Shown piece after piece: positions 1 through 33,138 of a stretch of 33,138 bases of DNA (position 1 is the first letter of the stretch; each line of letters begins with the position of its first letter). This stretch comes from Fimbriimonadaceae bacterium (GTDB lineage: Bacteria > Armatimonadota > Fimbriimonadia > Fimbriimonadales > Fimbriimonadaceae). The position numbers were made by a program, and so were the translations under genes. The notes under the pieces are model-generated. The model saw only the letters and a program-made list of their open reading frames with translations, had not been told where the DNA came from and searched no databases. The stretch spans positions 1-33,138 of the forward strand of contig DATLWQ010000304.1 in assembly GCA_035576225.1 (NCBI GenBank), given 5' to 3'.

Positions 1-57
1 GGGCGAACCGGTACATGGCTTCGCCGTGGTCCTCAAGCCACTTCTCCGGGTCGCACC

Positions 58-1245
58 TCACAACTGTGATTTTACGGTCCGCGCGGCCTTCTCAAATTCC
101 GCCTTGGTATTGAGCACGTCCGGCCCGAAACGGACGAATCCCAGCCGGGCATCGACGTTGACCCCGTTGCTCGAGAGCCTTTTCCACAAAGCGGCCGCGT
201 CAGGATGAGGAAAAAGGGTGAAACCTCCAAACCGAGTAGGGTCGCTAGGTCTGTACAGGGAAAGGCCGTAGGACTTGAACACATCGCGGATCGTCTCCTG
301 ACTTTGCAGACTCTGCTCGCGCAGGTTATCCACCCCGGTCTCGAGCACGAACTCCAGCCCCGCCATCGCCTGGTAGGGCGCCAGGACGATCGGCGTCGAC
401 TCCAGCCAACCGTCGCCCCGAGGCTTGAATTCCAAGCCGCCGCCCCGGTGGAACCCAAAGTGGTCGGCCTTCGCGAACCACCCGGTGTCAAGCGAGCGCA
501 GCCCCTTCTCGAAAGTCGCAGGGTGGATCGCCAGCCAGCAAGCGCCCGGCCCGCCTCGCAGGTACTTGTAGGAACCGCCGATCGCGAAGTCGTACCCTTC
601 CTGCTCCATGTTGAACGGGATCACTCCCGCCGCATGGAAGAGGTCTGCCAACACGAGCGCGCCGTGCTTGTGCGCTTTCGTCACGATCTCCTCGAATCCA
701 TCGAGGATCTGCGCAGTCGTATAGAACACGCGAGAGAAAACGACGAGGTCCGTATCGTCATCGATCGCATCGGCGATGTCGCGTGCGACATAGATTGGTA
801 CCGGCCCGTCGCAATCGCTCGGCTCGACGAATCGCACGTCGGCAACGCCGCGCATCGCGTACGTCCGCAGAATGAAGTCGATCGAGTCGAACTCGCCCGT
901 CGTCGTCACGACGTTGATCTTCTTCTTGCCGATCAACGCATTGAGCACGGCGCGCAGACCCTGGCCTGCGCTCACCTTCGGCACGATGCAGTCGTGCTTC
1001 GGTAGCCCGATCAACTTGGCAGTGTTTGCACGCCATTTGTCCGTCTCCGCGAGCCACCCGTCGTCGAGGTACCAGTTCCAGTCCATGCGCTCGTACCACA
1101 GGTCCATCGCACGCTTGACGTACTCCGCTGCACGGTCCGGCGGCCGCCCGAGCGAGTGGTTCGCGAGATACACCTCGTCGCGTGCGAGCACGCGCGAGAA
1201 CTGCGGCCGCACCTCCTTTTCAATATATGCTTCACTCAGCTTCAT
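58..1245 (-). CDS. kynU: kynureninase (PLP-dependent)
   Basis: ORF 58..1431 trimmed to the ATG at 1245 ([12 protein letters not shown]...). That ATG overlaps the kynA stop as ATGA (1242-1245). Kynureninase-like blocks are present: YLANHSLG near the N-terminus and the PLP-lysine block [16 protein letters not shown]. The 62 upstream codons of the long ORF are Arg/Gly-rich filler. Confidence 0.85.
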
Positions 1246-2084
1246 CGTCCGATCTCCGTGCGCACGTCCCAGATCTCGGGAAAGAGCCGGACGTCGACCG
1301 CGCGCTTCAAGAACGAAACGCCCGACGATCCCCCTGTGCCTCGCTTGTAGCCGATCACGCGCTCGACCGTCTTCATGTGACGGAACCTCCAGAGCGCCAT
1401 CCCTTCGTCCACGTCGATCAGTTTCTCGCACATCTCGTAGGCGTCCCAGTGGTCGCTCGGGCTCTCATAGATCTGCAGGAACACCGCTGCCAAGTCCGGG
1501 TGCGGCTCATAAGGGAGCGACCAGTCGCGGTCCGTCGCCTGCGTCGGTACTGGCAGTCCTGTGCGTGCAAGGTGGATCAGGAACTCGTCGTAGAGGCTCG
1601 GCGACTCCAAGTCACGCAGAAGTTGCGCGTGAACCTCCGAGTCGTGCTCAAAGACTCGGATCGCATCGCGGTCCTTGTTTCCGAACAGGAACTCGATCGT
1701 CCGGTACTGGAACGACTGGAACCCGCTCGCGTTGCCGAGCACGTGCCGGAACTGCACGTACTCGCTCGGCGTCAACGTCTCCAGCACGCTCCATTGCTCG
1801 AAGAGCATCCGCTGCACCTGCTTGACGCGCGCCAGGATCTTGAAGCACGGGTCGAGCCTCCCGTCTTTGATCCACCTGATCGCCGCGCGCAGTTCGTGGA
1901 TCATCAGTAGCATCCAAAGTTCACTCGTCTGGTGCTGCACGATAAAGAGCGTCTCGTCGTGGTGCTCCGGCTCGCTCAGCGGCCGTTGCGCCGAAAGGAC
2001 CTTGTCCAACCGCAAGTACTTGCTGTAGTCCAGCCTGTCCTTGAAGTCGGTGTGGATACCCCGCTCGAACTCGCGCTGTGGCAT
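1242..2084 (-). CDS. kynA: tryptophan 2,3-dioxygenase
   Basis: 280-aa product with TDO-like blocks ([40 protein letters not shown]). It is translationally coupled to kynU. Confidence 0.9.
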
Positions 2085-2091
2085 TGCGTGG

Positions 2092-2097
2092 ATGTTA
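2092..2097 (-). promoter_or_regulatory. -10-like hexamer TAACAT, 7 nt upstream of the kynA ATG (leaderless-type geometry)
   Basis: The minus strand reads GAG TAACAT CCACGCA ATG. There is no Shine-Dalgarno sequence between hexamer and start. Confidence 0.4.
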
Positions 2098-2174
2098 CTC
2101 GGCTAGGTTCCCGGCGCGTTGCAGAACATCTAGATTTGGAGCGCGAAGGGTGCCCTACACGCGATTGCCTTCTT

Positions 2175-3308
2175 CTATCTGTTCTTGCCCAACGACTGGC
2201 TCCATTCACCATACGACCAGTCCCACCGTGGATCGACCGCCGGGTACAGGTTCGCAACTCGACCTGTCTTCGCATCGAAGCCGACTATGCGCGCCATCGG
2301 GCGTGGTCCCGGCATACCGTTGTTCCTGGTGAATTGCACGTCGTTTGTTCTTATTTGTTGCGCGGTCGTGACCATGATTCCATTGGACTCGATGTAGGCG
2401 ACACCGTACGTATAGTCGGGAAGACCTGTGGGCTCCAAGCTTTGTCCGCTGGCGGAAAGGAGCCGCTCCGACTGACCGTTTTCTTCTATAACAAGAGTCT
2501 TTTCATCTGCAGATACTCTGACGCCCCATCCTGGAGCGACAGGCGTTTCACCGCTGGCTGACCAATGAAACACGACCGGTGTGCGGGAGTTGGAAGCGGT
2601 CAGTTGCGCGCCGCCTGGGAGACTCCTTGCCCGATTTCGGTTGTACGCCCTGACGAACCAAGCCTCTGCGCCCGTACTGCTCAACGCAGTGTCCGTGTCG
2701 AACGCGTCCTCAGCGATGGCCCTGACCTCTCCCGTGTCTAGATTCACAATCTGTAGTTCACCTGACGCCATGTAGGCTTGAGGGTCGTACAATTGCGTAT
2801 GCCCCTTGCCGACGTGTACGAGGACGACGTTAGCGTCGGCCGCGACGCTTATCGATTCACCAATGGCGTCCTGCCACAACGCGTCGCCCTTGCGCTCAAA
2901 TACAGTTTCTGCCTCGCCAGTGGCGAGGTCGAGCCGAATCAGCCTATGGCGCTTGGCCATCATGTTGTTCACGACGACCGCTGCAATCCCTTTGCGGTTA
3001 GGGCCGGCGAGCGCGAAGACAGTATCGTCACCCTTGAGCGGCAGCACCTCAGACGTGTCGCCTGTTTCGACGTCCACGACGTCCAAGTGGTTGATCTTAT
3101 CTACTAGCAGTGTGCCGTGCAAACCGAGATCTGCCGCCTTGACCGCTGTTTCGTGGGCGTCCTTTGCAATGACGTCCTCCGGGCGCGGCTTCAAGAAGTT
3201 CTGACAGGCAAACATGAGCGCACCACAGCCGAGCCCGCTGAACATGACAAAGCCAGCGATGGCGATCAATACCCAGAGGGCGGGGTGAATCCGCTTTGCC
3301 CTTTGCAT
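2175..3308 (-). CDS. hypothetical membrane-anchored protein, beta-rich (possibly TolB-like propeller) ectodomain
   Basis: 377-aa ORF starting at ATG 3308. It has an N-terminal hydrophobic helix (LWVLIAIAGFVMFSGLGCGALMF) followed by about 330 aa rich in D/G/T/V. I can name no diagnostic motif. The coding call rests on length, GC-type codon usage and tight packing between queE and kynA. Confidence 0.65.
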   Translation of the reverse strand: MQRAKRIHPALWVLIAIAGFVMFSGLGCGALMFACQNFLKPRPEDVIAKDAHETAVKAADLGLHGTLLVDKINHLDVVDVETGDTSEVLPLKGDDTVFALAGPNRKGIAAVVVNNMMAKRHRLIRLDLATGEAETVFERKGDALWQDAIGESISVAADANVVLVHVGKGHTQLYDPQAYMASGELQIVNLDTGEVRAIAEDAFDTDTALSSTGAEAWFVRAYNRNRARSLPGGAQLTASNSRTPVVFHWSASGETPVAPGWGVRVSADEKTLVIEENGQSERLLSASGQSLEPTGLPDYTYGVAYIESNGIMVTTAQQIRTNDVQFTRNNGMPGPRPMARIVGFDAKTGRVANLYPAVDPRWDWSYGEWSQSLGKNR

Positions 3309-3350
3309 CTTCTTGTAACTACGTAGTCGGGGGCACGGAGTTGCGCCTGG

Positions 3351-4046
3351 CTAGGTGCCGCGCACGTTTCCGAACATCTCGATGTGGAGCCGCGGGCCCA
3401 CGCCCCAGCCTCGGCCCTTTGCGACCCGCTCGATCTCGGGCAGGCGCCGCCGTATCGTCTCGACGTCCGTGCCCTCCGGCATCAGTAGGACGCGCGCCGG
3501 CTCGACCAGCGGGAGGTCGATGAGCAGATCGGCGATCTCGTCGGCGTCGCGTTCAGGGTCGTCGCCCACAACGAACTTCAGTTGGTACGGATAGGAGTGC
3601 ACGAGCCGAGAAAGCACGACCGCGTTGTGCCGCAGATAGTTGTGGCGGTCCGCCCAGATGCTGTTCGCAGGGACCGAGTTTGCAAGTTTCGGGCTGACCG
3701 ACATCAGGTCGCAGGGAAGCGACTGCCAGACAGTCCCGGCAGTCTCCACGGTGATCGTAAACCCCTCCTTCTTAAGCAGTGAAGCAAGCGGCACGATCGC
3801 ACCGAACATCATCGGCTCTCCTCCGGTCAGCACGACGTGCTCCGCTTCCTCTCGCACCTCGCGCGCCCTCTCCACGATCTCCTCCAACGGCAGGACCGGT
3901 CCCTCGGGCGACCACGAAGCGTACGGCGTATCACACCACGCGCACCGCAGGTTGCAGCCGCTCACGCGCACGAACACCGAGGGCGTTCCTGCCCACAGCC
4001 CCTCGCCCTGCACGCTTTTGAAGATCTCCGCTATTCGAAGGTTCAT
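3351..4046 (-). CDS. queE: 7-carboxy-7-deazaguanine synthase (radical SAM)
   Basis: ORF 3351..4121 trimmed to ATG 4046 ([16 protein letters not shown]...), which overlaps the queC stop as ATGA (4043-4046). It carries the radical-SAM cluster [12 protein letters not shown] (CX3CX2C) and a typical QueE N-terminus. Confidence 0.9.
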
Positions 4047-4717
4047 CGCACCAACGGGTCTACGATACCGAGTTCTGTGAAGCCCTTTGACCGCAACCTG
4101 CACGAGTCGCACTCGCCGCACGGCCGACCGTCCGGCGAAGGGTCATAGCAGGAGGACGTCAGCGAGTAATCGACACCCAGCGACAGGCCGAGCGAAATGA
4201 TTTCCGCCTTGGTCTTGTCGATCAGCGGCGTCTCGATCTTTGGGCCCCTCCCCTCGATCCCCGCCTTGGTTGCCAGGTCGGCCATCTTCTGGTAGGTCTC
4301 GATGAACTCCAATCGGCAGTCCGGATAGCCAGAGTAGTCCTGCGCGTTGACTCCTATATAGATAGAGGAAGCGCCCAGCACCTCCGCCCAAGCCAGCGCA
4401 TAGGAGAGGAAAACCGTGTTCCGAGCCGGCACGTAGGTCGGAGGGATCCCTTCTCCAACCCCGACCTTCGGCACCTCGATTTCGTCGGTCAGGGCAGATC
4501 CGCCGAACGCACGCAGGTCGATCGTGACCGTTCTGAACTCCTCAGCGCCCAACGAATCTGCGACGCGCTTCGCGCACTCGTGTTCGTAAGCGTGCCGCTG
4601 GCCGTAAAGAAACCCCATGCAGTAGCACGCCAGCCCACGGCTCTTCGCCACCGCGAGACAAGTTGCGGAGTCGAGTCCTCCAGAGAGCAGTACGACGGCC
4701 TTCGACGCAGACACCAC
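4043..4717 (-). CDS. queC: 7-cyano-7-deazaguanine (preQ0) synthase
   Basis: PP-loop motif [10 protein letters not shown] at the N-terminus and a C-terminal Zn Cys cluster (SSCYD...[12 protein letters not shown]). The start is GTG at 4717 (or GTG at 4714), immediately after an in-frame TAG. Confidence 0.92.
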
Positions 4718-4726
4718 CTAATTAAA

Positions 4727-4808
4727 GTCCAAATCGCCACCGGAACCTGGGCAAGGGGAGAGCAAATCCCAGGACGATGGCGATTTCGACTTGAAGGCTC
4801 GCGCCTTC
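4727..4808 (-). promoter_or_regulatory. two adjacent predicted hairpins upstream of queC (candidate structured leader/attenuator, or a DNA-level inverted repeat)
   Basis: Read on the minus strand. The first hairpin is GAAGGC-GCGA-GCCTTC (4808-4793), a 6-bp stem with a GNRA loop. The second is a composite hairpin: GTCGAAATCGCCA ... TGGCGATTTGGAC (4790-4727; 13-bp outer stem with 1 mismatch) enclosing CCTGGG/CCCAGG (6 bp) and a 16-nt loop. It is followed directly by TTTAATT and the GTG start. Confidence 0.35.
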
Positions 4809-4819
4809 GTATCTATATA
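4791..4819 (+). promoter_or_regulatory. sigma70-like promoter candidate TTGAAG-17 nt-TATATA facing the efflux operon
   Basis: TTGAAG at 4791-4796, a 17-nt spacer, and TATATA at 4814-4819 form an isolated AT-rich patch in GC-rich DNA. The same TATATATA tract preceded by TGG could equally serve as an extended -10 on the minus strand for queC, so the strand is ambiguous. Confidence 0.35.
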
Positions 4820-4894
4820 TACCACCGAATATGGGCCATCGTTCCCAAGGGCCCGCATTTTGTCCACACTCAAACCCGTTCGGTCTGAGATCAG

Positions 4895-4944
4895 TACTGG
4901 AACAATACTGGCAATTCTTGCGACCTAGGAACCGTCCGACGGTT
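4895..4944. promoter_or_regulatory. operator-like motifs upstream of the efflux operon: direct repeat TACTGG-N5-TACTGG and palindrome AACCGTC-C-GACGGTT
   Basis: TACTGG occurs at 4895-4900 and 4906-4911, giving an 11-bp period. A perfect 15-bp palindrome lies at 4930-4944, 21 nt upstream of ATG 4965. Confidence 0.3.
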
Positions 4945-4964
4945 GGGTACAGTAATGATGCGCA

Positions 4965-5375
4965 ATGGCCCGAAGCGTCAAGAGCCTGTTCGCGATGCTC
5001 GGTGCGTTCGCACTCCTTGTGCAGGCACCGTTGGCATCGACCTGCGTACAGGCCTGCGCAAACTTCCATTCGGCTGCAGCCCAGCACTCTTGCTGTGGCG
5101 ACCACGCCAAGAAGAAGCCCGACACGGCTAAGTCGCAGCAATGCGGCAAAGTCTGTATGGCCGCCTGCGGGTGCCCTGGGCACGACGGCAGCAATGCCTC
5201 CGCTTCTGCACTGATCCACGTTTTCAGCCCGGTTGCCGTCCTTCCGGCAGAGTTGAACTTCAATGTGCCGGGCCCAATGGCCGAGTCCGAGATCTTCCTC
5301 GCAGACTCCAGCCCTCCACCGATCAGGGAAGTCTCCCCCTATAGCCTGCGGGCTCCCCCCGTCCTCGGCGCCTGA
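4965..5375 (+). CDS. small secreted Cys/His-rich protein (putative periplasmic metal-binding protein)
   Basis: 136 aa with a signal-peptide-like N-terminus (MARSVKSLFAMLGAFALLVQAPLA). This is followed by a 55-aa stretch with 8 Cys and 4 His (CVQACANFHSAAAQHSCCGDH...CGKVCMAACGCPGH). It is the first gene, on the same strand, ahead of an adaptor that carries metal-binding modules. I recognise no named family. Confidence 0.55.
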   Translation: MARSVKSLFAMLGAFALLVQAPLASTCVQACANFHSAAAQHSCCGDHAKKKPDTAKSQQCGKVCMAACGCPGHDGSNASASALIHVFSPVAVLPAELNFNVPGPMAESEIFLADSSPPPIREVSPYSLRAPPVLGA

Positions 5376-5482
5376 GCGCGCTGGGGCGACTTTGCGCCTT
5401 TCTCCAGTCGCGCCTCCACGGCGTCCTTCCGTGTTAGTCGTCCGCCGTCGCGCTGCGGCCACGTGTCCCAACTGGAAGAAAG

Positions 5483-7420
5483 ATGGACAGAACATTCAGG
5501 TTCTTCAGGAAGCAGGGCTTGACCCTCTCCGTTCTCGTCATAGCAGTGTTCGTCGTGCACTGGTTCGTCACAAACCGGCGCGCGCCTGGCTCGATGACCG
5601 TCGTCGAAGCCCAGGCGATGGACATGACGCAGATGAAGGCGCCTACCGGTACGTTCCCGGTCGGAGCAGATACCGCACAGGTGCGAATGGTCGGCGGTAC
5701 CGAGACCTTTCCCGCCACCGTCGTCGCCTATAGCGACGAAGACGTCGTGGCGCGCGTACCCGGGCTTGTCAAAGACGTGCTCGTCTACCCAGGCGACCGC
5801 GTTGCGGCGGGCCAACTCCTCGCCACGCTCGAGGCAGACGACATAACCGCCCAAGCGCTCGCACAGACCCTCTCTGCGCAGGCCATGGAGAGCAGCGCCA
5901 GCGGTGCGCAGCAGACCCTCGCGCAAAAACAGGCCTCTCTCGAACGCGCCAAACTCGGGCTCAAGGCCGCCGACGCCAACGTCAGCGCCTCCCAAGCCGA
6001 ACTCGACGCCGCGGTCAACCACGTTGGTCACTACAAAGGCGAGTCGGCGGCGGCCGAGGCGCAGCAAAAGCAGGCACAGGCGGACCTCGCCTACGCCAAG
6101 TTGGACTACAAGCGCGAGCAGCAACTCTTCGCTGCAGGTGCGATCTCCCGCGACGAACTCGACAAGGCCCAGCGTGCGATCGACGTCGCCCAAGCGAAGG
6201 TCGACGAGGCCGACGCCGTGCGTGAGCAGGTCGAGCACCAACTTGGTGCGCGTCAGGCCGAACAGAGGGCCGCAGAAAGCCGGCTCGAAGGCGCAAAGGC
6301 CGGCCGCGACGCGGCCGTCTCGGCAGTCAGCGAAGCGCAGGCTGCGGTCAAACAGGCACAGGACAATGCGACGGCGTCGTCAAGCCAGGCACTCTCGGCA
6401 AAGGCGCACGCGAGTTCAGCAAACGCGCTGAGTTCCTACACGCATCTGCGCGCAACGGACGCCGGAGTCGTCACCGACAGGCTCGTCAGTCCAGGAACGG
6501 CAGTAACGCCAGGAACCAAGGTCCTCAAGATCAAGGTAGACCGCGAACTGCGCGTGCAGGCCGACCTGCCACAAAGGCTCAACGGCAGCGTGACCGAAGG
6601 CTCGGCCGTCCGGCTGAGCATCGACGGCAAGTCGTACGACGCAAAGATCACCAGCGTCTTCGCGTTCGTGGAAGGCAACACGCGGTCCTTCCGAGTCGAG
6701 GCGCTCATCCAGAACCCTGGCCACGCGATCCAGTCAGGTTCCTACGCCGAGATGGAGGTCGCGACCTCACAGCCGACCGAGGCGCTCAGCGTCGACCGCG
6801 ACGCTGTCAAGACGGCCAGCGACGGTAGCCAGTACGTATGGCTCGTCAGCGTCAAGCCCGGCGCGGCCTCTGAGAAGGTGTACTACACCTGCACAATGCA
6901 CACGCAGGTGCACGAGGACCATCCCGGCGACTGCCCGATCTGCGGCATGAAACTCGTCCCCATGGACGCGACCGGCAAGTTCATCGTCAAGAGACAGCCG
7001 GTCAAAGTCGGTCCGAGCGACTCCCGATACACGATCGTGCTGCAAGGGCTCAAGGCGGGAGACCAGGTGACGTATGCGGGCGACGGGGAGATCTTCCCGG
7101 GTGCCGCAGTAGCAGTCGTTGAATGGGGGCCGGACGGTCCAAAGACGCTTCCATCCGGCGGCGGCAAGAGTTCGATGCCTGGAATGGACATGCCTTCAAA
7201 CGGGGACCAGAAGGTGGACAAGCCGTCGGACGACGGCCGCCAGCATGCGCCGGACATGAAACAAGGCAGCGCGGCACCGCCTCCCAGCGGTACGGCGGGA
7301 GTCACGATGACGAACGTCGCCTACACGTGCAAAATGCACCCGCAGGTCCGGACCGATAAGCCCGGACGGTGTCCCGAGTGCAACATGACGCTCGTGCCGA
7401 TCGAACTAAAGGGGAGTTAG
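5483..7420 (+). CDS. RND efflux periplasmic adaptor (membrane fusion protein) with two CxxC heavy-metal-binding modules
   Basis: N-terminal TM anchor, a long Ala/Gln-rich coiled-coil hairpin, and beta-barrel blocks (RATDAGVVTDRLVSPGTAV). There are two copies of the Y-T-C-x-M-H-x-Q-V-x4-P-G-x-C-P-x-C-x-M-x-L-V-P module, at 6881-6964 (YYTCTMHTQVHEDHPGDCPICGMKLVP) and 7319-7399 (YTCKMHPQVRTDKPGRCPECNMTLVP). Confidence 0.9.
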   Translation: MDRTFRFFRKQGLTLSVLVIAVFVVHWFVTNRRAPGSMTVVEAQAMDMTQMKAPTGTFPVGADTAQVRMVGGTETFPATVVAYSDEDVVARVPGLVKDVLVYPGDRVAAGQLLATLEADDITAQALAQTLSAQAMESSASGAQQTLAQKQASLERAKLGLKAADANVSASQAELDAAVNHVGHYKGESAAAEAQQKQAQADLAYAKLDYKREQQLFAAGAISRDELDKAQRAIDVAQAKVDEADAVREQVEHQLGARQAEQRAAESRLEGAKAGRDAAVSAVSEAQAAVKQAQDNATASSSQALSAKAHASSANALSSYTHLRATDAGVVTDRLVSPGTAVTPGTKVLKIKVDRELRVQADLPQRLNGSVTEGSAVRLSIDGKSYDAKITSVFAFVEGNTRSFRVEALIQNPGHAIQSGSYAEMEVATSQPTEALSVDRDAVKTASDGSQYVWLVSVKPGAASEKVYYTCTMHTQVHEDHPGDCPICGMKLVPMDATGKFIVKRQPVKVGPSDSRYTIVLQGLKAGDQVTYAGDGEIFPGAAVAVVEWGPDGPKTLPSGGGKSSMPGMDMPSNGDQKVDKPSDDGRQHAPDMKQGSAAPPPSGTAGVTMTNVAYTCKMHPQVRTDKPGRCPECNMTLVPIELKGS

Positions 7421-7423
7421 GCC

Positions 7424-10400
7424 GTGGCCAATAGAAACGGCTTCAACATGGTGCGATGGTCGGTCGAACACCCTTATGGTGTGCTGGCCGGCTTCATCGC
7501 AACACTGTTTCTTGGATATCTGGCGGTCACCCACTGGATGCCAAGGAGGTTCATGCCCTACGTCGAGACACCGATCATCGGCATCGTCTCGCAGATGCCC
7601 GGCCTATCCGCCGAAGAAATGGAGACGTACTTCAGTTCGCCCATCGAACAGAAGATGGTCTCGATCCAGAACGTGCGCTACATCCGCTCAACCAGCCAGG
7701 ACGGTTTCAGCATCGTAGCCCTCGAGTTCCCCTATGGGACCGACATGCAACGCGCCTACACCGAGGTCCAGGCGCTCATGGACGTTGTCCAGAGCGAACT
7801 TCCAAAGGCGGACGCAAACCGTGTCCCGAGTTTTATCGTCAAAGTGGACCCGCTCAACCTCCCCGTCCTGACGTTCAGCCTGACGGGCGACAAGGACAAG
7901 GGGTGGACCATGGCAGCCCTGCGCGACCTCGCTGACAACAAACTCACGAACAGATTCAAGACAGCGCACGGAAACGTCTACTCTGTCTCGACCTTCGGAG
8001 GGTACAGGCGCCAGCTCCAGATCCGCGTCAACCGGGACAAGATCAAAGAGTACGGCCTCTCGATCCTCGACGTGAAGAACGCGATCGACCGCTACAACGT
8101 TGCGCGCCCCGCAGGACTCATCACACAGGACGACGCAGAGCCGATCCTGCGCGTCGATACGCTCGCGAAGAGCGCGGAGCAGGTCAAGCACTACCCGGTC
8201 AGGGCGCAGGGCGACCGAGTAGTCCACGTCGGAGACGTCGCGCAGGTCCTTGACACTTTCGTCGAGGAGCGGTCCGCGTACCACCACATGTCCGGCGACC
8301 ACGTCCAAGATGCGATCGCCGTCAACATTCTTCAAAACCCAGACGCGTCCTCGCCGGTCACGATCGAGAACGCGATGAAGGTCGCCAAACAACTCGAAAA
8401 GGAGTACCCAGGAATCCACCTCGACGTCGCCTACAACAATGCGAGTTTCGTCGACATCCTGTTCGACAATATGATCGAGGAACTGATCGTCGCGATCGTC
8501 CTCACAGGGATCGCTGTACTGTTCTTCCTCGGAGAAGTCCGCGGCACTCTCATCGCGCTCACCGCGATTCCGGTCTCCATGGCCATGACGCTGCTTGCGA
8601 TGTCGCCTCTCGGCTTTAGTCTCAACTCCAGCACCCTGGTCGGTCTTCTGATCGCCATTGGACGCTTGGTCGACGACGCCATCATCGACATACACGCGGT
8701 CGAGCGACACATGCGCATGGGCAAGGACAGGCGTACGGCGACCATCGATGGCATCAGCGAGGTGAGACGTTCGGTGCTCGCGGGCACGATCGTACTCATC
8801 GTCGCGCTCATCCCTCTGCTTGTTTCCGGCGGTCTCACGCAACTGATGTTCGAAGGGCTGGCTTGGCCGATTATCTTCGGCGTCGCGTTCAGTTACATGG
8901 TCTCGATGACCCTCACCGCCGTCATGTGCTCGCGATTCATGCAGACGACCAGCGAGCGCAAGCGCACCTGGTTCAGCAGGCTGTTCTTGGAGCGCTTTGA
9001 CGGTTGGCTGGGCCGCCTGGAGGCGGGCTATAGCAGACTGATCCGCTATCTGCTCGACCACAGGTTCTCCACTTTGGCGCGCGCTGTGATCACGGTCGTC
9101 ATCGGCTTCGGCTTCTACTACTTCATCGGCTCAGAAATGATGCCGCTGGCCGACGTCGGCCAGGCGAGCATGCAACTGGAGATGCAGCCGGGCACCAGTT
9201 TCTCAGCCACCAAGCGAGCGACCCGCCAACTCGAACAGATCATGGTCGAAGAGGGTGGTAGGCAGGGCTGGATCAAACAGGCGAGCATCGAACTCGGCGC
9301 CGAGCGCGGGCCAGGCATGCCACAGCAGGTCACTTATACAGGCTACGGCATGCGCCAGGTCAATGGGGCGAGCGCGATGATCACGCTCGCCGACAAGGAC
9401 ACGGGCCGCCCTGACGTGTTCACGATCCTGGATCGCATCCATGACCGCGCGATGAAGGAGATCCCCGGTATCCGTCGCATCCAACTCAAGGAGATGGGCG
9501 CGGACGTCATGGCGACCGCCTACGCTCCCGTGGCGCTCATTGTCTATGGCGACGACCTGCAGGTGCTGAACAAACTCGGCCAGGGTGTCCTCAAGATGGC
9601 CAAGGACGACGTCAAAGACCCGCGCACAGGCAAGCACGACATCTACCAGCCGTTCCTGAGTTGGGAAATGACCAAGCCGACTTACACCCTGGTCGTCGAC
9701 GAGGACAAGGCCGCAGCACACGGACTGTCTCCCGCATCGATCGCGCAGCAGGCCTACTACGGTCTTCGTGGCGGCCTGACCGACGAGTACTACCGGCTTC
9801 CGAACAAGAGGCCGGTCTCGATCCAGGTTCGGTACGACGAGAGGGCATACGACAACCTGAAGGACCTCGACACGATGTTCCTCACCGGCTCGTCGGGCGA
9901 GCAGGTGCCGCTGACAGAACTCGTGAGCCTGAAGAAGCGCTCCGCTCCGAGCCTCATCGAGCACGACCAGTTGCGGCGCGTCGTCAGTTTCGGCGGCTAC
10001 TACCGCAAGGACGGGCGACCGAGCATGGACGTCACGATGGATCTGCAGATGCGCGCGCAGGCAGGACTCAACTGGCCCGTCGGCTACGGCATCGAAGCGC
10101 GCGGCGACATGACGCAGATGATGGACTCGTTCCGCGTAATGCTCTACGGCCTTGCCATAGCGCTTGTGATGATGTATCTGATTCTTGTCGCGCAGTTCCG
10201 CGGGTTCCTACAGCCACTGCAGATGATGTTCAGCCTTCCGCTCGAACTCTCTGGCGTGTTCTTCATGCTCTGGCTCATGCACCAATCGTTCAGTACGGTC
10301 TCCATCATGGGCGTCATCGTGCTCAGCGGAATGGACATCGTCACCGCAATCCTGATGATCGACCTGATCATGGACTACAGGAGATCGGGCATGCCACGCA

Positions 10401-10696
10401 ACGCGGCGGTGGTCGCCGCTAGCCCGCAGAGGCTCCGTCCGATCCTCATGACGAGCGTCATCACGATCGTCGTCATGTCGCTCGTCGCGTTCCATCCCAA
10501 GACCGGACTGGACGCCTACCAGCCGCTCGGCACGGTCGTCGTCGGCGGACTCATCGCCGGCACCGTGCTCTCCCTGCTCGTCATCCCGATCATGCACACG
10601 GTCGTGGACGACGCCGTCCGTTGGCTCCAGGTCAAAGTGCTCCACCGCGACCCGGCCACGCTCGACCCAATAGAGGAATCCAATGAAAACTCATAG
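7424..10696 (+). CDS. RND efflux transporter permease (AcrB/CusA/CzcA superfamily)
   Basis: 1090 aa with a 12-TM RND layout and two large periplasmic loops. The TM4 block reads GLLIAIGRLVDDAIIDIH (Asp-Asp at 8672-8677). The GTG start follows GGGGAG by 8 nt. The gene begins 3 nt after the adaptor stop. Confidence 0.93.
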   Translation: MANRNGFNMVRWSVEHPYGVLAGFIATLFLGYLAVTHWMPRRFMPYVETPIIGIVSQMPGLSAEEMETYFSSPIEQKMVSIQNVRYIRSTSQDGFSIVALEFPYGTDMQRAYTEVQALMDVVQSELPKADANRVPSFIVKVDPLNLPVLTFSLTGDKDKGWTMAALRDLADNKLTNRFKTAHGNVYSVSTFGGYRRQLQIRVNRDKIKEYGLSILDVKNAIDRYNVARPAGLITQDDAEPILRVDTLAKSAEQVKHYPVRAQGDRVVHVGDVAQVLDTFVEERSAYHHMSGDHVQDAIAVNILQNPDASSPVTIENAMKVAKQLEKEYPGIHLDVAYNNASFVDILFDNMIEELIVAIVLTGIAVLFFLGEVRGTLIALTAIPVSMAMTLLAMSPLGFSLNSSTLVGLLIAIGRLVDDAIIDIHAVERHMRMGKDRRTATIDGISEVRRSVLAGTIVLIVALIPLLVSGGLTQLMFEGLAWPIIFGVAFSYMVSMTLTAVMCSRFMQTTSERKRTWFSRLFLERFDGWLGRLEAGYSRLIRYLLDHRFSTLARAVITVVIGFGFYYFIGSEMMPLADVGQASMQLEMQPGTSFSATKRATRQLEQIMVEEGGRQGWIKQASIELGAERGPGMPQQVTYTGYGMRQVNGASAMITLADKDTGRPDVFTILDRIHDRAMKEIPGIRRIQLKEMGADVMATAYAPVALIVYGDDLQVLNKLGQGVLKMAKDDVKDPRTGKHDIYQPFLSWEMTKPTYTLVVDEDKAAAHGLSPASIAQQAYYGLRGGLTDEYYRLPNKRPVSIQVRYDERAYDNLKDLDTMFLTGSSGEQVPLTELVSLKKRSAPSLIEHDQLRRVVSFGGYYRKDGRPSMDVTMDLQMRAQAGLNWPVGYGIEARGDMTQMMDSFRVMLYGLAIALVMMYLILVAQFRGFLQPLQMMFSLPLELSGVFFMLWLMHQSFSTVSIMGVIVLSGMDIVTAILMIDLIMDYRRSGMPRNAAVVAASPQRLRPILMTSVITIVVMSLVAFHPKTGLDAYQPLGTVVVGGLIAGTVLSLLVIPIMHTVVDDAVRWLQVKVLHRDPATLDPIEESNENS

Positions 10697-11951
10697 CATC
10701 GCTCTGCTCCTGATCGCCCCGTCGCTTGCGGCGGCGCAGACGTCCTACGACGCGCTTCTTCAGAGGGCGCTGGAAAGCCATCCAAAGGTCGTCGCCGCAA
10801 GGGCGATCGTCCAGTCCGCGCGAGCAGGGAAGTCAGGCCTCCTTGCGCCGTTCCAGCCGATGCTTAGCCTCAACGGCTACGCGGCGGGCGGTGACGGCTC
10901 GATGATCTTTGCGAGCACCGTCGACCCGGTCAACTACGCGATGCTCCAGCACGACGGCGTCGCCGTCGGAAACCTCATGCTCATGTGGAAGATCTGGACG
11001 GGTGGGCGCGACTCCACTGCGCGCGGCATCGGCGATGCAAAGATCGAGGCTGCGGAGCAGATGCTGGAGAGCGTCCGACAAGGAGTCGCCCTCGATCTGC
11101 GCACCGCCTACGCCAACTACTTCTATGCGCAAGGAGCGCTGGGAACCGCGCAGGAGGAAGCCACCTCGGCCGACGAGACCGAGCGCGTCGCCAAAGAGAT
11201 GGAAGACGCCGGCAAGGCGCCCAAGGCCTTCACGCTGCGCGCCTCCGCTGCGGCGCGCAAGTCCGAACAAGGCGTGGCCGTCGCCGAGAGCGCTCTGGCA
11301 AAGGCGCAGGCCGCGCTTGAAGAGGCCGCGGGCGGCCCCATCATGGATCTGGGAGGACTGCAGGAGAACGCCTTCGTCCCGCCCAAGACATTAAAGGAGG
11401 CGCTCGAGCAGGGAAGCGATAGGCCGGAGATCGGCTTCCTCGCCGCGATGGCCCGCTCCGAGGGCCTCCAGGCGACGGCGGTGCGTCGCTCGCTGCTCCC
11501 TGAGGTCTCGCTCATGGCGATGGGCGGGCCGATGGCCGGCTCCGCGCGACAGACCGACACGACCGCCAAGTTCGGGGTCGTCTTCAGCGTGCCCGTCACC
11601 GACGGCGGAATGAGGAGCGCAAAGATTCACCAGGCCGACGCGCAAAAGGACGCGTTCCTCGCGCAAGTCGACACCGTGCGTCTCAAAGTGACGCGCGAGA
11701 TCGAGTCGGCGTGGTCCGAGTGGGTGGCGTCCGCAAAGATCACGGACAGCGCGACCGCCGCGCTCGACTCCGCCGAAGAGTCGTTCAAGGTCGAACGCAT
11801 CCGCTTCGAGAGCGGCAAGTCGATCCTCGCCGAACTGCTCGATGCGCAGACGGCGCTCACCCGCGCAAGGCTCGACGTCCTCGACGCCGCCCGCTACCGC
11901 GACACCGCGCTCGCGCGCCTGGAGAATGCTGTGGGAGCCAAAGTGGACTGA
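10683..11951 (+). CDS. TolC-family outer-membrane efflux factor
   Basis: 422 aa with a signal peptide (MKTHSIALLLIAPSLAAAQ). The body is a two-fold repeated Ala-rich helical pattern typical of OEP/TolC proteins. The start overlaps the RND stop by 14 nt and follows GAGGAA. Confidence 0.85.
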   Translation: MKTHSIALLLIAPSLAAAQTSYDALLQRALESHPKVVAARAIVQSARAGKSGLLAPFQPMLSLNGYAAGGDGSMIFASTVDPVNYAMLQHDGVAVGNLMLMWKIWTGGRDSTARGIGDAKIEAAEQMLESVRQGVALDLRTAYANYFYAQGALGTAQEEATSADETERVAKEMEDAGKAPKAFTLRASAAARKSEQGVAVAESALAKAQAALEEAAGGPIMDLGGLQENAFVPPKTLKEALEQGSDRPEIGFLAAMARSEGLQATAVRRSLLPEVSLMAMGGPMAGSARQTDTTAKFGVVFSVPVTDGGMRSAKIHQADAQKDAFLAQVDTVRLKVTREIESAWSEWVASAKITDSATAALDSAEESFKVERIRFESGKSILAELLDAQTALTRARLDVLDAARYRDTALARLENAVGAKVD

Positions 11952-11975
11952 CGCCTGCCATACTCGCTGTGCGCG

Positions 11976-13595
11976 ATGGCATGGCTCCTCCTACTCTTGG
12001 CGACGACAGGACAGGTCCAACAGCGGCCGCAACTCGCGTCGCAGGGGCTGAGCGGCTACATCAGCATGTCTGTGCCCGCGCCGAATGAAGGCTACGGCTA
12101 CGGCGTGAGCCTCTACGCTACGGCCTGGCCGCTCGTCAGCCGCCCGATCCGCGATTTCCAGATCGGCCTCGCGTCCATCTGGATCATCCCCGACAACAGG
12201 GACGTCAATGAGCCGCTGTTGCCGCACGGCACCGTCGCGCGCGACAACTGGCCGGAGCGCGGCCCCAGTTACCGAACGGTCTTCGAGACCATCGAAGGCG
12301 GACTAGGATTTTGGGCGAGCACGCGCTTCGGTTCGACCACCGCCAAGTTCCGTATGAACGGGACGCCGAACGGCTACAACCACGAAATCTCCTCGCCAGG
12401 CTGGGGGTTTGGCAGGACGCAGGCGCTCAAGCCGGACCAGATGGGCATCGCGCAACTCAGCCCGTGGCTGCTCGTCCCGCCCGACGGCCTCACGTTCGAA
12501 AAGGACACGCTCGGCGAGTTGTTCGGCTATGCGTGGATGGCGCTCCCTCTCACCCTGCCCAAGCAGACGACGGCAGGACTGCCGGTTCCAACCGGCAACG
12601 AGTGCTGGACCATGTTCGTCAACGCGAAGAACTTCCGCGGCCCGGTCGCCTGCTACACTCCGGTCACGTGGTCGCGCATCTCGCGCATCCATCCACCGGC
12701 GGTCGGTCGCGGCCTCGACGCGCGACCCGGAGTGGTGGCCGGCGGCGCGATCGAGATCAACACCGTTCCGCGGTTCGTCGCAAAGGCCAAAGACGGGACC
12801 GTCTACACGCGCATCCCGCAGTTGCAGTTCCCGGTCGATGAAGACGGACAGACCGTGCTCATCCACAACTTGACTCACTACGGTAAAGGTGCACTGTGGA
12901 ACCAGGTCGAAGCGTGGATCGCTGGTGGCGCCGCGCCGTCCGGTCAGTTCGACATGAGCGCCGCACGGACGCCGCCTGTCAAGGCCCAACCGCTCACGGT
13001 GCACCAGGGACCCGACCAAGCATTGATCAAAGGGTGTGAGAACTGGCTCAGCACCTCGACGCTCGACGCGACGACCTTTGGCCTTTCGTGGAAGCCAGCA
13101 GCGATCCAGCCGTGGGAACACGGCCTGGGGCGCGGCACGTTCCCCGAGTTCTTCAAGCGAGTCAAGGACGAGTGGTTGGCTATCAAGCCAGAGGACGTCC
13201 CGAAGGAGACCGGCCTCGCGGACGAGAAGTTTCCGCCAGCCGCCACGGATCAGTCTTACGTCTCGCCAGATACAAAGGACGACGTCTGGCACAAACCGGG
13301 CCCGGCGGCGGGCCCCTTCACCGCGCATCTCTCCGACGGCAGCGTCGTCACCTACTACTGGTACCGCTTCATCGACCAGCCCTCGCTGCAAGACGCCGAC
13401 CTGAGCGACGCAGAAAAGGCGAGGCTGCAGTCGGTCGTGGAGAAGATCCACCGGCAATGGACGAAAGAGAGGCAGTACCTTCCATCGCCAGGGAAGGGCA
13501 CGCTCGCATCGCTCGATCCATCGTTACTGGTGATGCCGCCGAAGGGCATGGAGGTCGGTTACGTGCCCATCGTCACGCGCCAGTCTCCACAGTAG
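11976..13595 (+). CDS. hypothetical secreted protein, no recognisable domain
   Basis: 539-aa ORF starting 25 nt after the TolC-like stop on the same strand, with a short hydrophobic N-terminus (MAWLLLLLATTG). Trp/Pro/Gly-rich, with no motif I can name. It is followed by the only clear terminator hairpin of the operon. Confidence 0.7.
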   Translation: MAWLLLLLATTGQVQQRPQLASQGLSGYISMSVPAPNEGYGYGVSLYATAWPLVSRPIRDFQIGLASIWIIPDNRDVNEPLLPHGTVARDNWPERGPSYRTVFETIEGGLGFWASTRFGSTTAKFRMNGTPNGYNHEISSPGWGFGRTQALKPDQMGIAQLSPWLLVPPDGLTFEKDTLGELFGYAWMALPLTLPKQTTAGLPVPTGNECWTMFVNAKNFRGPVACYTPVTWSRISRIHPPAVGRGLDARPGVVAGGAIEINTVPRFVAKAKDGTVYTRIPQLQFPVDEDGQTVLIHNLTHYGKGALWNQVEAWIAGGAAPSGQFDMSAARTPPVKAQPLTVHQGPDQALIKGCENWLSTSTLDATTFGLSWKPAAIQPWEHGLGRGTFPEFFKRVKDEWLAIKPEDVPKETGLADEKFPPAATDQSYVSPDTKDDVWHKPGPAAGPFTAHLSDGSVVTYYWYRFIDQPSLQDADLSDAEKARLQSVVEKIHRQWTKERQYLPSPGKGTLASLDPSLLVMPPKGMEVGYVPIVTRQSPQ

Positions 13596-13599
13596 AGGC

Positions 13600-13640
13600 G
13601 GCCGCCGCCGTAGCCAGTGGAACTACGAGCGGCGGCCTTT
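13600..13640 (+). terminator. intrinsic-terminator-like hairpin between convergent operons
   Basis: GGCCGCCGCCGTAG (13600-13613) pairs with CTACG-A-GCGGCGGCC (13623-13637), giving a 14-bp GC-rich stem with one bulge and a 9-nt loop, followed by TTT. The U-tract is short, and the reverse direction has no T-run. Confidence 0.5.
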
Positions 13641-13687
13641 CACGGATCTATGGTTCCTCAGCCTCCGCGTGCCTTAGCCTCTCGGCG

Positions 13688-16600
13688 TCAAGGCGCGGGT
13701 TTCTTCGGAGACATGAGAAAGTCGACCAATGACTTGTAGACCTTGTCTGGTTGATGGAAGTCCGGCATCTGCGTCCCCGGGTCGATCGCCTGCGGGTTCT
13801 TCAGGAACCGGAACACCCAGTCCTCTTTCAAACGCGAGGTGACCTCCGCCAGGTCGGGGCCGATCTTCTCCGTGTCCTGACCGGCGATGGACTGCTTGCC
13901 GCCCACCGGGTGACAACTCTCGCACTGGAGTTTCTTAAAGTACGTCGCGCCCTGCATCGCCAGCGGATAGACCTGCTGGTCAGCAGGGACATAGTCGTAG
14001 GGCGCGGTCTGGTTCGACATCTGCATGATGAACTCGACCAGCGTCGTCGTCTCCTCCACAGTCAGATGGAAGTTGGGCATCCGGGCGGGCTCCCACCACC
14101 TGATGCGGTGCGGCTTCATCAGGAAACTGAACAGCCACTTCGGTTTGACCTTCTCGCCTTCGCGAGTGAGGTCGGGCCCGACAGTGTGACCCACGCCGTT
14201 GAGCATGTGGCACGCCTGGCAGTTCTTCCTCAGCACCAAGAGCCGTCCCTTCGTCAGCACGGACTGGCTCGCAAAGAGCCCCGGCGTGTACTCGTTCGGA
14301 AGATCCTCGGGCTTGAGCGAGATCAGATACACCGCGAGCGCGTGCGTCTCATCCTTCGTCAGTCCGAACTTCGGCATCGCCGCCTTGATCGTCGCGGTCT
14401 CGAACTGCTTCGGGTCGTCGATCTTCGCCTGGATCCAGTCGAACAGCGTGCGCCCGACGTTCTTCGCGTTGCCATATTCCAGTTCGTCGACCGTCTTGGC
14501 ACCGACCTCCGTCAAGTCGGGAGCGGCGATGCGCTGGATCTGGCCGATGTCGTGGCATCCGGCGCACCCGCGCTTCATGATCAGTTCCTTGCCCTTGTCG
14601 ACCAGCGCCTGGTCAAAGGTCGGGCTCTCGTCCAACTTCGCTCTCGGCCGCGTCTCGATCTGGATCAGATAGTTGGTGATCAGTGCGATCTGGTCGGCGT
14701 CGAGGCCGAAGACCGGCATTTTGCTGTTCGGCAGGTACGCCTTCGGGTTCTCGATCCACGAGTAGAGCCAACTCGGCGAAGCCTTCGACGCGACGTGCGT
14801 CAGTTCCGGCCCGAACGGCGAGCCTTCGCCCTGGATCACGTGGCACCCCGTACACCCGATGGAGACGACAAGTTTGTCCGCCTTGTCCATTTGCGCCGGG
14901 GTCAAAGGCGTGTAAGTGAACTGGTGTGCAGGCTTCCAGTCGTGCAGGGTGAGCAGGTACGCCGCGATCGCCTTCGCTTCGTCCTCTTTGAATCCGAAGT
15001 TCGGCATTCGCGCTTCGACAGAGTGCGACTGCGGGTTTTCCAGCCACTTGATCAGCCAGTCATGGTCGACCTTCGCTCCGACGTGGTCGAGCGCGGGTCC
15101 GCTCTTGAACACGATGTCGCGTCCCTCGACCTTGTGGCAGCCGAGGCACCCAGAGTTCTCGAAGAGCGTCTTTCCACGGTCGAACACGTTCGTGCCCGTC
15201 ATCTGCTCGACGTCGCCGTGGCACTTCACGCACGTCGACTGCACGAGGTCGCCCTTCATCAGCGGCGTGCCCTTGCCGACCTTGCCGCCGTGCGCCTCGT
15301 TGAGGTCCAGAGCCTGGCCCCATCCGCCGTGGCACGTCGTGCAAGCGAACCGGTCAGGCGAGTGCGTCCCGATGATCGTGCCCGGGTGCGTCCGGAACGG
15401 CTGCGGCGCGTCCTTGAACATCGGGTCTTCGATCCCCATGTGGCACGTGGTGCACCGCTCAACGGTCTTGAGCCGCGGAAGCACGATCTGCTCGATCTCG
15501 GGCCTTGCAGACTCGCTCTTCTTCATTCTCGCCTGGAGTTGCGTCAGTTTCTGCTCCTGGCTGTCGTGAAACTTGTCCAGGTCGTCCTTCGACTTCTTGA
15601 GCGCGTCGACGTCAGTGCCGTCTCCAATCCTTGCCTCGGCGAGTTTGTCCACGTCCTCGGCCCAAAGGAGGTGCTGTGCATGGTCCTTCAGGTCGCCCTT
15701 GGTCCCCTCCAGAGCGAGGTTCGCCTCCGCCAATGCGAGTTTCGCCTTGGCCGCGTCGAAACTTGTCTTCGCGATCTTGATCTTGAGCGTTTCATTGGCC
15801 GGCAGCCCGAGCGTCTGCCTCTCGTAGAGGTGCTGCGCCTCGGCGTAGTTGCGCTTCGCGTCGTCGAGGCTTCGTTGCGCCGCCGTCGTATCGACCTCCA
15901 GTTGACTCGATTCGACGAGTTCGTCCTGGTCGATCTTCGGCGCTTCTGCCTGCGGCTGGGACGACTGGTCGGCCTGCCCCTTCTGGGCCGCCTGGCCCTT
16001 CGAACTGTCCGGGAACGCCTTGTCCAGTTCTCCCTCGAGGCTTGAGTTGTCATCGCCGGAAGAAGCCTGGCCCTTGCCCTTGTCGGCCCGGCCCTTGTCG
16101 CTCTGGCCCGATCCGCCGGACTCGCCGCCGCCCATCCCTGCAAGTTCTTTCTCCAAGTCGGACATGTCGCCAGAACTGCCGTCCTTCGAGGAGTCCCCTT
16201 GCGTGGCTTTGCCCTTCCCACTGTCGGTCTGCGCGCCGCCCTGGTCGGAACCGCCCATGCCGGCGAGTTCCTTTTCCAGGTCCGACATTTCGCCGGCGCT
16301 CGGGGCCGCTCCCTGGTCCGAAGTCGTGGTCTCCTCGCCCTGCGCCGACTGGATGTCCAGTTCGTCCAGGTCCGCCTCCAGTTGCTCCAAAGAAGACGCG
16401 TCTTCGTCGCGCTTGGCCAGCGCCTTGTCATAGAGGTCGCGCGACTTCTTATAGTCCGCCTCGTACGAAGGCGACTTCAGCCACGCCGTCAACTGCTGGA
16501 TCTGCTGGCCCAGCAGTTTCTGCTCTTCCTTCCTGTATTTGCTCTGGTAGTCGATCCACGAAGGGTGCGTGTCCTTCCAGATCGACAGGCCCATGACGAC

Positions 16601-16702
16601 GAGCATAACGACGCTCAGCACGAGGAATGAAGCGCTCATTTTGAACGCGCTCTTGTCCGGTTTCTTTGCTTTCTTCAGGCCCATGGCCACACCCAACTCC
16701 AC
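13688..16702 (-). CDS. membrane-anchored octahaem c-type cytochrome (3 clustered haems plus 5 tandem class-I cytochrome c domains) with a long coiled-coil/acidic N-terminal region
   Basis: Eight CXXCH motifs: CTTCH, CTTCH, CVKCH, CLGCH, CTGCH, CAGCH, CQACH, CESCH. All lie in residues 417-1004 (nt 13688-15454). The last five sit in a repeated pattern GC-x-GCH...GP-L...W...P...MP-F. An N-terminal TM helix (FLVLSVVMLVVMGLSIW) is followed by about 370 aa rich in E/D/K/Q/G/S. GTG 16702 follows GAGGA by 6 nt. An alternative ATG lies at 16684. Confidence 0.9.
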   Translation of the reverse strand: MELGVAMGLKKAKKPDKSAFKMSASFLVLSVVMLVVMGLSIWKDTHPSWIDYQSKYRKEEQKLLGQQIQQLTAWLKSPSYEADYKKSRDLYDKALAKRDEDASSLEQLEADLDELDIQSAQGEETTTSDQGAAPSAGEMSDLEKELAGMGGSDQGGAQTDSGKGKATQGDSSKDGSSGDMSDLEKELAGMGGGESGGSGQSDKGRADKGKGQASSGDDNSSLEGELDKAFPDSSKGQAAQKGQADQSSQPQAEAPKIDQDELVESSQLEVDTTAAQRSLDDAKRNYAEAQHLYERQTLGLPANETLKIKIAKTSFDAAKAKLALAEANLALEGTKGDLKDHAQHLLWAEDVDKLAEARIGDGTDVDALKKSKDDLDKFHDSQEQKLTQLQARMKKSESARPEIEQIVLPRLKTVERCTTCHMGIEDPMFKDAPQPFRTHPGTIIGTHSPDRFACTTCHGGWGQALDLNEAHGGKVGKGTPLMKGDLVQSTCVKCHGDVEQMTGTNVFDRGKTLFENSGCLGCHKVEGRDIVFKSGPALDHVGAKVDHDWLIKWLENPQSHSVEARMPNFGFKEDEAKAIAAYLLTLHDWKPAHQFTYTPLTPAQMDKADKLVVSIGCTGCHVIQGEGSPFGPELTHVASKASPSWLYSWIENPKAYLPNSKMPVFGLDADQIALITNYLIQIETRPRAKLDESPTFDQALVDKGKELIMKRGCAGCHDIGQIQRIAAPDLTEVGAKTVDELEYGNAKNVGRTLFDWIQAKIDDPKQFETATIKAAMPKFGLTKDETHALAVYLISLKPEDLPNEYTPGLFASQSVLTKGRLLVLRKNCQACHMLNGVGHTVGPDLTREGEKVKPKWLFSFLMKPHRIRWWEPARMPNFHLTVEETTTLVEFIMQMSNQTAPYDYVPADQQVYPLAMQGATYFKKLQCESCHPVGGKQSIAGQDTEKIGPDLAEVTSRLKEDWVFRFLKNPQAIDPGTQMPDFHQPDKVYKSLVDFLMSPKKPAP
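16046..16291 (-). repeat. intragenic tandem duplication, 2 x 123 nt (41-aa unit beginning [ED]MSDLEKELAGMGG)
   Basis: Residues 138-178 and 179-219 of the octahaem protein both start with MSDLEKELAGMGG followed by Gly/Ser/Asp/Lys-rich low complexity. At the DNA level the conserved cores lie at about 16250-16291 and 16127-16168. Confidence 0.8.
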
Positions 16703-17316
16703 CCTGGTCCTCGGAAGAACTGTCCGATCACGATGAGAACGAGCCCTATGTATACAAACATCCAGTAGAACCTCCGTCGAGCGAGTTCGGCCCTCTTTTC
16801 ATCGTCAAAACGAGGCGAGCCCGCGTACTTCCTCAGGAGAACGAAACTGACGATCCATAGAATGAACGTCGGGAACCCGTAAACGCGGATGGTGTCCGCG
16901 AAACCTGGCGCCATCGAGTGCACGAGTTCCCATATGATGTCGTCGAATACGGGCATCACGATGATTGCGACCAGGAAGCCGGAAGGAATGATCGCCTTCC
17001 TGCCTTTGCAGTAGGGGATGGTGCACAAGGTCGCGACGATCGCGCCCGGCACCATCACTCCGGCGATGAACGGCGGCGCGTAGTGCAGCAGTTCCTGCAG
17101 CCCCAGGAAGTACCACGGAGCCTTCGCCGGGTTCGGAGTCTTGCCGGGGTTGGCGATCTGCTCCAGCGGCGCGTTGAAGAAGTACGCGATCAGGAACAGC
17201 GCCATGCACAGCAGCCCGAACGCGATGAACTCGCGAGCGATCAGGTTCGGATACGTCGAGACGGTCTCTTCTTCCTCGGTGTCCTTGACCGTCGACCTGC
17301 CGGGGATGAAGGCCAT
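16675..17316 (-). CDS. cytochrome b C-terminal half (b6f subunit-IV-like) with extra C-terminal helices
   Basis: 213 aa. The Qo-site block reads NPAKAPWYFLGLQELL, aligning to the PEWYF block of cytochrome b/subunit IV. AAGGAG lies 9 nt upstream of ATG 17316. Confidence 0.85.
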   Translation of the reverse strand: MAFIPGRSTVKDTEEEETVSTYPNLIAREFIAFGLLCMALFLIAYFFNAPLEQIANPGKTPNPAKAPWYFLGLQELLHYAPPFIAGVMVPGAIVATLCTIPYCKGRKAIIPSGFLVAIIVMPVFDDIIWELVHSMAPGFADTIRVYGFPTFILWIVSFVLLRKYAGSPRFDDEKRAELARRRFYWMFVYIGLVLIVIGQFFRGPGWSWVWPWA

Positions 17317-17371
17317 CAGGCCGTACTCCTTGTCGTCGTGCCGATCTTCGTTGGTGTTGTCGGTGTTCAGT

Positions 17372-18124
17372 TTATAGACCTCCCGAAAAACCGTCTTTGC
17401 GCACCCTCCACAAGTGGTACACGATGAGCGCGACCATCACGAGCGGCACCGCGACGCAGTGCAGAACGTAGAACCGCAGCAGCGCGGGCTGGTCGACCGT
17501 CGCACCGCCGAGCAGCACGAACCGAATGTCCGCGCCGGCGAACGGCACCGCGCCCGCCATGTTCGTGCCGACCGTCACCGCCCAGAACGCAAGTTGGTCC
17601 CAAGGCAGCAGATAGCCGGTGAAACTCAGGAAGAACGTAAGTACCAGCAGGATGACGCCCACCACCCAGTTGAACTCCCGCGGGTGCTTGTACGCCTTGG
17701 AGACGAACACGCGGATCATGTGCAGGAACACGACGACAACCATCGCGTGGGCCCCCCACCGGTGGACGTTGCGCACGATCTTTCCGAGAGAGATCGCCGT
17801 CTGCAGGTCCACCATGTCCGCGTGGGCGCGCTCGACCGATGGCACGTAGTAGAACATCAGCAGCACGCCGGTCACCGTCAGGATCAGGAACAGCGCCGCA
17901 GAAAGCCCGCCAAGGCAGTACGTGCAGTTGAACTTGATCGCCTGAGCCTTGATCTTCGACGGGTGCAGGTGGAACCAGAAACTCGTGATCGCGATCTCCG
18001 ATCGTTCGCGGTCTGTCCGGGGGTACGGCTTGGTAAAGATCGACCGCCAGACCAGCGACTGCTTCACGGTCTCGACGAACGTCTTCTTTGTGCCTGTCTT
18101 TTCTTCGTTTGGGATCTGACTCAT
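17372..18124 (-). CDS. cytochrome b6-like N-terminal half of a split cytochrome b
   Basis: 250 aa. Paired His haem-b ligand blocks are present ([19 protein letters not shown] and [23 protein letters not shown]). There is a b6-type TYCLGG block. The ATG overlaps the Rieske stop as ATGA (18121-18124). Confidence 0.92.
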
Positions 18125-18600
18125 GCCTTGAATCCTTTCTTGCGGTCGAGTTCTCCCGATTTGTCCACGATCAGCACGCCAAGCGCGTTCTCAGTGATCT
18201 CGAAGGAGTCGAGCGGGCGCGGCGCCGGGCCTGCGTAGTTCGTGCCGTCGTGGTGGTACTTGCTGCCGTGGCACGGGCAGAAAAAGCCGTTCGTCGCCGG
18301 GTCGGAGCGGACAGTACAGCCCAGGTGGGTGCAGACCGCCGAGATCGCGAGCAGTTTGTCGCCGTCGCGGACGATGAAGACCTTCTGGTCCTTCAGGAAC
18401 GTCGCCGTCCCATCCGGGAAGTCGTCGAGTTTGCCGACGCGGAACTTGTTTGGCTTGCCGTATTCGACGTTCGGCACGAGGAACCGCAGGGAGCCGATCA
18501 TGATCAGGAAAAGCGTGGTGCAGAAGGTCCACAGACCGGCCAGGAACAGCCTCCTGGTCGTCTTTTCGGACTTCGTCTCGGGCCCGCGCTTCACAGTCAC
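18121..18600 (-). CDS. Rieske [2Fe-2S] subunit with Tat-type signal anchor
   Basis: ORF 18121..18912 trimmed to GTG 18600 ([22 protein letters not shown]...), with an alternative GTG at 18594. GGAGGG lies just upstream, and the GTG overlaps the preceding stop as GTGA. Cluster motifs CTHLGC and CPCHGS are present, with a twin-Arg TRRLFL. Confidence 0.88.
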
Positions 18601-20450
18601 ATGCCCTCCTGATAGCGGCCCATCCACATCGCGTCGACGGGGCATCGTTCGACGCAGAGGCCACACCTCGTGCACAGTTCTTCGTCTTTCAGCATTGCAT
18701 ACCATCCGGGGCCGTCGTATGAGCGGTCGGACGCCATGTCTTCGAGCGTCATTGAGTGCCGCTTTTGTGCGAGGTCCTTCAACTTGTCGTCCACGTCGAC
18801 GTTGTCGACCGGCACGATCCGCAGACAACCGTACGGGCAGACGTCGACGCATCCGCCGCACAGGACGCACTTGTCCCAGTCGACCATCGGGCTCAGGTTG
18901 CACTTGAGGCAACGCTGTGCCTCACGTACCGCCTCCATCCGCGAGAAGCCGACCTCGACCTCCGTGATGCCGACCCGCCGATCCATCGGGAGCGTCTTGA
19001 TCTCCTGCCTTGGTATGTAATCGTAGTCCTTGGCCATGTGGTGCGTCTGCAGGCGAATGACCTGCGGCTCCCTGTGCCTCGGGTCTGGCGCTTCGGCGCC
19101 CGTCAAGTACCGATGGATCTCGAAGGCCGCCTTGCGTCCGTCTGCGACCGCCTCGATCGCGGTCCTTGCTCCAAACGCCGCATCGCCGCCCGCGAACACG
19201 CCGGGGATCGAGGTCGCCATCGTGTCGGGATCGGTCTTGAGCAGCCCGCGCGAGGTGAGCGTGGCCCGGCTTTCGTCGCTCAGGAAGGAGAGGTCCGTCT
19301 CCTGGCCGATCGCCAGCAGGATCGTGTCGCAGTCGAACGTCGACTCCGACCCTTCTTCGAACTTCGGGGAGAACCGGCCCCTATCGTCGAACACCGAAAG
19401 GCAGCGCCTCGTCACGAGCCCCGCGCACTTGCCGTCCCTTGCCTCGACCTCGACCGGCCCGACGGAGTTGTGGAGCACGATGCCCTCGTTCAGCGCTTCG
19501 ACGATCTCCTCTTCATAGGCCGGCATCTCCTCCGGTGACTCCAGGCACATCAAGTGGACCTCCGTCGCGCCAGACCGCTTCGCGATCCTCGCGACGTCGA
19601 CCGCCGGACCGAGCGCGACGCCCGTCGTCGCCTTAGCCGTGTCCTCGGCCGTCAGTTCGAGCGGCCCGCGGATCGCCGTCCTAGCGACGTCCATCGCGAC
19701 GTTTCCGCCGCCGATGACGACGACCCGCTGCCCAATCTCCACCTTATAACCTAGGTTTTGGTTGAGGAGAAAATCGATTCCGTTGATGACGCCGTCGCTC
19801 TCGATGCCTGCGATCGGCAGTCCGCGCCCCTTCTGCGCACCGACCCCCAGGAAAACCGCGTCATAACCGCCGCTGAGCAGATCTTCGAGCGAGATATCGT
19901 CGCCGATGCGACAGTTCGTGCGGAGATCCACGCCGACCGAGAGCAGCGACTCGATCTCCTTGTTCATGATGTCCCGCGGGAGCCTGTACTCGGGGATTCC
20001 GTGCACCAGCATCCCGCCCGGACGGTCGCTCGCTTCGAAGAGCGTCGCCTGAAAGCCGAGCAGCGTCAGGTCGTGAGCGGCAGTCAGGCCCGCCGGGCCC
20101 GCGCCGATGACGGCGACCTTCTTCTTCGTCTTGTTGAGCCCGTCAAAGTCGCCGCCGGACTTGAATCCTGCGCTCGAATGGTCTGCCGCCGCCCGCTTCA
20201 GCCCGCGGATCGAGATCGGGTCGTCGTGCTTGCCGCGCCGACACGCGAACTCGCACGGGTGGCCGCAGATCCTCGCGCAAATGTTGACGAACGGGTTGGG
20301 GAAGCGGGCTATCTCGTACGCTGCATCGAAGTCGTTCCTGGCGATCGCCTCGATGTACCCTTGTGCGTTTGTTTCTACTGGGCACGCGCCACGGCAACTG
20401 ACGAGTGACCTGAGCCACTTCGAGTCCATGGCACGTGCCCTGTATTTCAT
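18597..20450 (-). CDS. GltD-like (glutamate synthase small-subunit family) FAD/NAD(P)-dependent oxidoreductase with a C-terminal 2x[4Fe-4S] ferredoxin domain
   Basis: 617 aa. The N-terminal Cys cluster is CRGACPVETN...CARICGHPCEFACRRG. Two Rossmann GxGxxG motifs are present (VAVIGAGPAGLTAA, VVVIGGGNVAMDVA), plus a GMLVHGIPEYRLP block. Two C-terminal CxxCxxCxxxCP motifs are present (CVLCGGCVDVCP, CTRCGLCVERCP). No signal peptide, so it is predicted cytoplasmic. Confidence 0.88.
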   Translation of the reverse strand: MKYRARAMDSKWLRSLVSCRGACPVETNAQGYIEAIARNDFDAAYEIARFPNPFVNICARICGHPCEFACRRGKHDDPISIRGLKRAAADHSSAGFKSGGDFDGLNKTKKKVAVIGAGPAGLTAAHDLTLLGFQATLFEASDRPGGMLVHGIPEYRLPRDIMNKEIESLLSVGVDLRTNCRIGDDISLEDLLSGGYDAVFLGVGAQKGRGLPIAGIESDGVINGIDFLLNQNLGYKVEIGQRVVVIGGGNVAMDVARTAIRGPLELTAEDTAKATTGVALGPAVDVARIAKRSGATEVHLMCLESPEEMPAYEEEIVEALNEGIVLHNSVGPVEVEARDGKCAGLVTRRCLSVFDDRGRFSPKFEEGSESTFDCDTILLAIGQETDLSFLSDESRATLTSRGLLKTDPDTMATSIPGVFAGGDAAFGARTAIEAVADGRKAAFEIHRYLTGAEAPDPRHREPQVIRLQTHHMAKDYDYIPRQEIKTLPMDRRVGITEVEVGFSRMEAVREAQRCLKCNLSPMVDWDKCVLCGGCVDVCPYGCLRIVPVDNVDVDDKLKDLAQKRHSMTLEDMASDRSYDGPGWYAMLKDEELCTRCGLCVERCPVDAMWMGRYQEGM

Positions 20451-20481
20451 GCGTTCATGTTCCTTTCAATTTCGCGCTCTG

Positions 20482-21849
20482 TTAGAACGCGAATCTGAAG
20501 AAAACCCCCAGACTGTCGTCGCCGTTGACGTCTCTAGTGTATTCGCCTGCGATCGCAAAGTTGGTTCGCAGGAAGTGCGTGTAGTTGAACGTGTACGACT
20601 CGTGCTGCCAGTCGGGGTTGTCGCCCGAGTTGACGCGGTCGTAGCGCGCGGTGACGATGTCGTTGGGTCCAGTAATGAACCCGAGTTGTGCGAAGTAGCC
20701 GCTGACGTCCATCGGAGTCGAGTTGACCACCGCGGTCGGGTTGTCCGCCCTACCAGTGACGGCAGCCGCCTCAAAGATATACGGTTTCTGATTATTGCCC
20801 GCTTTCTTGATCGGCTTGCCGAACTGCCAGGTCAGGTCCGCACCGTAGAAGTGGAACTTGTTCTCGAACTCCGCCAGGGTGTTCGGATCCTGGACGATCG
20901 TCCGACCTGAGTAGCCAAAGAGTCCGAGTTGCGAGTCGTTGTCGAAGTTGAACCCGACGCGGGCCCAGTAGTCGGTGACCCCCGGCGAGGACGTGATTGG
21001 GGCGTTCGGATCGTCTGACTGGCCTTCTGTGCTCCCGTCGGAGATCGCGACCTCCCAGATCATTCCTTTCATGGAGTCGTAGGGGTCGCCCTGGTCTCCA
21101 AGTTGGAGGTCTTGTCCGCCCGCGAAGCCGTTCACCGGCACCAGTTTGTTCTGGGAGTCGCCGGAGGCTCCGTCGTCGCCGCTGGACGGGTTGCCCTTGA
21201 CGAGATCGGAGGTGATGGTCGAGCCGACGGTGCCGAACAGCCGTATGCCGCCGACGATGTGGTCGAGCGCGAACCCGCCCACGTTGACGTCATAGATGCT
21301 GTACGGTGCGTCCGTCAGGCTGAACTCGTTGCTGAGGCCGTTCTCCATCAGGTCGAGCAGACCGACCTGCAGAAAGACGTTCTGGCCGCCGAGGAAACTG
21401 AAGACGGCGTTGGCCTTCTTGACCGCAGCCTCTCCGTCCTCGACCGAGATCTCGCTGAAGAACCCCATGTTCGGGGCCAGCGTCCCTCCGGCCAGCAGTT
21501 CTGCCTCGTTGAAGAAGTCAAACGAGTTGCGGTCGCTTGCGTTCACCCATTCGGGGAACGACATCGAACTCTTCAGTTGGATCGCGAACGGGATGCTCGA
21601 GGGCAGGCTGAAGTTGGGGTCCTCGTCGGCGTAGATCTTCTTCGTCTTCGAGTCGCCCGGCTGTTGATAGCCGCTCATCCTAAAGTTCTTCCCGAACGTC
21701 GTCAACTTCGGAAACCCGATGTGACAGCGCGCGCATGTCGTGTGATACTTTCTTGCGAATTCTGGTATTGCCTGCGCCGTCTCCGCCACTCCGAAGAGAG
21801 CGACTGCGCAGAGTGTGACCAGGTAACCCATTCTATGTGTTGCTTTCAT
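20482..21849 (-). CDS. monohaem cytochrome c fused to a predicted outer-membrane beta-barrel (Cyc2/Cyt572-like cytochrome-porin)
   Basis: 455 aa with a signal peptide (...GVAETAQA/IPEF). A single CARCH sits at residues 39-43 (nt 21721-21735) within FARKYHTTCARCHIGFPKLTTFGKNFRMSGY. The rest is Gly/Asp/Asn/aromatic-rich with alternating pattern, ending in an OMP-type C-terminus GVFFRFAF. Confidence 0.65.
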   Translation of the reverse strand: MKATHRMGYLVTLCAVALFGVAETAQAIPEFARKYHTTCARCHIGFPKLTTFGKNFRMSGYQQPGDSKTKKIYADEDPNFSLPSSIPFAIQLKSSMSFPEWVNASDRNSFDFFNEAELLAGGTLAPNMGFFSEISVEDGEAAVKKANAVFSFLGGQNVFLQVGLLDLMENGLSNEFSLTDAPYSIYDVNVGGFALDHIVGGIRLFGTVGSTITSDLVKGNPSSGDDGASGDSQNKLVPVNGFAGGQDLQLGDQGDPYDSMKGMIWEVAISDGSTEGQSDDPNAPITSSPGVTDYWARVGFNFDNDSQLGLFGYSGRTIVQDPNTLAEFENKFHFYGADLTWQFGKPIKKAGNNQKPYIFEAAAVTGRADNPTAVVNSTPMDVSGYFAQLGFITGPNDIVTARYDRVNSGDNPDWQHESYTFNYTHFLRTNFAIAGEYTRDVNGDDSLGVFFRFAF

Positions 21850-21917
21850 GTACTATCTTCCGTTTCAGTACTTACTTACTGTTTTTGTTTGACTTACAAA
21901 GTGTCCAAGCCCCGTTC

Positions 21918-22529
21918 CTACGTCTTCACCTTCAGCAGGATCGTCGTGTTGCCCGTCGCTCCGACGGTGATGCTCTCATCGGTCGAACCCGTAGGAGTCC
22001 ACACCTTCAGAGTGTACGAGCCGGCCGGCACGTCCGGGATCTTGAAAAGACCGGACTTGTCGGTCACGGCGAAGAACGGGTTGTCCAGGACTGCGATGTA
22101 TCCTTTCATCGCCGCATGGATGTGGCACCTGACTGCAACGACTCCGAACTTGTCAAACGTGACGTCGGAGTACTTGCCTTTGTCAGGCTGGCTGATGTTG
22201 AACTTGAAGAGGCGAGAATTCGCGTAGACGTTGTGGAGAAACGGGTCGGAGTTCAGGAACCGCACTGTCGTGCCTACCATGATCGCGAGCGTGTCAGGGA
22301 CGAACGTCTTGTCCTTCTGGTCCATGAGCACTGGCTTTTCCGGCGCTTTGAACTTGCCGGGCACCGACGCGATGTAGACGACCGCGCCCGTAACTCTCTT
22401 GCCATCGACGGTCGATTGGACTGCACCCTGGACGTTGCCTGCCATGGCAAATGGGGCCAACGTCGCGACCACCGCGAGGGCGGTCAGAGCCCGCTGGGAG
22501 AGTCCTCGGTTGCGTAACATTTCTTTCAT
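21918..22529 (-). CDS. periplasmic cupredoxin-like (type-1 copper) protein flanked by carboxypeptidase-regulatory-like beta-sandwich segments
   Basis: 203 aa with a signal peptide (ALTALAVVATLAPFAMA). The candidate Cu ligand set is His99 (SDPFLHNV) plus Cys135-x2-His138-x2-Met141 (VRCHIHAAMKG, nt 22107-22127). The C-terminal GLFKIPDVPAGSYTLKVW resembles a CarboxypepD_reg-like segment. AAGGAG abuts ATG 22529, so the second ATG (22520) may be the true start. Confidence 0.65.
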   Translation of the reverse strand: MKEMLRNRGLSQRALTALAVVATLAPFAMAGNVQGAVQSTVDGKRVTGAVVYIASVPGKFKAPEKPVLMDQKDKTFVPDTLAIMVGTTVRFLNSDPFLHNVYANSRLFKFNISQPDKGKYSDVTFDKFGVVAVRCHIHAAMKGYIAVLDNPFFAVTDKSGLFKIPDVPAGSYTLKVWTPTGSTDESITVGATGNTTILLKVKT

Positions 22530-22558
22530 GCTCCTTGCGAACGTTCTAGTTCGCTCTA

Positions 22559-22574
22559 GTTGAACTTTGTCACA
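22559..22574. promoter_or_regulatory. Crp/Fnr-family-like site GTTGA-ACTTTG-TCACA (TGA-N6-TCA core)
   Basis: The minus strand reads TGTGA-CAAAGT-TCAAC, matching 8 of 10 positions of the CRP half-sites. The site is centred 37 nt upstream of the cupredoxin ATG. It overlaps the tandem 10-bp repeat CGTTCTAGTT/CGCTCTAGTT at 22542-22561. Confidence 0.35.
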
Positions 22575-22590
22575 CGGGCCATCTGACCCG

Positions 22591-22606
22591 TATGACCGTG
22601 GTCATA
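22591..22606. promoter_or_regulatory. perfect 16-bp palindrome TATGACCGTGGTCATA (TGA-N6-TCA core), candidate Crp/Fnr-family operator
   Basis: Perfect dyad in the divergent intergenic region between the respiratory operon and the ccmF-like gene, 32 bp centre-to-centre from the 22559-22574 site. A second dyad overlaps it: ACCGTGG (22595-22601) with CCACGGT (22613-22619). Confidence 0.45.
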
Positions 22607-22752
22607 CCTATGCCACGGTGCCATTTCTAGACTCAAATGCCTGTTCCAACGATACTCCAACGGTCCTAGGATGCACAATGGGTGCAGGCGTCCCGCCGAG
22701 CAGCGCGCACACCGGGTGCGAGCAGGTCGAGCGCAGAGGCGCCAGCCTTGTG

Positions 22753-25248
22753 ATGAGCCAGTTTTCTCAGCCTCTTCCGTTTTGGATATCGTTCGGCTCC
22801 CTCGCCGCAGCCTTGGTGGTCGTCGGAGTCGTTGCCTTCGCGGGCTGTGCGCTCTTGTATGCTTTTGGAAAAGAGACGGCGCTCGCCAAGAAGATCGGCA
22901 ACGTCTGCTTTGCGACCGGCATCGGCACCCTCGTCTTCGCGATGGTCGCGCACCTCTCACTGATCCTGACCAAGCAGTACTCCTTCCAGTACGTGTGGAC
23001 GCACACCAGCAACGAACTGCCGTTCATCTATAGGCTTTCGGCCGCGTGGGCGGGCCAGGAGGGGAGTTTCCTGCTGTGGGCGGCCATGACCGGAATCATA
23101 GGAGCGATCGTCGTACGTTGGACGGGGAAGTACCGCCGCTGGTATCTCGTCAGCCTCGCCGGCGTCCTCGCCTGCCTCATGGGCATCCTCGCCTACGAAT
23201 CGCCTTTCAGACTGATCACGATCACCCCAGAACTGATGGCCGCGCTCCCCGCAGGAGTCACGATGGTCCTCCCTCCTGACGGCCAGGGCCTCAACCCCTC
23301 GCTCGTCAGCCCATGGATGGTCATCCATCCCTGGATCATCTTTGCGGGCTTCGGTTCGCTCGGCGCTCTCTTCGCCTGGTCGGTCTCGGCAGCCGTCTCC
23401 GCAGACTGGGACGGCTGGGCCAAGGCGGTCCGGCCAGTCGTGATCCTTTCGATGAGCCTGATCGGCCTCGGCCTGGTCTTCGGCGGCGTTTGGGCGTACG
23501 AGACCCTCGGGTGGGGAGGGTTCTGGGCGTGGGACCCGGTCGAGAACGTCGCGCTCGTCCCCTGGCTGCTTTCGATCGTCTTCGCGCACGGGCTCTACAT
23601 CCAGAACCACCGCCACAAGTGGACCCGGTTCAACCTCGTCATGGGCGCGCTGCCGTTCCTCTCGTTCGCCTGGGGCACGCTATTAACAAGGAGTGGAGCC
23701 CTCACAGCCGTCAGCGTCCACAGTTTCGCCCGTATGGAGGAGGGCGCGCACGGAATCATGTTCTGGCTCGTGCGGTCAATCGTCCTCATCGTCCTCTTCG
23801 GAGGTGGCTTTGTGGCGGCCCGCAAGATTCGTGCAGCCGAAGAAGGTTCGGATGCACGGGCGGCATCCCCGCTGAGCATCGTCTTGGTCGCCGTCGCGTT
23901 CTTCATAGTGGCCGCAATCGTGTTCGCTGTCCTCACGTCCGCCGGAGAGGGGCGCTCGTTCCAGTGGTCGGTCTATAGCGGCTTTCTGATCTCTCTGGTC
24001 GTCGGTCTCGCGGCGTTCCTCGCAGGCGTCCTAGTCGGCAAAGCCGCCGCACCGGCCGTCGCTTCCGGACGCGAGGAGGTCGCCGAACACCGCACCAAGG
24101 CGATCGCGATCGGGATGGCTCTTGTTGCAGTCCCCGGCGTGCTCGCGGCGATTGGTTCAGCCGTCCCGCTGTTTGCGACCATCGTCTCCAAAAAACCCAG
24201 TGTCGTCGAGGAGGGAACCTACAACCGCTCGCTCGGCGCGTTCCTCGTCCTTATATTAATCGTCGTCGGCATCGCGCCCTTCATGGGCTGGACCGCCACC
24301 AAGCGAGAGCGCATCGCCAGGGTCCTTCTCTCGTCCGGCATCGGCCTGGTGCTCGCCGTCGCCTCCGTCTTCGTACTCAGGAAGTTCGACCTCACGCGTC
24401 CTGACGGCGTGCCGATGAAGGCACAAGAACTTGTCCTCTATGAGGCCATCATCGCAGCCTGGCTCTTCGCCGTCGTCGCCAACGCAGTCCGCCTGTTCGA
24501 GCGGATGAAGGCCAAGACCGGCAACCCCGGCCCCTTTCTCGCGCACGCTGGTGTCGCTCTCGTCCTGTTAGGAATCGTAGTGTCGAGGGCCTTCGGCAGG
24601 CAACAGACCGGCATCGTCGCGGTCGGCGAGCCGGCGACAGTCATTGGCGCACAGTTGAGCGTCCCCTCCGAACCCTCGCAGACCGCAATGCTCAAGCCCG
24701 GAAACAAGGTGCCGTTCAAACTGGAGTGGGCCAAGCGAGACTACACTCTGTCGCCCGTAGTCTACGAACAGCCTACGGCGATGGGAAGCCTCCAGCCCGT
24801 CACGAGGCCCGACATCCGTTCGACTCCGTTCTACGACCTCTACCTCTCGGTCGCGGACATGGTCAAGGACTACGTGGACCCAGTCCGTTTCGGGCTCGGC
24901 GACACCAAGGCCGTCGGCGACTTCATGTTCACGCTCGCATCGCTCCAGCAGCAGACGCCGTCGACCGCCGTCGCGACCTTCAACGTCCGCAACTCCGACG
25001 GCGAGACGCGCACGTTCAGAGTGCAGCGCGGCACCGCGGACGGCACCTCGGACCCTGTCCCGTTCGCGGACTTTGTGGGCATGCGGCTCGACTCGGCTGA
25101 CGTCGCGAGCGGCTCAGTCGTCCTCTCGACCCCCTATGAGCGACCGGTGTTTCCCGTCGAACTCATGTTCCGTCCCATGACGGTATTGGTCTGGATCGGG
25201 GCTTTGGCGACCATGATGGGCATGGTCTTCGTCTATCGGCGCAAATGA
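22753..25248 (+). CDS. ccmF: CcmF/NrfE-family cytochrome c haem lyase, extended (831 aa)
   Basis: ORF 22567..25248 trimmed to ATG 22753 (MSQFSQPLPFWISFG...). The Trp-rich haem-handling motif is WAYETLGWGGFWAWDPVENVALVPWL. CcmF-like blocks are seen throughout (AAWAGQEGSFLLW, LNPSLVSPWMVIHPW, LLTRSGALTAVSVHSFA), with a C-terminal TM matching the CcmF end. Confidence 0.88.
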   Translation: MSQFSQPLPFWISFGSLAAALVVVGVVAFAGCALLYAFGKETALAKKIGNVCFATGIGTLVFAMVAHLSLILTKQYSFQYVWTHTSNELPFIYRLSAAWAGQEGSFLLWAAMTGIIGAIVVRWTGKYRRWYLVSLAGVLACLMGILAYESPFRLITITPELMAALPAGVTMVLPPDGQGLNPSLVSPWMVIHPWIIFAGFGSLGALFAWSVSAAVSADWDGWAKAVRPVVILSMSLIGLGLVFGGVWAYETLGWGGFWAWDPVENVALVPWLLSIVFAHGLYIQNHRHKWTRFNLVMGALPFLSFAWGTLLTRSGALTAVSVHSFARMEEGAHGIMFWLVRSIVLIVLFGGGFVAARKIRAAEEGSDARAASPLSIVLVAVAFFIVAAIVFAVLTSAGEGRSFQWSVYSGFLISLVVGLAAFLAGVLVGKAAAPAVASGREEVAEHRTKAIAIGMALVAVPGVLAAIGSAVPLFATIVSKKPSVVEEGTYNRSLGAFLVLILIVVGIAPFMGWTATKRERIARVLLSSGIGLVLAVASVFVLRKFDLTRPDGVPMKAQELVLYEAIIAAWLFAVVANAVRLFERMKAKTGNPGPFLAHAGVALVLLGIVVSRAFGRQQTGIVAVGEPATVIGAQLSVPSEPSQTAMLKPGNKVPFKLEWAKRDYTLSPVVYEQPTAMGSLQPVTRPDIRSTPFYDLYLSVADMVKDYVDPVRFGLGDTKAVGDFMFTLASLQQQTPSTAVATFNVRNSDGETRTFRVQRGTADGTSDPVPFADFVGMRLDSADVASGSVVLSTPYERPVFPVELMFRPMTVLVWIGALATMMGMVFVYRRK

Positions 25249-25254
25249 CGCGCA

Positions 25255-25959
25255 CTACTCGAAACTGCTCCTCTTGAGTTCGTCCGTGTCGATGATCGTC
25301 ACGTAGTGGTCGTCTGTCCTGACCAGCCCGCTCCTCTGCCAGCGGCTGAACACGCGGATCGCCGACTCGACGGTCGTCCCGGCCATTTCCGCCAGGTCGC
25401 GCCGCATCAGCGGCATCTGCAGCCTGACGCCTGCGGACGTCTCTTCTCCATACGACTGCGCAAGCAGCAGCAGGATCACAGCGATTTTGGCCTCGACGCT
25501 CCCGGTCGAGAGGTGCGCCATGATCTCCATCCTCTCCCTGAACCGGTGGGTCGTCCGCTTGAGCAGGCTCGCCCGGAGCAGTCTGTTGTTGTCGTAGATC
25601 GGCAGGAAGGCGGCCTTTGGAATCTTGAGGTACCAGGTGAAGCAGACCGCGCGCGCCATCAGGGGGCAGCCTGTCCCCTCGATCATTCCGAGCAGCCCGA
25701 AGATCTGCCCGGGGCCGAACACTTCAAAGGTCGTCTGGTGGCCGGGGCCCATGCTCCGGACCATCTTGACGAACCCGGCGCCGACGAGACCGTAGAATTC
25801 GACCTGGCTCCCATTGATCCAAATTGTCTCGCCCCTTTCGGCGGATGCCATGTGAGACACCTTCGCCAGTTCGTCGAGATCCTCGGCCGGGAGGGTGTTG
25901 AAGAGTGTGCTAGATCTTAGGGCTCCAATATTCGTAGGTCGCTCTGGGACCGAAGACAC
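25255..25959 (-). CDS. Crp/Fnr-family transcriptional regulator (no N-terminal FNR Cys cluster)
   Basis: 234 aa with a cNMP-binding-type beta-roll (LFNTLPAEDLDELAK...GETIWINGSQVEFYGLVGAGFVKM) and a C-terminal HTH (RRDLAEMAGTTVESAIRVFSRWQRSGLV). The start is GTG 25959. The first in-frame ATG would truncate the domain. Confidence 0.85.
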   Translation of the reverse strand: MSSVPERPTNIGALRSSTLFNTLPAEDLDELAKVSHMASAERGETIWINGSQVEFYGLVGAGFVKMVRSMGPGHQTTFEVFGPGQIFGLLGMIEGTGCPLMARAVCFTWYLKIPKAAFLPIYDNNRLLRASLLKRTTHRFRERMEIMAHLSTGSVEAKIAVILLLLAQSYGEETSAGVRLQMPLMRRDLAEMAGTTVESAIRVFSRWQRSGLVRTDDHYVTIIDTDELKRSSFE

Positions 25960-25967
25960 TTTTCAGA

Positions 25968-25997
25968 ATGATATCACGAAGGCCAGGTTCGCGTCTA
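25968..25997 (-). promoter_or_regulatory. promoter candidate TAGACG-18 nt-TGaTATCAT, with the -10 ending 8 nt before the GTG start (leaderless-type geometry)
   Basis: The minus strand reads TAGACG (25997-25992) ... TGA TATCAT (25976-25968) TCTGAAAA GTG. No Shine-Dalgarno sequence. Confidence 0.4.
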
Positions 25998-26125
25998 TTG
26001 CGCGGGTGCAGGATTAGCGCGCTGTAGACTTCGTTAGACGGGATGCCGGGAGGTCTTCAGGCTACTGATCGGATGGGCTGCTTGATCGTCAGCAGGCTGC
26101 TGTTGATCCAAATCGGGGAGGAAGT

Positions 26126-26201
26126 GGCTGCCGCTGTAGGACTCGAACCTACGACCCGCTGATTAACAGTCAGCTGCTCTACCAACTGAGCTAAGCGGCA
26201 G
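26126..26201 (-). tRNA. tRNA-Asn (anticodon GTT), CCA encoded
   Basis: 76-nt cloverleaf read by hand: acceptor TGCCGCT/AGCGGCA, D arm GCTC-AGTTGGTA-GAGC, anticodon arm GCTGA-CTGTTAA-TCAGC, variable loop GGGTC, T arm GTAGG-TTCGAGT-CCTAC, discriminator G, CCA. A TAGAAT -10-like hexamer (26219-26214) lies 12 nt upstream of the 5' end. Confidence 0.93.
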
Positions 26202-26265
26202 TCTGAACCGGGATTCTACCTAAGGTTATCGGTGCACGAAGCCGCTCTCGTGAGGCTTTGGGGCT

Positions 26266-27741
26266 CTAGACTTTCGACCTCATCTCAGAGTCCAGACGCC
26301 TGCCCTCAGACGCGCACAGCGAAGCCAGTTCCTGCACGTCGCTGAAGCCCGTCCGGAAGTTCACGATGCACGCCCGCAGCAGGTATTCACCATCGATCAC
26401 GGCGTTCGAGACGAAGGCCCGCCCGCTGTTGCACACGGCCGAAAGGATCGCCTCGTTCAGGCGGTTGAGGTATTCGGTGTCGGTCACCCCAGGCGGCACG
26501 TATCGGAAGCAGGCGATCGAGAGGCGGCACGACTTCAACTCCAGTTCTGGTTCGTCTTCAACGAAGCCAGCAAGCGCCCGCGCGAGCGCGACGTCCTGCC
26601 CGATGGTCTCGACGTATCCCTTGCGACCCAACTGCCGCAGAACCGTCCACACCTTGAGCGCGCGAAACGCGCGCGAGTTCTGGATTCCCACCTCGAAGAA
26701 ACTGATCCAGTCCTCACTGTCTTCGCGGCCGAAGTGATAGTAGGGCGGACGATATGAAAACGCATCGAGGAGGCACTGGCGGTCTCGAGTGAGAACGCAA
26801 CCCGCCTCTAGCGGAGAATAGAGCCACTTGTGCGGATCGACTGCGATGGAGTCCGCGCGTGCGAGTGCTTTCAGTCCTGCTGGTGCCTCGGGCAAGCATG
26901 CCGCCGGCGCGCCATAGGCGCCGTCAACGTGCAGCCACAGGCCGTGCTTTTCGCAGACGTCGGCGATTCCACCGATGTCGTCGACTTGGCCCGTGCTGAC
27001 GGTTCCTCCCGAGGCGACGACAAGAAACGGCTTTAGCCCGTTATCCTTGTCTCGCAAGACCGCCTGCTCGAGGTCGGTCGGCGACATGAGTTCATCCTTT
27101 CCAGGCAACATGCGCACCGCGTCGCGACCGACGCCAGAGAGGTCGCTCGCCTTCTCTAGCCAGGTGTGCGTCGCTGCGGGTGCATAGGCACACAGTCCAG
27201 GGGAGACGCCTTTCGACCGCGACTCCTGGCCGAGGGCGGCGGTCCGCGCGACCCAAAAACCGATCATGTTTGCGACGTTTCCGCCGCTGCACATCAAGCC
27301 AGAGCACGGCGACCGGTAGCCGAGCAGTTCGCCGATCCACTGGACAGTCTGAATCTCGATCGCACCGGCCACTGGCGAGAGCGGCCAGCCGCCGCAGTTC
27401 GGGTTGATGCTGGCGGCAAGCAGGTCGGAGAGTACGCCGAGAGGTGCAGCGGAAGAGGTGATATAGCCCATGAACCGCGGGTGCCCGTTCAATAGCGAGC
27501 CGGCCGCCATCGCTTCGAACGAACTTCGCATGACCTCGCCGGCGTCCTCGCCCTCATCGGGCAGGCGGCGCTTTCCGATGAGAGACCACGCCTGCGCAGG
27601 GTCGTCCCCGGGCGTAACCGGGCGCTCGTCCACGGTGTCCCAGAAATCGGCGAGGCCGTCCACCAGCGCGTGGCCGATCTCCCGGAACTGCTCCGCGCTG
27701 AGGTCCACGGGGGAGCGTCTCGGGTCGAGTCCGTCTGTCAT
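26266..27741 (-). CDS. group II PLP-dependent amino-acid decarboxylase (aromatic-L-amino-acid/tyrosine decarboxylase-like)
   Basis: 491 aa from ATG 27741 (MTDGLDPRR...); the tracked ORF begins at a TTG three codons upstream. Group II decarboxylase blocks are present, including HVDGAYGAPA and the PLP-lysine block SIAVDPHKWLYSPLEAG. Confidence 0.88.
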   Translation of the reverse strand: MTDGLDPRRSPVDLSAEQFREIGHALVDGLADFWDTVDERPVTPGDDPAQAWSLIGKRRLPDEGEDAGEVMRSSFEAMAAGSLLNGHPRFMGYITSSAAPLGVLSDLLAASINPNCGGWPLSPVAGAIEIQTVQWIGELLGYRSPCSGLMCSGGNVANMIGFWVARTAALGQESRSKGVSPGLCAYAPAATHTWLEKASDLSGVGRDAVRMLPGKDELMSPTDLEQAVLRDKDNGLKPFLVVASGGTVSTGQVDDIGGIADVCEKHGLWLHVDGAYGAPAACLPEAPAGLKALARADSIAVDPHKWLYSPLEAGCVLTRDRQCLLDAFSYRPPYYHFGREDSEDWISFFEVGIQNSRAFRALKVWTVLRQLGRKGYVETIGQDVALARALAGFVEDEPELELKSCRLSIACFRYVPPGVTDTEYLNRLNEAILSAVCNSGRAFVSNAVIDGEYLLRACIVNFRTGFSDVQELASLCASEGRRLDSEMRSKV

Positions 27742-27749
27742 ATGGCCCA

Positions 27750-27755
27750 ATGATA
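27750..27755 (-). promoter_or_regulatory. -10-like hexamer TATCAT, 8 nt upstream of the decarboxylase ATG (leaderless-type geometry)
   Basis: The minus strand reads GGGGA TATCAT TGGGCCAT ATG. The same GATATCATT 9-mer sits at the same offset upstream of the Crp/Fnr gene. Confidence 0.35.
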
Positions 27756-27831
27756 TCCCCGGGTTTGGTTTGGTGCGATTCGTGCAGTAGACTCAAAGTC
27801 ATAAGCCTCACTGGCGAGGCGGAGGAGTAGC

Positions 27832-28782
27832 ATGGACGGCTACAAGCATCTAGATTTCTTACAGGTCACCGAGGAGGCGGCGCTCGCGTCGTCGCGATGG
27901 GTCGGAAAAGGCAAGCGCGACGAGGCCGACCAGGCCGCGTGCGAGGCCATGCGGTCGCGCCTGAACTCGATGGAGATGTGCGCGACCATCGTCATCGGCG
28001 AGGGTGAGCGCGACGAAGCGCCGATGCTCTACATCGGCGAGAAACTGGGCAGGGGCGAGGGCCCGAACATCCAGATCGCGGTCGACCCGCTCGAGGGGAC
28101 CAACCTGTGCGCCAACGGCACGCCCAACGCGATCTCCGTGCTCGCTGCCGCTGTCGAGGGTGAAGGCTTCCTCATGCACGCGCCTGACTGCTACATGGAG
28201 AAACTCGTCGTCGGTGCGGAGTGCGTCGGTGTCGTGGACATCACGCTTCCGCCGCGCGTCAACGTGCGACTCATCGCCAAGGCGCTGGGTAAGGACGTCG
28301 ATGAGTGCATCATCGGCATCCTCGACAGGCCGCGCCACGAGGCGCTCATCTCCGAACTCCGCGAGGCCGGTTGCCGCGTGCACCTCGTGCCGGACGGCGA
28401 CCTTTCCGTCGCCATCGCCGCGCTCGACCCCGAATCGGGCATCGACGGGCTGATGGGCATCGGCGGTGCGCCGGAAGGCGTCATCACCGCCGCGGCGGTG
28501 CTGTGCACGGGCGGCGAGATGCAGGCGCGACTCAAGTTGCGCGACGACAAGGAGCGCTCCCGCGCCGAGAGCATGATCGAAGGAGACGTCGACCGTGTGT
28601 TCCGCACCAAGGACATGGCGTCGGGCGGCGTCGTCTTCGCGGCGACCGGGATCACGTCGGGCGACCTTCTCAAAGGCGTGCGCTACAAGCGCAACTACGC
28701 GCAGACCGAGAGCATCGTGATGCGCTCGAACGGAATCATCCGTCGCATCGAGACGGTGCACATGGAAGAGCCGGCGCACTAG
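27832..28782 (+). CDS. glpX: class II fructose-1,6-bisphosphatase
   Basis: 316 aa with GlpX blocks (TEEAALASSRWVGKG, VIGEGERDEAPMLYIGEKLG, AVDPLEGTN, GIGGAPEGVITAAA). A strong SD GGAGGAG lies 4 nt upstream of the ATG. Confidence 0.92.
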   Translation: MDGYKHLDFLQVTEEAALASSRWVGKGKRDEADQAACEAMRSRLNSMEMCATIVIGEGERDEAPMLYIGEKLGRGEGPNIQIAVDPLEGTNLCANGTPNAISVLAAAVEGEGFLMHAPDCYMEKLVVGAECVGVVDITLPPRVNVRLIAKALGKDVDECIIGILDRPRHEALISELREAGCRVHLVPDGDLSVAIAALDPESGIDGLMGIGGAPEGVITAAAVLCTGGEMQARLKLRDDKERSRAESMIEGDVDRVFRTKDMASGGVVFAATGITSGDLLKGVRYKRNYAQTESIVMRSNGIIRRIETVHMEEPAH

Positions 28783-31016
28783 CACGCGTTGAGGTTCTTG
28801 CGCTTTGCGGCGATTGATCCCGCTTGCCTGCGCACTGTCAGTTTGTCCTGGGGAGTGGGGAAGACCGTCACAGCCGTGTTCTTGAACGCCGGAGTGCGCG
28901 AGGCGGGGTCGGCGCGGCGTGGGACGAGCGCGTTAGCCTCGGGGAAGTACATGACGACGTTGCCGGGCCGCACGTCGATCTCCCTCACAAGCAAGTTGTG
29001 CATCTCTGCCGTCGCGCTCTTGACCGTCGCGCGCTGGTCTGCGTGCAGACCGAGCCGAGCGATGTCGTCCGCGTGCATCATCACGACGTCGCGACGCTCC
29101 TGTCCGCGGTAGCGGTCCTCCTCTTCATAGACGACGGTGTTGAACTGTCCCTCCGAGCGGACAGTTATGAGTCGTAGATCGTCTGTTGTCGCGGGCATGT
29201 CGATCGAGTGGAACTGCGCGCGTCCGTTCGGAGTCCGGAAGACCGGCTCGTGGAACGTGCGTCCCCCGATCTGGAACTCCTCCTTGGTCTTGCCGATGTC
29301 GGAGATCTTCTCGTATCCCGTGACGACCGCACCGATCGCTTCTCGCACGGTGTCGTGCGAGCGCAGCGCCTCCCAGTCGATCGTGTCACCGGGGAAGAGC
29401 CGTTGCGCGAGGTCCACGGTTACGTCGACTTCGCTGCGCGGGCCGTCGAGGCGCTTCGGTCCGCCGTCGGAGAGGCGCACGTAATTGAACATCGACTCCT
29501 GTGTCGTGGCCTCGCTCTCCTCGTCGCGTGCGAGGACAGGCAGGATGAGCGTCTCCTTGCCCCGGCCCCATGCATGTCCTGTGTTGAGGGTCGTCGAGAG
29601 AAACACAACTTGGTCGATCTGTGACAGCGCGCGGTGGGCGGATAAGGCATCTGGGTTGGAACCGTAGAGGTTGCCGCCGAGGCACAGCGCGAACTTGATG
29701 TGCCCTTCGGTCGCACGCTCCAGGCAGCCGAGGGTGTCAAGTCCGGCCGACTTCGGCATCGAAATGCCGAAGAGCGACTCCAGGCGGTCGAGCATCGCGC
29801 CCTTGAGTTTTGGGACGACTCCCATCGAGCCGATGCCCTGCACGTTGGAGTGTCCGCGCAGCGGAAGGAGACCGCAGTTGGGCTTGCCGAGCATCCCGCG
29901 TAGCATCGCGAGGTTCGCAATCGCCTGCACGTTCTGCACGCCGTTCGTATGGTGTGTGATCCCCATCGCCCATGCGAAGACAGTCTTTTGAGAAGCGGCG
30001 TAGAGCCGCGCGGCCTCTTGGATTTCCGACTTCGGAACTCCGGACAGGGCGGTGACCGTCTCCCAGTCTGTTTGTTCGACTTGCAGCATGAACTCCTGCG
30101 AACCGTCGGTGTAGTTGTCGATGAACTCTTCGTCAATTGCGCCGCGCTCGATGATCGCCTTTGCGATCCCCAAAAGGAGCGCGGCGTCGCCGCCCGCGTG
30201 CGGCTGGATGTAGAGGTCGCACGACTGCGACCCGAAGAGTAGGCTGCGCACGTCTGACGGCACGCGGAACGACTCGAGGCCCGGCTCGCGCAGTGGGTTA
30301 ATGACGACGACCTTTCCTCCGCGACGCCGCAGATTGAGCAGCGTGCGCATGAAGCGCGGGTGGTTGCTGGCGGGGTTCGCTCCGATCAGGAACAGCAGGT
30401 CGCAGTGCTCAAGGTCCTCTAGGACGACGGTCGCAGTGCCGGACCCGGTGACCGACGTGAGACCGACGCCGGAGGCCTGGTGGCAGTAGTACGAGCAGTT
30501 GTTGACGTTGTTGGTGCCGTACCTGCGTGCGAGCAGTTGCAGGAGGAAGCCGGCCTCGTTGGAAGAGCGGCCGCTGAAGTAGAAGAACGACTCTTCGGGG
30601 TCCGTCTTTTTGAGTTTATCGGCGACCTTGTCGAGCGCCTCGTCCCAGCCGATCTTGCGGTAGTGCGTGTCGCCCGGGGAAGCGTAGAGCGGCTGCGTGA
30701 GACGACCTGCGGACTCGAGTTCGCGCGGTGAGAACCCTTTGAGGTCCCCGAGCGAGAACTCGCTGAAGAACTCGGGAAGTACTGCGCCCTGCATGTCGGC
30801 GGCCATCGCCTGGATGCTCTTTTTGCAGACCTCAGGGAAGTGCCCGATCTCGTTGACCATCCCGCCCTTTTGTCCGCCCATGCCGAGCGCGCAGGTCTTG
30901 CAGGCGTTGCGGGTCCGCAGCGCCTTGTACATACGGAGGAAGCCGCCCGCCTCGCGCGACTTTTTGAGCGCGTAGGCTATGGCGGCGAAGCCTCCGCCGC
31001 TGGGCCGCTTGGTCAT
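28779..31016 (-). CDS. FdhF/YdeP-family molybdopterin oxidoreductase
   Basis: 745 aa. Extended similarity to my recollection of E. coli YdeP (ESAGRLTQPLY, FYFSGRSSNEAGFLLQLLARRYGTNNVNNCSYYCHQASGVGL, LRGHSNVQG). The N-terminal Cys group is CKTCALGMGG...CKKS. The ORF is uninterrupted, with no in-frame TGA. Confidence 0.88.
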   Translation of the reverse strand: MTKRPSGGGFAAIAYALKKSREAGGFLRMYKALRTRNACKTCALGMGGQKGGMVNEIGHFPEVCKKSIQAMAADMQGAVLPEFFSEFSLGDLKGFSPRELESAGRLTQPLYASPGDTHYRKIGWDEALDKVADKLKKTDPEESFFYFSGRSSNEAGFLLQLLARRYGTNNVNNCSYYCHQASGVGLTSVTGSGTATVVLEDLEHCDLLFLIGANPASNHPRFMRTLLNLRRRGGKVVVINPLREPGLESFRVPSDVRSLLFGSQSCDLYIQPHAGGDAALLLGIAKAIIERGAIDEEFIDNYTDGSQEFMLQVEQTDWETVTALSGVPKSEIQEAARLYAASQKTVFAWAMGITHHTNGVQNVQAIANLAMLRGMLGKPNCGLLPLRGHSNVQGIGSMGVVPKLKGAMLDRLESLFGISMPKSAGLDTLGCLERATEGHIKFALCLGGNLYGSNPDALSAHRALSQIDQVVFLSTTLNTGHAWGRGKETLILPVLARDEESEATTQESMFNYVRLSDGGPKRLDGPRSEVDVTVDLAQRLFPGDTIDWEALRSHDTVREAIGAVVTGYEKISDIGKTKEEFQIGGRTFHEPVFRTPNGRAQFHSIDMPATTDDLRLITVRSEGQFNTVVYEEEDRYRGQERRDVVMMHADDIARLGLHADQRATVKSATAEMHNLLVREIDVRPGNVVMYFPEANALVPRRADPASRTPAFKNTAVTVFPTPQDKLTVRRQAGSIAAKRKNLNAC

Positions 31017-31023
31017 ATTTGTG

Positions 31024-31029
31024 ATGTTA
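31024..31029 (-). promoter_or_regulatory. -10-like hexamer TAACAT, 7 nt upstream of the ydeP-like ATG (leaderless-type geometry)
   Basis: The minus strand reads CGG TAACAT CACAAAT ATG. No SD and no good -35; the phased A-tract array lies immediately upstream. Confidence 0.4.
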
Positions 31030-31060
31030 CCGAAGGACGAGATCGCGCTCTTTTATGGAT

Positions 31061-31137
31061 TCTCCCGTTTCCCTCCCGTTTTCTCCCGTTTGTTGCGTGA
31101 TTTCCGCTCCCGTTTTTCTCCGTTTTTCTCCGTTTTT
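31061..31137. repeat. array of six helically phased short repeats CTCC(C)GTTT(TT) (A-tracts on the minus strand)
   Basis: Copies start at 31062, 31073, 31083, 31107, 31118 and 31128, giving spacings of 11, 10, 24, 11 and 10 bp. The minus strand reads AAAACGGAG / AAACGGGAG repeatedly. The array sits 45-120 bp upstream of the ydeP-like start. Confidence 0.8.
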
Positions 31138-31239
31138 GTGGAGGCCTTTTGCAGGCCAGCCTTAGAACCGTGCGTTCTTCGGCTAACAGTCTTCTTGACG
31201 CCTCGCCTTGCGTGAAGGTTCCTGGAGCGAAAAAACAGT

Positions 31240-31263
31240 CTTGACACGGCGTCAAGGCATAAT
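31240..31263 (+). promoter_or_regulatory. palindrome CTTGAC-ACGGC-GTCAAG abutting a -10-like CATAAT 7 nt upstream of the C-N hydrolase ATG
   Basis: 17-bp dyad at 31240-31256. CATAAT at 31258-31263, then CCCTGCC, then ATG 31271. A partial copy of the left arm, AACAGTCTTCTTGACGCC, lies at 31185-31202. Confidence 0.4.
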
Positions 31264-31270
31264 CCCTGCC

Positions 31271-32089
31271 ATGCGCATCGCCCTGGTCCAACAGCACGCC
31301 ACGCACGACAAGGCGGAGAACGTCGCGCGCGGTCTGCGCGCGGCCGCTTACGCCGCGTCGGAGGGTGCGCAGGTGGTGGCGTTCGCGGAACTCGCCTTCG
31401 AGCGGTTCCATCCGCAGGAGCCGGCGAGCGGAGACCTGTCACGACTGGCCGAAACGGTACCCGGCCCGACGGTCGAGCGGTTCCAGGAGTTCGCGCGCGA
31501 GAACGGGGTCGTATTCGTGCTCAACCTCTACGAGCAGGACGGCGACAAGTATTACGACTGCTCGCCGGTGATCGACGCGGACGGGACGCTGATGGGGCGC
31601 ACGCGAATGGCGCACATCACAGACTATCCGTGCTTCCATGAGCGCGGCTACTATGCGCCAGGCGACACGGGCGCGCCTGTCTATGAGACGGCCCACGGCA
31701 AGATCGGCGTGGCGATCTGTTACGACCGGCACTACCCGGAGTACATGCGGATGCTCGCGCTGGACGGAGCGGAGGTGGTGTTCGTACCTCAGGCGGGGGC
31801 AGAAGACGAGTGGCCGGAAGGGCTGTATGAGGCGGAGGTGCGCGTCGCGGCTTTCCAAAACGGGATCTTTGTCGCGCTTTGCAACCGAGTTGGCAGGGAA
31901 GAGAAGTTGGTGTTCGGCGGCGAGTCCTTTGTGAGCGCGCCGGACGGGACGGTGCTGGCGCGAGCGCCGAGGGGCGAGGACGCGGTTCTCTTGGCGGACC
32001 TCGACCTTTCGCAGGTGGAGGGCAGCCACGCTAAGCGGCTCTTCTTGCGCGACCGCCGTCCTGAGTTGTATGAGCGGCTCTGCAAGTAA
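31271..32089 (+). CDS. carbon-nitrogen hydrolase (nitrilase superfamily) protein
   Basis: ORF 31208..32089 trimmed to ATG 31271 (MRIALVQQHATHDK...). Nitrilase-superfamily blocks are present: VVAFAELAF (Glu) and GKIGVAICYDRHYPE (Cys). The block expected to hold the catalytic Lys reads GRTRMAHITD. Confidence 0.82.
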   Translation: MRIALVQQHATHDKAENVARGLRAAAYAASEGAQVVAFAELAFERFHPQEPASGDLSRLAETVPGPTVERFQEFARENGVVFVLNLYEQDGDKYYDCSPVIDADGTLMGRTRMAHITDYPCFHERGYYAPGDTGAPVYETAHGKIGVAICYDRHYPEYMRMLALDGAEVVFVPQAGAEDEWPEGLYEAEVRVAAFQNGIFVALCNRVGREEKLVFGGESFVSAPDGTVLARAPRGEDAVLLADLDLSQVEGSHAKRLFLRDRRPELYERLCK

Positions 32090-32095
32090 GAACCT

Positions 32096-32104
32096 TGGTA
32101 ACCT
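32096..32104 (+). promoter_or_regulatory. extended -10-like TGgTAACCT, 7 nt upstream of the TlpA-like ATG
   Basis: TGG TAACCT AGTCGGC ATG(32112). This lies just after the C-N hydrolase stop, so read-through from upstream is an alternative. Confidence 0.3.
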
Positions 32105-32111
32105 AGTCGGC

Positions 32112-32957
32112 ATGAAGCGAACTTTGGCCCTGTTGCTCGCCGCCGCCGCGGTCTTGGCGATGGGAGCGTCGGTCGTCGGCGACGCTGCCTCGATCTCGAA
32201 ATCGATCGGGACGCTGCGGTCCCTTCCGCACGACAAGCGCGTAGAGTTGACGAAGGACCTTGCGCTACAGATCCGTGACCTGAAGCCCGGCAAGGAGAAG
32301 GTCGCTCTGGCGTCTGGCCTGGCCAACGTCTCGACCGAGGGCGACTTCGGAAGCGACACGCTACAAGAGGTGACTGTGACCCTCGCGTCGGCCGTGCGCG
32401 AGTCGCCACCGGCGCAACAAGAGAACGGACAGCCCGCGCGCGTCTATACGACGCTCGCGAACCTCGCGCGCTACGAGCACATGCACGTCGACCTGGACTC
32501 GGCCGACTACATCGCGGCGCTGCACGACATTGTGAGCCTGGAGGAAGAGCGCGCGAAACTTGACTTCACGCTGACCGACATCTCGGGGAAGGAGTGGACG
32601 CTCTCGTCACTGAAGGGCAGGGTGGTGCTCGTCAATTTTTGGGCGACGTGGTGTCCGCCGTGCCGCAAGGAGATGCCGGACCTGGAGGTGCTCTACAACC
32701 GGTTTAAGGACCAGGGCCTCGTCGTACTCTCCATCTCGGACGAGAAACCGGAGACGGTCAGGCCTTACATCGCGGAGCACAAGTTCACATACCCGATCCT
32801 GCTCGACCCGGGCCGCAAGGTCAACTCGGCCTTCAAGATCGACAGCATTCCTAAGAACTTCGTCTACAACCGCGAAGGGCGGATCGTCGCGCAGTCGATC
32901 GACATGCGCACGCAGGAGCAGTTCCTGAAGATGCTCGCGCTGGCCGGGTTGAAGTAG
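32112..32957 (+). CDS. TlpA/ResA-like periplasmic thiol:disulfide oxidoreductase (thioredoxin fold) with an N-terminal extension
   Basis: ORF 32070..32957 trimmed to ATG 32112 (MKRTLALLLAAAAVLAMG, a signal peptide). The thioredoxin block is VVLVNFWATWCPPCRKEMPDLE. A redoxin-type C-terminal half is present (YPILLDPGRKV...IPKNFVYNREGRIV). Confidence 0.85.
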   Translation: MKRTLALLLAAAAVLAMGASVVGDAASISKSIGTLRSLPHDKRVELTKDLALQIRDLKPGKEKVALASGLANVSTEGDFGSDTLQEVTVTLASAVRESPPAQQENGQPARVYTTLANLARYEHMHVDLDSADYIAALHDIVSLEEERAKLDFTLTDISGKEWTLSSLKGRVVLVNFWATWCPPCRKEMPDLEVLYNRFKDQGLVVLSISDEKPETVRPYIAEHKFTYPILLDPGRKVNSAFKIDSIPKNFVYNREGRIVAQSIDMRTQEQFLKMLALAGLK

Positions 32958-32958
32958 C

Positions 32959-33138
32959 GTGTTCGACACGACGCAGAAATTCAACGACCGCGCCGACGAC
33001 TACGCAAAGTACCGACCTCGCTACCCACAAGGCGTGTTTGATCTGCTCACTGAGGAGTGCGAGGTGGGCCAGGAATGCGCCGTGGCAGACGTGGGTTCAG
33101 GGACCGGGATCTTTGCGATGGGGCTCGTCGAGACCGGT
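32959..33138 (+). CDS. class I SAM-dependent methyltransferase, 5' partial (runs off the window)
   Basis: Not in the ORF track. A GTG at 32959, 2 nt after the upstream stop, opens a 60-codon frame to the window end: VFDTTQKFNDRADDYAKYRPRYPQGVFDLL...VADVGSGTGIFAMGLVETG. It has methyltransferase motif I (DVGSGTG) and a typical YxxxRPxYP lead-in. Confidence 0.6.
   Translation, partial: MFDTTQKFNDRADDYAKYRPRYPQGVFDLLTEECEVGQECAVADVGSGTGIFAMGLVETG

Follow-up and report, generated by a model that had tools for sequence, protein, structure and literature searches.

The window analysed here, a stretch of 33,138 nt, contains seven co-oriented ORFs on the minus strand at positions 13688 to 22529. They are listed below in gene order, followed by a gene divergent to the cluster.

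21918-22529, minus strand: cupredoxin, a periplasmic type-1 copper protein with an N-terminal signal peptide (203 aa)
20482-21849, minus strand: Cyc2-type fused monohaem cytochrome-porin of the outer membrane (455 aa)
18597-20450, minus strand: cytoplasmic NfnB/GltD-like NAD(P)-FAD flavoprotein (617 aa)
18121-18600, minus strand: Rieske [2Fe-2S] protein, Tat-exported and with a single TM anchor (159 aa)
17372-18124, minus strand: cytochrome b6-type subunit with four helices (250 aa)
16675-17316, minus strand: cytochrome b half of the subunit-IV type, five TM helices (213 aa)
13688-16702, minus strand: membrane-anchored octahaem cytochrome c (1004 aa)
22567-25248, plus strand: CcmF-like haem lyase, divergent to the cluster (Pfam Cytochrom_C_asm and CcmF_C)

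Calculated from these coordinates, the gene junctions are in order 68, 31, -4, -4, 55 and -28 nt, and the Rieske ORF starts at a GTG overlapping the stop codon of the gene before it. An earlier note had described seven same-strand genes with these junctions and this domain content, all of which was borne out by the coordinates and profile matches, and each of its seven component assignments holds when profiles, motifs and models are checked product by product. Within the cluster, a consensus scan gave no terminator signal exceeding the chance level, which is compatible with a single transcript without proving one. The CcmF-like haem lyase is a possible accessory gene whose membership in the unit is uncertain; a CcmF/CcmE pair also borders the cluster in a Fimbriimonadaceae locus (L001) and is not present at the cluster flank in L002 or L003.

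The cupredoxin matches Pfam Copper-bind at 22.5 bits (cut-off, 21.2) and carries a C-terminal Ig-like domain that scores slightly below the cut-off for CarboxypepD_reg (31.4 versus 32.3 bits). In 15 syntenic homologs, and likewise across a family alignment of 44 sequences, its ligands His and Cys-x-x-His-x-x-Met do not vary; its sole hydrophobic segment spans residues 15 to 33, and the top Foldseek PDB matches of its AF2 model (pLDDT, 92.3) are the cupredoxin domain of NirK, amicyanin, pseudoazurin and plastocyanin. Many of the homologs are named "plastocyanin" by JGI. The neighbouring porin-cytochrome has no sequence match in Pfam, NCBIfam or PDB; its sequence A-I-P-E-F-A-R-K-Y-HTT-CARCH-IGF-PKL, however, fits the consensus AXPXFAR[Q/K][T/Y] ... 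CXXCH ... PXL, which is Cyc2 defining according to Keffer et al. The motif residues are invariant or almost so among 42 homologs, CARCH is the only CxxCH of the protein, and the C terminus reads ...FFRFAF. The Cyc2 likeness of this protein is upheld by this motif and by an AF2 model with 16 long strands (pLDDT, 82; pTM, 0.81), the top Foldseek matches of which are 16-strand porins, including OprO (4rjw). Every Cyc2 protein examined by experiment so far oxidises Fe(II) (PMC8406198; PMC13647500), and an Armatimonadota Cyc2 has been assigned to cluster 3 of the family (PMC9671151).

The next part of the cluster encodes a Rieske/cytochrome b module. The Rieske protein (Pfam Rieske) contains the motifs TRRLFL, CTHLGC and CPCHGSKY, the first of which precedes its single TM helix, and it keeps the Ser/Tyr pair, from which its centre is predicted to be of the high-potential type. 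Its best PDB match is 9rk4 (Kuste4569; E = 1e-30, 53% identity over 98 aa), and 9rk3 (Kustd1480) ranks third. The cytochrome b6 subunit (Pfam Cytochrome_B, 157 bits; NCBIfam ExtP, 278 bits, slightly below the cut-off of 290) has four TM helices, an N-terminal W-F-H-L-H-P motif and the CLGG motif for haem cn, and is 50 to 54% identical to cytochrome b of anammox-type loci. Its His52 and the Arg of WRVRKDG align with His43 and Arg247, respectively, of which the former has been proposed to ligate an additional haem b between the monomers and the latter to act as its partner (PMC12954380). Subunit IV matches Pfam Cytochrom_B_C and NCBIfam ExtQ and has five hydrophobic segments, as do the subunits IV described for the anammox complexes; its stretch TPNPAKAPWYFLGLQELL is nearly invariant between phyla. 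The Qo motif APWY is present in 13 of 14 homolog loci and in all 36 anammox-type loci. Modules of Rieske/b and NAD(P) oxidoreductase outside anammox bacteria have already been noted, as the "APWY clade" (PMC4122944) and as cytochrome b "subfamily G" (PMC5600118).

Two further genes flank this module. The flavoprotein, for which neither a TM segment nor a signal peptide is predicted, combines Fer4_20 (N-terminal 2x[4Fe-4S]), Pyr_redox_2 and two Fer4 domains (C-terminal 2x[4Fe-4S] ferredoxin domain) in Pfam/NCBIfam searches. Its closest solved relatives are NfnABC (9bov/9bp5), NfnA and NfnB, 9bp5 being the template for the Kuste4570 model (PMC12954380), and over residues 8 to 612 it is 35 to 42% identical to the flavoprotein beside Kuste4569-type Rieske genes. 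In the octahaem cytochrome c, a helical low-complexity linker (about 350 aa) connects an N-terminal TM helix to three multihaem-type CxxCH, and five class-I (His/Met) cytochrome c domains come last. The CxxCH motifs lie at residues 417, 454, 491, 519, 617, 713, 828 and 927, the final five each have an MP motif 45 to 63 residues downstream, and the profile matches comprise five Pfam Cytochrom_C domains and NCBIfam models including SoxX-like and ExtS-like ones. Its orthologs vary from 654 to 1048 aa and have exactly eight CxxCH in every complete locus.

The seven-gene order is identical in six Armatimonadota loci (L001 to L006). The same gene set occurs in Acidobacteriota (L012, L013, L022, L025, L050 and L085) and Bacteroidota (L017 and L047; partially in L014 and L051), where the Cyc2 and cupredoxin positions are swapped relative to the Armatimonadota order; fusion of b with subunit IV is also met among the loci. 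Conservation in relatives, which had been named as a refutation test, thus extends to at least three phyla, and recurrence at 23 to 66% protein identity indicates that the adjacency is not due to chance. Of 80 genome loci scanned, 30 have the Cyc2 and cupredoxin genes side by side, and the flavoprotein is absent from some variant loci (L057 and L070). Going by record titles, the carriers come from peat, soil and humic water and are mostly heterotrophic phyla.

The analysis shows the composition and topology of the cluster, its cofactor motifs, its homology and its synteny across phyla, and we consider with high confidence that the cluster encodes one envelope-spanning redox module of Cyc2-type porin, copper protein, octahaem c, Rieske/b6/subunit-IV and NAD(P) flavoprotein. 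Its products would associate in the order outer-membrane porin, soluble periplasmic copper protein, octahaem c at the inner membrane and Rieske/b complex, and the flavoprotein would link the b-haem chain to NAD(P)(H), probably via the extra inter-monomer haem b held by His52. As to its operation, we tentatively prefer, at a little short of an even chance, inward uptake of electrons from Fe(II) with a reverse or confurcating Q-cycle. The Cyc2 haem would oxidise dissolved Fe(II), and the copper protein followed by the octahaem wire would relay the electron to the Rieske centre. In the Qo site, it would serve as the high-potential partner of a low-potential electron from the b haems, supplied by NAD(P)H via the flavoprotein or by quinol at the Qi site with the help of the membrane potential, and the pair would reduce menaquinone. 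Were the high-potential end kept oxidised, the same hardware could run forward, quinol splitting its two electrons between the c/Cu chain and NAD(P)+.

The inward direction is favoured by the Fe(II) oxidase activity of the tested Cyc2 proteins, by the APWY motif, for which reverse operation of the complex has been proposed (PMC4122944), and by an architecture shared with the iron chain of Acidithiobacillus ferrooxidans, namely, Cyc2, cupredoxin and bc complex (PMC8790237), the uphill petI branch of which is an analogue of the proposed reverse Q-cycle. The cluster differs from the rus operon in encoding no terminal oxidase, which counts against this reading. Several further observations weigh against this direction: (i) the carrier phyla are best known as heterotrophs, and the window contains no carbon-fixation or oxidase genes; (ii) cluster-3-like homologs are those of least certain function within the Cyc2 family; (iii) the flavoprotein is absent from L057 and L070, so that the core can do without the NAD(P) link; (iv) with a high-potential Rieske centre and menaquinone, reverse flow would be a steep climb, and in the anammox complexes this combination has been taken as a sign of forward bifurcation to NAD(P)+ (PMC12954380); and (v) the confurcating mode consumes NAD(P)H, the benefit of which is not obvious. 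The earlier proposal of a self-contained Fe(II)-to-NAD(P) conduit, working by reverse electron transport or bifurcation, is supported only in part, as regards its components and their conservation; net transfer would be barred by the stoichiometry of the Q-cycle (summarised in PMC12954380). For a low-potential electron to become available to NAD(P)+, quinol must be oxidised and its other electron accepted by the high-potential chain, whereas Fe(II) electrons entering via the Rieske centre could do no more than assist quinone reduction. Unless quinol from elsewhere and an oxidant are supplied, net Fe(II)-to-NAD(P)+ transfer through one complex would thus be impossible.

The same architecture may instead carry electrons outward, which we consider somewhat unlikely. 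Menaquinol would be oxidised at Qo, and one electron would travel from the Rieske centre by way of octahaem c, cupredoxin and Cyc2 to a soluble oxidant of high potential at the cell surface, e.g., Fe(III) complexes or Mn(III), while the second would complete a Q-cycle or, as proposed for anammox, reduce NAD(P)+ by bifurcation; NAD(P)H may also supply the Qi side via the flavoprotein. Flow from quinol to the high-potential chain would be thermodynamically spontaneous, and the homologous anammox complexes are modelled as forward bifurcating, a Rieske potential above +300 mV suiting NAD(P)+ reduction from menaquinol; the Ser/Tyr pair is retained here. In the Geobacter ext cluster, which is up-regulated on Fe(III), a porin is likewise paired with a Rieske/b6 module (ExtO/P/Q), the ExtP cut-off being almost reached by our cytochrome b. 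The A. ferrooxidans Cyc2/rusticyanin/bc1 chain has itself been proposed to run outward in Fe(III) respiration (PMC8790237), and the carriers belong chiefly to heterotrophic phyla of peat, soil and humic water. Against outward flow stand the Fe(II)-oxidising activity of every Cyc2 tested to date, the tie of APWY to reverse operation and the prediction that Cyc2 takes only small dissolved ions such as Fe2+. Outside very acidic habitats, Fe(III) is insoluble or bound in bulky chelates.

It is improbable that the complex is a general respiratory complex III for terminal oxidases, with Cyc2 and cupredoxin as neighbours through a shared high-potential periplasmic pool or regulon and no dedicated wire. 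The two halves do occur apart, flavoprotein and Rieske/b without Cyc2 in Nitrospinota (L086) and all anammox-type loci, and the Cyc2-cupredoxin pair with no Rieske/b next to it in many genomes, "Ca. Nitrospira defluvii" among them; moreover, the octahaem c has class-I domains similar to oxidase-associated cytochromes such as FixO and CcoP. However, the -4, -4 and -28 nt junctions and the retention of the full set in three phyla argue for stoichiometric co-function, the set has outlasted rearrangement of its first two genes, b/subunit IV fusion and the sequence divergence given above, and no oxidase gene is co-located in any syntenic locus examined. That unrelated genes sharing no function came together here by chance or recently is highly improbable and effectively refuted by the synteny, the set and its order being kept in more than 15 independent loci of differing phyla and habitats; the sole reservation is the general one that function is not proved by gene order alone.

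To conclude, the parallel drawn earlier with anammox complexes of Rieske/b, NAD(P) oxidoreductase and multihaem c reflects true homology, as judged from the PDB match, identities and ligand alignment. The Rieske/b/flavoprotein/multihaem part is homologous to the Kuste4569-4573 complex subunit by subunit, including the proposed haem-b His, with 35 to 54% identity of flavoprotein, cytochrome b and subunit IV to their counterparts in Kuste4569-type loci, and on this sequence evidence it is of an already known kind. The anammox-type loci lack Cyc2, unlike this cluster, and a full-text literature search found no description of Cyc2, cupredoxin and an anammox-type complex as one unit, in agreement with the earlier note. 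The cluster gives the poorly understood anammox-type Rieske/b complex a visible redox partner.

Seven consecutive open reading frames lie on the minus strand of the window, from 22529 to 13688, and both their coordinates and lengths agree exactly with the gene list that the earlier note had read from the sequence, as do the junctions of 68, 31, -4, -4, 55 and -28 nt calculated from them. The G+C content of the 33,138-bp window is 58-68%. Pfam profile searches, which the same note had proposed as a check, were run on each product and matched the assigned domains in all but protein 2; the Pfam/NCBIfam assignments, in operon order, were as follows:

Protein 1, cupredoxin gene, minus strand: Copper-bind and CarboxypepD_reg
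Protein 2, porin-cytochrome gene, minus strand: no Pfam or NCBIfam match
Protein 3, flavoprotein gene, minus strand: Fer4_20, Pyr_redox_2 and two Fer4; GltD/NfnB-like
Protein 4, Rieske gene, minus strand: Rieske
Protein 5, cytochrome b gene, 17372-18124, minus strand: Cytochrome_B
Protein 6, subunit IV gene, minus strand: Cytochrom_B_C
Protein 7, octahaem c gene, minus strand: five class-I cytochrome c domains and multihaem-type motifs

In a hydropathy scan, the signal peptide was the sole hydrophobic segment of proteins 1 and 2, protein 3 had no such segment, and the Rieske protein showed a single transmembrane (TM) helix downstream of T-R-R-L-F-L (scan and motif count). A consensus scan found no terminator signal inside the cluster above chance, and the promoter and terminator counts, being at chance level, have no bearing on co-transcription.

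Members of the Cyc2 family are at least 365 aa long and have a signal peptide and a porin of 16 strands resembling OprO/OprP (Keffer et al. 2021, PMC8406198). In the same definition, their single CXXCH is preceded by the motif AXPXFAR[Q/K][T/Y], described as "unique to Cyc2", and followed four residues downstream by PXL. Protein 2 is hydrophobic only at residues 7-25, followed by A-Q-A, which points to a signal peptide on the hydropathy scan, and carries the stretch A-I-P-E-F-A-R-K-Y-H-T-T-C-A-R-C-H-I-G-F-P-K-L, in which 42 homologs show no variation at P29, R33, K34, Y35, C39, C42, H43 and P47 and at least 90% conservation at A27, F31, A32 and L49. It is 455 aa long, and its AF2 model, built on the 42-homolog alignment (pLDDT 82.3, pTM 0.81), has 16 long strands; the Foldseek PDB matches of this model are 16-strand porins, with OprO (4rjw) at rank 11 (E value of 7e-9). 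Protein 2 is thus predicted to be Cyc2-type, sharing every testable published feature of the family (signal peptide, motif, one CXXCH, PXL, more than 365 aa and, by prediction, an OprO/OprP-like barrel of 16 strands), and the Cyc2-like identity assigned to it previously stands, the model also having the beta-barrel on which that identity had been staked. Since Pfam, NCBIfam and PDB sequence searches with protein 2 returned no match, this identity rests on the published motif and the fold. The protein differs from the Cyc2 of FeGenie clusters 1-3 in belonging to a small distinct subfamily and in the disordered loop, some 30 aa long, that residues 221-252 form in its AF2 model. Its close relatives are rare, amounting to about 22 proteins of 33-56% identity among 5.8 billion, one of them named Fimbriimonadaceae. 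A cluster-3 Cyc2 has been described in an Armatimonadota MAG from a hot spring, where a Rieske protein goes unmentioned (PMC9671151). In the two loci inspected of a separate Cyc2-like subfamily of about 390 aa, L088 (7633-10185) and L089 (4176-6718), one of which is from an Acidobacteria MAG, a multihaem cytochrome of about 450 aa with faint MtrC/c7-like matches takes the place of the cupredoxin directly upstream.

The AF2 model of protein 1 (pLDDT 92.3) is a cupredoxin beta-sandwich, as predicted for a type-1 copper protein, and its Foldseek matches are the NirK cupredoxin domain, amicyanin, pseudoazurin and plastocyanin, the last three at a target-normalised TM of about 0.7. The ligands His and Cys-x-x-His-x-x-Met are invariant in 15 syntenic homologs as well as in a 44-member family alignment, and Pfam Copper-bind scores over its cut-off. 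Protein 7 consists of one N-terminal TM anchor followed by eight CxxCH (hydropathy scan and motif count), of which three are close-spaced and five are each followed 45-63 residues on by an MP motif, which gives a class-I His/Met pattern. It is therefore a multihaem c of the hexa-/octahaem kind found in place of cytochrome f/c1. Every complete locus encodes a last cytochrome with exactly eight CxxCH, 654-1048 aa long, and a porin-cytochrome with exactly one. In the Armatimonadota octahaem c, the TM anchor is separated from the first haem by some 350 aa of linker (residues ~50-400, window about 15500-16550), in which Ala, Asp, Ser, Lys and Gly abound and a ...MSDLEKELAGMGG... segment is duplicated. 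Tandem Repeats Finder reported just a minor 15-nt repeat (16076-16109). The linker is absent from the orthologs of other phyla, which are 654-723 aa long.

The remaining subunits resemble the Rieske/cytochrome b complexes of anammox bacteria. Of all PDB sequences, the Rieske protein matches 9rk4 best (109.6 bits, 98 aa aligned at 53% identity), and 9rk3 comes third; these are Kuste4569 and Kustd1480, the Rieske subunits of two Kuenenia complexes, each with a hexa- or octahaem c besides its NAD(P) oxidoreductase (PMC12954380). The anammox Rieske proteins have potentials above +300 mV and a Ser/Tyr or Ser/Phe tuning pair, and the anammox subunit IV has five helices (PMC12954380). In the window, the Rieske protein contains CPCHGS-K-Y, from which a high potential is predicted, and the b subunit is split into a four-TM cytochrome b and a subunit IV with five TM segments (hydropathy scan). 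The Qo motif reads ...NPAKAPWYFLG..., APWY also being present in 13 of 14 cluster homologs and in all 36 anammox-type loci compared, and the coding sequence of the NAD(P) Fe-S flavoprotein shares 4 nt with the Rieske gene. With AlphaFold3, an extra haem b was predicted between the two monomers of the dimer, with cytochrome b His43 as ligand and Arg247 nearby, as a possible route to the anammox flavoprotein (PMC12954380); in our alignment, His52 of the window protein (W-F-H-L-H-P), whose equivalent is conserved in 15 of 16 cluster homologs, occupies the His43 column, and the Arg of W-R-V-R-K-D-G the Arg247 column. The window cytochrome b also has the haem-cn motif CLGG.

Compared with 80 loci fetched with the Kuste4569 Rieske sequence, in which the typical order is Rieske, flavoprotein, cytochrome b and subunit IV, identities were 35-42% for the flavoprotein (residues 8-612), 50-54% for cytochrome b and about 45-50% for subunit IV. 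Protein 7 resembled the multihaem gene product of typical anammox loci weakly (27-35% over short stretches), similarity being higher only in L132, L141 and L148 (32-33% over about 420 aa). The best solved relative of the flavoprotein is NfnABC (9bov/9bp5), and 9bp5 was also the template for Kuste4570, the Kuenenia flavoprotein (PMC12954380). Short "subfamily G" cytochromes b are known to co-occur with NAD(P)/Fe-S oxidoreductases (Dibrova et al., PMC5600118), and an "APWY clade", uncharacterised and taxonomically mixed, has mid-to-high-potential Rieske proteins (Kao & Hunte, PMC4122944). Together with the subunit homologies, these reports place the Rieske/b half in an already known lineage; the anammox parallel drawn at first sight is thus borne out for the Rieske protein, flavoprotein, cytochrome b and subunit IV. 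Shared with the anammox complexes are the split b6 and five-TM subunit IV, APWY, a Rieske protein with Ser/Tyr, a flavoprotein homologous over its full length, a multihaem c replacing cytochrome f, the His/Arg of the proposed extra haem b and, in the window, the CxGG Cys. On the other hand, the window operon differs from Kuste4569-4573/4 and Kustd1480-1485 in that the flavoprotein gene precedes the Rieske gene, no HAO-like partner is encoded, the hosts are Armatimonadota, Acidobacteriota and Bacteroidota, which lack an anammoxosome, and a Cyc2-type porin-cytochrome and a cupredoxin are added. No Cyc2-like gene was found in the 80 anammox-type loci, and cupredoxin matches occurred in just four of them, in a different context. 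Quinol-dependent NAD(P)+ reduction is a proposed activity, unproven even for the anammox enzymes (PMC12954380).

Several other arrangements of these parts were encountered. The haem-cn Cys (T-Y-C-L-G-G, window 17915-17926, cytochrome b residues 67-70) is likewise found in anammox-type cytochrome b, but among the cluster homologs only the window has it: all five other Armatimonadota orthologs have Gly (Y-G-L-G-G), and those of Acidobacteriota and Bacteroidota Gly, Trp or Tyr, so haem cn seems dispensable for the module. A Nitrospinota MAG (L086, 2070-7824) encodes an EB_dh-like haem protein, a GltD-like flavoprotein (48% identity), a fused cytochrome b, a Rieske protein and a trihaem c, with neither Cyc2 nor cupredoxin, and is another context of the NAD(P)-linked Rieske/b module. 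Marine metagenome contigs (L136, 4082-13617; also L138, L140 and L154) carry a solitary Kuste4569-like Rieske gene (68-72% identity) without cytochrome b and flavoprotein genes. Beside it lie two copies of the cupredoxin plus CarboxypepD_reg family to which protein 1 of the window belongs (40% identity to protein 1), and genes for NapH-like Fer4_5 proteins, a C_GCAxxG_C_C protein and a Fer4_22 protein are interspersed among them. P0210, a cupredoxin homolog from a wastewater 'Candidatus' genome, was discarded as a link to anammox, its locus having neither Rieske/b genes nor the FARKY motif.

The gene set is conserved well beyond the window. Homologs of all seven genes, in unchanged order, are present in L001 (Fimbriimonadaceae), L002 and L003/L004, contigs with porin-cytochrome homologs. 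A scan for AIP[AYE]FARKY with one genome per GTDB species yielded at least 599 Cyc2-like stretches, and the seven window proteins were compared by tblastn with 84 loci, namely L001-L004 and the best 80 of these. Among the best 80 of the at least 599, the full set was found in Armatimonadota (L005, L006), Acidobacteriota (L012, L013, L022, L025, L050) and Bacteroidota (L017, L047), the order of Cyc2 and cupredoxin being swapped in the latter two phyla; the same swap occurs in L014 and L051 (Bacteroidota), where contig ends interrupt the set. L085, an Acidobacteriota (Terriglobia) contig from JGI metagenomes seen in at least 20 samples, has the same set with an additional cytochrome c, and in several Acidobacteriota b6 and subunit IV are fused. 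A monohaem porin of the outer membrane, a soluble type-1 copper protein, an eight-haem wire tethered to the inner membrane, a Qo-site complex and a cytoplasmic NAD(P) flavoprotein are thus co-encoded and co-retained across phyla, and the conserved order in relatives on which the operon had been staked is found unchanged in Armatimonadota and, apart from the swap of Cyc2 and cupredoxin, in Acidobacteriota and Bacteroidota. A Desulfobacteraceae MAG (L057) and an Acidobacteriota MAG (L070) lack the GltD-like flavoprotein and retain the Cyc2-like protein, the cupredoxin, the Rieske protein, cytochrome b/subunit IV and the multihaem c (eight CxxCH in L057, interrupted by the locus end in L070), which marks the NAD(P) link as an optional add-on. 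Cyc2 and cupredoxin are adjacent in 30 of the best 80 of the at least 599 loci, Ca. Nitrospira defluvii among them, and the pair occurs by itself in many genomes.

An alternative arrangement without Rieske/b is seen in a Chthonomonadaceae MAG (L007, 9229-20049), the order being cupredoxin, Cyc2-like protein, second cupredoxin-like protein, rubrerythrin-like protein, Fer4_5 membrane polyferredoxin (possibly CcoG-like), COX2-like cupredoxin, 745-aa GltD-like flavoprotein, cytochrome c and multihaem c. The idea that the Fer4_5 protein is a transmembrane wire replacing Rieske/b was set aside, since its architecture also fits a CcoG-like cupric reductase and hence copper maturation.

The flanks of the operon are unrelated housekeeping genes (queuosine and kynurenine-pathway genes, GlpX, a molybdopterin enzyme, Cus-type RND efflux), with the exception of a CcmF-like haem lyase gene. 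The neighbours observed were:

58-2084, minus strand: kynureninase-like and tryptophan 2,3-dioxygenase genes
5483-11951, plus strand: Cus-like heavy-metal RND efflux, comprising a membrane-fusion protein with two HMBD metal-binding repeats, an AcrB/CusA-type pump and an outer-membrane factor
11976-13595, plus strand: putative 539-aa ORF without Pfam match, converging on the operon end
22567-25248, plus strand: CcmF-like haem lyase (Cytochrom_C_asm and CcmF_C), divergent from the operon

The CcmF-like protein, which may serve specifically to mature one of the unusual haems, adjoins the cluster in L001 too, as a CcmF/CcmE pair; this pair is absent beside the cluster in L002 and L003. A link between the Cus-like efflux genes and the copper supply of the cupredoxin is possible. 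Tryptophan 2,3-dioxygenase requires O2, which suggests that the host is at least facultatively aerobic.

Two known systems offer comparison. Acidithiobacillus ferrooxidans (rus operon cyc2-cyc1-cox-rus and petI operon cycA1-sdrA-petABC) likewise has an outer-membrane Cyc2-type monohaem porin, a periplasmic cupredoxin, c-type cytochromes, a Rieske/b complex thought to run in reverse, Pro as the second residue in the Qo motif and an NAD-binding protein encoded alongside the bc genes. However, its genes form two operons and include an aa3 oxidase, whereas the window has one operon and no oxidase; its bc1 is unsplit, with c1 and ubiquinone, whereas the window encodes a split b6 type with octahaem c; and the window flavoprotein is unrelated to SdrA. 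A further difference lies in the window cupredoxin, which is amicyanin/plastocyanin-like with an extra Ig-like domain. The phyla carrying the operon use menaquinone. The Geobacter sulfurreducens cluster extHIJKLMNOPQS similarly combines an OprP-like outer-membrane porin and c-type cytochromes with a Rieske/b6/membrane-subunit module (ExtO/P/Q) and the cytochrome c lipoprotein ExtS, but the ExtI porin is haemless, cupredoxin and NAD(P) flavoprotein are missing, and the module is accompanied by cytochromes with 10 and 12 haems and by a rhodanese. All NCBIfam Ext scores fell under the curated cut-offs (ExtP 278.2 against 290, ExtQ 53 against 150, ExtS 88.4 against 100), and the ExtO model did not match the window Rieske protein; membership of this selenite/tellurite reduction system was therefore rejected, the window cytochrome b being related to ExtP by sequence.

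The porin, the copper protein, the eight-haem wire, the Qo-site complex and the flavoprotein would form one electron path, although complex formation, substrate and direction are all matters that we infer. Inward flow, with Fe(II) oxidation and reverse or confurcating operation, has in our view close to an even chance and is favoured by several lines of reasoning: (i) every tested Cyc2 is an Fe(II) oxidase (PMC8406198, PMC13647500); (ii) Cyc2 is thought to take only dissolved Fe2+; (iii) Cyc2, cupredoxin and bc complex make up the A. ferrooxidans architecture (PMC8790237); and (iv) APWY, as well as the Pro of the A. ferrooxidans PPWY, has been associated with reverse operation (PMC4122944). 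On the other hand, electrons may flow outward, with the complex running forward or bifurcating, which we consider somewhat unlikely. In favour of this direction, electron transfer from quinol to the high-potential chain is the spontaneous one, a predicted high-potential Rieske protein combined with menaquinone is the design argued to support bifurcating NAD(P)+ reduction in anammox (PMC12954380), the A. ferrooxidans chain has itself been proposed to operate outward in Fe(III) respiration (PMC8790237), the Geobacter ext cluster couples a porin with a closely related b6 module, and the carriers belong chiefly to heterotrophic phyla. A general complex III that merely shares a periplasmic pool with Cyc2 and the cupredoxin is quite improbable.

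By Q-cycle reasoning, a low-potential electron for NAD(P)+ becomes available only upon quinol oxidation with the high-potential chain taking the partner electron, and all that Fe(II) electrons entering via the Rieske protein can do is yield quinol, each pairing with a low-potential electron that NAD(P)H or Qi quinol supplies. The self-contained conduit from Fe(II) to NAD(P)+ through a single complex, as put forward in the earlier note, is therefore impossible. That the Rieske/b complex directly links extracellular iron redox, by way of Cyc2 and the cupredoxin, to the menaquinone pool and NAD(P)(H) by Qo-site bifurcation or confurcation, independently of complex I, is conceivable, if unlikely. 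Clues to direction were sought in terminal oxidase genes beside the distant Cyc2-like genes of L087-L089, where none was found, and in a shared regulator, where neither the Rrf2 neighbours (upstream in L003 and L085, elsewhere only in L082) nor the Crp-family protein near the operon in the window, which lacks an Fnr-type N-terminal Cys cluster, gave any.

No description of a unit of Cyc2, cupredoxin and Rieske/b was found in the full-text literature, a scope that leaves out most subscription journals, so an earlier description is possible. The new part is the joining of a Cyc2/cupredoxin iron module to an anammox-type NAD(P)-linked Rieske/b complex, each half being known. If the iron-coupled reading is true, the operon would represent an energy module linked to iron that has so far escaped recognition and is common across abundant phyla of soil and peat (Acidobacteriota, Bacteroidota, Armatimonadota), and the first case in nature where one can name the high-potential partner of anammox-type NAD(P)-linked bc complexes. 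The acceptor and direction of Rieske/b complexes bearing an NAD(P) oxidoreductase have been a standing problem since the anammox genomes; here such a complex is genetically wired to two small, separately expressible proteins, the cupredoxin and the monohaem porin, so that the hypotheses of bifurcation and of reverse flow could be tested without recourse to slow-growing anammox cultures. The variants, in which the flavoprotein is absent, b and subunit IV are fused or the haem-cn cysteine is present or lost, constitute a natural experiment on the essential parts. Cyc2 serves as a marker for iron oxidation, and its wiring to a quinone/NAD(P) module suggests iron-coupled energy metabolism, in either direction, in supposed ordinary heterotrophs among the Acidobacteriota, Bacteroidota and Armatimonadota of soils, peat and humic lakes, with the caution that Cyc2 matches need not mean simple "Fe(II)→oxidase" chains. 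The operon thus makes an unresolved enzyme class easier to approach and lets Cyc2 matches in abundant soil phyla be read in a new way.

Follow-up and report, generated by a model that had tools for sequence, protein, structure and literature searches.

A candidate NAD(H)-linked Fe-S flavoprotein subunit in a Rieske/cytochrome b operon of a Fimbriimonadaceae bacterium

The window, by which we mean the whole stretch of 33,138 nucleotides analysed here (contig DATLWQ010000304.1), contains a co-directional cluster of seven genes coding for a blue-copper protein, which comes first, a Cyc2-type porin, a pyridine-nucleotide module, a Rieske protein, a cytochrome b, a subunit IV-like protein (SUIV) and an octahaem cytochrome c (Table 1). 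A reading of this DNA made from the sequence only had drawn attention to the 617-residue open reading frame of the pyridine-nucleotide module, which is present with an ATG start, and to its coupling to the Rieske gene.

Table 1. Features of the Rieske/cytochrome b (R/b) gene cluster in the window, in order of transcription.
Feature	Position	Strand	Description and basis
Secreted cupredoxin-like protein	21918..22529	-	203 aa, C-terminal CarboxypepD_reg-type beta-sandwich; Pfam Copper-bind (1.5e-4) and CarboxypepD_reg
Cyc2-type fused monohaem cytochrome-porin	20482..21849	-	455 aa; Cyc2 consensus, AF2/Foldseek
NAD(P)(H)-binding FAD/Fe-S oxidoreductase subunit (predicted)	18597..20450	-	617 aa, ATG start; Pfam, PDB, AF2, alignment
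Coupling junction	18597..18609	-	GGAGGG 18609-18604, ATG of M617, TGA 18599-18597, overlapping GTG 18600-18598, alternative GTG 18594-18592; sequence reading
Rieske [2Fe-2S] subunit	18121..18600	-	159 aa, TRRLFLAG Tat-like motif, one TM anchor, CTHLGC and CPCHGSKY; Pfam Rieske (3.5e-14)
Cytochrome b6-type subunit	17372..18124	-	250 aa, 4 TM; Pfam Cytochrome_B (8e-46)
Subunit IV-like protein (SUIV)	16675..17316	-	213 aa, five predicted TM helices, Qp-site motif APWYF; Pfam Cytochrom_B_C
Membrane-anchored octahaem cytochrome c	13688..16702	-	up to 1004 aa, eight CxxCH; Pfam Cytochrom_C x5

Pfam places a Fer4_20 domain at residues 18–92 of the oxidoreductase, Pyr_redox_2 at 110–438 and two Fer4 motifs at 521–608, the last of these bearing out the C-terminal 2x[4Fe-4S] ferredoxin domain that the sequence-only reading had described. 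That reading had also seen two GxGxxG Rossmann motifs, and the first stands (VIGAGPAG) but the second is of the GxGxxA type (VIGGGNVA); CVLCGGCVDVCP and CTRCGLCVERCP are both found in the protein. N-terminal cysteines are present too, but there are only six Cys in the N-terminal domain, and the RCLxC pair, which is N-terminal in NfnB, is displaced to residues 513–517, a permuted order common to Bfu-type NfnA and StnC (9bov_A, 8oh5_C). Alignment of the homologues reveals 16 invariant or near-invariant Cys residues together with E67 of the HPCE motif, which is invariant, and these are enough for four predicted [4Fe-4S] clusters. Neither a TM helix nor a signal peptide is predicted, and the protein is thus cytoplasmic. 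Where an NADPH-type YRR(T/S) motif would follow the second Rossmann strand, the protein has CLES; the motif is CLE[S/K/R/N/T] throughout the window's clade, and YRRT in the Kuenenia homologue and at three further loci (L025, L026 and L033). The substitution of CLES, with its Glu, for the NADPH-type YRRT suggests that the cofactor is NADH rather than NADPH.

The best PDB sequence matches (phmmer) are to NfnABC (9bov_A), NfnA (9n5u_A), StnC (8oh5_C) and NfnB (4ylf_B), and Foldseek ranks the same Nfn/Stn entries best with an AF2 model of the protein (pLDDT 73.6). The earlier label of GltD-like is therefore correct as to superfamily fold but imprecise, with NfnB and Bfu-type NfnA scoring 309–244 bits against 168 bits for GltD, an order that is repeated by fold. 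The protein falls below every NCBIfam family cutoff, including those of the GltD models TIGR01317 and TIGR01318 (220–234 bits against cutoffs of 448–483), and it has the NfnB-type fold with two predicted [4Fe-4S] clusters and the HPCE motif for a Glu ligand. There is no GltB-, NfnA- or HydB-like gene within the window, no gene for a HydC-type partner lies nearby, and the operon has none for a ferredoxin. The proposed likeness to the oxidoreductase subunits of anammox R/b complexes holds up well; a Kuste4570-type orthologue from a Kuenenia sp. (L004) is 37% identical over residues 8–612 (E 6e-114), a full-length match that takes in the C-terminal ferredoxin domain. In an NJ tree of the oxidoreductases (403 columns) the main clade has a bootstrap value of 57 and the deep nodes are unsupported; all R/b-linked oxidoreductases group together in 0 of 100 replicates, and because the R/b-linked copies are not recovered as one clade, recruitment to R/b genes may have happened more than once.

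The junction between the oxidoreductase and Rieske genes is as first read, with stop and start overlapping as GTGA and with GGAGGG inside the last oxidoreductase codons, and the 4-nt overlap was also chosen by the source's gene caller. However, the GGAGGG lies only 3 nt from the GTG at 18600 and 9 nt from the second in-frame GTG at 18594, and the true Rieske start may therefore be the latter, 2 nt past the oxidoreductase stop; with either start the predicted coupling is tight. The equivalent junction has a 4-nt overlap in seven related loci (L002, L003, L005, L016, L018, L025 and L026), and of the 21 related loci in which a further gene follows, all but two show either this 4-nt overlap or a distance of no more than about 16 nt between stop and next start (overlaps reach 16 nt, gaps 13 nt). 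The exceptions are Kuenenia, with an 81-nt gap, and L017, in which no start was found.

The Rieske gene occupies the frame of the mechanical open reading frame 18121..18912; another listed frame, 18191–18664, is an Arg-rich, wrong-frame artefact. The best PDB match of its product is Kuste4569 (9rk4, 1.1e-30), and by motif it has both members of the potential-raising Ser and Tyr pair (CPCHGSKY), so that it is probably of the high-potential type; the Ser of CPCHGS recurs in 23 of 24 associated Rieske proteins that we compared, the exception being L011, where the motif was not found. The cytochrome b start overlaps the Rieske stop as ATGA, and its product is 53% identical to the Kuenenia cytochrome b, conserves the four haem His residues of spinach b6 and aligns His52 and R242 with His43 and Arg247 of Kuste4571, where His43 is a proposed ligand of an extra haem b between the monomers. 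The His52 equivalent is invariant in all 24 associated cytochromes b. The window protein also contains the haem-cn motif YCLGG (Cys70), but neither the closest relative (L001) nor any of the Acidobacteriota copies has this Cys, so that haem cn cannot be a general entry point. SUIV has five predicted hydrophobic segments and is 35% identical to the Kuenenia protein; five helices are likewise described for the SUIVs of anammox bacteria (PMC12954380). The octahaem cytochrome c, which probably starts at the ATG at 16684, overlapping the SUIV stop, has an N-terminal TM segment (residues 23–41) and a low-complexity linker of about 350 residues, and a homologue lies downstream in most of the related loci. 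By these comparisons the predicted R/b core is closest to the anammox one, in its Rieske protein, its cytochrome b and its five-helix SUIV alike.

Upstream of the oxidoreductase gene, at a distance of 31 nt, is the gene for the Cyc2-type protein. Cyc2 proteins are expected to have AXPXFAR[Q/K][T/Y] before a single CXXCH, PXL four residues after it, and a length of at least 365 residues (Keffer 2021), and the 455-residue window protein agrees with this consensus (AIPEFARKY-HTT-CARCH-IGF-PKL). An AF2 model of moderate confidence (pLDDT 71.7) is mostly beta strand over residues 88–454, with 16-strand porins (OmpU, OmpT, OprO and PorB) as its top Foldseek matches, and the protein is thus predicted to be an outer-membrane cytochrome-porin and a putative Fe(II) oxidase. 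Inspection of the cupredoxin-like protein suggests H99, C135, H138 and M141 (CHIHAAM) as candidate type-1 Cu ligands. The Cyc2-type gene is found in the operon at no fewer than 13 loci (the window and 12 others, upstream of the oxidoreductase gene), and the blue-copper protein gene at 15 (the window and 14 related loci).

We have compared the gene neighbourhoods of oxidoreductase homologues, and of the 84 loci fetched, 23 have genes for Rieske protein, cytochrome b and SUIV beside the homologue and none of the other 60 does, an adjacency far beyond chance. In the window's clade, the genes for Rieske protein, cytochrome b and SUIV, with either Rieske or cytochrome b first, directly follow the oxidoreductase gene in all 20 loci that have downstream sequence. 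The adjacency is thus conserved in other genomes, the R/b operon link extending across eight phyla (Armatimonadota, Acidobacteriota, Eisenbacteria, Chloroflexota, Zixibacteria, Actinomycetota, Nitrospinota and anammox Planctomycetota) while its order varies; the more distant copies (Chloroflexota, Nitrospinota and Kuenenia) have differing gene orders. Hosts of related loci include Fimbriimonadaceae, Terriglobia and Bryobacteraceae, and versions of the predicted window type are found widely among phyla common in soil. The same domain layout occurs without R/b genes in Capsulimonadaceae, in one Actinobacteria MAG, in one Alphaproteobacteria MAG and in several Firmicutes. Of the two outcomes that the earlier reading had named as refuting it, a soluble stand-alone protein (for example with a GltB-like partner) and an adjacency not conserved elsewhere, neither was borne out.

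These observations support assignment of the 617-residue protein as a predicted n-side NAD(H) subunit of a b6f-type R/b complex. Taken as a whole, the account that we favor, and to which we give an even chance, is that it would serve as such a subunit in a complex of the anammox kind that performs quinone-based electron bifurcation. The complex would consist of the Rieske protein, the four-helix cytochrome b, the five-helix SUIV, the membrane-anchored octahaem cytochrome c and the oxidoreductase, all encoded by one tightly coupled operon that in this lineage would begin with the blue-copper protein and the Cyc2-type porin. Its wiring would run from NAD(H) to FAD, through a pair of [4Fe-4S] clusters in the NfnB-type domain (C19/C23, C58/C62/C66/C70/E67 and C514/C517) and a second pair in the C-terminal ferredoxin domain, to the n-side haems of cytochrome b, namely bH, the haem cn at Cys70 and perhaps a further haem that the His52 residues of the two b subunits would hold between them. 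Quinol would be oxidised at the intact Qp site, with one electron passing downhill through the high-potential Rieske protein and the octahaem cytochrome c to the pool of copper protein, Cyc2 and oxidase, and the other crossing the b haems and ascending the Fe-S chain to NAD+ instead of reducing quinone; such bifurcation should be reversible. The analysis establishes domain content, homology, synteny and conserved ligands, whereas we infer the docking of the oxidoreductase and the uphill chemistry from homology and synteny, as we also infer cofactor occupancy, the preference for NADH and the direction of flow; the argument for bifurcation draws on Kuenenia Rieske proteins of the same Ser/Tyr type, whose potentials were measured above +300 mV (PMC12954380). 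The structural templates of Kuste4570 in Hauser et al. 2025 are NfnABC/Stn, as for the window protein (PMC12954380), and Kuenenia is reported to express complexes with both cytochrome b and oxidoreductase (de Almeida 2016, as cited in PMC5600118). Counting against this account are the failure of the NJ tree to recover one R/b-linked clade, the Gly in the window protein at the position of Kuste4570 Arg511, a proposed contact of the extra haem, as well as the stand-alone Capsulimonadaceae homologues, the replacement of YRR by CLES and the absence of the cn Cys in relatives. We also note that Cyc2 normally delivers rather than accepts electrons, which fits forward bifurcation only indirectly.

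The same complex could instead be driven physiologically in the opposite direction, with NADH donating electrons through FAD and the Fe-S chain to the n-side haems or Qn, and acting either as an NADH:quinone or NADH:cytochrome c (cupredoxin) oxidoreductase with a Q-cycle, or by confurcation, in which electrons from NADH and from Fe(II) would meet on quinone at Qp; we regard this as possible, although we rather doubt it. Such flow is thermodynamically downhill and requires no special potentials, and the Fimbriimonadaceae, Terriglobia and Bryobacteraceae are mainly heterotrophs with plentiful NADH; a downhill path from NADH to the complex is the simpler one in heterotrophs, which speaks against the uphill direction. 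The host lineages are however menaquinone organisms, in which a Rieske protein of the high-potential type (with Ser, and here Tyr) would be needless for simple NADH entry. The Glu of CLES suggests NADH over biosynthetic NADPH, and Cyc2, as a known point of electron entry, fits confurcation at Qp. A precedent is available in FNR bound to b6f (Zhang 2001, as cited in PMC5600118). Most members of the clade, on the other hand, lack haem cn, through which stromal electrons enter b6f, and the anammox homologues have been argued from measured potentials to run toward NAD(P)H (PMC12954380).

We give very little credence to the protein being a soluble stand-alone enzyme, either a GltD/NfnB-like partner of a distant large subunit or a ferredoxin:NAD(P) oxidoreductase, that is merely co-transcribed with the R/b genes. 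Its lack of a membrane segment, its scores below all NCBIfam family cutoffs and the homologues of the same layout outside R/b loci would agree with this, but the adjacency that holds throughout the clade also survives changes of order across phyla, start/stop overlaps recur at the junction, genes like GltB, NfnA and HydB are absent from the window, and the homologous anammox protein is reported as a member of its complex in the literature cited in PMC5600118. Scarcely any credence goes to a flavin-based bifurcating module as in NfnB, in which the oxidoreductase would connect NAD(P)H and the b haems with a third party, a soluble low-potential partner such as ferredoxin, by way of its C-terminal ferredoxin domain. 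The closest solved relatives, NfnABC, StnABC and NfnI, all bifurcate, and the invariant E67 of HPCE resembles the invariant Glu ligand of the NfnB proximal cluster. On the other hand, the predicted Fe-S chain is a single one of four clusters in series without an NfnA-like second branch carrying [2Fe-2S] and FAD, the operon contains no ferredoxin or NfnA-like gene, and GltD and DPD share the fold but do not bifurcate.

How lithotrophs that live on high-potential donors such as Fe(II) and nitrite supply themselves with NAD(P)H is a long-standing question, the usual answer being reverse electron transport through bc1 and complex I. To our knowledge, an R/b complex that has an NAD(P) reductase of its own has been studied in anammox bacteria only, and its function is unproven even there. 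We offer, as a tentative and in its full form fairly unlikely proposal, that the seven-gene operon is a self-contained conduit from cell surface to pyridine nucleotide, which would couple oxidation of extracellular Fe(II) (or another couple) directly to NAD+ reduction by quinone-based bi- or confurcation, bypassing reverse bc1 and reverse complex I, in soil and sediment Acidobacteriota, Armatimonadota, Eisenbacteria and relatives. In our search of the literature we found no published description of a linkage between Cyc2 and an NAD-linked R/b complex. The recurrent operon link with Cyc2 and the blue-copper protein gives a concrete and testable idea of how the uphill step still missing from neutrophilic iron oxidation might be achieved, and if flow is reversed it would represent a new respiratory route from NADH to the surface. 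The problem of NAD-linked R/b complexes is in either case widened beyond anammox, with candidate hosts other than the hard-to-culture anammox bacteria.

Several known systems share parts of this arrangement. The b6-like ExtP of the Geobacter ext operon for selenite/tellurite reduction matches the window cytochrome b with 278 bits against a cutoff of 290, and the ExtQ and ExtS models match SUIV and the C-terminus of the c subunit below their cutoffs, a comparison by NCBIfam names only; none of the NCBIfam Ext models matches the oxidoreductase. FNR and ferredoxin in b6f cyclic flow likewise provide an n-side flavoprotein that exchanges electrons at haem cn/bH (literature cited in PMC5600118), but FNR has an unrelated fold, binds loosely, is encoded outside the pet operon and has no Fe-S wire. 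With the rus/petI uphill pathway of Acidithiobacillus ferrooxidans there are in common an outer-membrane Cyc2, a periplasmic blue-copper protein, a c-type cytochrome and a Rieske/b complex, and the petI operon carries an NAD-linked sdrA (PMC10654088). That pathway uses Cyc2, rusticyanin, cytochrome c4, reverse bc1 and NDH-1, whereas the window has all parts in a single operon and a complex of b6f type, with a predicted Fe-S flavoprotein as pyridine-nucleotide module that could bypass both the quinone pool and NDH-1.

With GltD the oxidoreductase shares the superfamily fold and the NAD(P)H-FAD-[4Fe-4S] logic, but it differs in its low score, its extra ferredoxin domain, its permuted Cys segment and the absence of YRR, and gltB is not adjacent. 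The FAD/NAD(P) core and [4Fe-4S] pair are common to Bfu-family NfnABC/StnABC (9bov_A, 9n5u_A, 8oh5_C) and to NfnB/NfnI-L (4ylf_B, 5jca_L); these enzymes are soluble and bifurcating, have NfnA/HydB-type partners and bind NADPH at a YRR site, whereas the window protein has CLES and is encoded in the operon of a membrane complex without partner genes.

The closest known systems are R/b-3 (Kuste4569-4574, with subunit Kuste4570) and R/b-2 (Kustd1480-1485, with Kustd1483) of the anammox bacterium Kuenenia stuttgartiensis. An NAD-linked R/b complex is thus not a discovery of principle, the class being known from anammox bacteria and already described (Kartal 2013, Dibrova 2013 and de Almeida 2016, as cited in PMC5600118; Hauser 2025, PMC12954380); what appears to be new here is a sister version in soil phyla, its tight translational coupling and, probably, its use of NADH. 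The differences are several, in that the window order is oxidoreductase followed by Rieske with a 4-nt overlap, whereas in Kuenenia Rieske precedes the oxidoreductase, which is followed by the 81-nt gap; the window has CLES for the NADPH-type YRRT and Gly for Arg511; and its oxidoreductase has an insertion of 30–60 residues (30 aa at 262–293) and a longer linker to the ferredoxin domain. The window's c subunit is an octahaem protein whose linker is long, an HAO-like subunit is absent, and Cyc2 and a cupredoxin are found as periplasmic partners; the host lies outside the anammox bacteria, and the two oxidoreductases lie apart in the NJ tree, in which the deep nodes are unsupported. In both systems, nonetheless, the R/b operon includes the gene for a soluble NfnB-type FAD/NAD(P) protein that ends in a 2x[4Fe-4S] domain, and both have a split b6-type cytochrome b with CxGG and the His43 equivalent, a five-helix SUIV, the Ser/Tyr Rieske pair and a multihaem c subunit.

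Seven co-directional genes occupy the minus strand from 22529 to 13688, either overlapping or separated by intergenic gaps of no more than 68 nt. The overlapping junctions are three: oxidoreductase and Rieske genes share GTGA, Rieske and cytochrome b genes share ATGA, and the subunit IV (SUIV) and cytochrome c genes share ATGGGCCTGA, provided that the ATG at 16684 is the cytochrome c start. Promoters and terminators were scanned for in 13000-23200 and none exceeded the shuffled expectation, so that the scan is uninformative on the operon boundaries.

Genes of the Rieske/cytochrome b operon and features adjoining it
Feature	Coordinates	Strand	Length
Secreted cupredoxin-like protein	21918-22529	-	203 aa
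Cyc2-like protein, without Pfam match	20482-21849	-	455 aa
Target oxidoreductase	18597-20450	-	617 aa
Rieske protein	18121-18600	-	159 aa
Cytochrome b6-type protein	17372-18124	-	250 aa
Subunit IV-like protein (SUIV)	16675-17316	-	213 aa
Multihaem cytochrome c	13688-16702	-	up to 1004 aa
CusCBA-like heavy-metal RND efflux system	5483-11951	+	
ORF convergent with the cytochrome c gene	11976-13595	+	539 aa
CcmF/NrfE-type haem lyase	22567-25248	+	
Crp/Fnr-family regulator	25255-25959	-	

The sequence-only reading described the oxidoreductase correctly in substance, but four details needed correction: the second dinucleotide motif, the Rieske frame, the GGAGGG spacing and the N-terminal cysteines. 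The second motif, given as GxGxxG, is GxGxxA; the N-terminal cysteine clusters are present, but with only six cysteines in that domain; and the GGAGGG (18609-18604) noted with the Rieske GTG start has a spacing of 3 nt to that GTG, at 18600, and of 9 nt to a further one at 18594. With either GTG as the start, the oxidoreductase and Rieske genes are tightly coupled. A mechanically called ORF at 18191-18664 (minus strand, 157 aa) is easily mistaken for the Rieske gene, but it has no Pfam match and an Arg/Pro-rich translation and is a high-G+C artefact in the wrong frame; the real gene, which it overlaps, shares its frame with the mechanical ORF 18121..18912.

The closest solved sequence relatives of the oxidoreductase are the NfnB-like modules of the Bfu family of bifurcating enzymes, namely that of Bfu-type NfnABC (9bov_A, 309 bits), NfnA of T. 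sibiricus (9n5u_A) and StnC (8oh5_C), followed by NfnB and NfnI at 254-244 bits; DPD scores 101 bits. An AlphaFold2 model built from a 28-sequence alignment (pLDDT 73.6, pTM 0.69) gives the same ranking in Foldseek. Assignment as GltD was rejected, the match reaching just 168 bits and the NCBIfam score falling far under the GltD cutoffs; the nearest NCBIfam model is PRK12771 'NAD(P)-binding protein', itself below cutoff. In HMMER alignments the N-terminal segment of NfnB (...EAQRCLQC...) falls on window residues 487-523, a permuted segment order common to 9bov_A, 8oh5_C and the window protein. Among 22-28 homologues C19, C23, C58, C62, C66, E67 and C70 are invariant or nearly so, as are R-C-L-x-C at 513-517 and two CxxCxxCxxxCP motifs, and these cysteines would suffice to bind four [4Fe-4S] clusters, arranged in series with FAD; which of them would bind which cluster is taken over by analogy from NfnB. 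Fimbriimonadaceae MAGs (Armatimonadota) are the annotated source of the closest homologues (58-65% identity); a very large group from Terriglobia, Bryobacterales, Nitrospinota and others, of equal length and domain content, follows at about 48%. Their database names, 'FAD-dependent oxidoreductase' or 'formate dehydrogenase beta subunit', are uninformative on function. The window itself belongs to a metagenome contig of 51.9 kb (ENA ERZ1756113).

The residues that follow the second Rossmann strand may provide clues to nucleotide specificity. The NADPH enzymes NfnB, NfnI, NfnABC, StnC and E. coli GltD have YRR[T/S] there, and among copies linked to Rieske/cytochrome b (R/b) genes the NADPH-type YRRT occurs in anammox Kuenenia (L004 among the fetched loci), Chloroflexota (L025 and L026) and Nitrospinota (L033). 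The entire window clade has CLE[S/K/R/N/T] (window residues 301-305). With the arginine pair lost and a glutamate gained, the usual rule for Rossmann folds suggests that the window-clade oxidoreductase uses NADH. We also note that CLES is present in many homologues without R/b genes, for example in Collinsella and Clostridia.

The association with R/b genes is conserved. In all three loci looked up directly (Fimbriimonadaceae L001, Terriglobia L002 and Nitrospinota L003) the gene immediately precedes Rieske or cytochrome b. A homologue scan using one genome per species yielded 80 loci, and all 84 fetched loci were searched by tblastn with the window proteins. The sequence-only reading had made its proposal depend on conservation of the adjacency in other genomes, and this is what is found: Rieske, cytochrome b and SUIV genes directly follow in 20 of 20 loci, including the window, that have at least 44% identity and downstream sequence present; a 21st clade member, L020, stops at a contig edge and lies outside this count. 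The linked loci span Acidobacteriota (many), Eisenbacteria (L007), Ardenticatenales (L011), Zixibacteria (L012) and Actinomycetota (L030), with more distant R/b-linked copies in Chloroflexota (L025, L026) and Nitrospinota (L033); tblastn found R/b genes in none of the remaining 60 fetched loci. Seven loci have a 4-nt overlap between the oxidoreductase stop and the next start, and in most others the two lie within about 16 nt, with a short overlap or a short gap. Four gene orders occur across lineages (oxidoreductase-Rieske-b, oxidoreductase-b-SUIV-Rieske, Rieske-oxidoreductase-b and Rieske-b-SUIV-c-oxidoreductase), and linkage preserved despite varying order is a classic sign of functional linkage.

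In Capsulimonadaceae (Armatimonadota; L019 9869-11941, and L021) there is a 654-aa homologue of equal domain layout and 36-37% identity, and a search of its L019 neighbours for partners found no redox or R/b genes. In a neighbor-joining tree (403 columns, 91 sequences, 100 bootstraps) the window clade forms one group of 21 tips (bootstrap 57), with this stand-alone pair as its sister or nearest outgroup (bootstrap 65); the anammox, Chloroflexota and L033 copies are placed elsewhere on unsupported branches. The tree is compatible with recruitment to R/b either once or several times and cannot decide between them.

Indirect evidence from synteny, translational coupling and homology to an experimentally backed complex makes it very likely that the oxidoreductase is a subunit of the R/b complex. 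It has neither a hydrophobic segment nor a signal peptide, and a stand-alone soluble enzyme is an unlikely reading of the window protein. As a subunit, it could exchange electrons along a path from FAD through the four clusters to the n-side haems. We favor quinol bifurcation of the anammox type, in which the low-potential electron would reduce NAD+, because the Rieske serine associated with high potential is kept in hosts that use menaquinone; it is present in all of the associated Rieske proteins examined save that of L011, in which the motif was not found. For Kuenenia the equivalent argument is backed by measured potentials. For heterotrophic hosts the alternatives are almost equally plausible: a downhill role with NADH as donor, or confurcation in which Fe(II)-derived electrons take part. 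Haem cn cannot be the general contact, since its cysteine, kept in the window (17915-17926; cytochrome b residues 67-70, NCTYCLGG), is missing from the nearest relative L001 (TYGLGG) and from all Acidobacteriota copies (YYLG[T/S]); the oxidoreductase-linked clade seems to have lost haem cn more than once. The window cytochrome b also has a second cysteine three residues ahead of the haem-cn cysteine (CTYC).

On the periplasmic side the partners are quite different between lineages. Behind its signal peptide the 455-aa protein reads AIPEFARKY-HTT-CARCH-IGF-PKL, and it conforms to the published definition of Cyc2 (AXPXFAR[Q/K][T/Y], then a single CXXCH with PXL four residues beyond it, and at least 365 aa; PMC8406198). 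From residue 88 on, its AF2 model (pLDDT 71.7) forms a beta-barrel; the model best matches 16-strand porins, among them OprO and PorB, which have been reported as structural homologues in Cyc2 papers and in the analysis of Cyc572, respectively. Published motif and predicted porin fold together fit a Cyc2-type protein; its homologues, where named in databases, are each a 'hypothetical protein'. L001, L002, L005, L007-L010, L013-L015, L020 and L023 each have a Cyc2-like gene sharing this motif (AIPxF[A/S]R...CxxCH...PxL) just ahead of the oxidoreductase gene. In the 203-aa protein a cupredoxin domain shows the ligand pattern C-x2-H-x2-M, and 14 related loci have a cupredoxin-like gene. The partners in the window's clade are thus Cyc2 and cupredoxin, that in a Nitrospinota MAG (L003 2070-3029) is an EB_dh (PF09459) haem-b protein, and that in Kuenenia (L004 12535-14289) is an HAO-like octahaem protein; with partners swapped in this way, the cytoplasmic module is constant while the periplasmic ones change. 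Cyc2 genes were noted earlier in Acidobacteriota and Armatimonadota MAGs (PMC9671151), and the nearest published case is Zixibacteria RBG-1, with a PetAB complex within an MtrAB-like Fe-oxidation cluster (PMC3903129). Literature searches found no description of Cyc2 linked to an NAD-linked R/b operon, and this link is the main reason that the window variant is of interest.

The cytochrome c has a transmembrane anchor N-terminal to about 350 residues (window 15500-16550, residues ~50-400) of acidic, Gly/Ser/Gln-rich, coiled-coil-like low complexity, in which 'DMSDLEKELAGMGG' is found twice, with the first haem motif at residue 417; this stretch could be a long tether across the periplasm. The CcmF/NrfE-type haem lyase gene is divergent from the operon and probably starts near 22754, and the L001 operon is likewise adjoined by CcmF and CcmE. 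The Crp/Fnr-family regulator gene follows the window's haem lyase gene; a search of the window for an FNR/CRP box (TTGAT-N4-ATCAA, one mismatch) gave no sites. The CusCBA-like system is made up of an AcrB-family pump, an outer-membrane factor and a membrane-fusion protein that carries two HMBD heavy-metal-binding domains; it may bear on how copper is supplied to the cupredoxin or tolerated. The 539-aa ORF matches nothing in Pfam or NCBIfam and lacks both a haem motif and any obvious membrane segment. Flanking genes (58-2084 and 3351-4717, both minus strand, and 26266-32957) are ordinary housekeeping functions, including kynureninase-like, tryptophan 2,3-dioxygenase, radical-SAM, QueC, PLP decarboxylase, GlpX FBPase, molybdopterin oxidoreductase (28779-31016), nitrilase-family hydrolase and AhpC/TSA-type redoxin genes.

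The proposal that the oxidoreductase is an R/b subunit is supported, but it is not novel, the class having been described already. In anammox bacteria the corresponding subunit was proposed to accept the low-potential electron from quinol bifurcation (Kartal 2013, as summarised in PMC12954380); Dibrova et al. (PMC5600118) state that 'subfamily G' cytochromes b co-occur with such proteins 'in many other cases', and they cite complexome data for Kuenenia.

The R/b-3 locus of Kuenenia sp., found through the PDB sequence of the Rieske protein Kuste4569, allows a direct comparison. The window oxidoreductase is 37% identical over its full length (E 6e-114), cytochrome b 53% and SUIV 35%, and Kuste4569 (9rk4) is the best PDB match of the window Rieske protein (1.1e-30), with b6f Rieske proteins well behind. 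Traits stressed by Hauser et al. (PMC12954380) recur in the window: a five-helix SUIV, the CxGG haem-cn motif (YCLGG) in cytochrome b, and the Rieske-potential-raising serine, accompanied here also by a tyrosine. Another of these traits, the proposed ligand of an extra haem b at His43 of cytochrome b Kuste4571, corresponds to window His52, a residue kept in all 24 associated cytochromes b. There are also clear differences: Arg511 of the oxidoreductase subunit Kuste4570 is a glycine in the window, the clade's oxidoreductases carry 30-60 inserted residues (262-293 in the window protein, at low pLDDT) and their ferredoxin-domain linker is longer, and the c subunit is octahaem with an N-terminal anchor and the ~350-aa low-complexity linker, the HAO-like gene being absent. 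The window represents a distinct variant of a known R/b class, tightly coupled, probably NADH-type, linked to Cyc2 and cupredoxin, and found in non-anammox phyla.

Follow-up and report, generated by a model that had tools for sequence, protein, structure and literature searches.

A divergent Cyc2-like cytochrome-porin encoded with a cupredoxin and an NAD(P)-linked Rieske/cytochrome b complex points to a possible electron route between the outer membrane and NAD(P) in a Fimbriimonadaceae bacterium

INTRODUCTION

What would a protein built like the outer membrane iron oxidases do in a bacterium from a lineage regarded as heterotrophic, with which partners would it exchange electrons, and in which direction? 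The question is raised by an open reading frame at positions 20482 to 21849 (minus strand) of a 33,138-nucleotide stretch of DNA from a Fimbriimonadaceae bacterium (contig DATLWQ010000304.1; the whole stretch is referred to here as the window). An earlier note on this DNA, which named no strand, had taken the frame for a candidate fused monoheme cytochrome-porin of the Cyc2/Cyt572 kind. Here we consider the protein itself, its family, and the genes that accompany it.

RESULTS

Signal peptide and heme-binding segment of the Cyc2-like protein

The frame starts with ATG and encodes 455 amino acids followed by a stop codon, and an independent gene call for the same DNA on the ENA contig also gives 455 aa. 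No Pfam or NCBIfam model matched the protein, and PDB sequence searches, both with the protein and with a broad profile, found nothing, so that sequence searching reveals no solved structure of a Cyc2-like protein. A homolog search with the protein found 56 sequences.

On inspection, residues 1 to 27 (21769 to 21849, minus strand) read as a signal peptide, MKATHRMGYLVTLCAVALFGVAETAQA, followed by IP, with a basic n-region, a hydrophobic core, and predicted cleavage after the motif AQA. An equivalent hydrophobic N terminus and A-x-A junction before IP occur in 21 homologs, in keeping with the cleavable signal peptide proposed in the earlier note. Next comes the heme-binding segment AIPEFARKYHTTCARCHIGFPKL (residues 27 to 49; 21703 to 21771, minus strand), which carries the published Cyc2 motif and, within it, the sole CXXCH of the protein, CARCH, at residues 39 to 43 (21721 to 21735, minus strand). 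The first Cys is therefore residue 12 of the mature protein, in agreement with the distance of about 12 residues from the cleavage site that had been estimated. The accompanying claim that there is no other cysteine holds for the mature protein and fails for the precursor, which has Cys14 inside the signal peptide. A lipoprotein reading of Cys14 was rejected, as the preceding VTL does not fit a lipobox and the residue is not conserved among the homologs.

A protein of this length with the window's own amino acid composition would be expected to contain 0.0018 CXXCH motifs by chance, and the motif is invariant in 21/21 close homologs. Across 45 diverse relatives, P29, R33, K34, Y35, C39, C42, H43, and P47 are invariant and L49 is nearly so. 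A single CXXCH, together with F[AS]R[QK]x ending exactly 3 residues before the first Cys, was present in 248 of the 286 relatives that we collected. Beyond the heme site, GYQQPGD is an invariant signature of the subfamily (26 collected members).

Predicted barrel and C terminus

Residues 88 to 455 (20485 to 21588, minus strand) are predicted to form a 16-stranded beta-barrel. The AlphaFold2 model has 16 strands of 9 to 17 residues with a pTM of 0.73 and a mean pLDDT of 72.8; pLDDT is also low in two long loops and falls below 50 in the heme segment (residues 20 to 49), for which reason the model does not place the heme relative to the pore. A Foldseek search of the PDB returned 199 matches at an E value of ≤1e-3, and the 50 of these that were listed are all outer membrane porins or porin-derived constructs, nearly all of them 16-stranded general porins, OprO (4rjw) included. 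The structure prediction that the earlier note had named as a check on the barrel thus came out in its favor. For Cyc2, the reported templates are OprO and OprP (Keffer et al. 2021, PMC8406198).

The sequence after the heme site had been described as rich in Gly, Asn, Asp, and aromatic residues, and all four exceed their levels in the other window proteins (Gly, 10.8% versus 8.8%; Asn, 7.2% versus 2.7%; Asp, 9.0% versus 6.6%; aromatics, 12.8% versus 7.0%). Alternating hydrophobicity, likewise remarked on earlier, is visible in several of the predicted strands. The protein does end in ...GVFFRFAF, as had been pointed out, and this terminus resembles a beta-signal; 20 of the 21 homologs end in F or Y, and the 21st has its C-terminal segment missing from the alignment.

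Membership in the Cyc2 family

Cyc2 proteins are defined by the motif AXPXFAR[Q/K][T/Y] before CXXCH, by PXL after it, and by a length of at least 365 aa (Keffer et al. 2021, PMC8406198). In the window protein, A27-I-P-E-F-A-R-K-Y35 (AIPEFARKY) lies 3 residues ahead of the first Cys, PXL appears in CARCH-IGF-PKL, and the length is 455 aa. The other Cyc2 hallmarks, namely, a signal peptide (here by inspection), a single N-terminal CXXCH, and a C-terminal 16-stranded porin domain (here in the predicted structure), are likewise present.

Our comparison set for Cyc2 consisted of ten PV-1-type sequences, fetched via a peptide of the biochemically validated PV-1 protein (Keffer 2021 Table S1) and 46 to 65% identical to that protein's peptides. 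With hhalign, the subfamily profile matched PV-1-type Cyc2 with a probability of 98.6% (E = 9.6e-16). We rejected the idea that signal peptides drive this match, since it persisted at an E value of 8.9e-12 when they were removed; removal of the heme motif left a weaker match (E = 3.8e-5), and the barrel alone gave no homology signal. The homology to PV-1-type Cyc2 is confined to roughly the first 110 mature residues. BLASTP against the ten PV-1-type sequences gave 50 to 62 bits, with E values from 2.7e-6 to 0.015 at a database size of 1e11 residues; one of the ten fell below 1e-5 and a second stood at 2.0e-5. As similarity is judged by a BLASTP E value of ≤1e-5 to a cluster query, we counted the protein as similar, by an N-terminal match only. 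The A1 HMM scored the PV-1-type sequences at 48 to 63 bits.

Homology to Chlorobi-type members extends over the full length (hhalign E = 3.5e-30 over 381 columns), and no close PV-1 ortholog was found among the collected family members. The superfamily is large, with 6,238 representatives at an E value of ≤1e-3. Its labeled matches come from Armatimonadota, Ignavibacteria, Chlorobi, Acidobacteria, and Myxococcota-type MAGs and include Fimbriimonadaceae (36% identity) and Chthonomonadaceae; in the large homolog searches, no match was labeled as a model iron oxidizer. A Cyc2 has been reported from another Armatimonadota MAG and placed in FeGenie Cluster 3. Cyc2 homologs of Clusters 2 and 3 may have other functions, as Keffer et al. 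2021 (PMC8406198) caution. The Cyc2 motif, the 16-strand AlphaFold2 model, and the profile match to PV-1-type Cyc2 together uphold the Cyc2-type architecture first proposed, and the protein is very probably a Cyc2-family cytochrome-porin. Since it has the defining features of Cyc2, matches the PV-1 type in its N-terminal part only, and belongs to a large superfamily, we place it in a known family as a new and divergent member.

A conserved seven-gene operon

The Cyc2-like gene belongs to a tight operon of seven genes that recurs in 7/7 subfamily loci (window included) and encodes, in order, a type 1 copper cupredoxin, the Cyc2-like protein, an NfnB/GltD-like flavoprotein, a Rieske protein, a cytochrome b6-like protein, a subunit IV (SUIV)-like protein, and an octaheme cytochrome c. 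Intergenic gaps in the window operon range from −28 to 68 bp, and a scan of the operon for promoters and terminators gave matches at chance level. Other relatives of the Cyc2-like protein have different gene partners, and we found no published description of this association of a Cyc2-like protein, a cupredoxin, and a Rieske/cytochrome b complex.

The first gene (21918 to 22529, minus strand) encodes a secreted cupredoxin-like protein of 203 aa with a C-terminal Ig-like (CarboxypepD_reg) domain. Its Pfam Copper-bind score of 22.5 bits is just above the cutoff of 21.2, and CarboxypepD_reg was also matched. The type 1 copper ligands, His (in SDPFxHN) and Cys-x2-His-x3-Met (in RCHIHxxM), are kept in 6/6 cupredoxin orthologs, and in 8/8 Armatimonadota-type loci the gene immediately upstream of the Cyc2-like gene encodes a cupredoxin. 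Judged by this ligand set, the upstream partner is predicted to be a type 1 (blue) copper cupredoxin.

Downstream of the Cyc2-like gene, all five subunit types of an anammox-type Rieske/cytochrome b complex are encoded at 13688 to 20450 (minus strand). The flavoprotein (18597 to 20450, minus strand; 617 aa) is a cytoplasmic, NAD(P)-binding FAD/FeS protein of the GltD/NfnB kind by its Pfam, NCBIfam, and PDB matches: it contains Fer4_20, Pyr_redox_2, and Fer4 (Pfam) and PRK12771 (NCBIfam), ends in a ferredoxin domain with two [4Fe-4S] clusters, and has NfnABC (9bov/9bp5), NfnA, NfnI, and GltD as its top solved matches. The Rieske iron-sulfur subunit (18121 to 18594, minus strand; 157 aa, GTG start; 18600 is where the ENA gene call begins) has the motifs CTHLGC ... 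CPCHGS. Its best PDB match is 9rk4, the Kuenenia protein Kuste4569 (E = 1.1e-30, 110 bits); the b6f Rieske proteins of plants and cyanobacteria reached at most 57 bits. The cytochrome b6-like, four-helix cytochrome b (17372 to 18124, minus strand; 250 aa; Pfam Cytochrome_B) matches cytochrome b6 proteins best in the PDB (E = 3e-47), and its Cys70 aligns with b6 Cys35, so that the heme cN cysteine is retained.

The SUIV-like membrane protein (16675 to 17316, minus strand; 213 aa) resembles the cytochrome b C terminus/PetD (Pfam Cytochrom_B_C, 22.6 bits), and its gene occupies the same conserved position in all loci. The last gene (13688 to 16702, minus strand) encodes a membrane-anchored c-type cytochrome of 1004 aa with 8 CXXCH motifs, a number also found in 4/4 orthologs counted; Pfam matches comprise Cytochrom_C (5 stretches), Cytochrome_CBB3 (4), FixO (3), and MtrC/MtrF domain II/IV.

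Divergent from the operon is a gene for a CcmF/NrfE-family heme lyase (22567 to 25248, plus strand; 856 aa in the ENA gene call) that matches Cytochrom_C_asm and CcmF_C in Pfam and NrfE/CcmF in NCBIfam; a CcmF gene also adjoins three other loci (L001, L018, and L037). The window further encodes a TolC-like outer membrane efflux protein. With the lyase and the TolC-like protein, c-heme maturation and an outer membrane are plausible for the host. A Crp/FNR-type regulator adjoins the cluster. The genes on either side resemble those of a heterotroph (glycosidases, ETF, beta-oxidation, and tryptophan catabolism), and contig stretches of 52 kb contained no carbon fixation or terminal oxidase genes.

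DISCUSSION

Proposed route of electrons

The conservation of this operon suggests an electron route between the outer membrane and NAD(P). Taken as a whole, the findings are on balance best explained by a Cyc2-family conduit that acts with its operon partners, most likely carrying electrons inward. The Sec signal peptide would be cleaved off, one c-type heme would be attached covalently at CARCH in the short N-terminal segment, and the remaining ~370 residues would form a 16-stranded porin barrel inserted into the outer membrane by BAM. The Cyc2 proteins of Acidithiobacillus and Mariprofundus PV-1 serve as the analogy for the heme, which may be held in or under the pore and would there carry electrons one at a time through the outer membrane, linking a redox partner outside the cell with the periplasm.

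The genes for the Cyc2-like protein, the cupredoxin, and the b6f-like Rieske/cytochrome b complex would be cotranscribed. The secreted cupredoxin is the likely periplasmic shuttle and presumably the partner of the Cyc2-like protein, in the manner of rusticyanin, and in the complex the octaheme cytochrome c would face the periplasm and the NfnB/GltD-like NAD(P) oxidoreductase the cytoplasm. Electrons from extracellular Fe(II) or another reduced donor would then enter at the Cyc2-like heme, pass to the cupredoxin, and continue through the octaheme cytochrome to the Rieske/cytochrome b complex and from there to the quinone pool and/or NAD(P)+. There is a precedent in Acidithiobacillus ferrooxidans, in which electrons pass from Cyc2 via rusticyanin and CycA1 to a bc1 complex running uphill. 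That the Cyc2-like protein works with the cupredoxin and the Rieske/cytochrome b complex of its operon seems to us likely; for inward flow specifically from Fe(II), a candidate substrate, we put the chances at slightly short of even.

Alternative explanations

The same protein with the same partners could also send electrons outward, the Cyc2-like protein being their exit. They would run from quinol (or NAD(P)H) through the Rieske protein, the octaheme cytochrome, and the cupredoxin to the Cyc2-like heme and on to an oxidant outside the cell, for instance Fe(III), Mn(IV), or humics, either as a pull for bifurcating NAD(P)H production or as anaerobic respiration in a heterotroph. This is the direction to be expected from the published model of Kuste4569-4573, in which electrons from quinol are bifurcated to NAD(P)+ and the c-hemes form a high-potential electron sink (PMC12954380); with the c-hemes on the acceptor side, the Cyc2-like protein would be an exit and not an entry. 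A monoheme conduit is chemically reversible, and the heterotrophic neighborhood, the lack of autotrophy genes in the stretches examined, and the Crp/FNR-type regulator next to the cluster would all suit such a role. Nevertheless, every Cyc2 that has been biochemically tested is an Fe(II) oxidase (Keffer et al. 2021, PMC8406198, and further literature), and the known exit conduits are multiheme porin-cytochrome complexes of the MtrABC type rather than monoheme Cyc2 proteins. Moreover, type 1 copper and a Rieske center (~+300 mV) should reduce Fe(III) oxides poorly at neutral pH, given their high potentials as judged from the potential of Kuste4569 (PMC12954380). We consider outward flow rather unlikely.

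It is also possible that the cytochrome-porin serves a partner other than iron (reduced humics, Mn(II), sulfur species, or a cathodic mineral surface) or acts as a redox-sensing or detoxifying pore. A superfamily of 6,238 representatives spread taxonomically far past the known iron oxidizers would leave room for this, as would the further functions contemplated by Keffer et al. 2021 (PMC8406198), the subfamily's own GYQQPGD signature, and the differing gene partners of relatives. Yet no member of the family has been shown to use another substrate, and the conserved pairing with respiratory-type electron carriers favors bulk electron flow over sensing, so that we regard a non-iron function as improbable. 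More radically, the protein might not be a cytochrome-porin at all; it could be a periplasmic monoheme cytochrome with a disordered tail or a porin with a chance CXXCH. The missing Pfam, NCBIfam, and PDB sequence matches and the low pLDDT of the heme segment and two long loops are what such a protein might show. The invariance of CXXCH and its flanking motif in the 45 diverse relatives, against the 0.0018 motifs expected by chance, argues otherwise, as do sixteen confident strands (pTM of 0.73) with 199 Foldseek matches and the conserved C-terminal aromatic residues, and we give this explanation hardly any credence.

Significance

Taken by itself, the protein adds another member to a very large, recognized family, and FeGenie-type annotation tools would probably flag it. 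What is new is the context: a Cyc2-type conduit, a cupredoxin, and an NAD(P)-linked Rieske/cytochrome b complex in one transcription unit, the complex being of a type discussed so far for anammox bacteria, in which neither its role nor its energetics is yet clear (PMC12954380). If the parts cooperate, the route by which iron or electrode oxidizers move electrons from a high-potential donor to NAD(P)H becomes testable, and so do, in the same system, the role and direction of NAD(P)-linked Rieske/cytochrome b complexes. Such cooperation would also mean that extracellular electron exchange reaches Armatimonadota-like heterotrophs of soils and sediments, and it would bear on the Cyc2 matches in metagenomes that are taken as markers of "iron oxidation."

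A bolder idea, which we find doubtful, is that the seven genes form a self-contained module that brings electrons from extracellular Fe(II) or minerals directly to NAD(P)H or, in reverse, bifurcates quinol electrons with an extracellular oxidant. Were it true, the complex would be the first of its kind beyond the anammox bacteria for which a physiological partner can be identified, and it would represent an unrecognized solution to the "uphill" electron transport of iron oxidizers in a lineage regarded as heterotrophic.

Comparison with known systems

Among characterized proteins, Cyc2 of Mariprofundus ferrooxydans PV-1 shares with the window protein a signal peptide, a single N-terminal CXXCH, the A-x-P-x-F-A-R-[Q/K]-[T/Y] motif at the same 3-residue spacing (PV-1 peptide, (FAR)QTGAACLSCH), post-heme F-P-x-L and x-F-G-[RK], and a porin of ~400 aa with 16 predicted strands. 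The two differ in that the motif reads KY in the window protein and QT in PV-1 and that the spacing from CXXCH to PxL is one residue shorter in the window protein (PV-1, CLSCH-FQTF-PAL). Identity to PV-1-type Cyc2 amounts to 24 to 35% and covers only the N-terminal ~85 to 130 residues; the barrels cannot be aligned, and the C termini differ, being FAF in the window protein and ...E(G/A)L(L/M) in the PV-1 type. The PV-1 protein also comes from another type of organism and another operon. Leptospirillum Cyt572 has a similar predicted 16-strand topology, a likeness taken from its description in the literature. The general porins (OmpU, OmpT, OmpF, OmpC, Omp32, and OprO/OprP) resemble the window protein in predicted barrel fold, with Foldseek E values of 3e-11 to 1e-8 and target-normalized TM scores of 0.5 to 0.67 among the matches listed. 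Identity is 8 to 14%, there is no sequence-level match, and, unlike the Cyc2-like protein, these porins have no heme-binding N-terminal extension.

At the level of the whole gene set, the A. ferrooxidans rus/pet system is a close counterpart by description, combining Cyc2, a cupredoxin, c-type cytochromes, and a Rieske/cytochrome b complex linked to pyridine nucleotide reduction, and the window operon has one representative for each of these roles. In the window, all of the parts are in one operon, which is not so for rus/pet, and the cluster lacks the cytochrome oxidase genes that rus/pet includes. Rusticyanin is replaced by a cupredoxin in which a plastocyanin-like domain is joined to an Ig-like one, and a b6f-like complex with an octaheme cytochrome and its own NAD(P) flavoprotein stands in place of bc1 and NDH-1.

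The complex itself is most like those of Kuenenia stuttgartiensis, Kuste4569-4574 and Kustd1480-1485, which have the same subunit set as the window operon: a Rieske protein, a b6-like four-helix cytochrome b, a SUIV-like protein, an NAD(P) oxidoreductase with FeS clusters, and a multiheme cytochrome c that replaces cytochrome f (PMC12954380). This comparison is by sequence for the Rieske subunit, whose best solved match is Kuste4569 (9rk4), and by description for the cytochrome b, SUIV, flavoprotein, and multiheme subunits; the window flavoprotein and Kuste4570 share an NfnABC template, 9bp5 being the one reported for Kuste4570. A gene for an HAO-like octaheme protein of the Kuste4574 type is absent from the operon in the window and in the six other loci. 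Because Kustd1480-1485 lacks it as well (PMC12954380), this protein does not define the type of complex. Gene order differs from that of Kuenenia in that the flavoprotein precedes the Rieske protein in the window operon, and the host, unlike Kuenenia, has no anammoxosome. What sets the window operon apart from the complexes described for anammox bacteria is its coupling to a Cyc2-like outer membrane protein and a cupredoxin.

Sequence and fold of the Cyc2-like protein

The open reading frame at 20482-21849 on the minus strand has an ATG start and encodes a 455-aa product, the same protein that an independent gene call yields on an ENA metagenome contig with identical DNA. Our analysis confirms the earlier note's observation of a candidate fused monohaem cytochrome-porin and adds to it the minus strand and a signal-peptide cysteine. 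By inspection, the N-terminus (MKATHRMGYLVTLCAVALFGVAETAQA, followed after cleavage by IPEF...) shows a tripartite Sec signal peptide with an AQA cleavage motif. CARCH (residues 39-43) is the sole CXXCH and starts at mature residue 12, as the note had it to within its "about 12"; the chance expectation for a protein of such length is 0.0018 CXXCH at the window's own amino-acid frequencies. The statement that there is no other Cys holds for the mature protein but not for the precursor, whose signal peptide contains one. The described Gly/Asn/Asp/aromatic richness is measurable, the post-haem region being enriched in Gly (10.8%) and Asp (9.0%) and, compared with other window proteins, in Asn (7.2% versus 2.7%) and aromatics (12.8% versus 7.0%). 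The proposed terminal aromatic signature, ...GVFFRFAF, is likewise present. F or Y is the last residue in 20 of the 21 close homologues, and the remaining one has no C-terminal segment in the alignment.

An AlphaFold2 model built on a 21-sequence alignment (mean pLDDT, 72.8; pTM, 0.73) predicts 16 long β-strands between residues 88 and 454, with low confidence only in two long loops and the haem segment (residues 20-49), where the haem itself is not modellable. Foldseek returned 199 PDB matches at E ≤ 1e-3. The 50 of these that were listed are all porins of the outer membrane or constructs derived from them, almost without exception 16-stranded general porins, and they include OmpU, OmpT, OmpF, OmpC, Omp32, and OprO (4rjw), the last being the template named for Cyc2 (Keffer et al. 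2021, PMC8406198). The barrel that the earlier note wished to see checked by structure prediction is thus present in the model; haem attachment and an outer-membrane location are inferred.

Membership of the Cyc2 family

Sequence searches of Pfam, NCBIfam, and PDB gave no match to the protein. It has many unannotated homologues nonetheless: a single-sequence search found 56, including 20 full-length relatives (P0002-P0021) at 33-56% identity. A profile built from 45 diverse family members reached much further, retrieving from 1.84 billion proteins 6,238 cluster representatives at E ≤ 1e-3, of which 3,520 reached E ≤ 1e-10 and 827 reached E ≤ 1e-30. The operational definition of Cyc2 combines a signal peptide, a single CXXCH, a length of at least 365 aa, and a 16-stranded porin with the motifs AXPXFAR[Q/K][T/Y] upstream of CXXCH and PXL downstream (Keffer et al. 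2021, PMC8406198). The haem region of the window protein reads A-I-P-E-F-A-R-K-Y-HTT-CARCH-IGF-PKL and therefore has every sequence feature of that definition. P29, R33, K34, Y35, C39, C42, H43, and P47 are invariant in the 45-sequence alignment, and 248 of 286 collected relatives have one CXXCH and an F[AS]R[QK]x motif stopping exactly three residues ahead of the first Cys. In the window protein's subfamily, a GYQQPGD following the haem segment is also invariant (26 collected members).

For direct comparison we used the tandem-MS peptides of the validated Cyc2 of Mariprofundus ferrooxydans PV-1 (Keffer et al. 2021, PMC8406198, Table S1), whose haem peptide is (FAR)QTGAACLSCHFQTFPALNAFGR. The spacing from the upstream motif to Cys is three residues in both proteins, while that from CXXCH to PxL is one residue longer in PV-1. 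Through the back-translated haem peptide we retrieved 13 metagenome loci, which contain ten complete genes (412-479 aa); their products are 46-65% identical to PV-1 across 263 peptide residues. The subfamily HMM scored these ten PV-1-type proteins at 48-63 bits, and hhalign aligned the two groups over columns 1-136 (probability, 98.6%; E, 9.6e-16). The E value was 8.9e-12 without signal peptides and 3.8e-5 without signal peptides and haem motif (from residue 50); from residue 66 the probability was 27%, and the barrel alone (from residue 86) gave no match. Pairwise BLASTP likewise covered only the N-terminal ~85-130 residues (50-62 bits, 24-35% identity; best E, 2.7e-6, scaled to an nr-like database size). 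The significant Cyc2 homology that the note had named as a check is accordingly found in the N-terminal part. Such an alignable haem segment beside an unalignable barrel matches the pattern given in the Cyc2 literature, a conserved cytochrome segment with a fast-diverging porin (PMC8406198). Homology to Chlorobi-type members, which Keffer et al. 2021 (PMC8406198) assign to Cluster 1, is full length (hhalign, 99.8%, E 3.5e-30, 381 columns). Because Cyc2 homologues are already known in thousands, including one (Cluster 3) from an Armatimonadota MAG, the window protein extends a known family by one new, divergent member.

A conserved operon

The unexpected part of the finding is the operon context. 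Seven minus-strand genes, arranged head to tail with gaps of -28 to 68 bp, span 22529 to 13688 and encode, in order, a secreted cupredoxin-like protein that ends in an Ig-like domain, the Cyc2-like protein, a GltD/NfnB-type, NAD(P)-binding FAD/FeS protein (617 aa), a Rieske protein, a four-helix cytochrome b (17372-18124), a PetD/SUIV-like protein, and a cytochrome c that has a membrane anchor and eight CXXCH (13688-16702). We found no description of a Cyc2 gene within an NAD(P)-linked Rieske/cytochrome b operon in the open-access literature, an absence that is weak evidence. Gene order is identical in all seven readable subfamily loci (the window, L001, L002/L003, L017, L018, L036, and L037); in L036, a tandem pair of cupredoxin-like genes (7465-8907), not a single one, lies upstream of the Cyc2-like gene. 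Partners differ in more distant relatives. A Chthonomonadaceae-type relative (L019) keeps the cupredoxin-like gene and the GltD-like flavoprotein, with the Rieske/cytochrome b part replaced, which suggests that the inner-membrane partner was swapped as a module. Between the Cyc2-like gene and the 665-aa flavoprotein, L019 has rubrerythrin-like, Fer4_5 membrane FeS, and second cupredoxin-like genes (11590-16977). In an Ignavibacteria-type relative, a multihaem cytochrome is the only partner.

Divergently from the operon lies an unusually long (856-893 aa) CcmF/NrfE-family haem lyase gene (22567-25248, plus strand), followed by a Crp/FNR-family regulator gene (25255-25959, minus strand) whose product might control the operon in response to redox state or oxygen. 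CcmF genes also adjoin in L001, L018, and L037, and CcmE genes in L001 and L036.

The type-1 copper ligand set, His ... Cys-x2-His-x3-Met, is complete in six of six orthologues of the cupredoxin, a putative copper protein. The best PDB match of the cytochrome b is cytochrome b6 (E, 3e-47), and it keeps Cys70 (NCTYCLGG versus NIFYCLGG), the equivalent of which binds haem cN in b6f complexes. It also carries an N-terminal extension of ~60 residues that cytochrome b6 lacks; in models of Kuenenia stuttgartiensis complexes, the b subunit uses an N-terminal His to ligate an additional b haem at the interface of the dimer (PMC12954380). The best solved match of the Rieske subunit is Kuste4569 of that anammox bacterium (9rk4, 110 bits), with plant and cyanobacterial b6f Rieske proteins a wide margin below (at most 57 bits). 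For the flavoprotein it is NfnABC (9bov/9bp5), reported as a template for Kuste4570 (PMC12954380). The operon therefore encodes the subunit set of the anammox Kuste4569-4573 and Kustd1480-1485 complexes. In the octahaem cytochrome, a ~300-aa acidic, low-complexity linker (residues ~100-400) separates the N-terminal membrane helix from the haem domains, contains two copies of a near-exact repeat, MSDLEKELAGMGG, and may be a long periplasmic tether.

Host setting and direction of electron flow

Elsewhere in the window, a plus-strand heavy-metal efflux operon (5483-11951) encodes a CusB-like membrane-fusion protein that has two metal-binding HMBD domains, a 1090-aa CusA/AcrB RND pump, and a TolC-like outer-membrane factor, the last of which supports a diderm envelope. 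Labels on relatives at 36% identity or less suggest that the host belongs to the Armatimonadota. Between it and the octahaem gene lies a 539-aa ORF without a Pfam match (11976-13595, plus strand), which is called as a gene on the ENA contig too. No FeS or membrane subunit genes adjoin the gene for a lone molybdopterin oxidoreductase of 745 aa (28779-31016, minus strand). Kynurenine-pathway genes for tryptophan 2,3-dioxygenase and a kynureninase-like aminotransferase (58-2084, minus strand), together with glycosidase, electron-transfer flavoprotein (ETF), and β-oxidation genes of the longer ENA contig, are signs of organoheterotrophy in the host.

The best-supported reading is that the protein is an outer-membrane, single-haem Cyc2-type electron conduit joined with its operon partners. 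The cupredoxin would be its periplasmic shuttle, and an inner-membrane complex of octahaem cytochrome, Rieske protein, cytochrome b, and NAD(P) module would work with it. We favor, by analogy, inward electron flow from Fe(II), since all Cyc2 proteins tested so far oxidise Fe(II) (PMC8406198). Flow might instead run outward: for the anammox complexes, a bifurcation of quinol electrons has been proposed in which one branch leads to NAD(P)+ and the other to c-type haems, the electron sink (PMC12954380), the surrounding genome looks heterotroph-like, and no autotrophy or oxidase genes occur in the 52-kb contig stretches covered. We consider outward flow unlikely, though the sink model and these surroundings make it by no means negligible. 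For the favored inward flow, the closest functional analogy is the chain of A. ferrooxidans, in which electrons pass from Cyc2 through rusticyanin and a c-type cytochrome to bc1 and uphill towards NAD(P)H; compared with that chain, the window has equivalent parts in one transcription unit, with a putative NAD(P) reductase built in.
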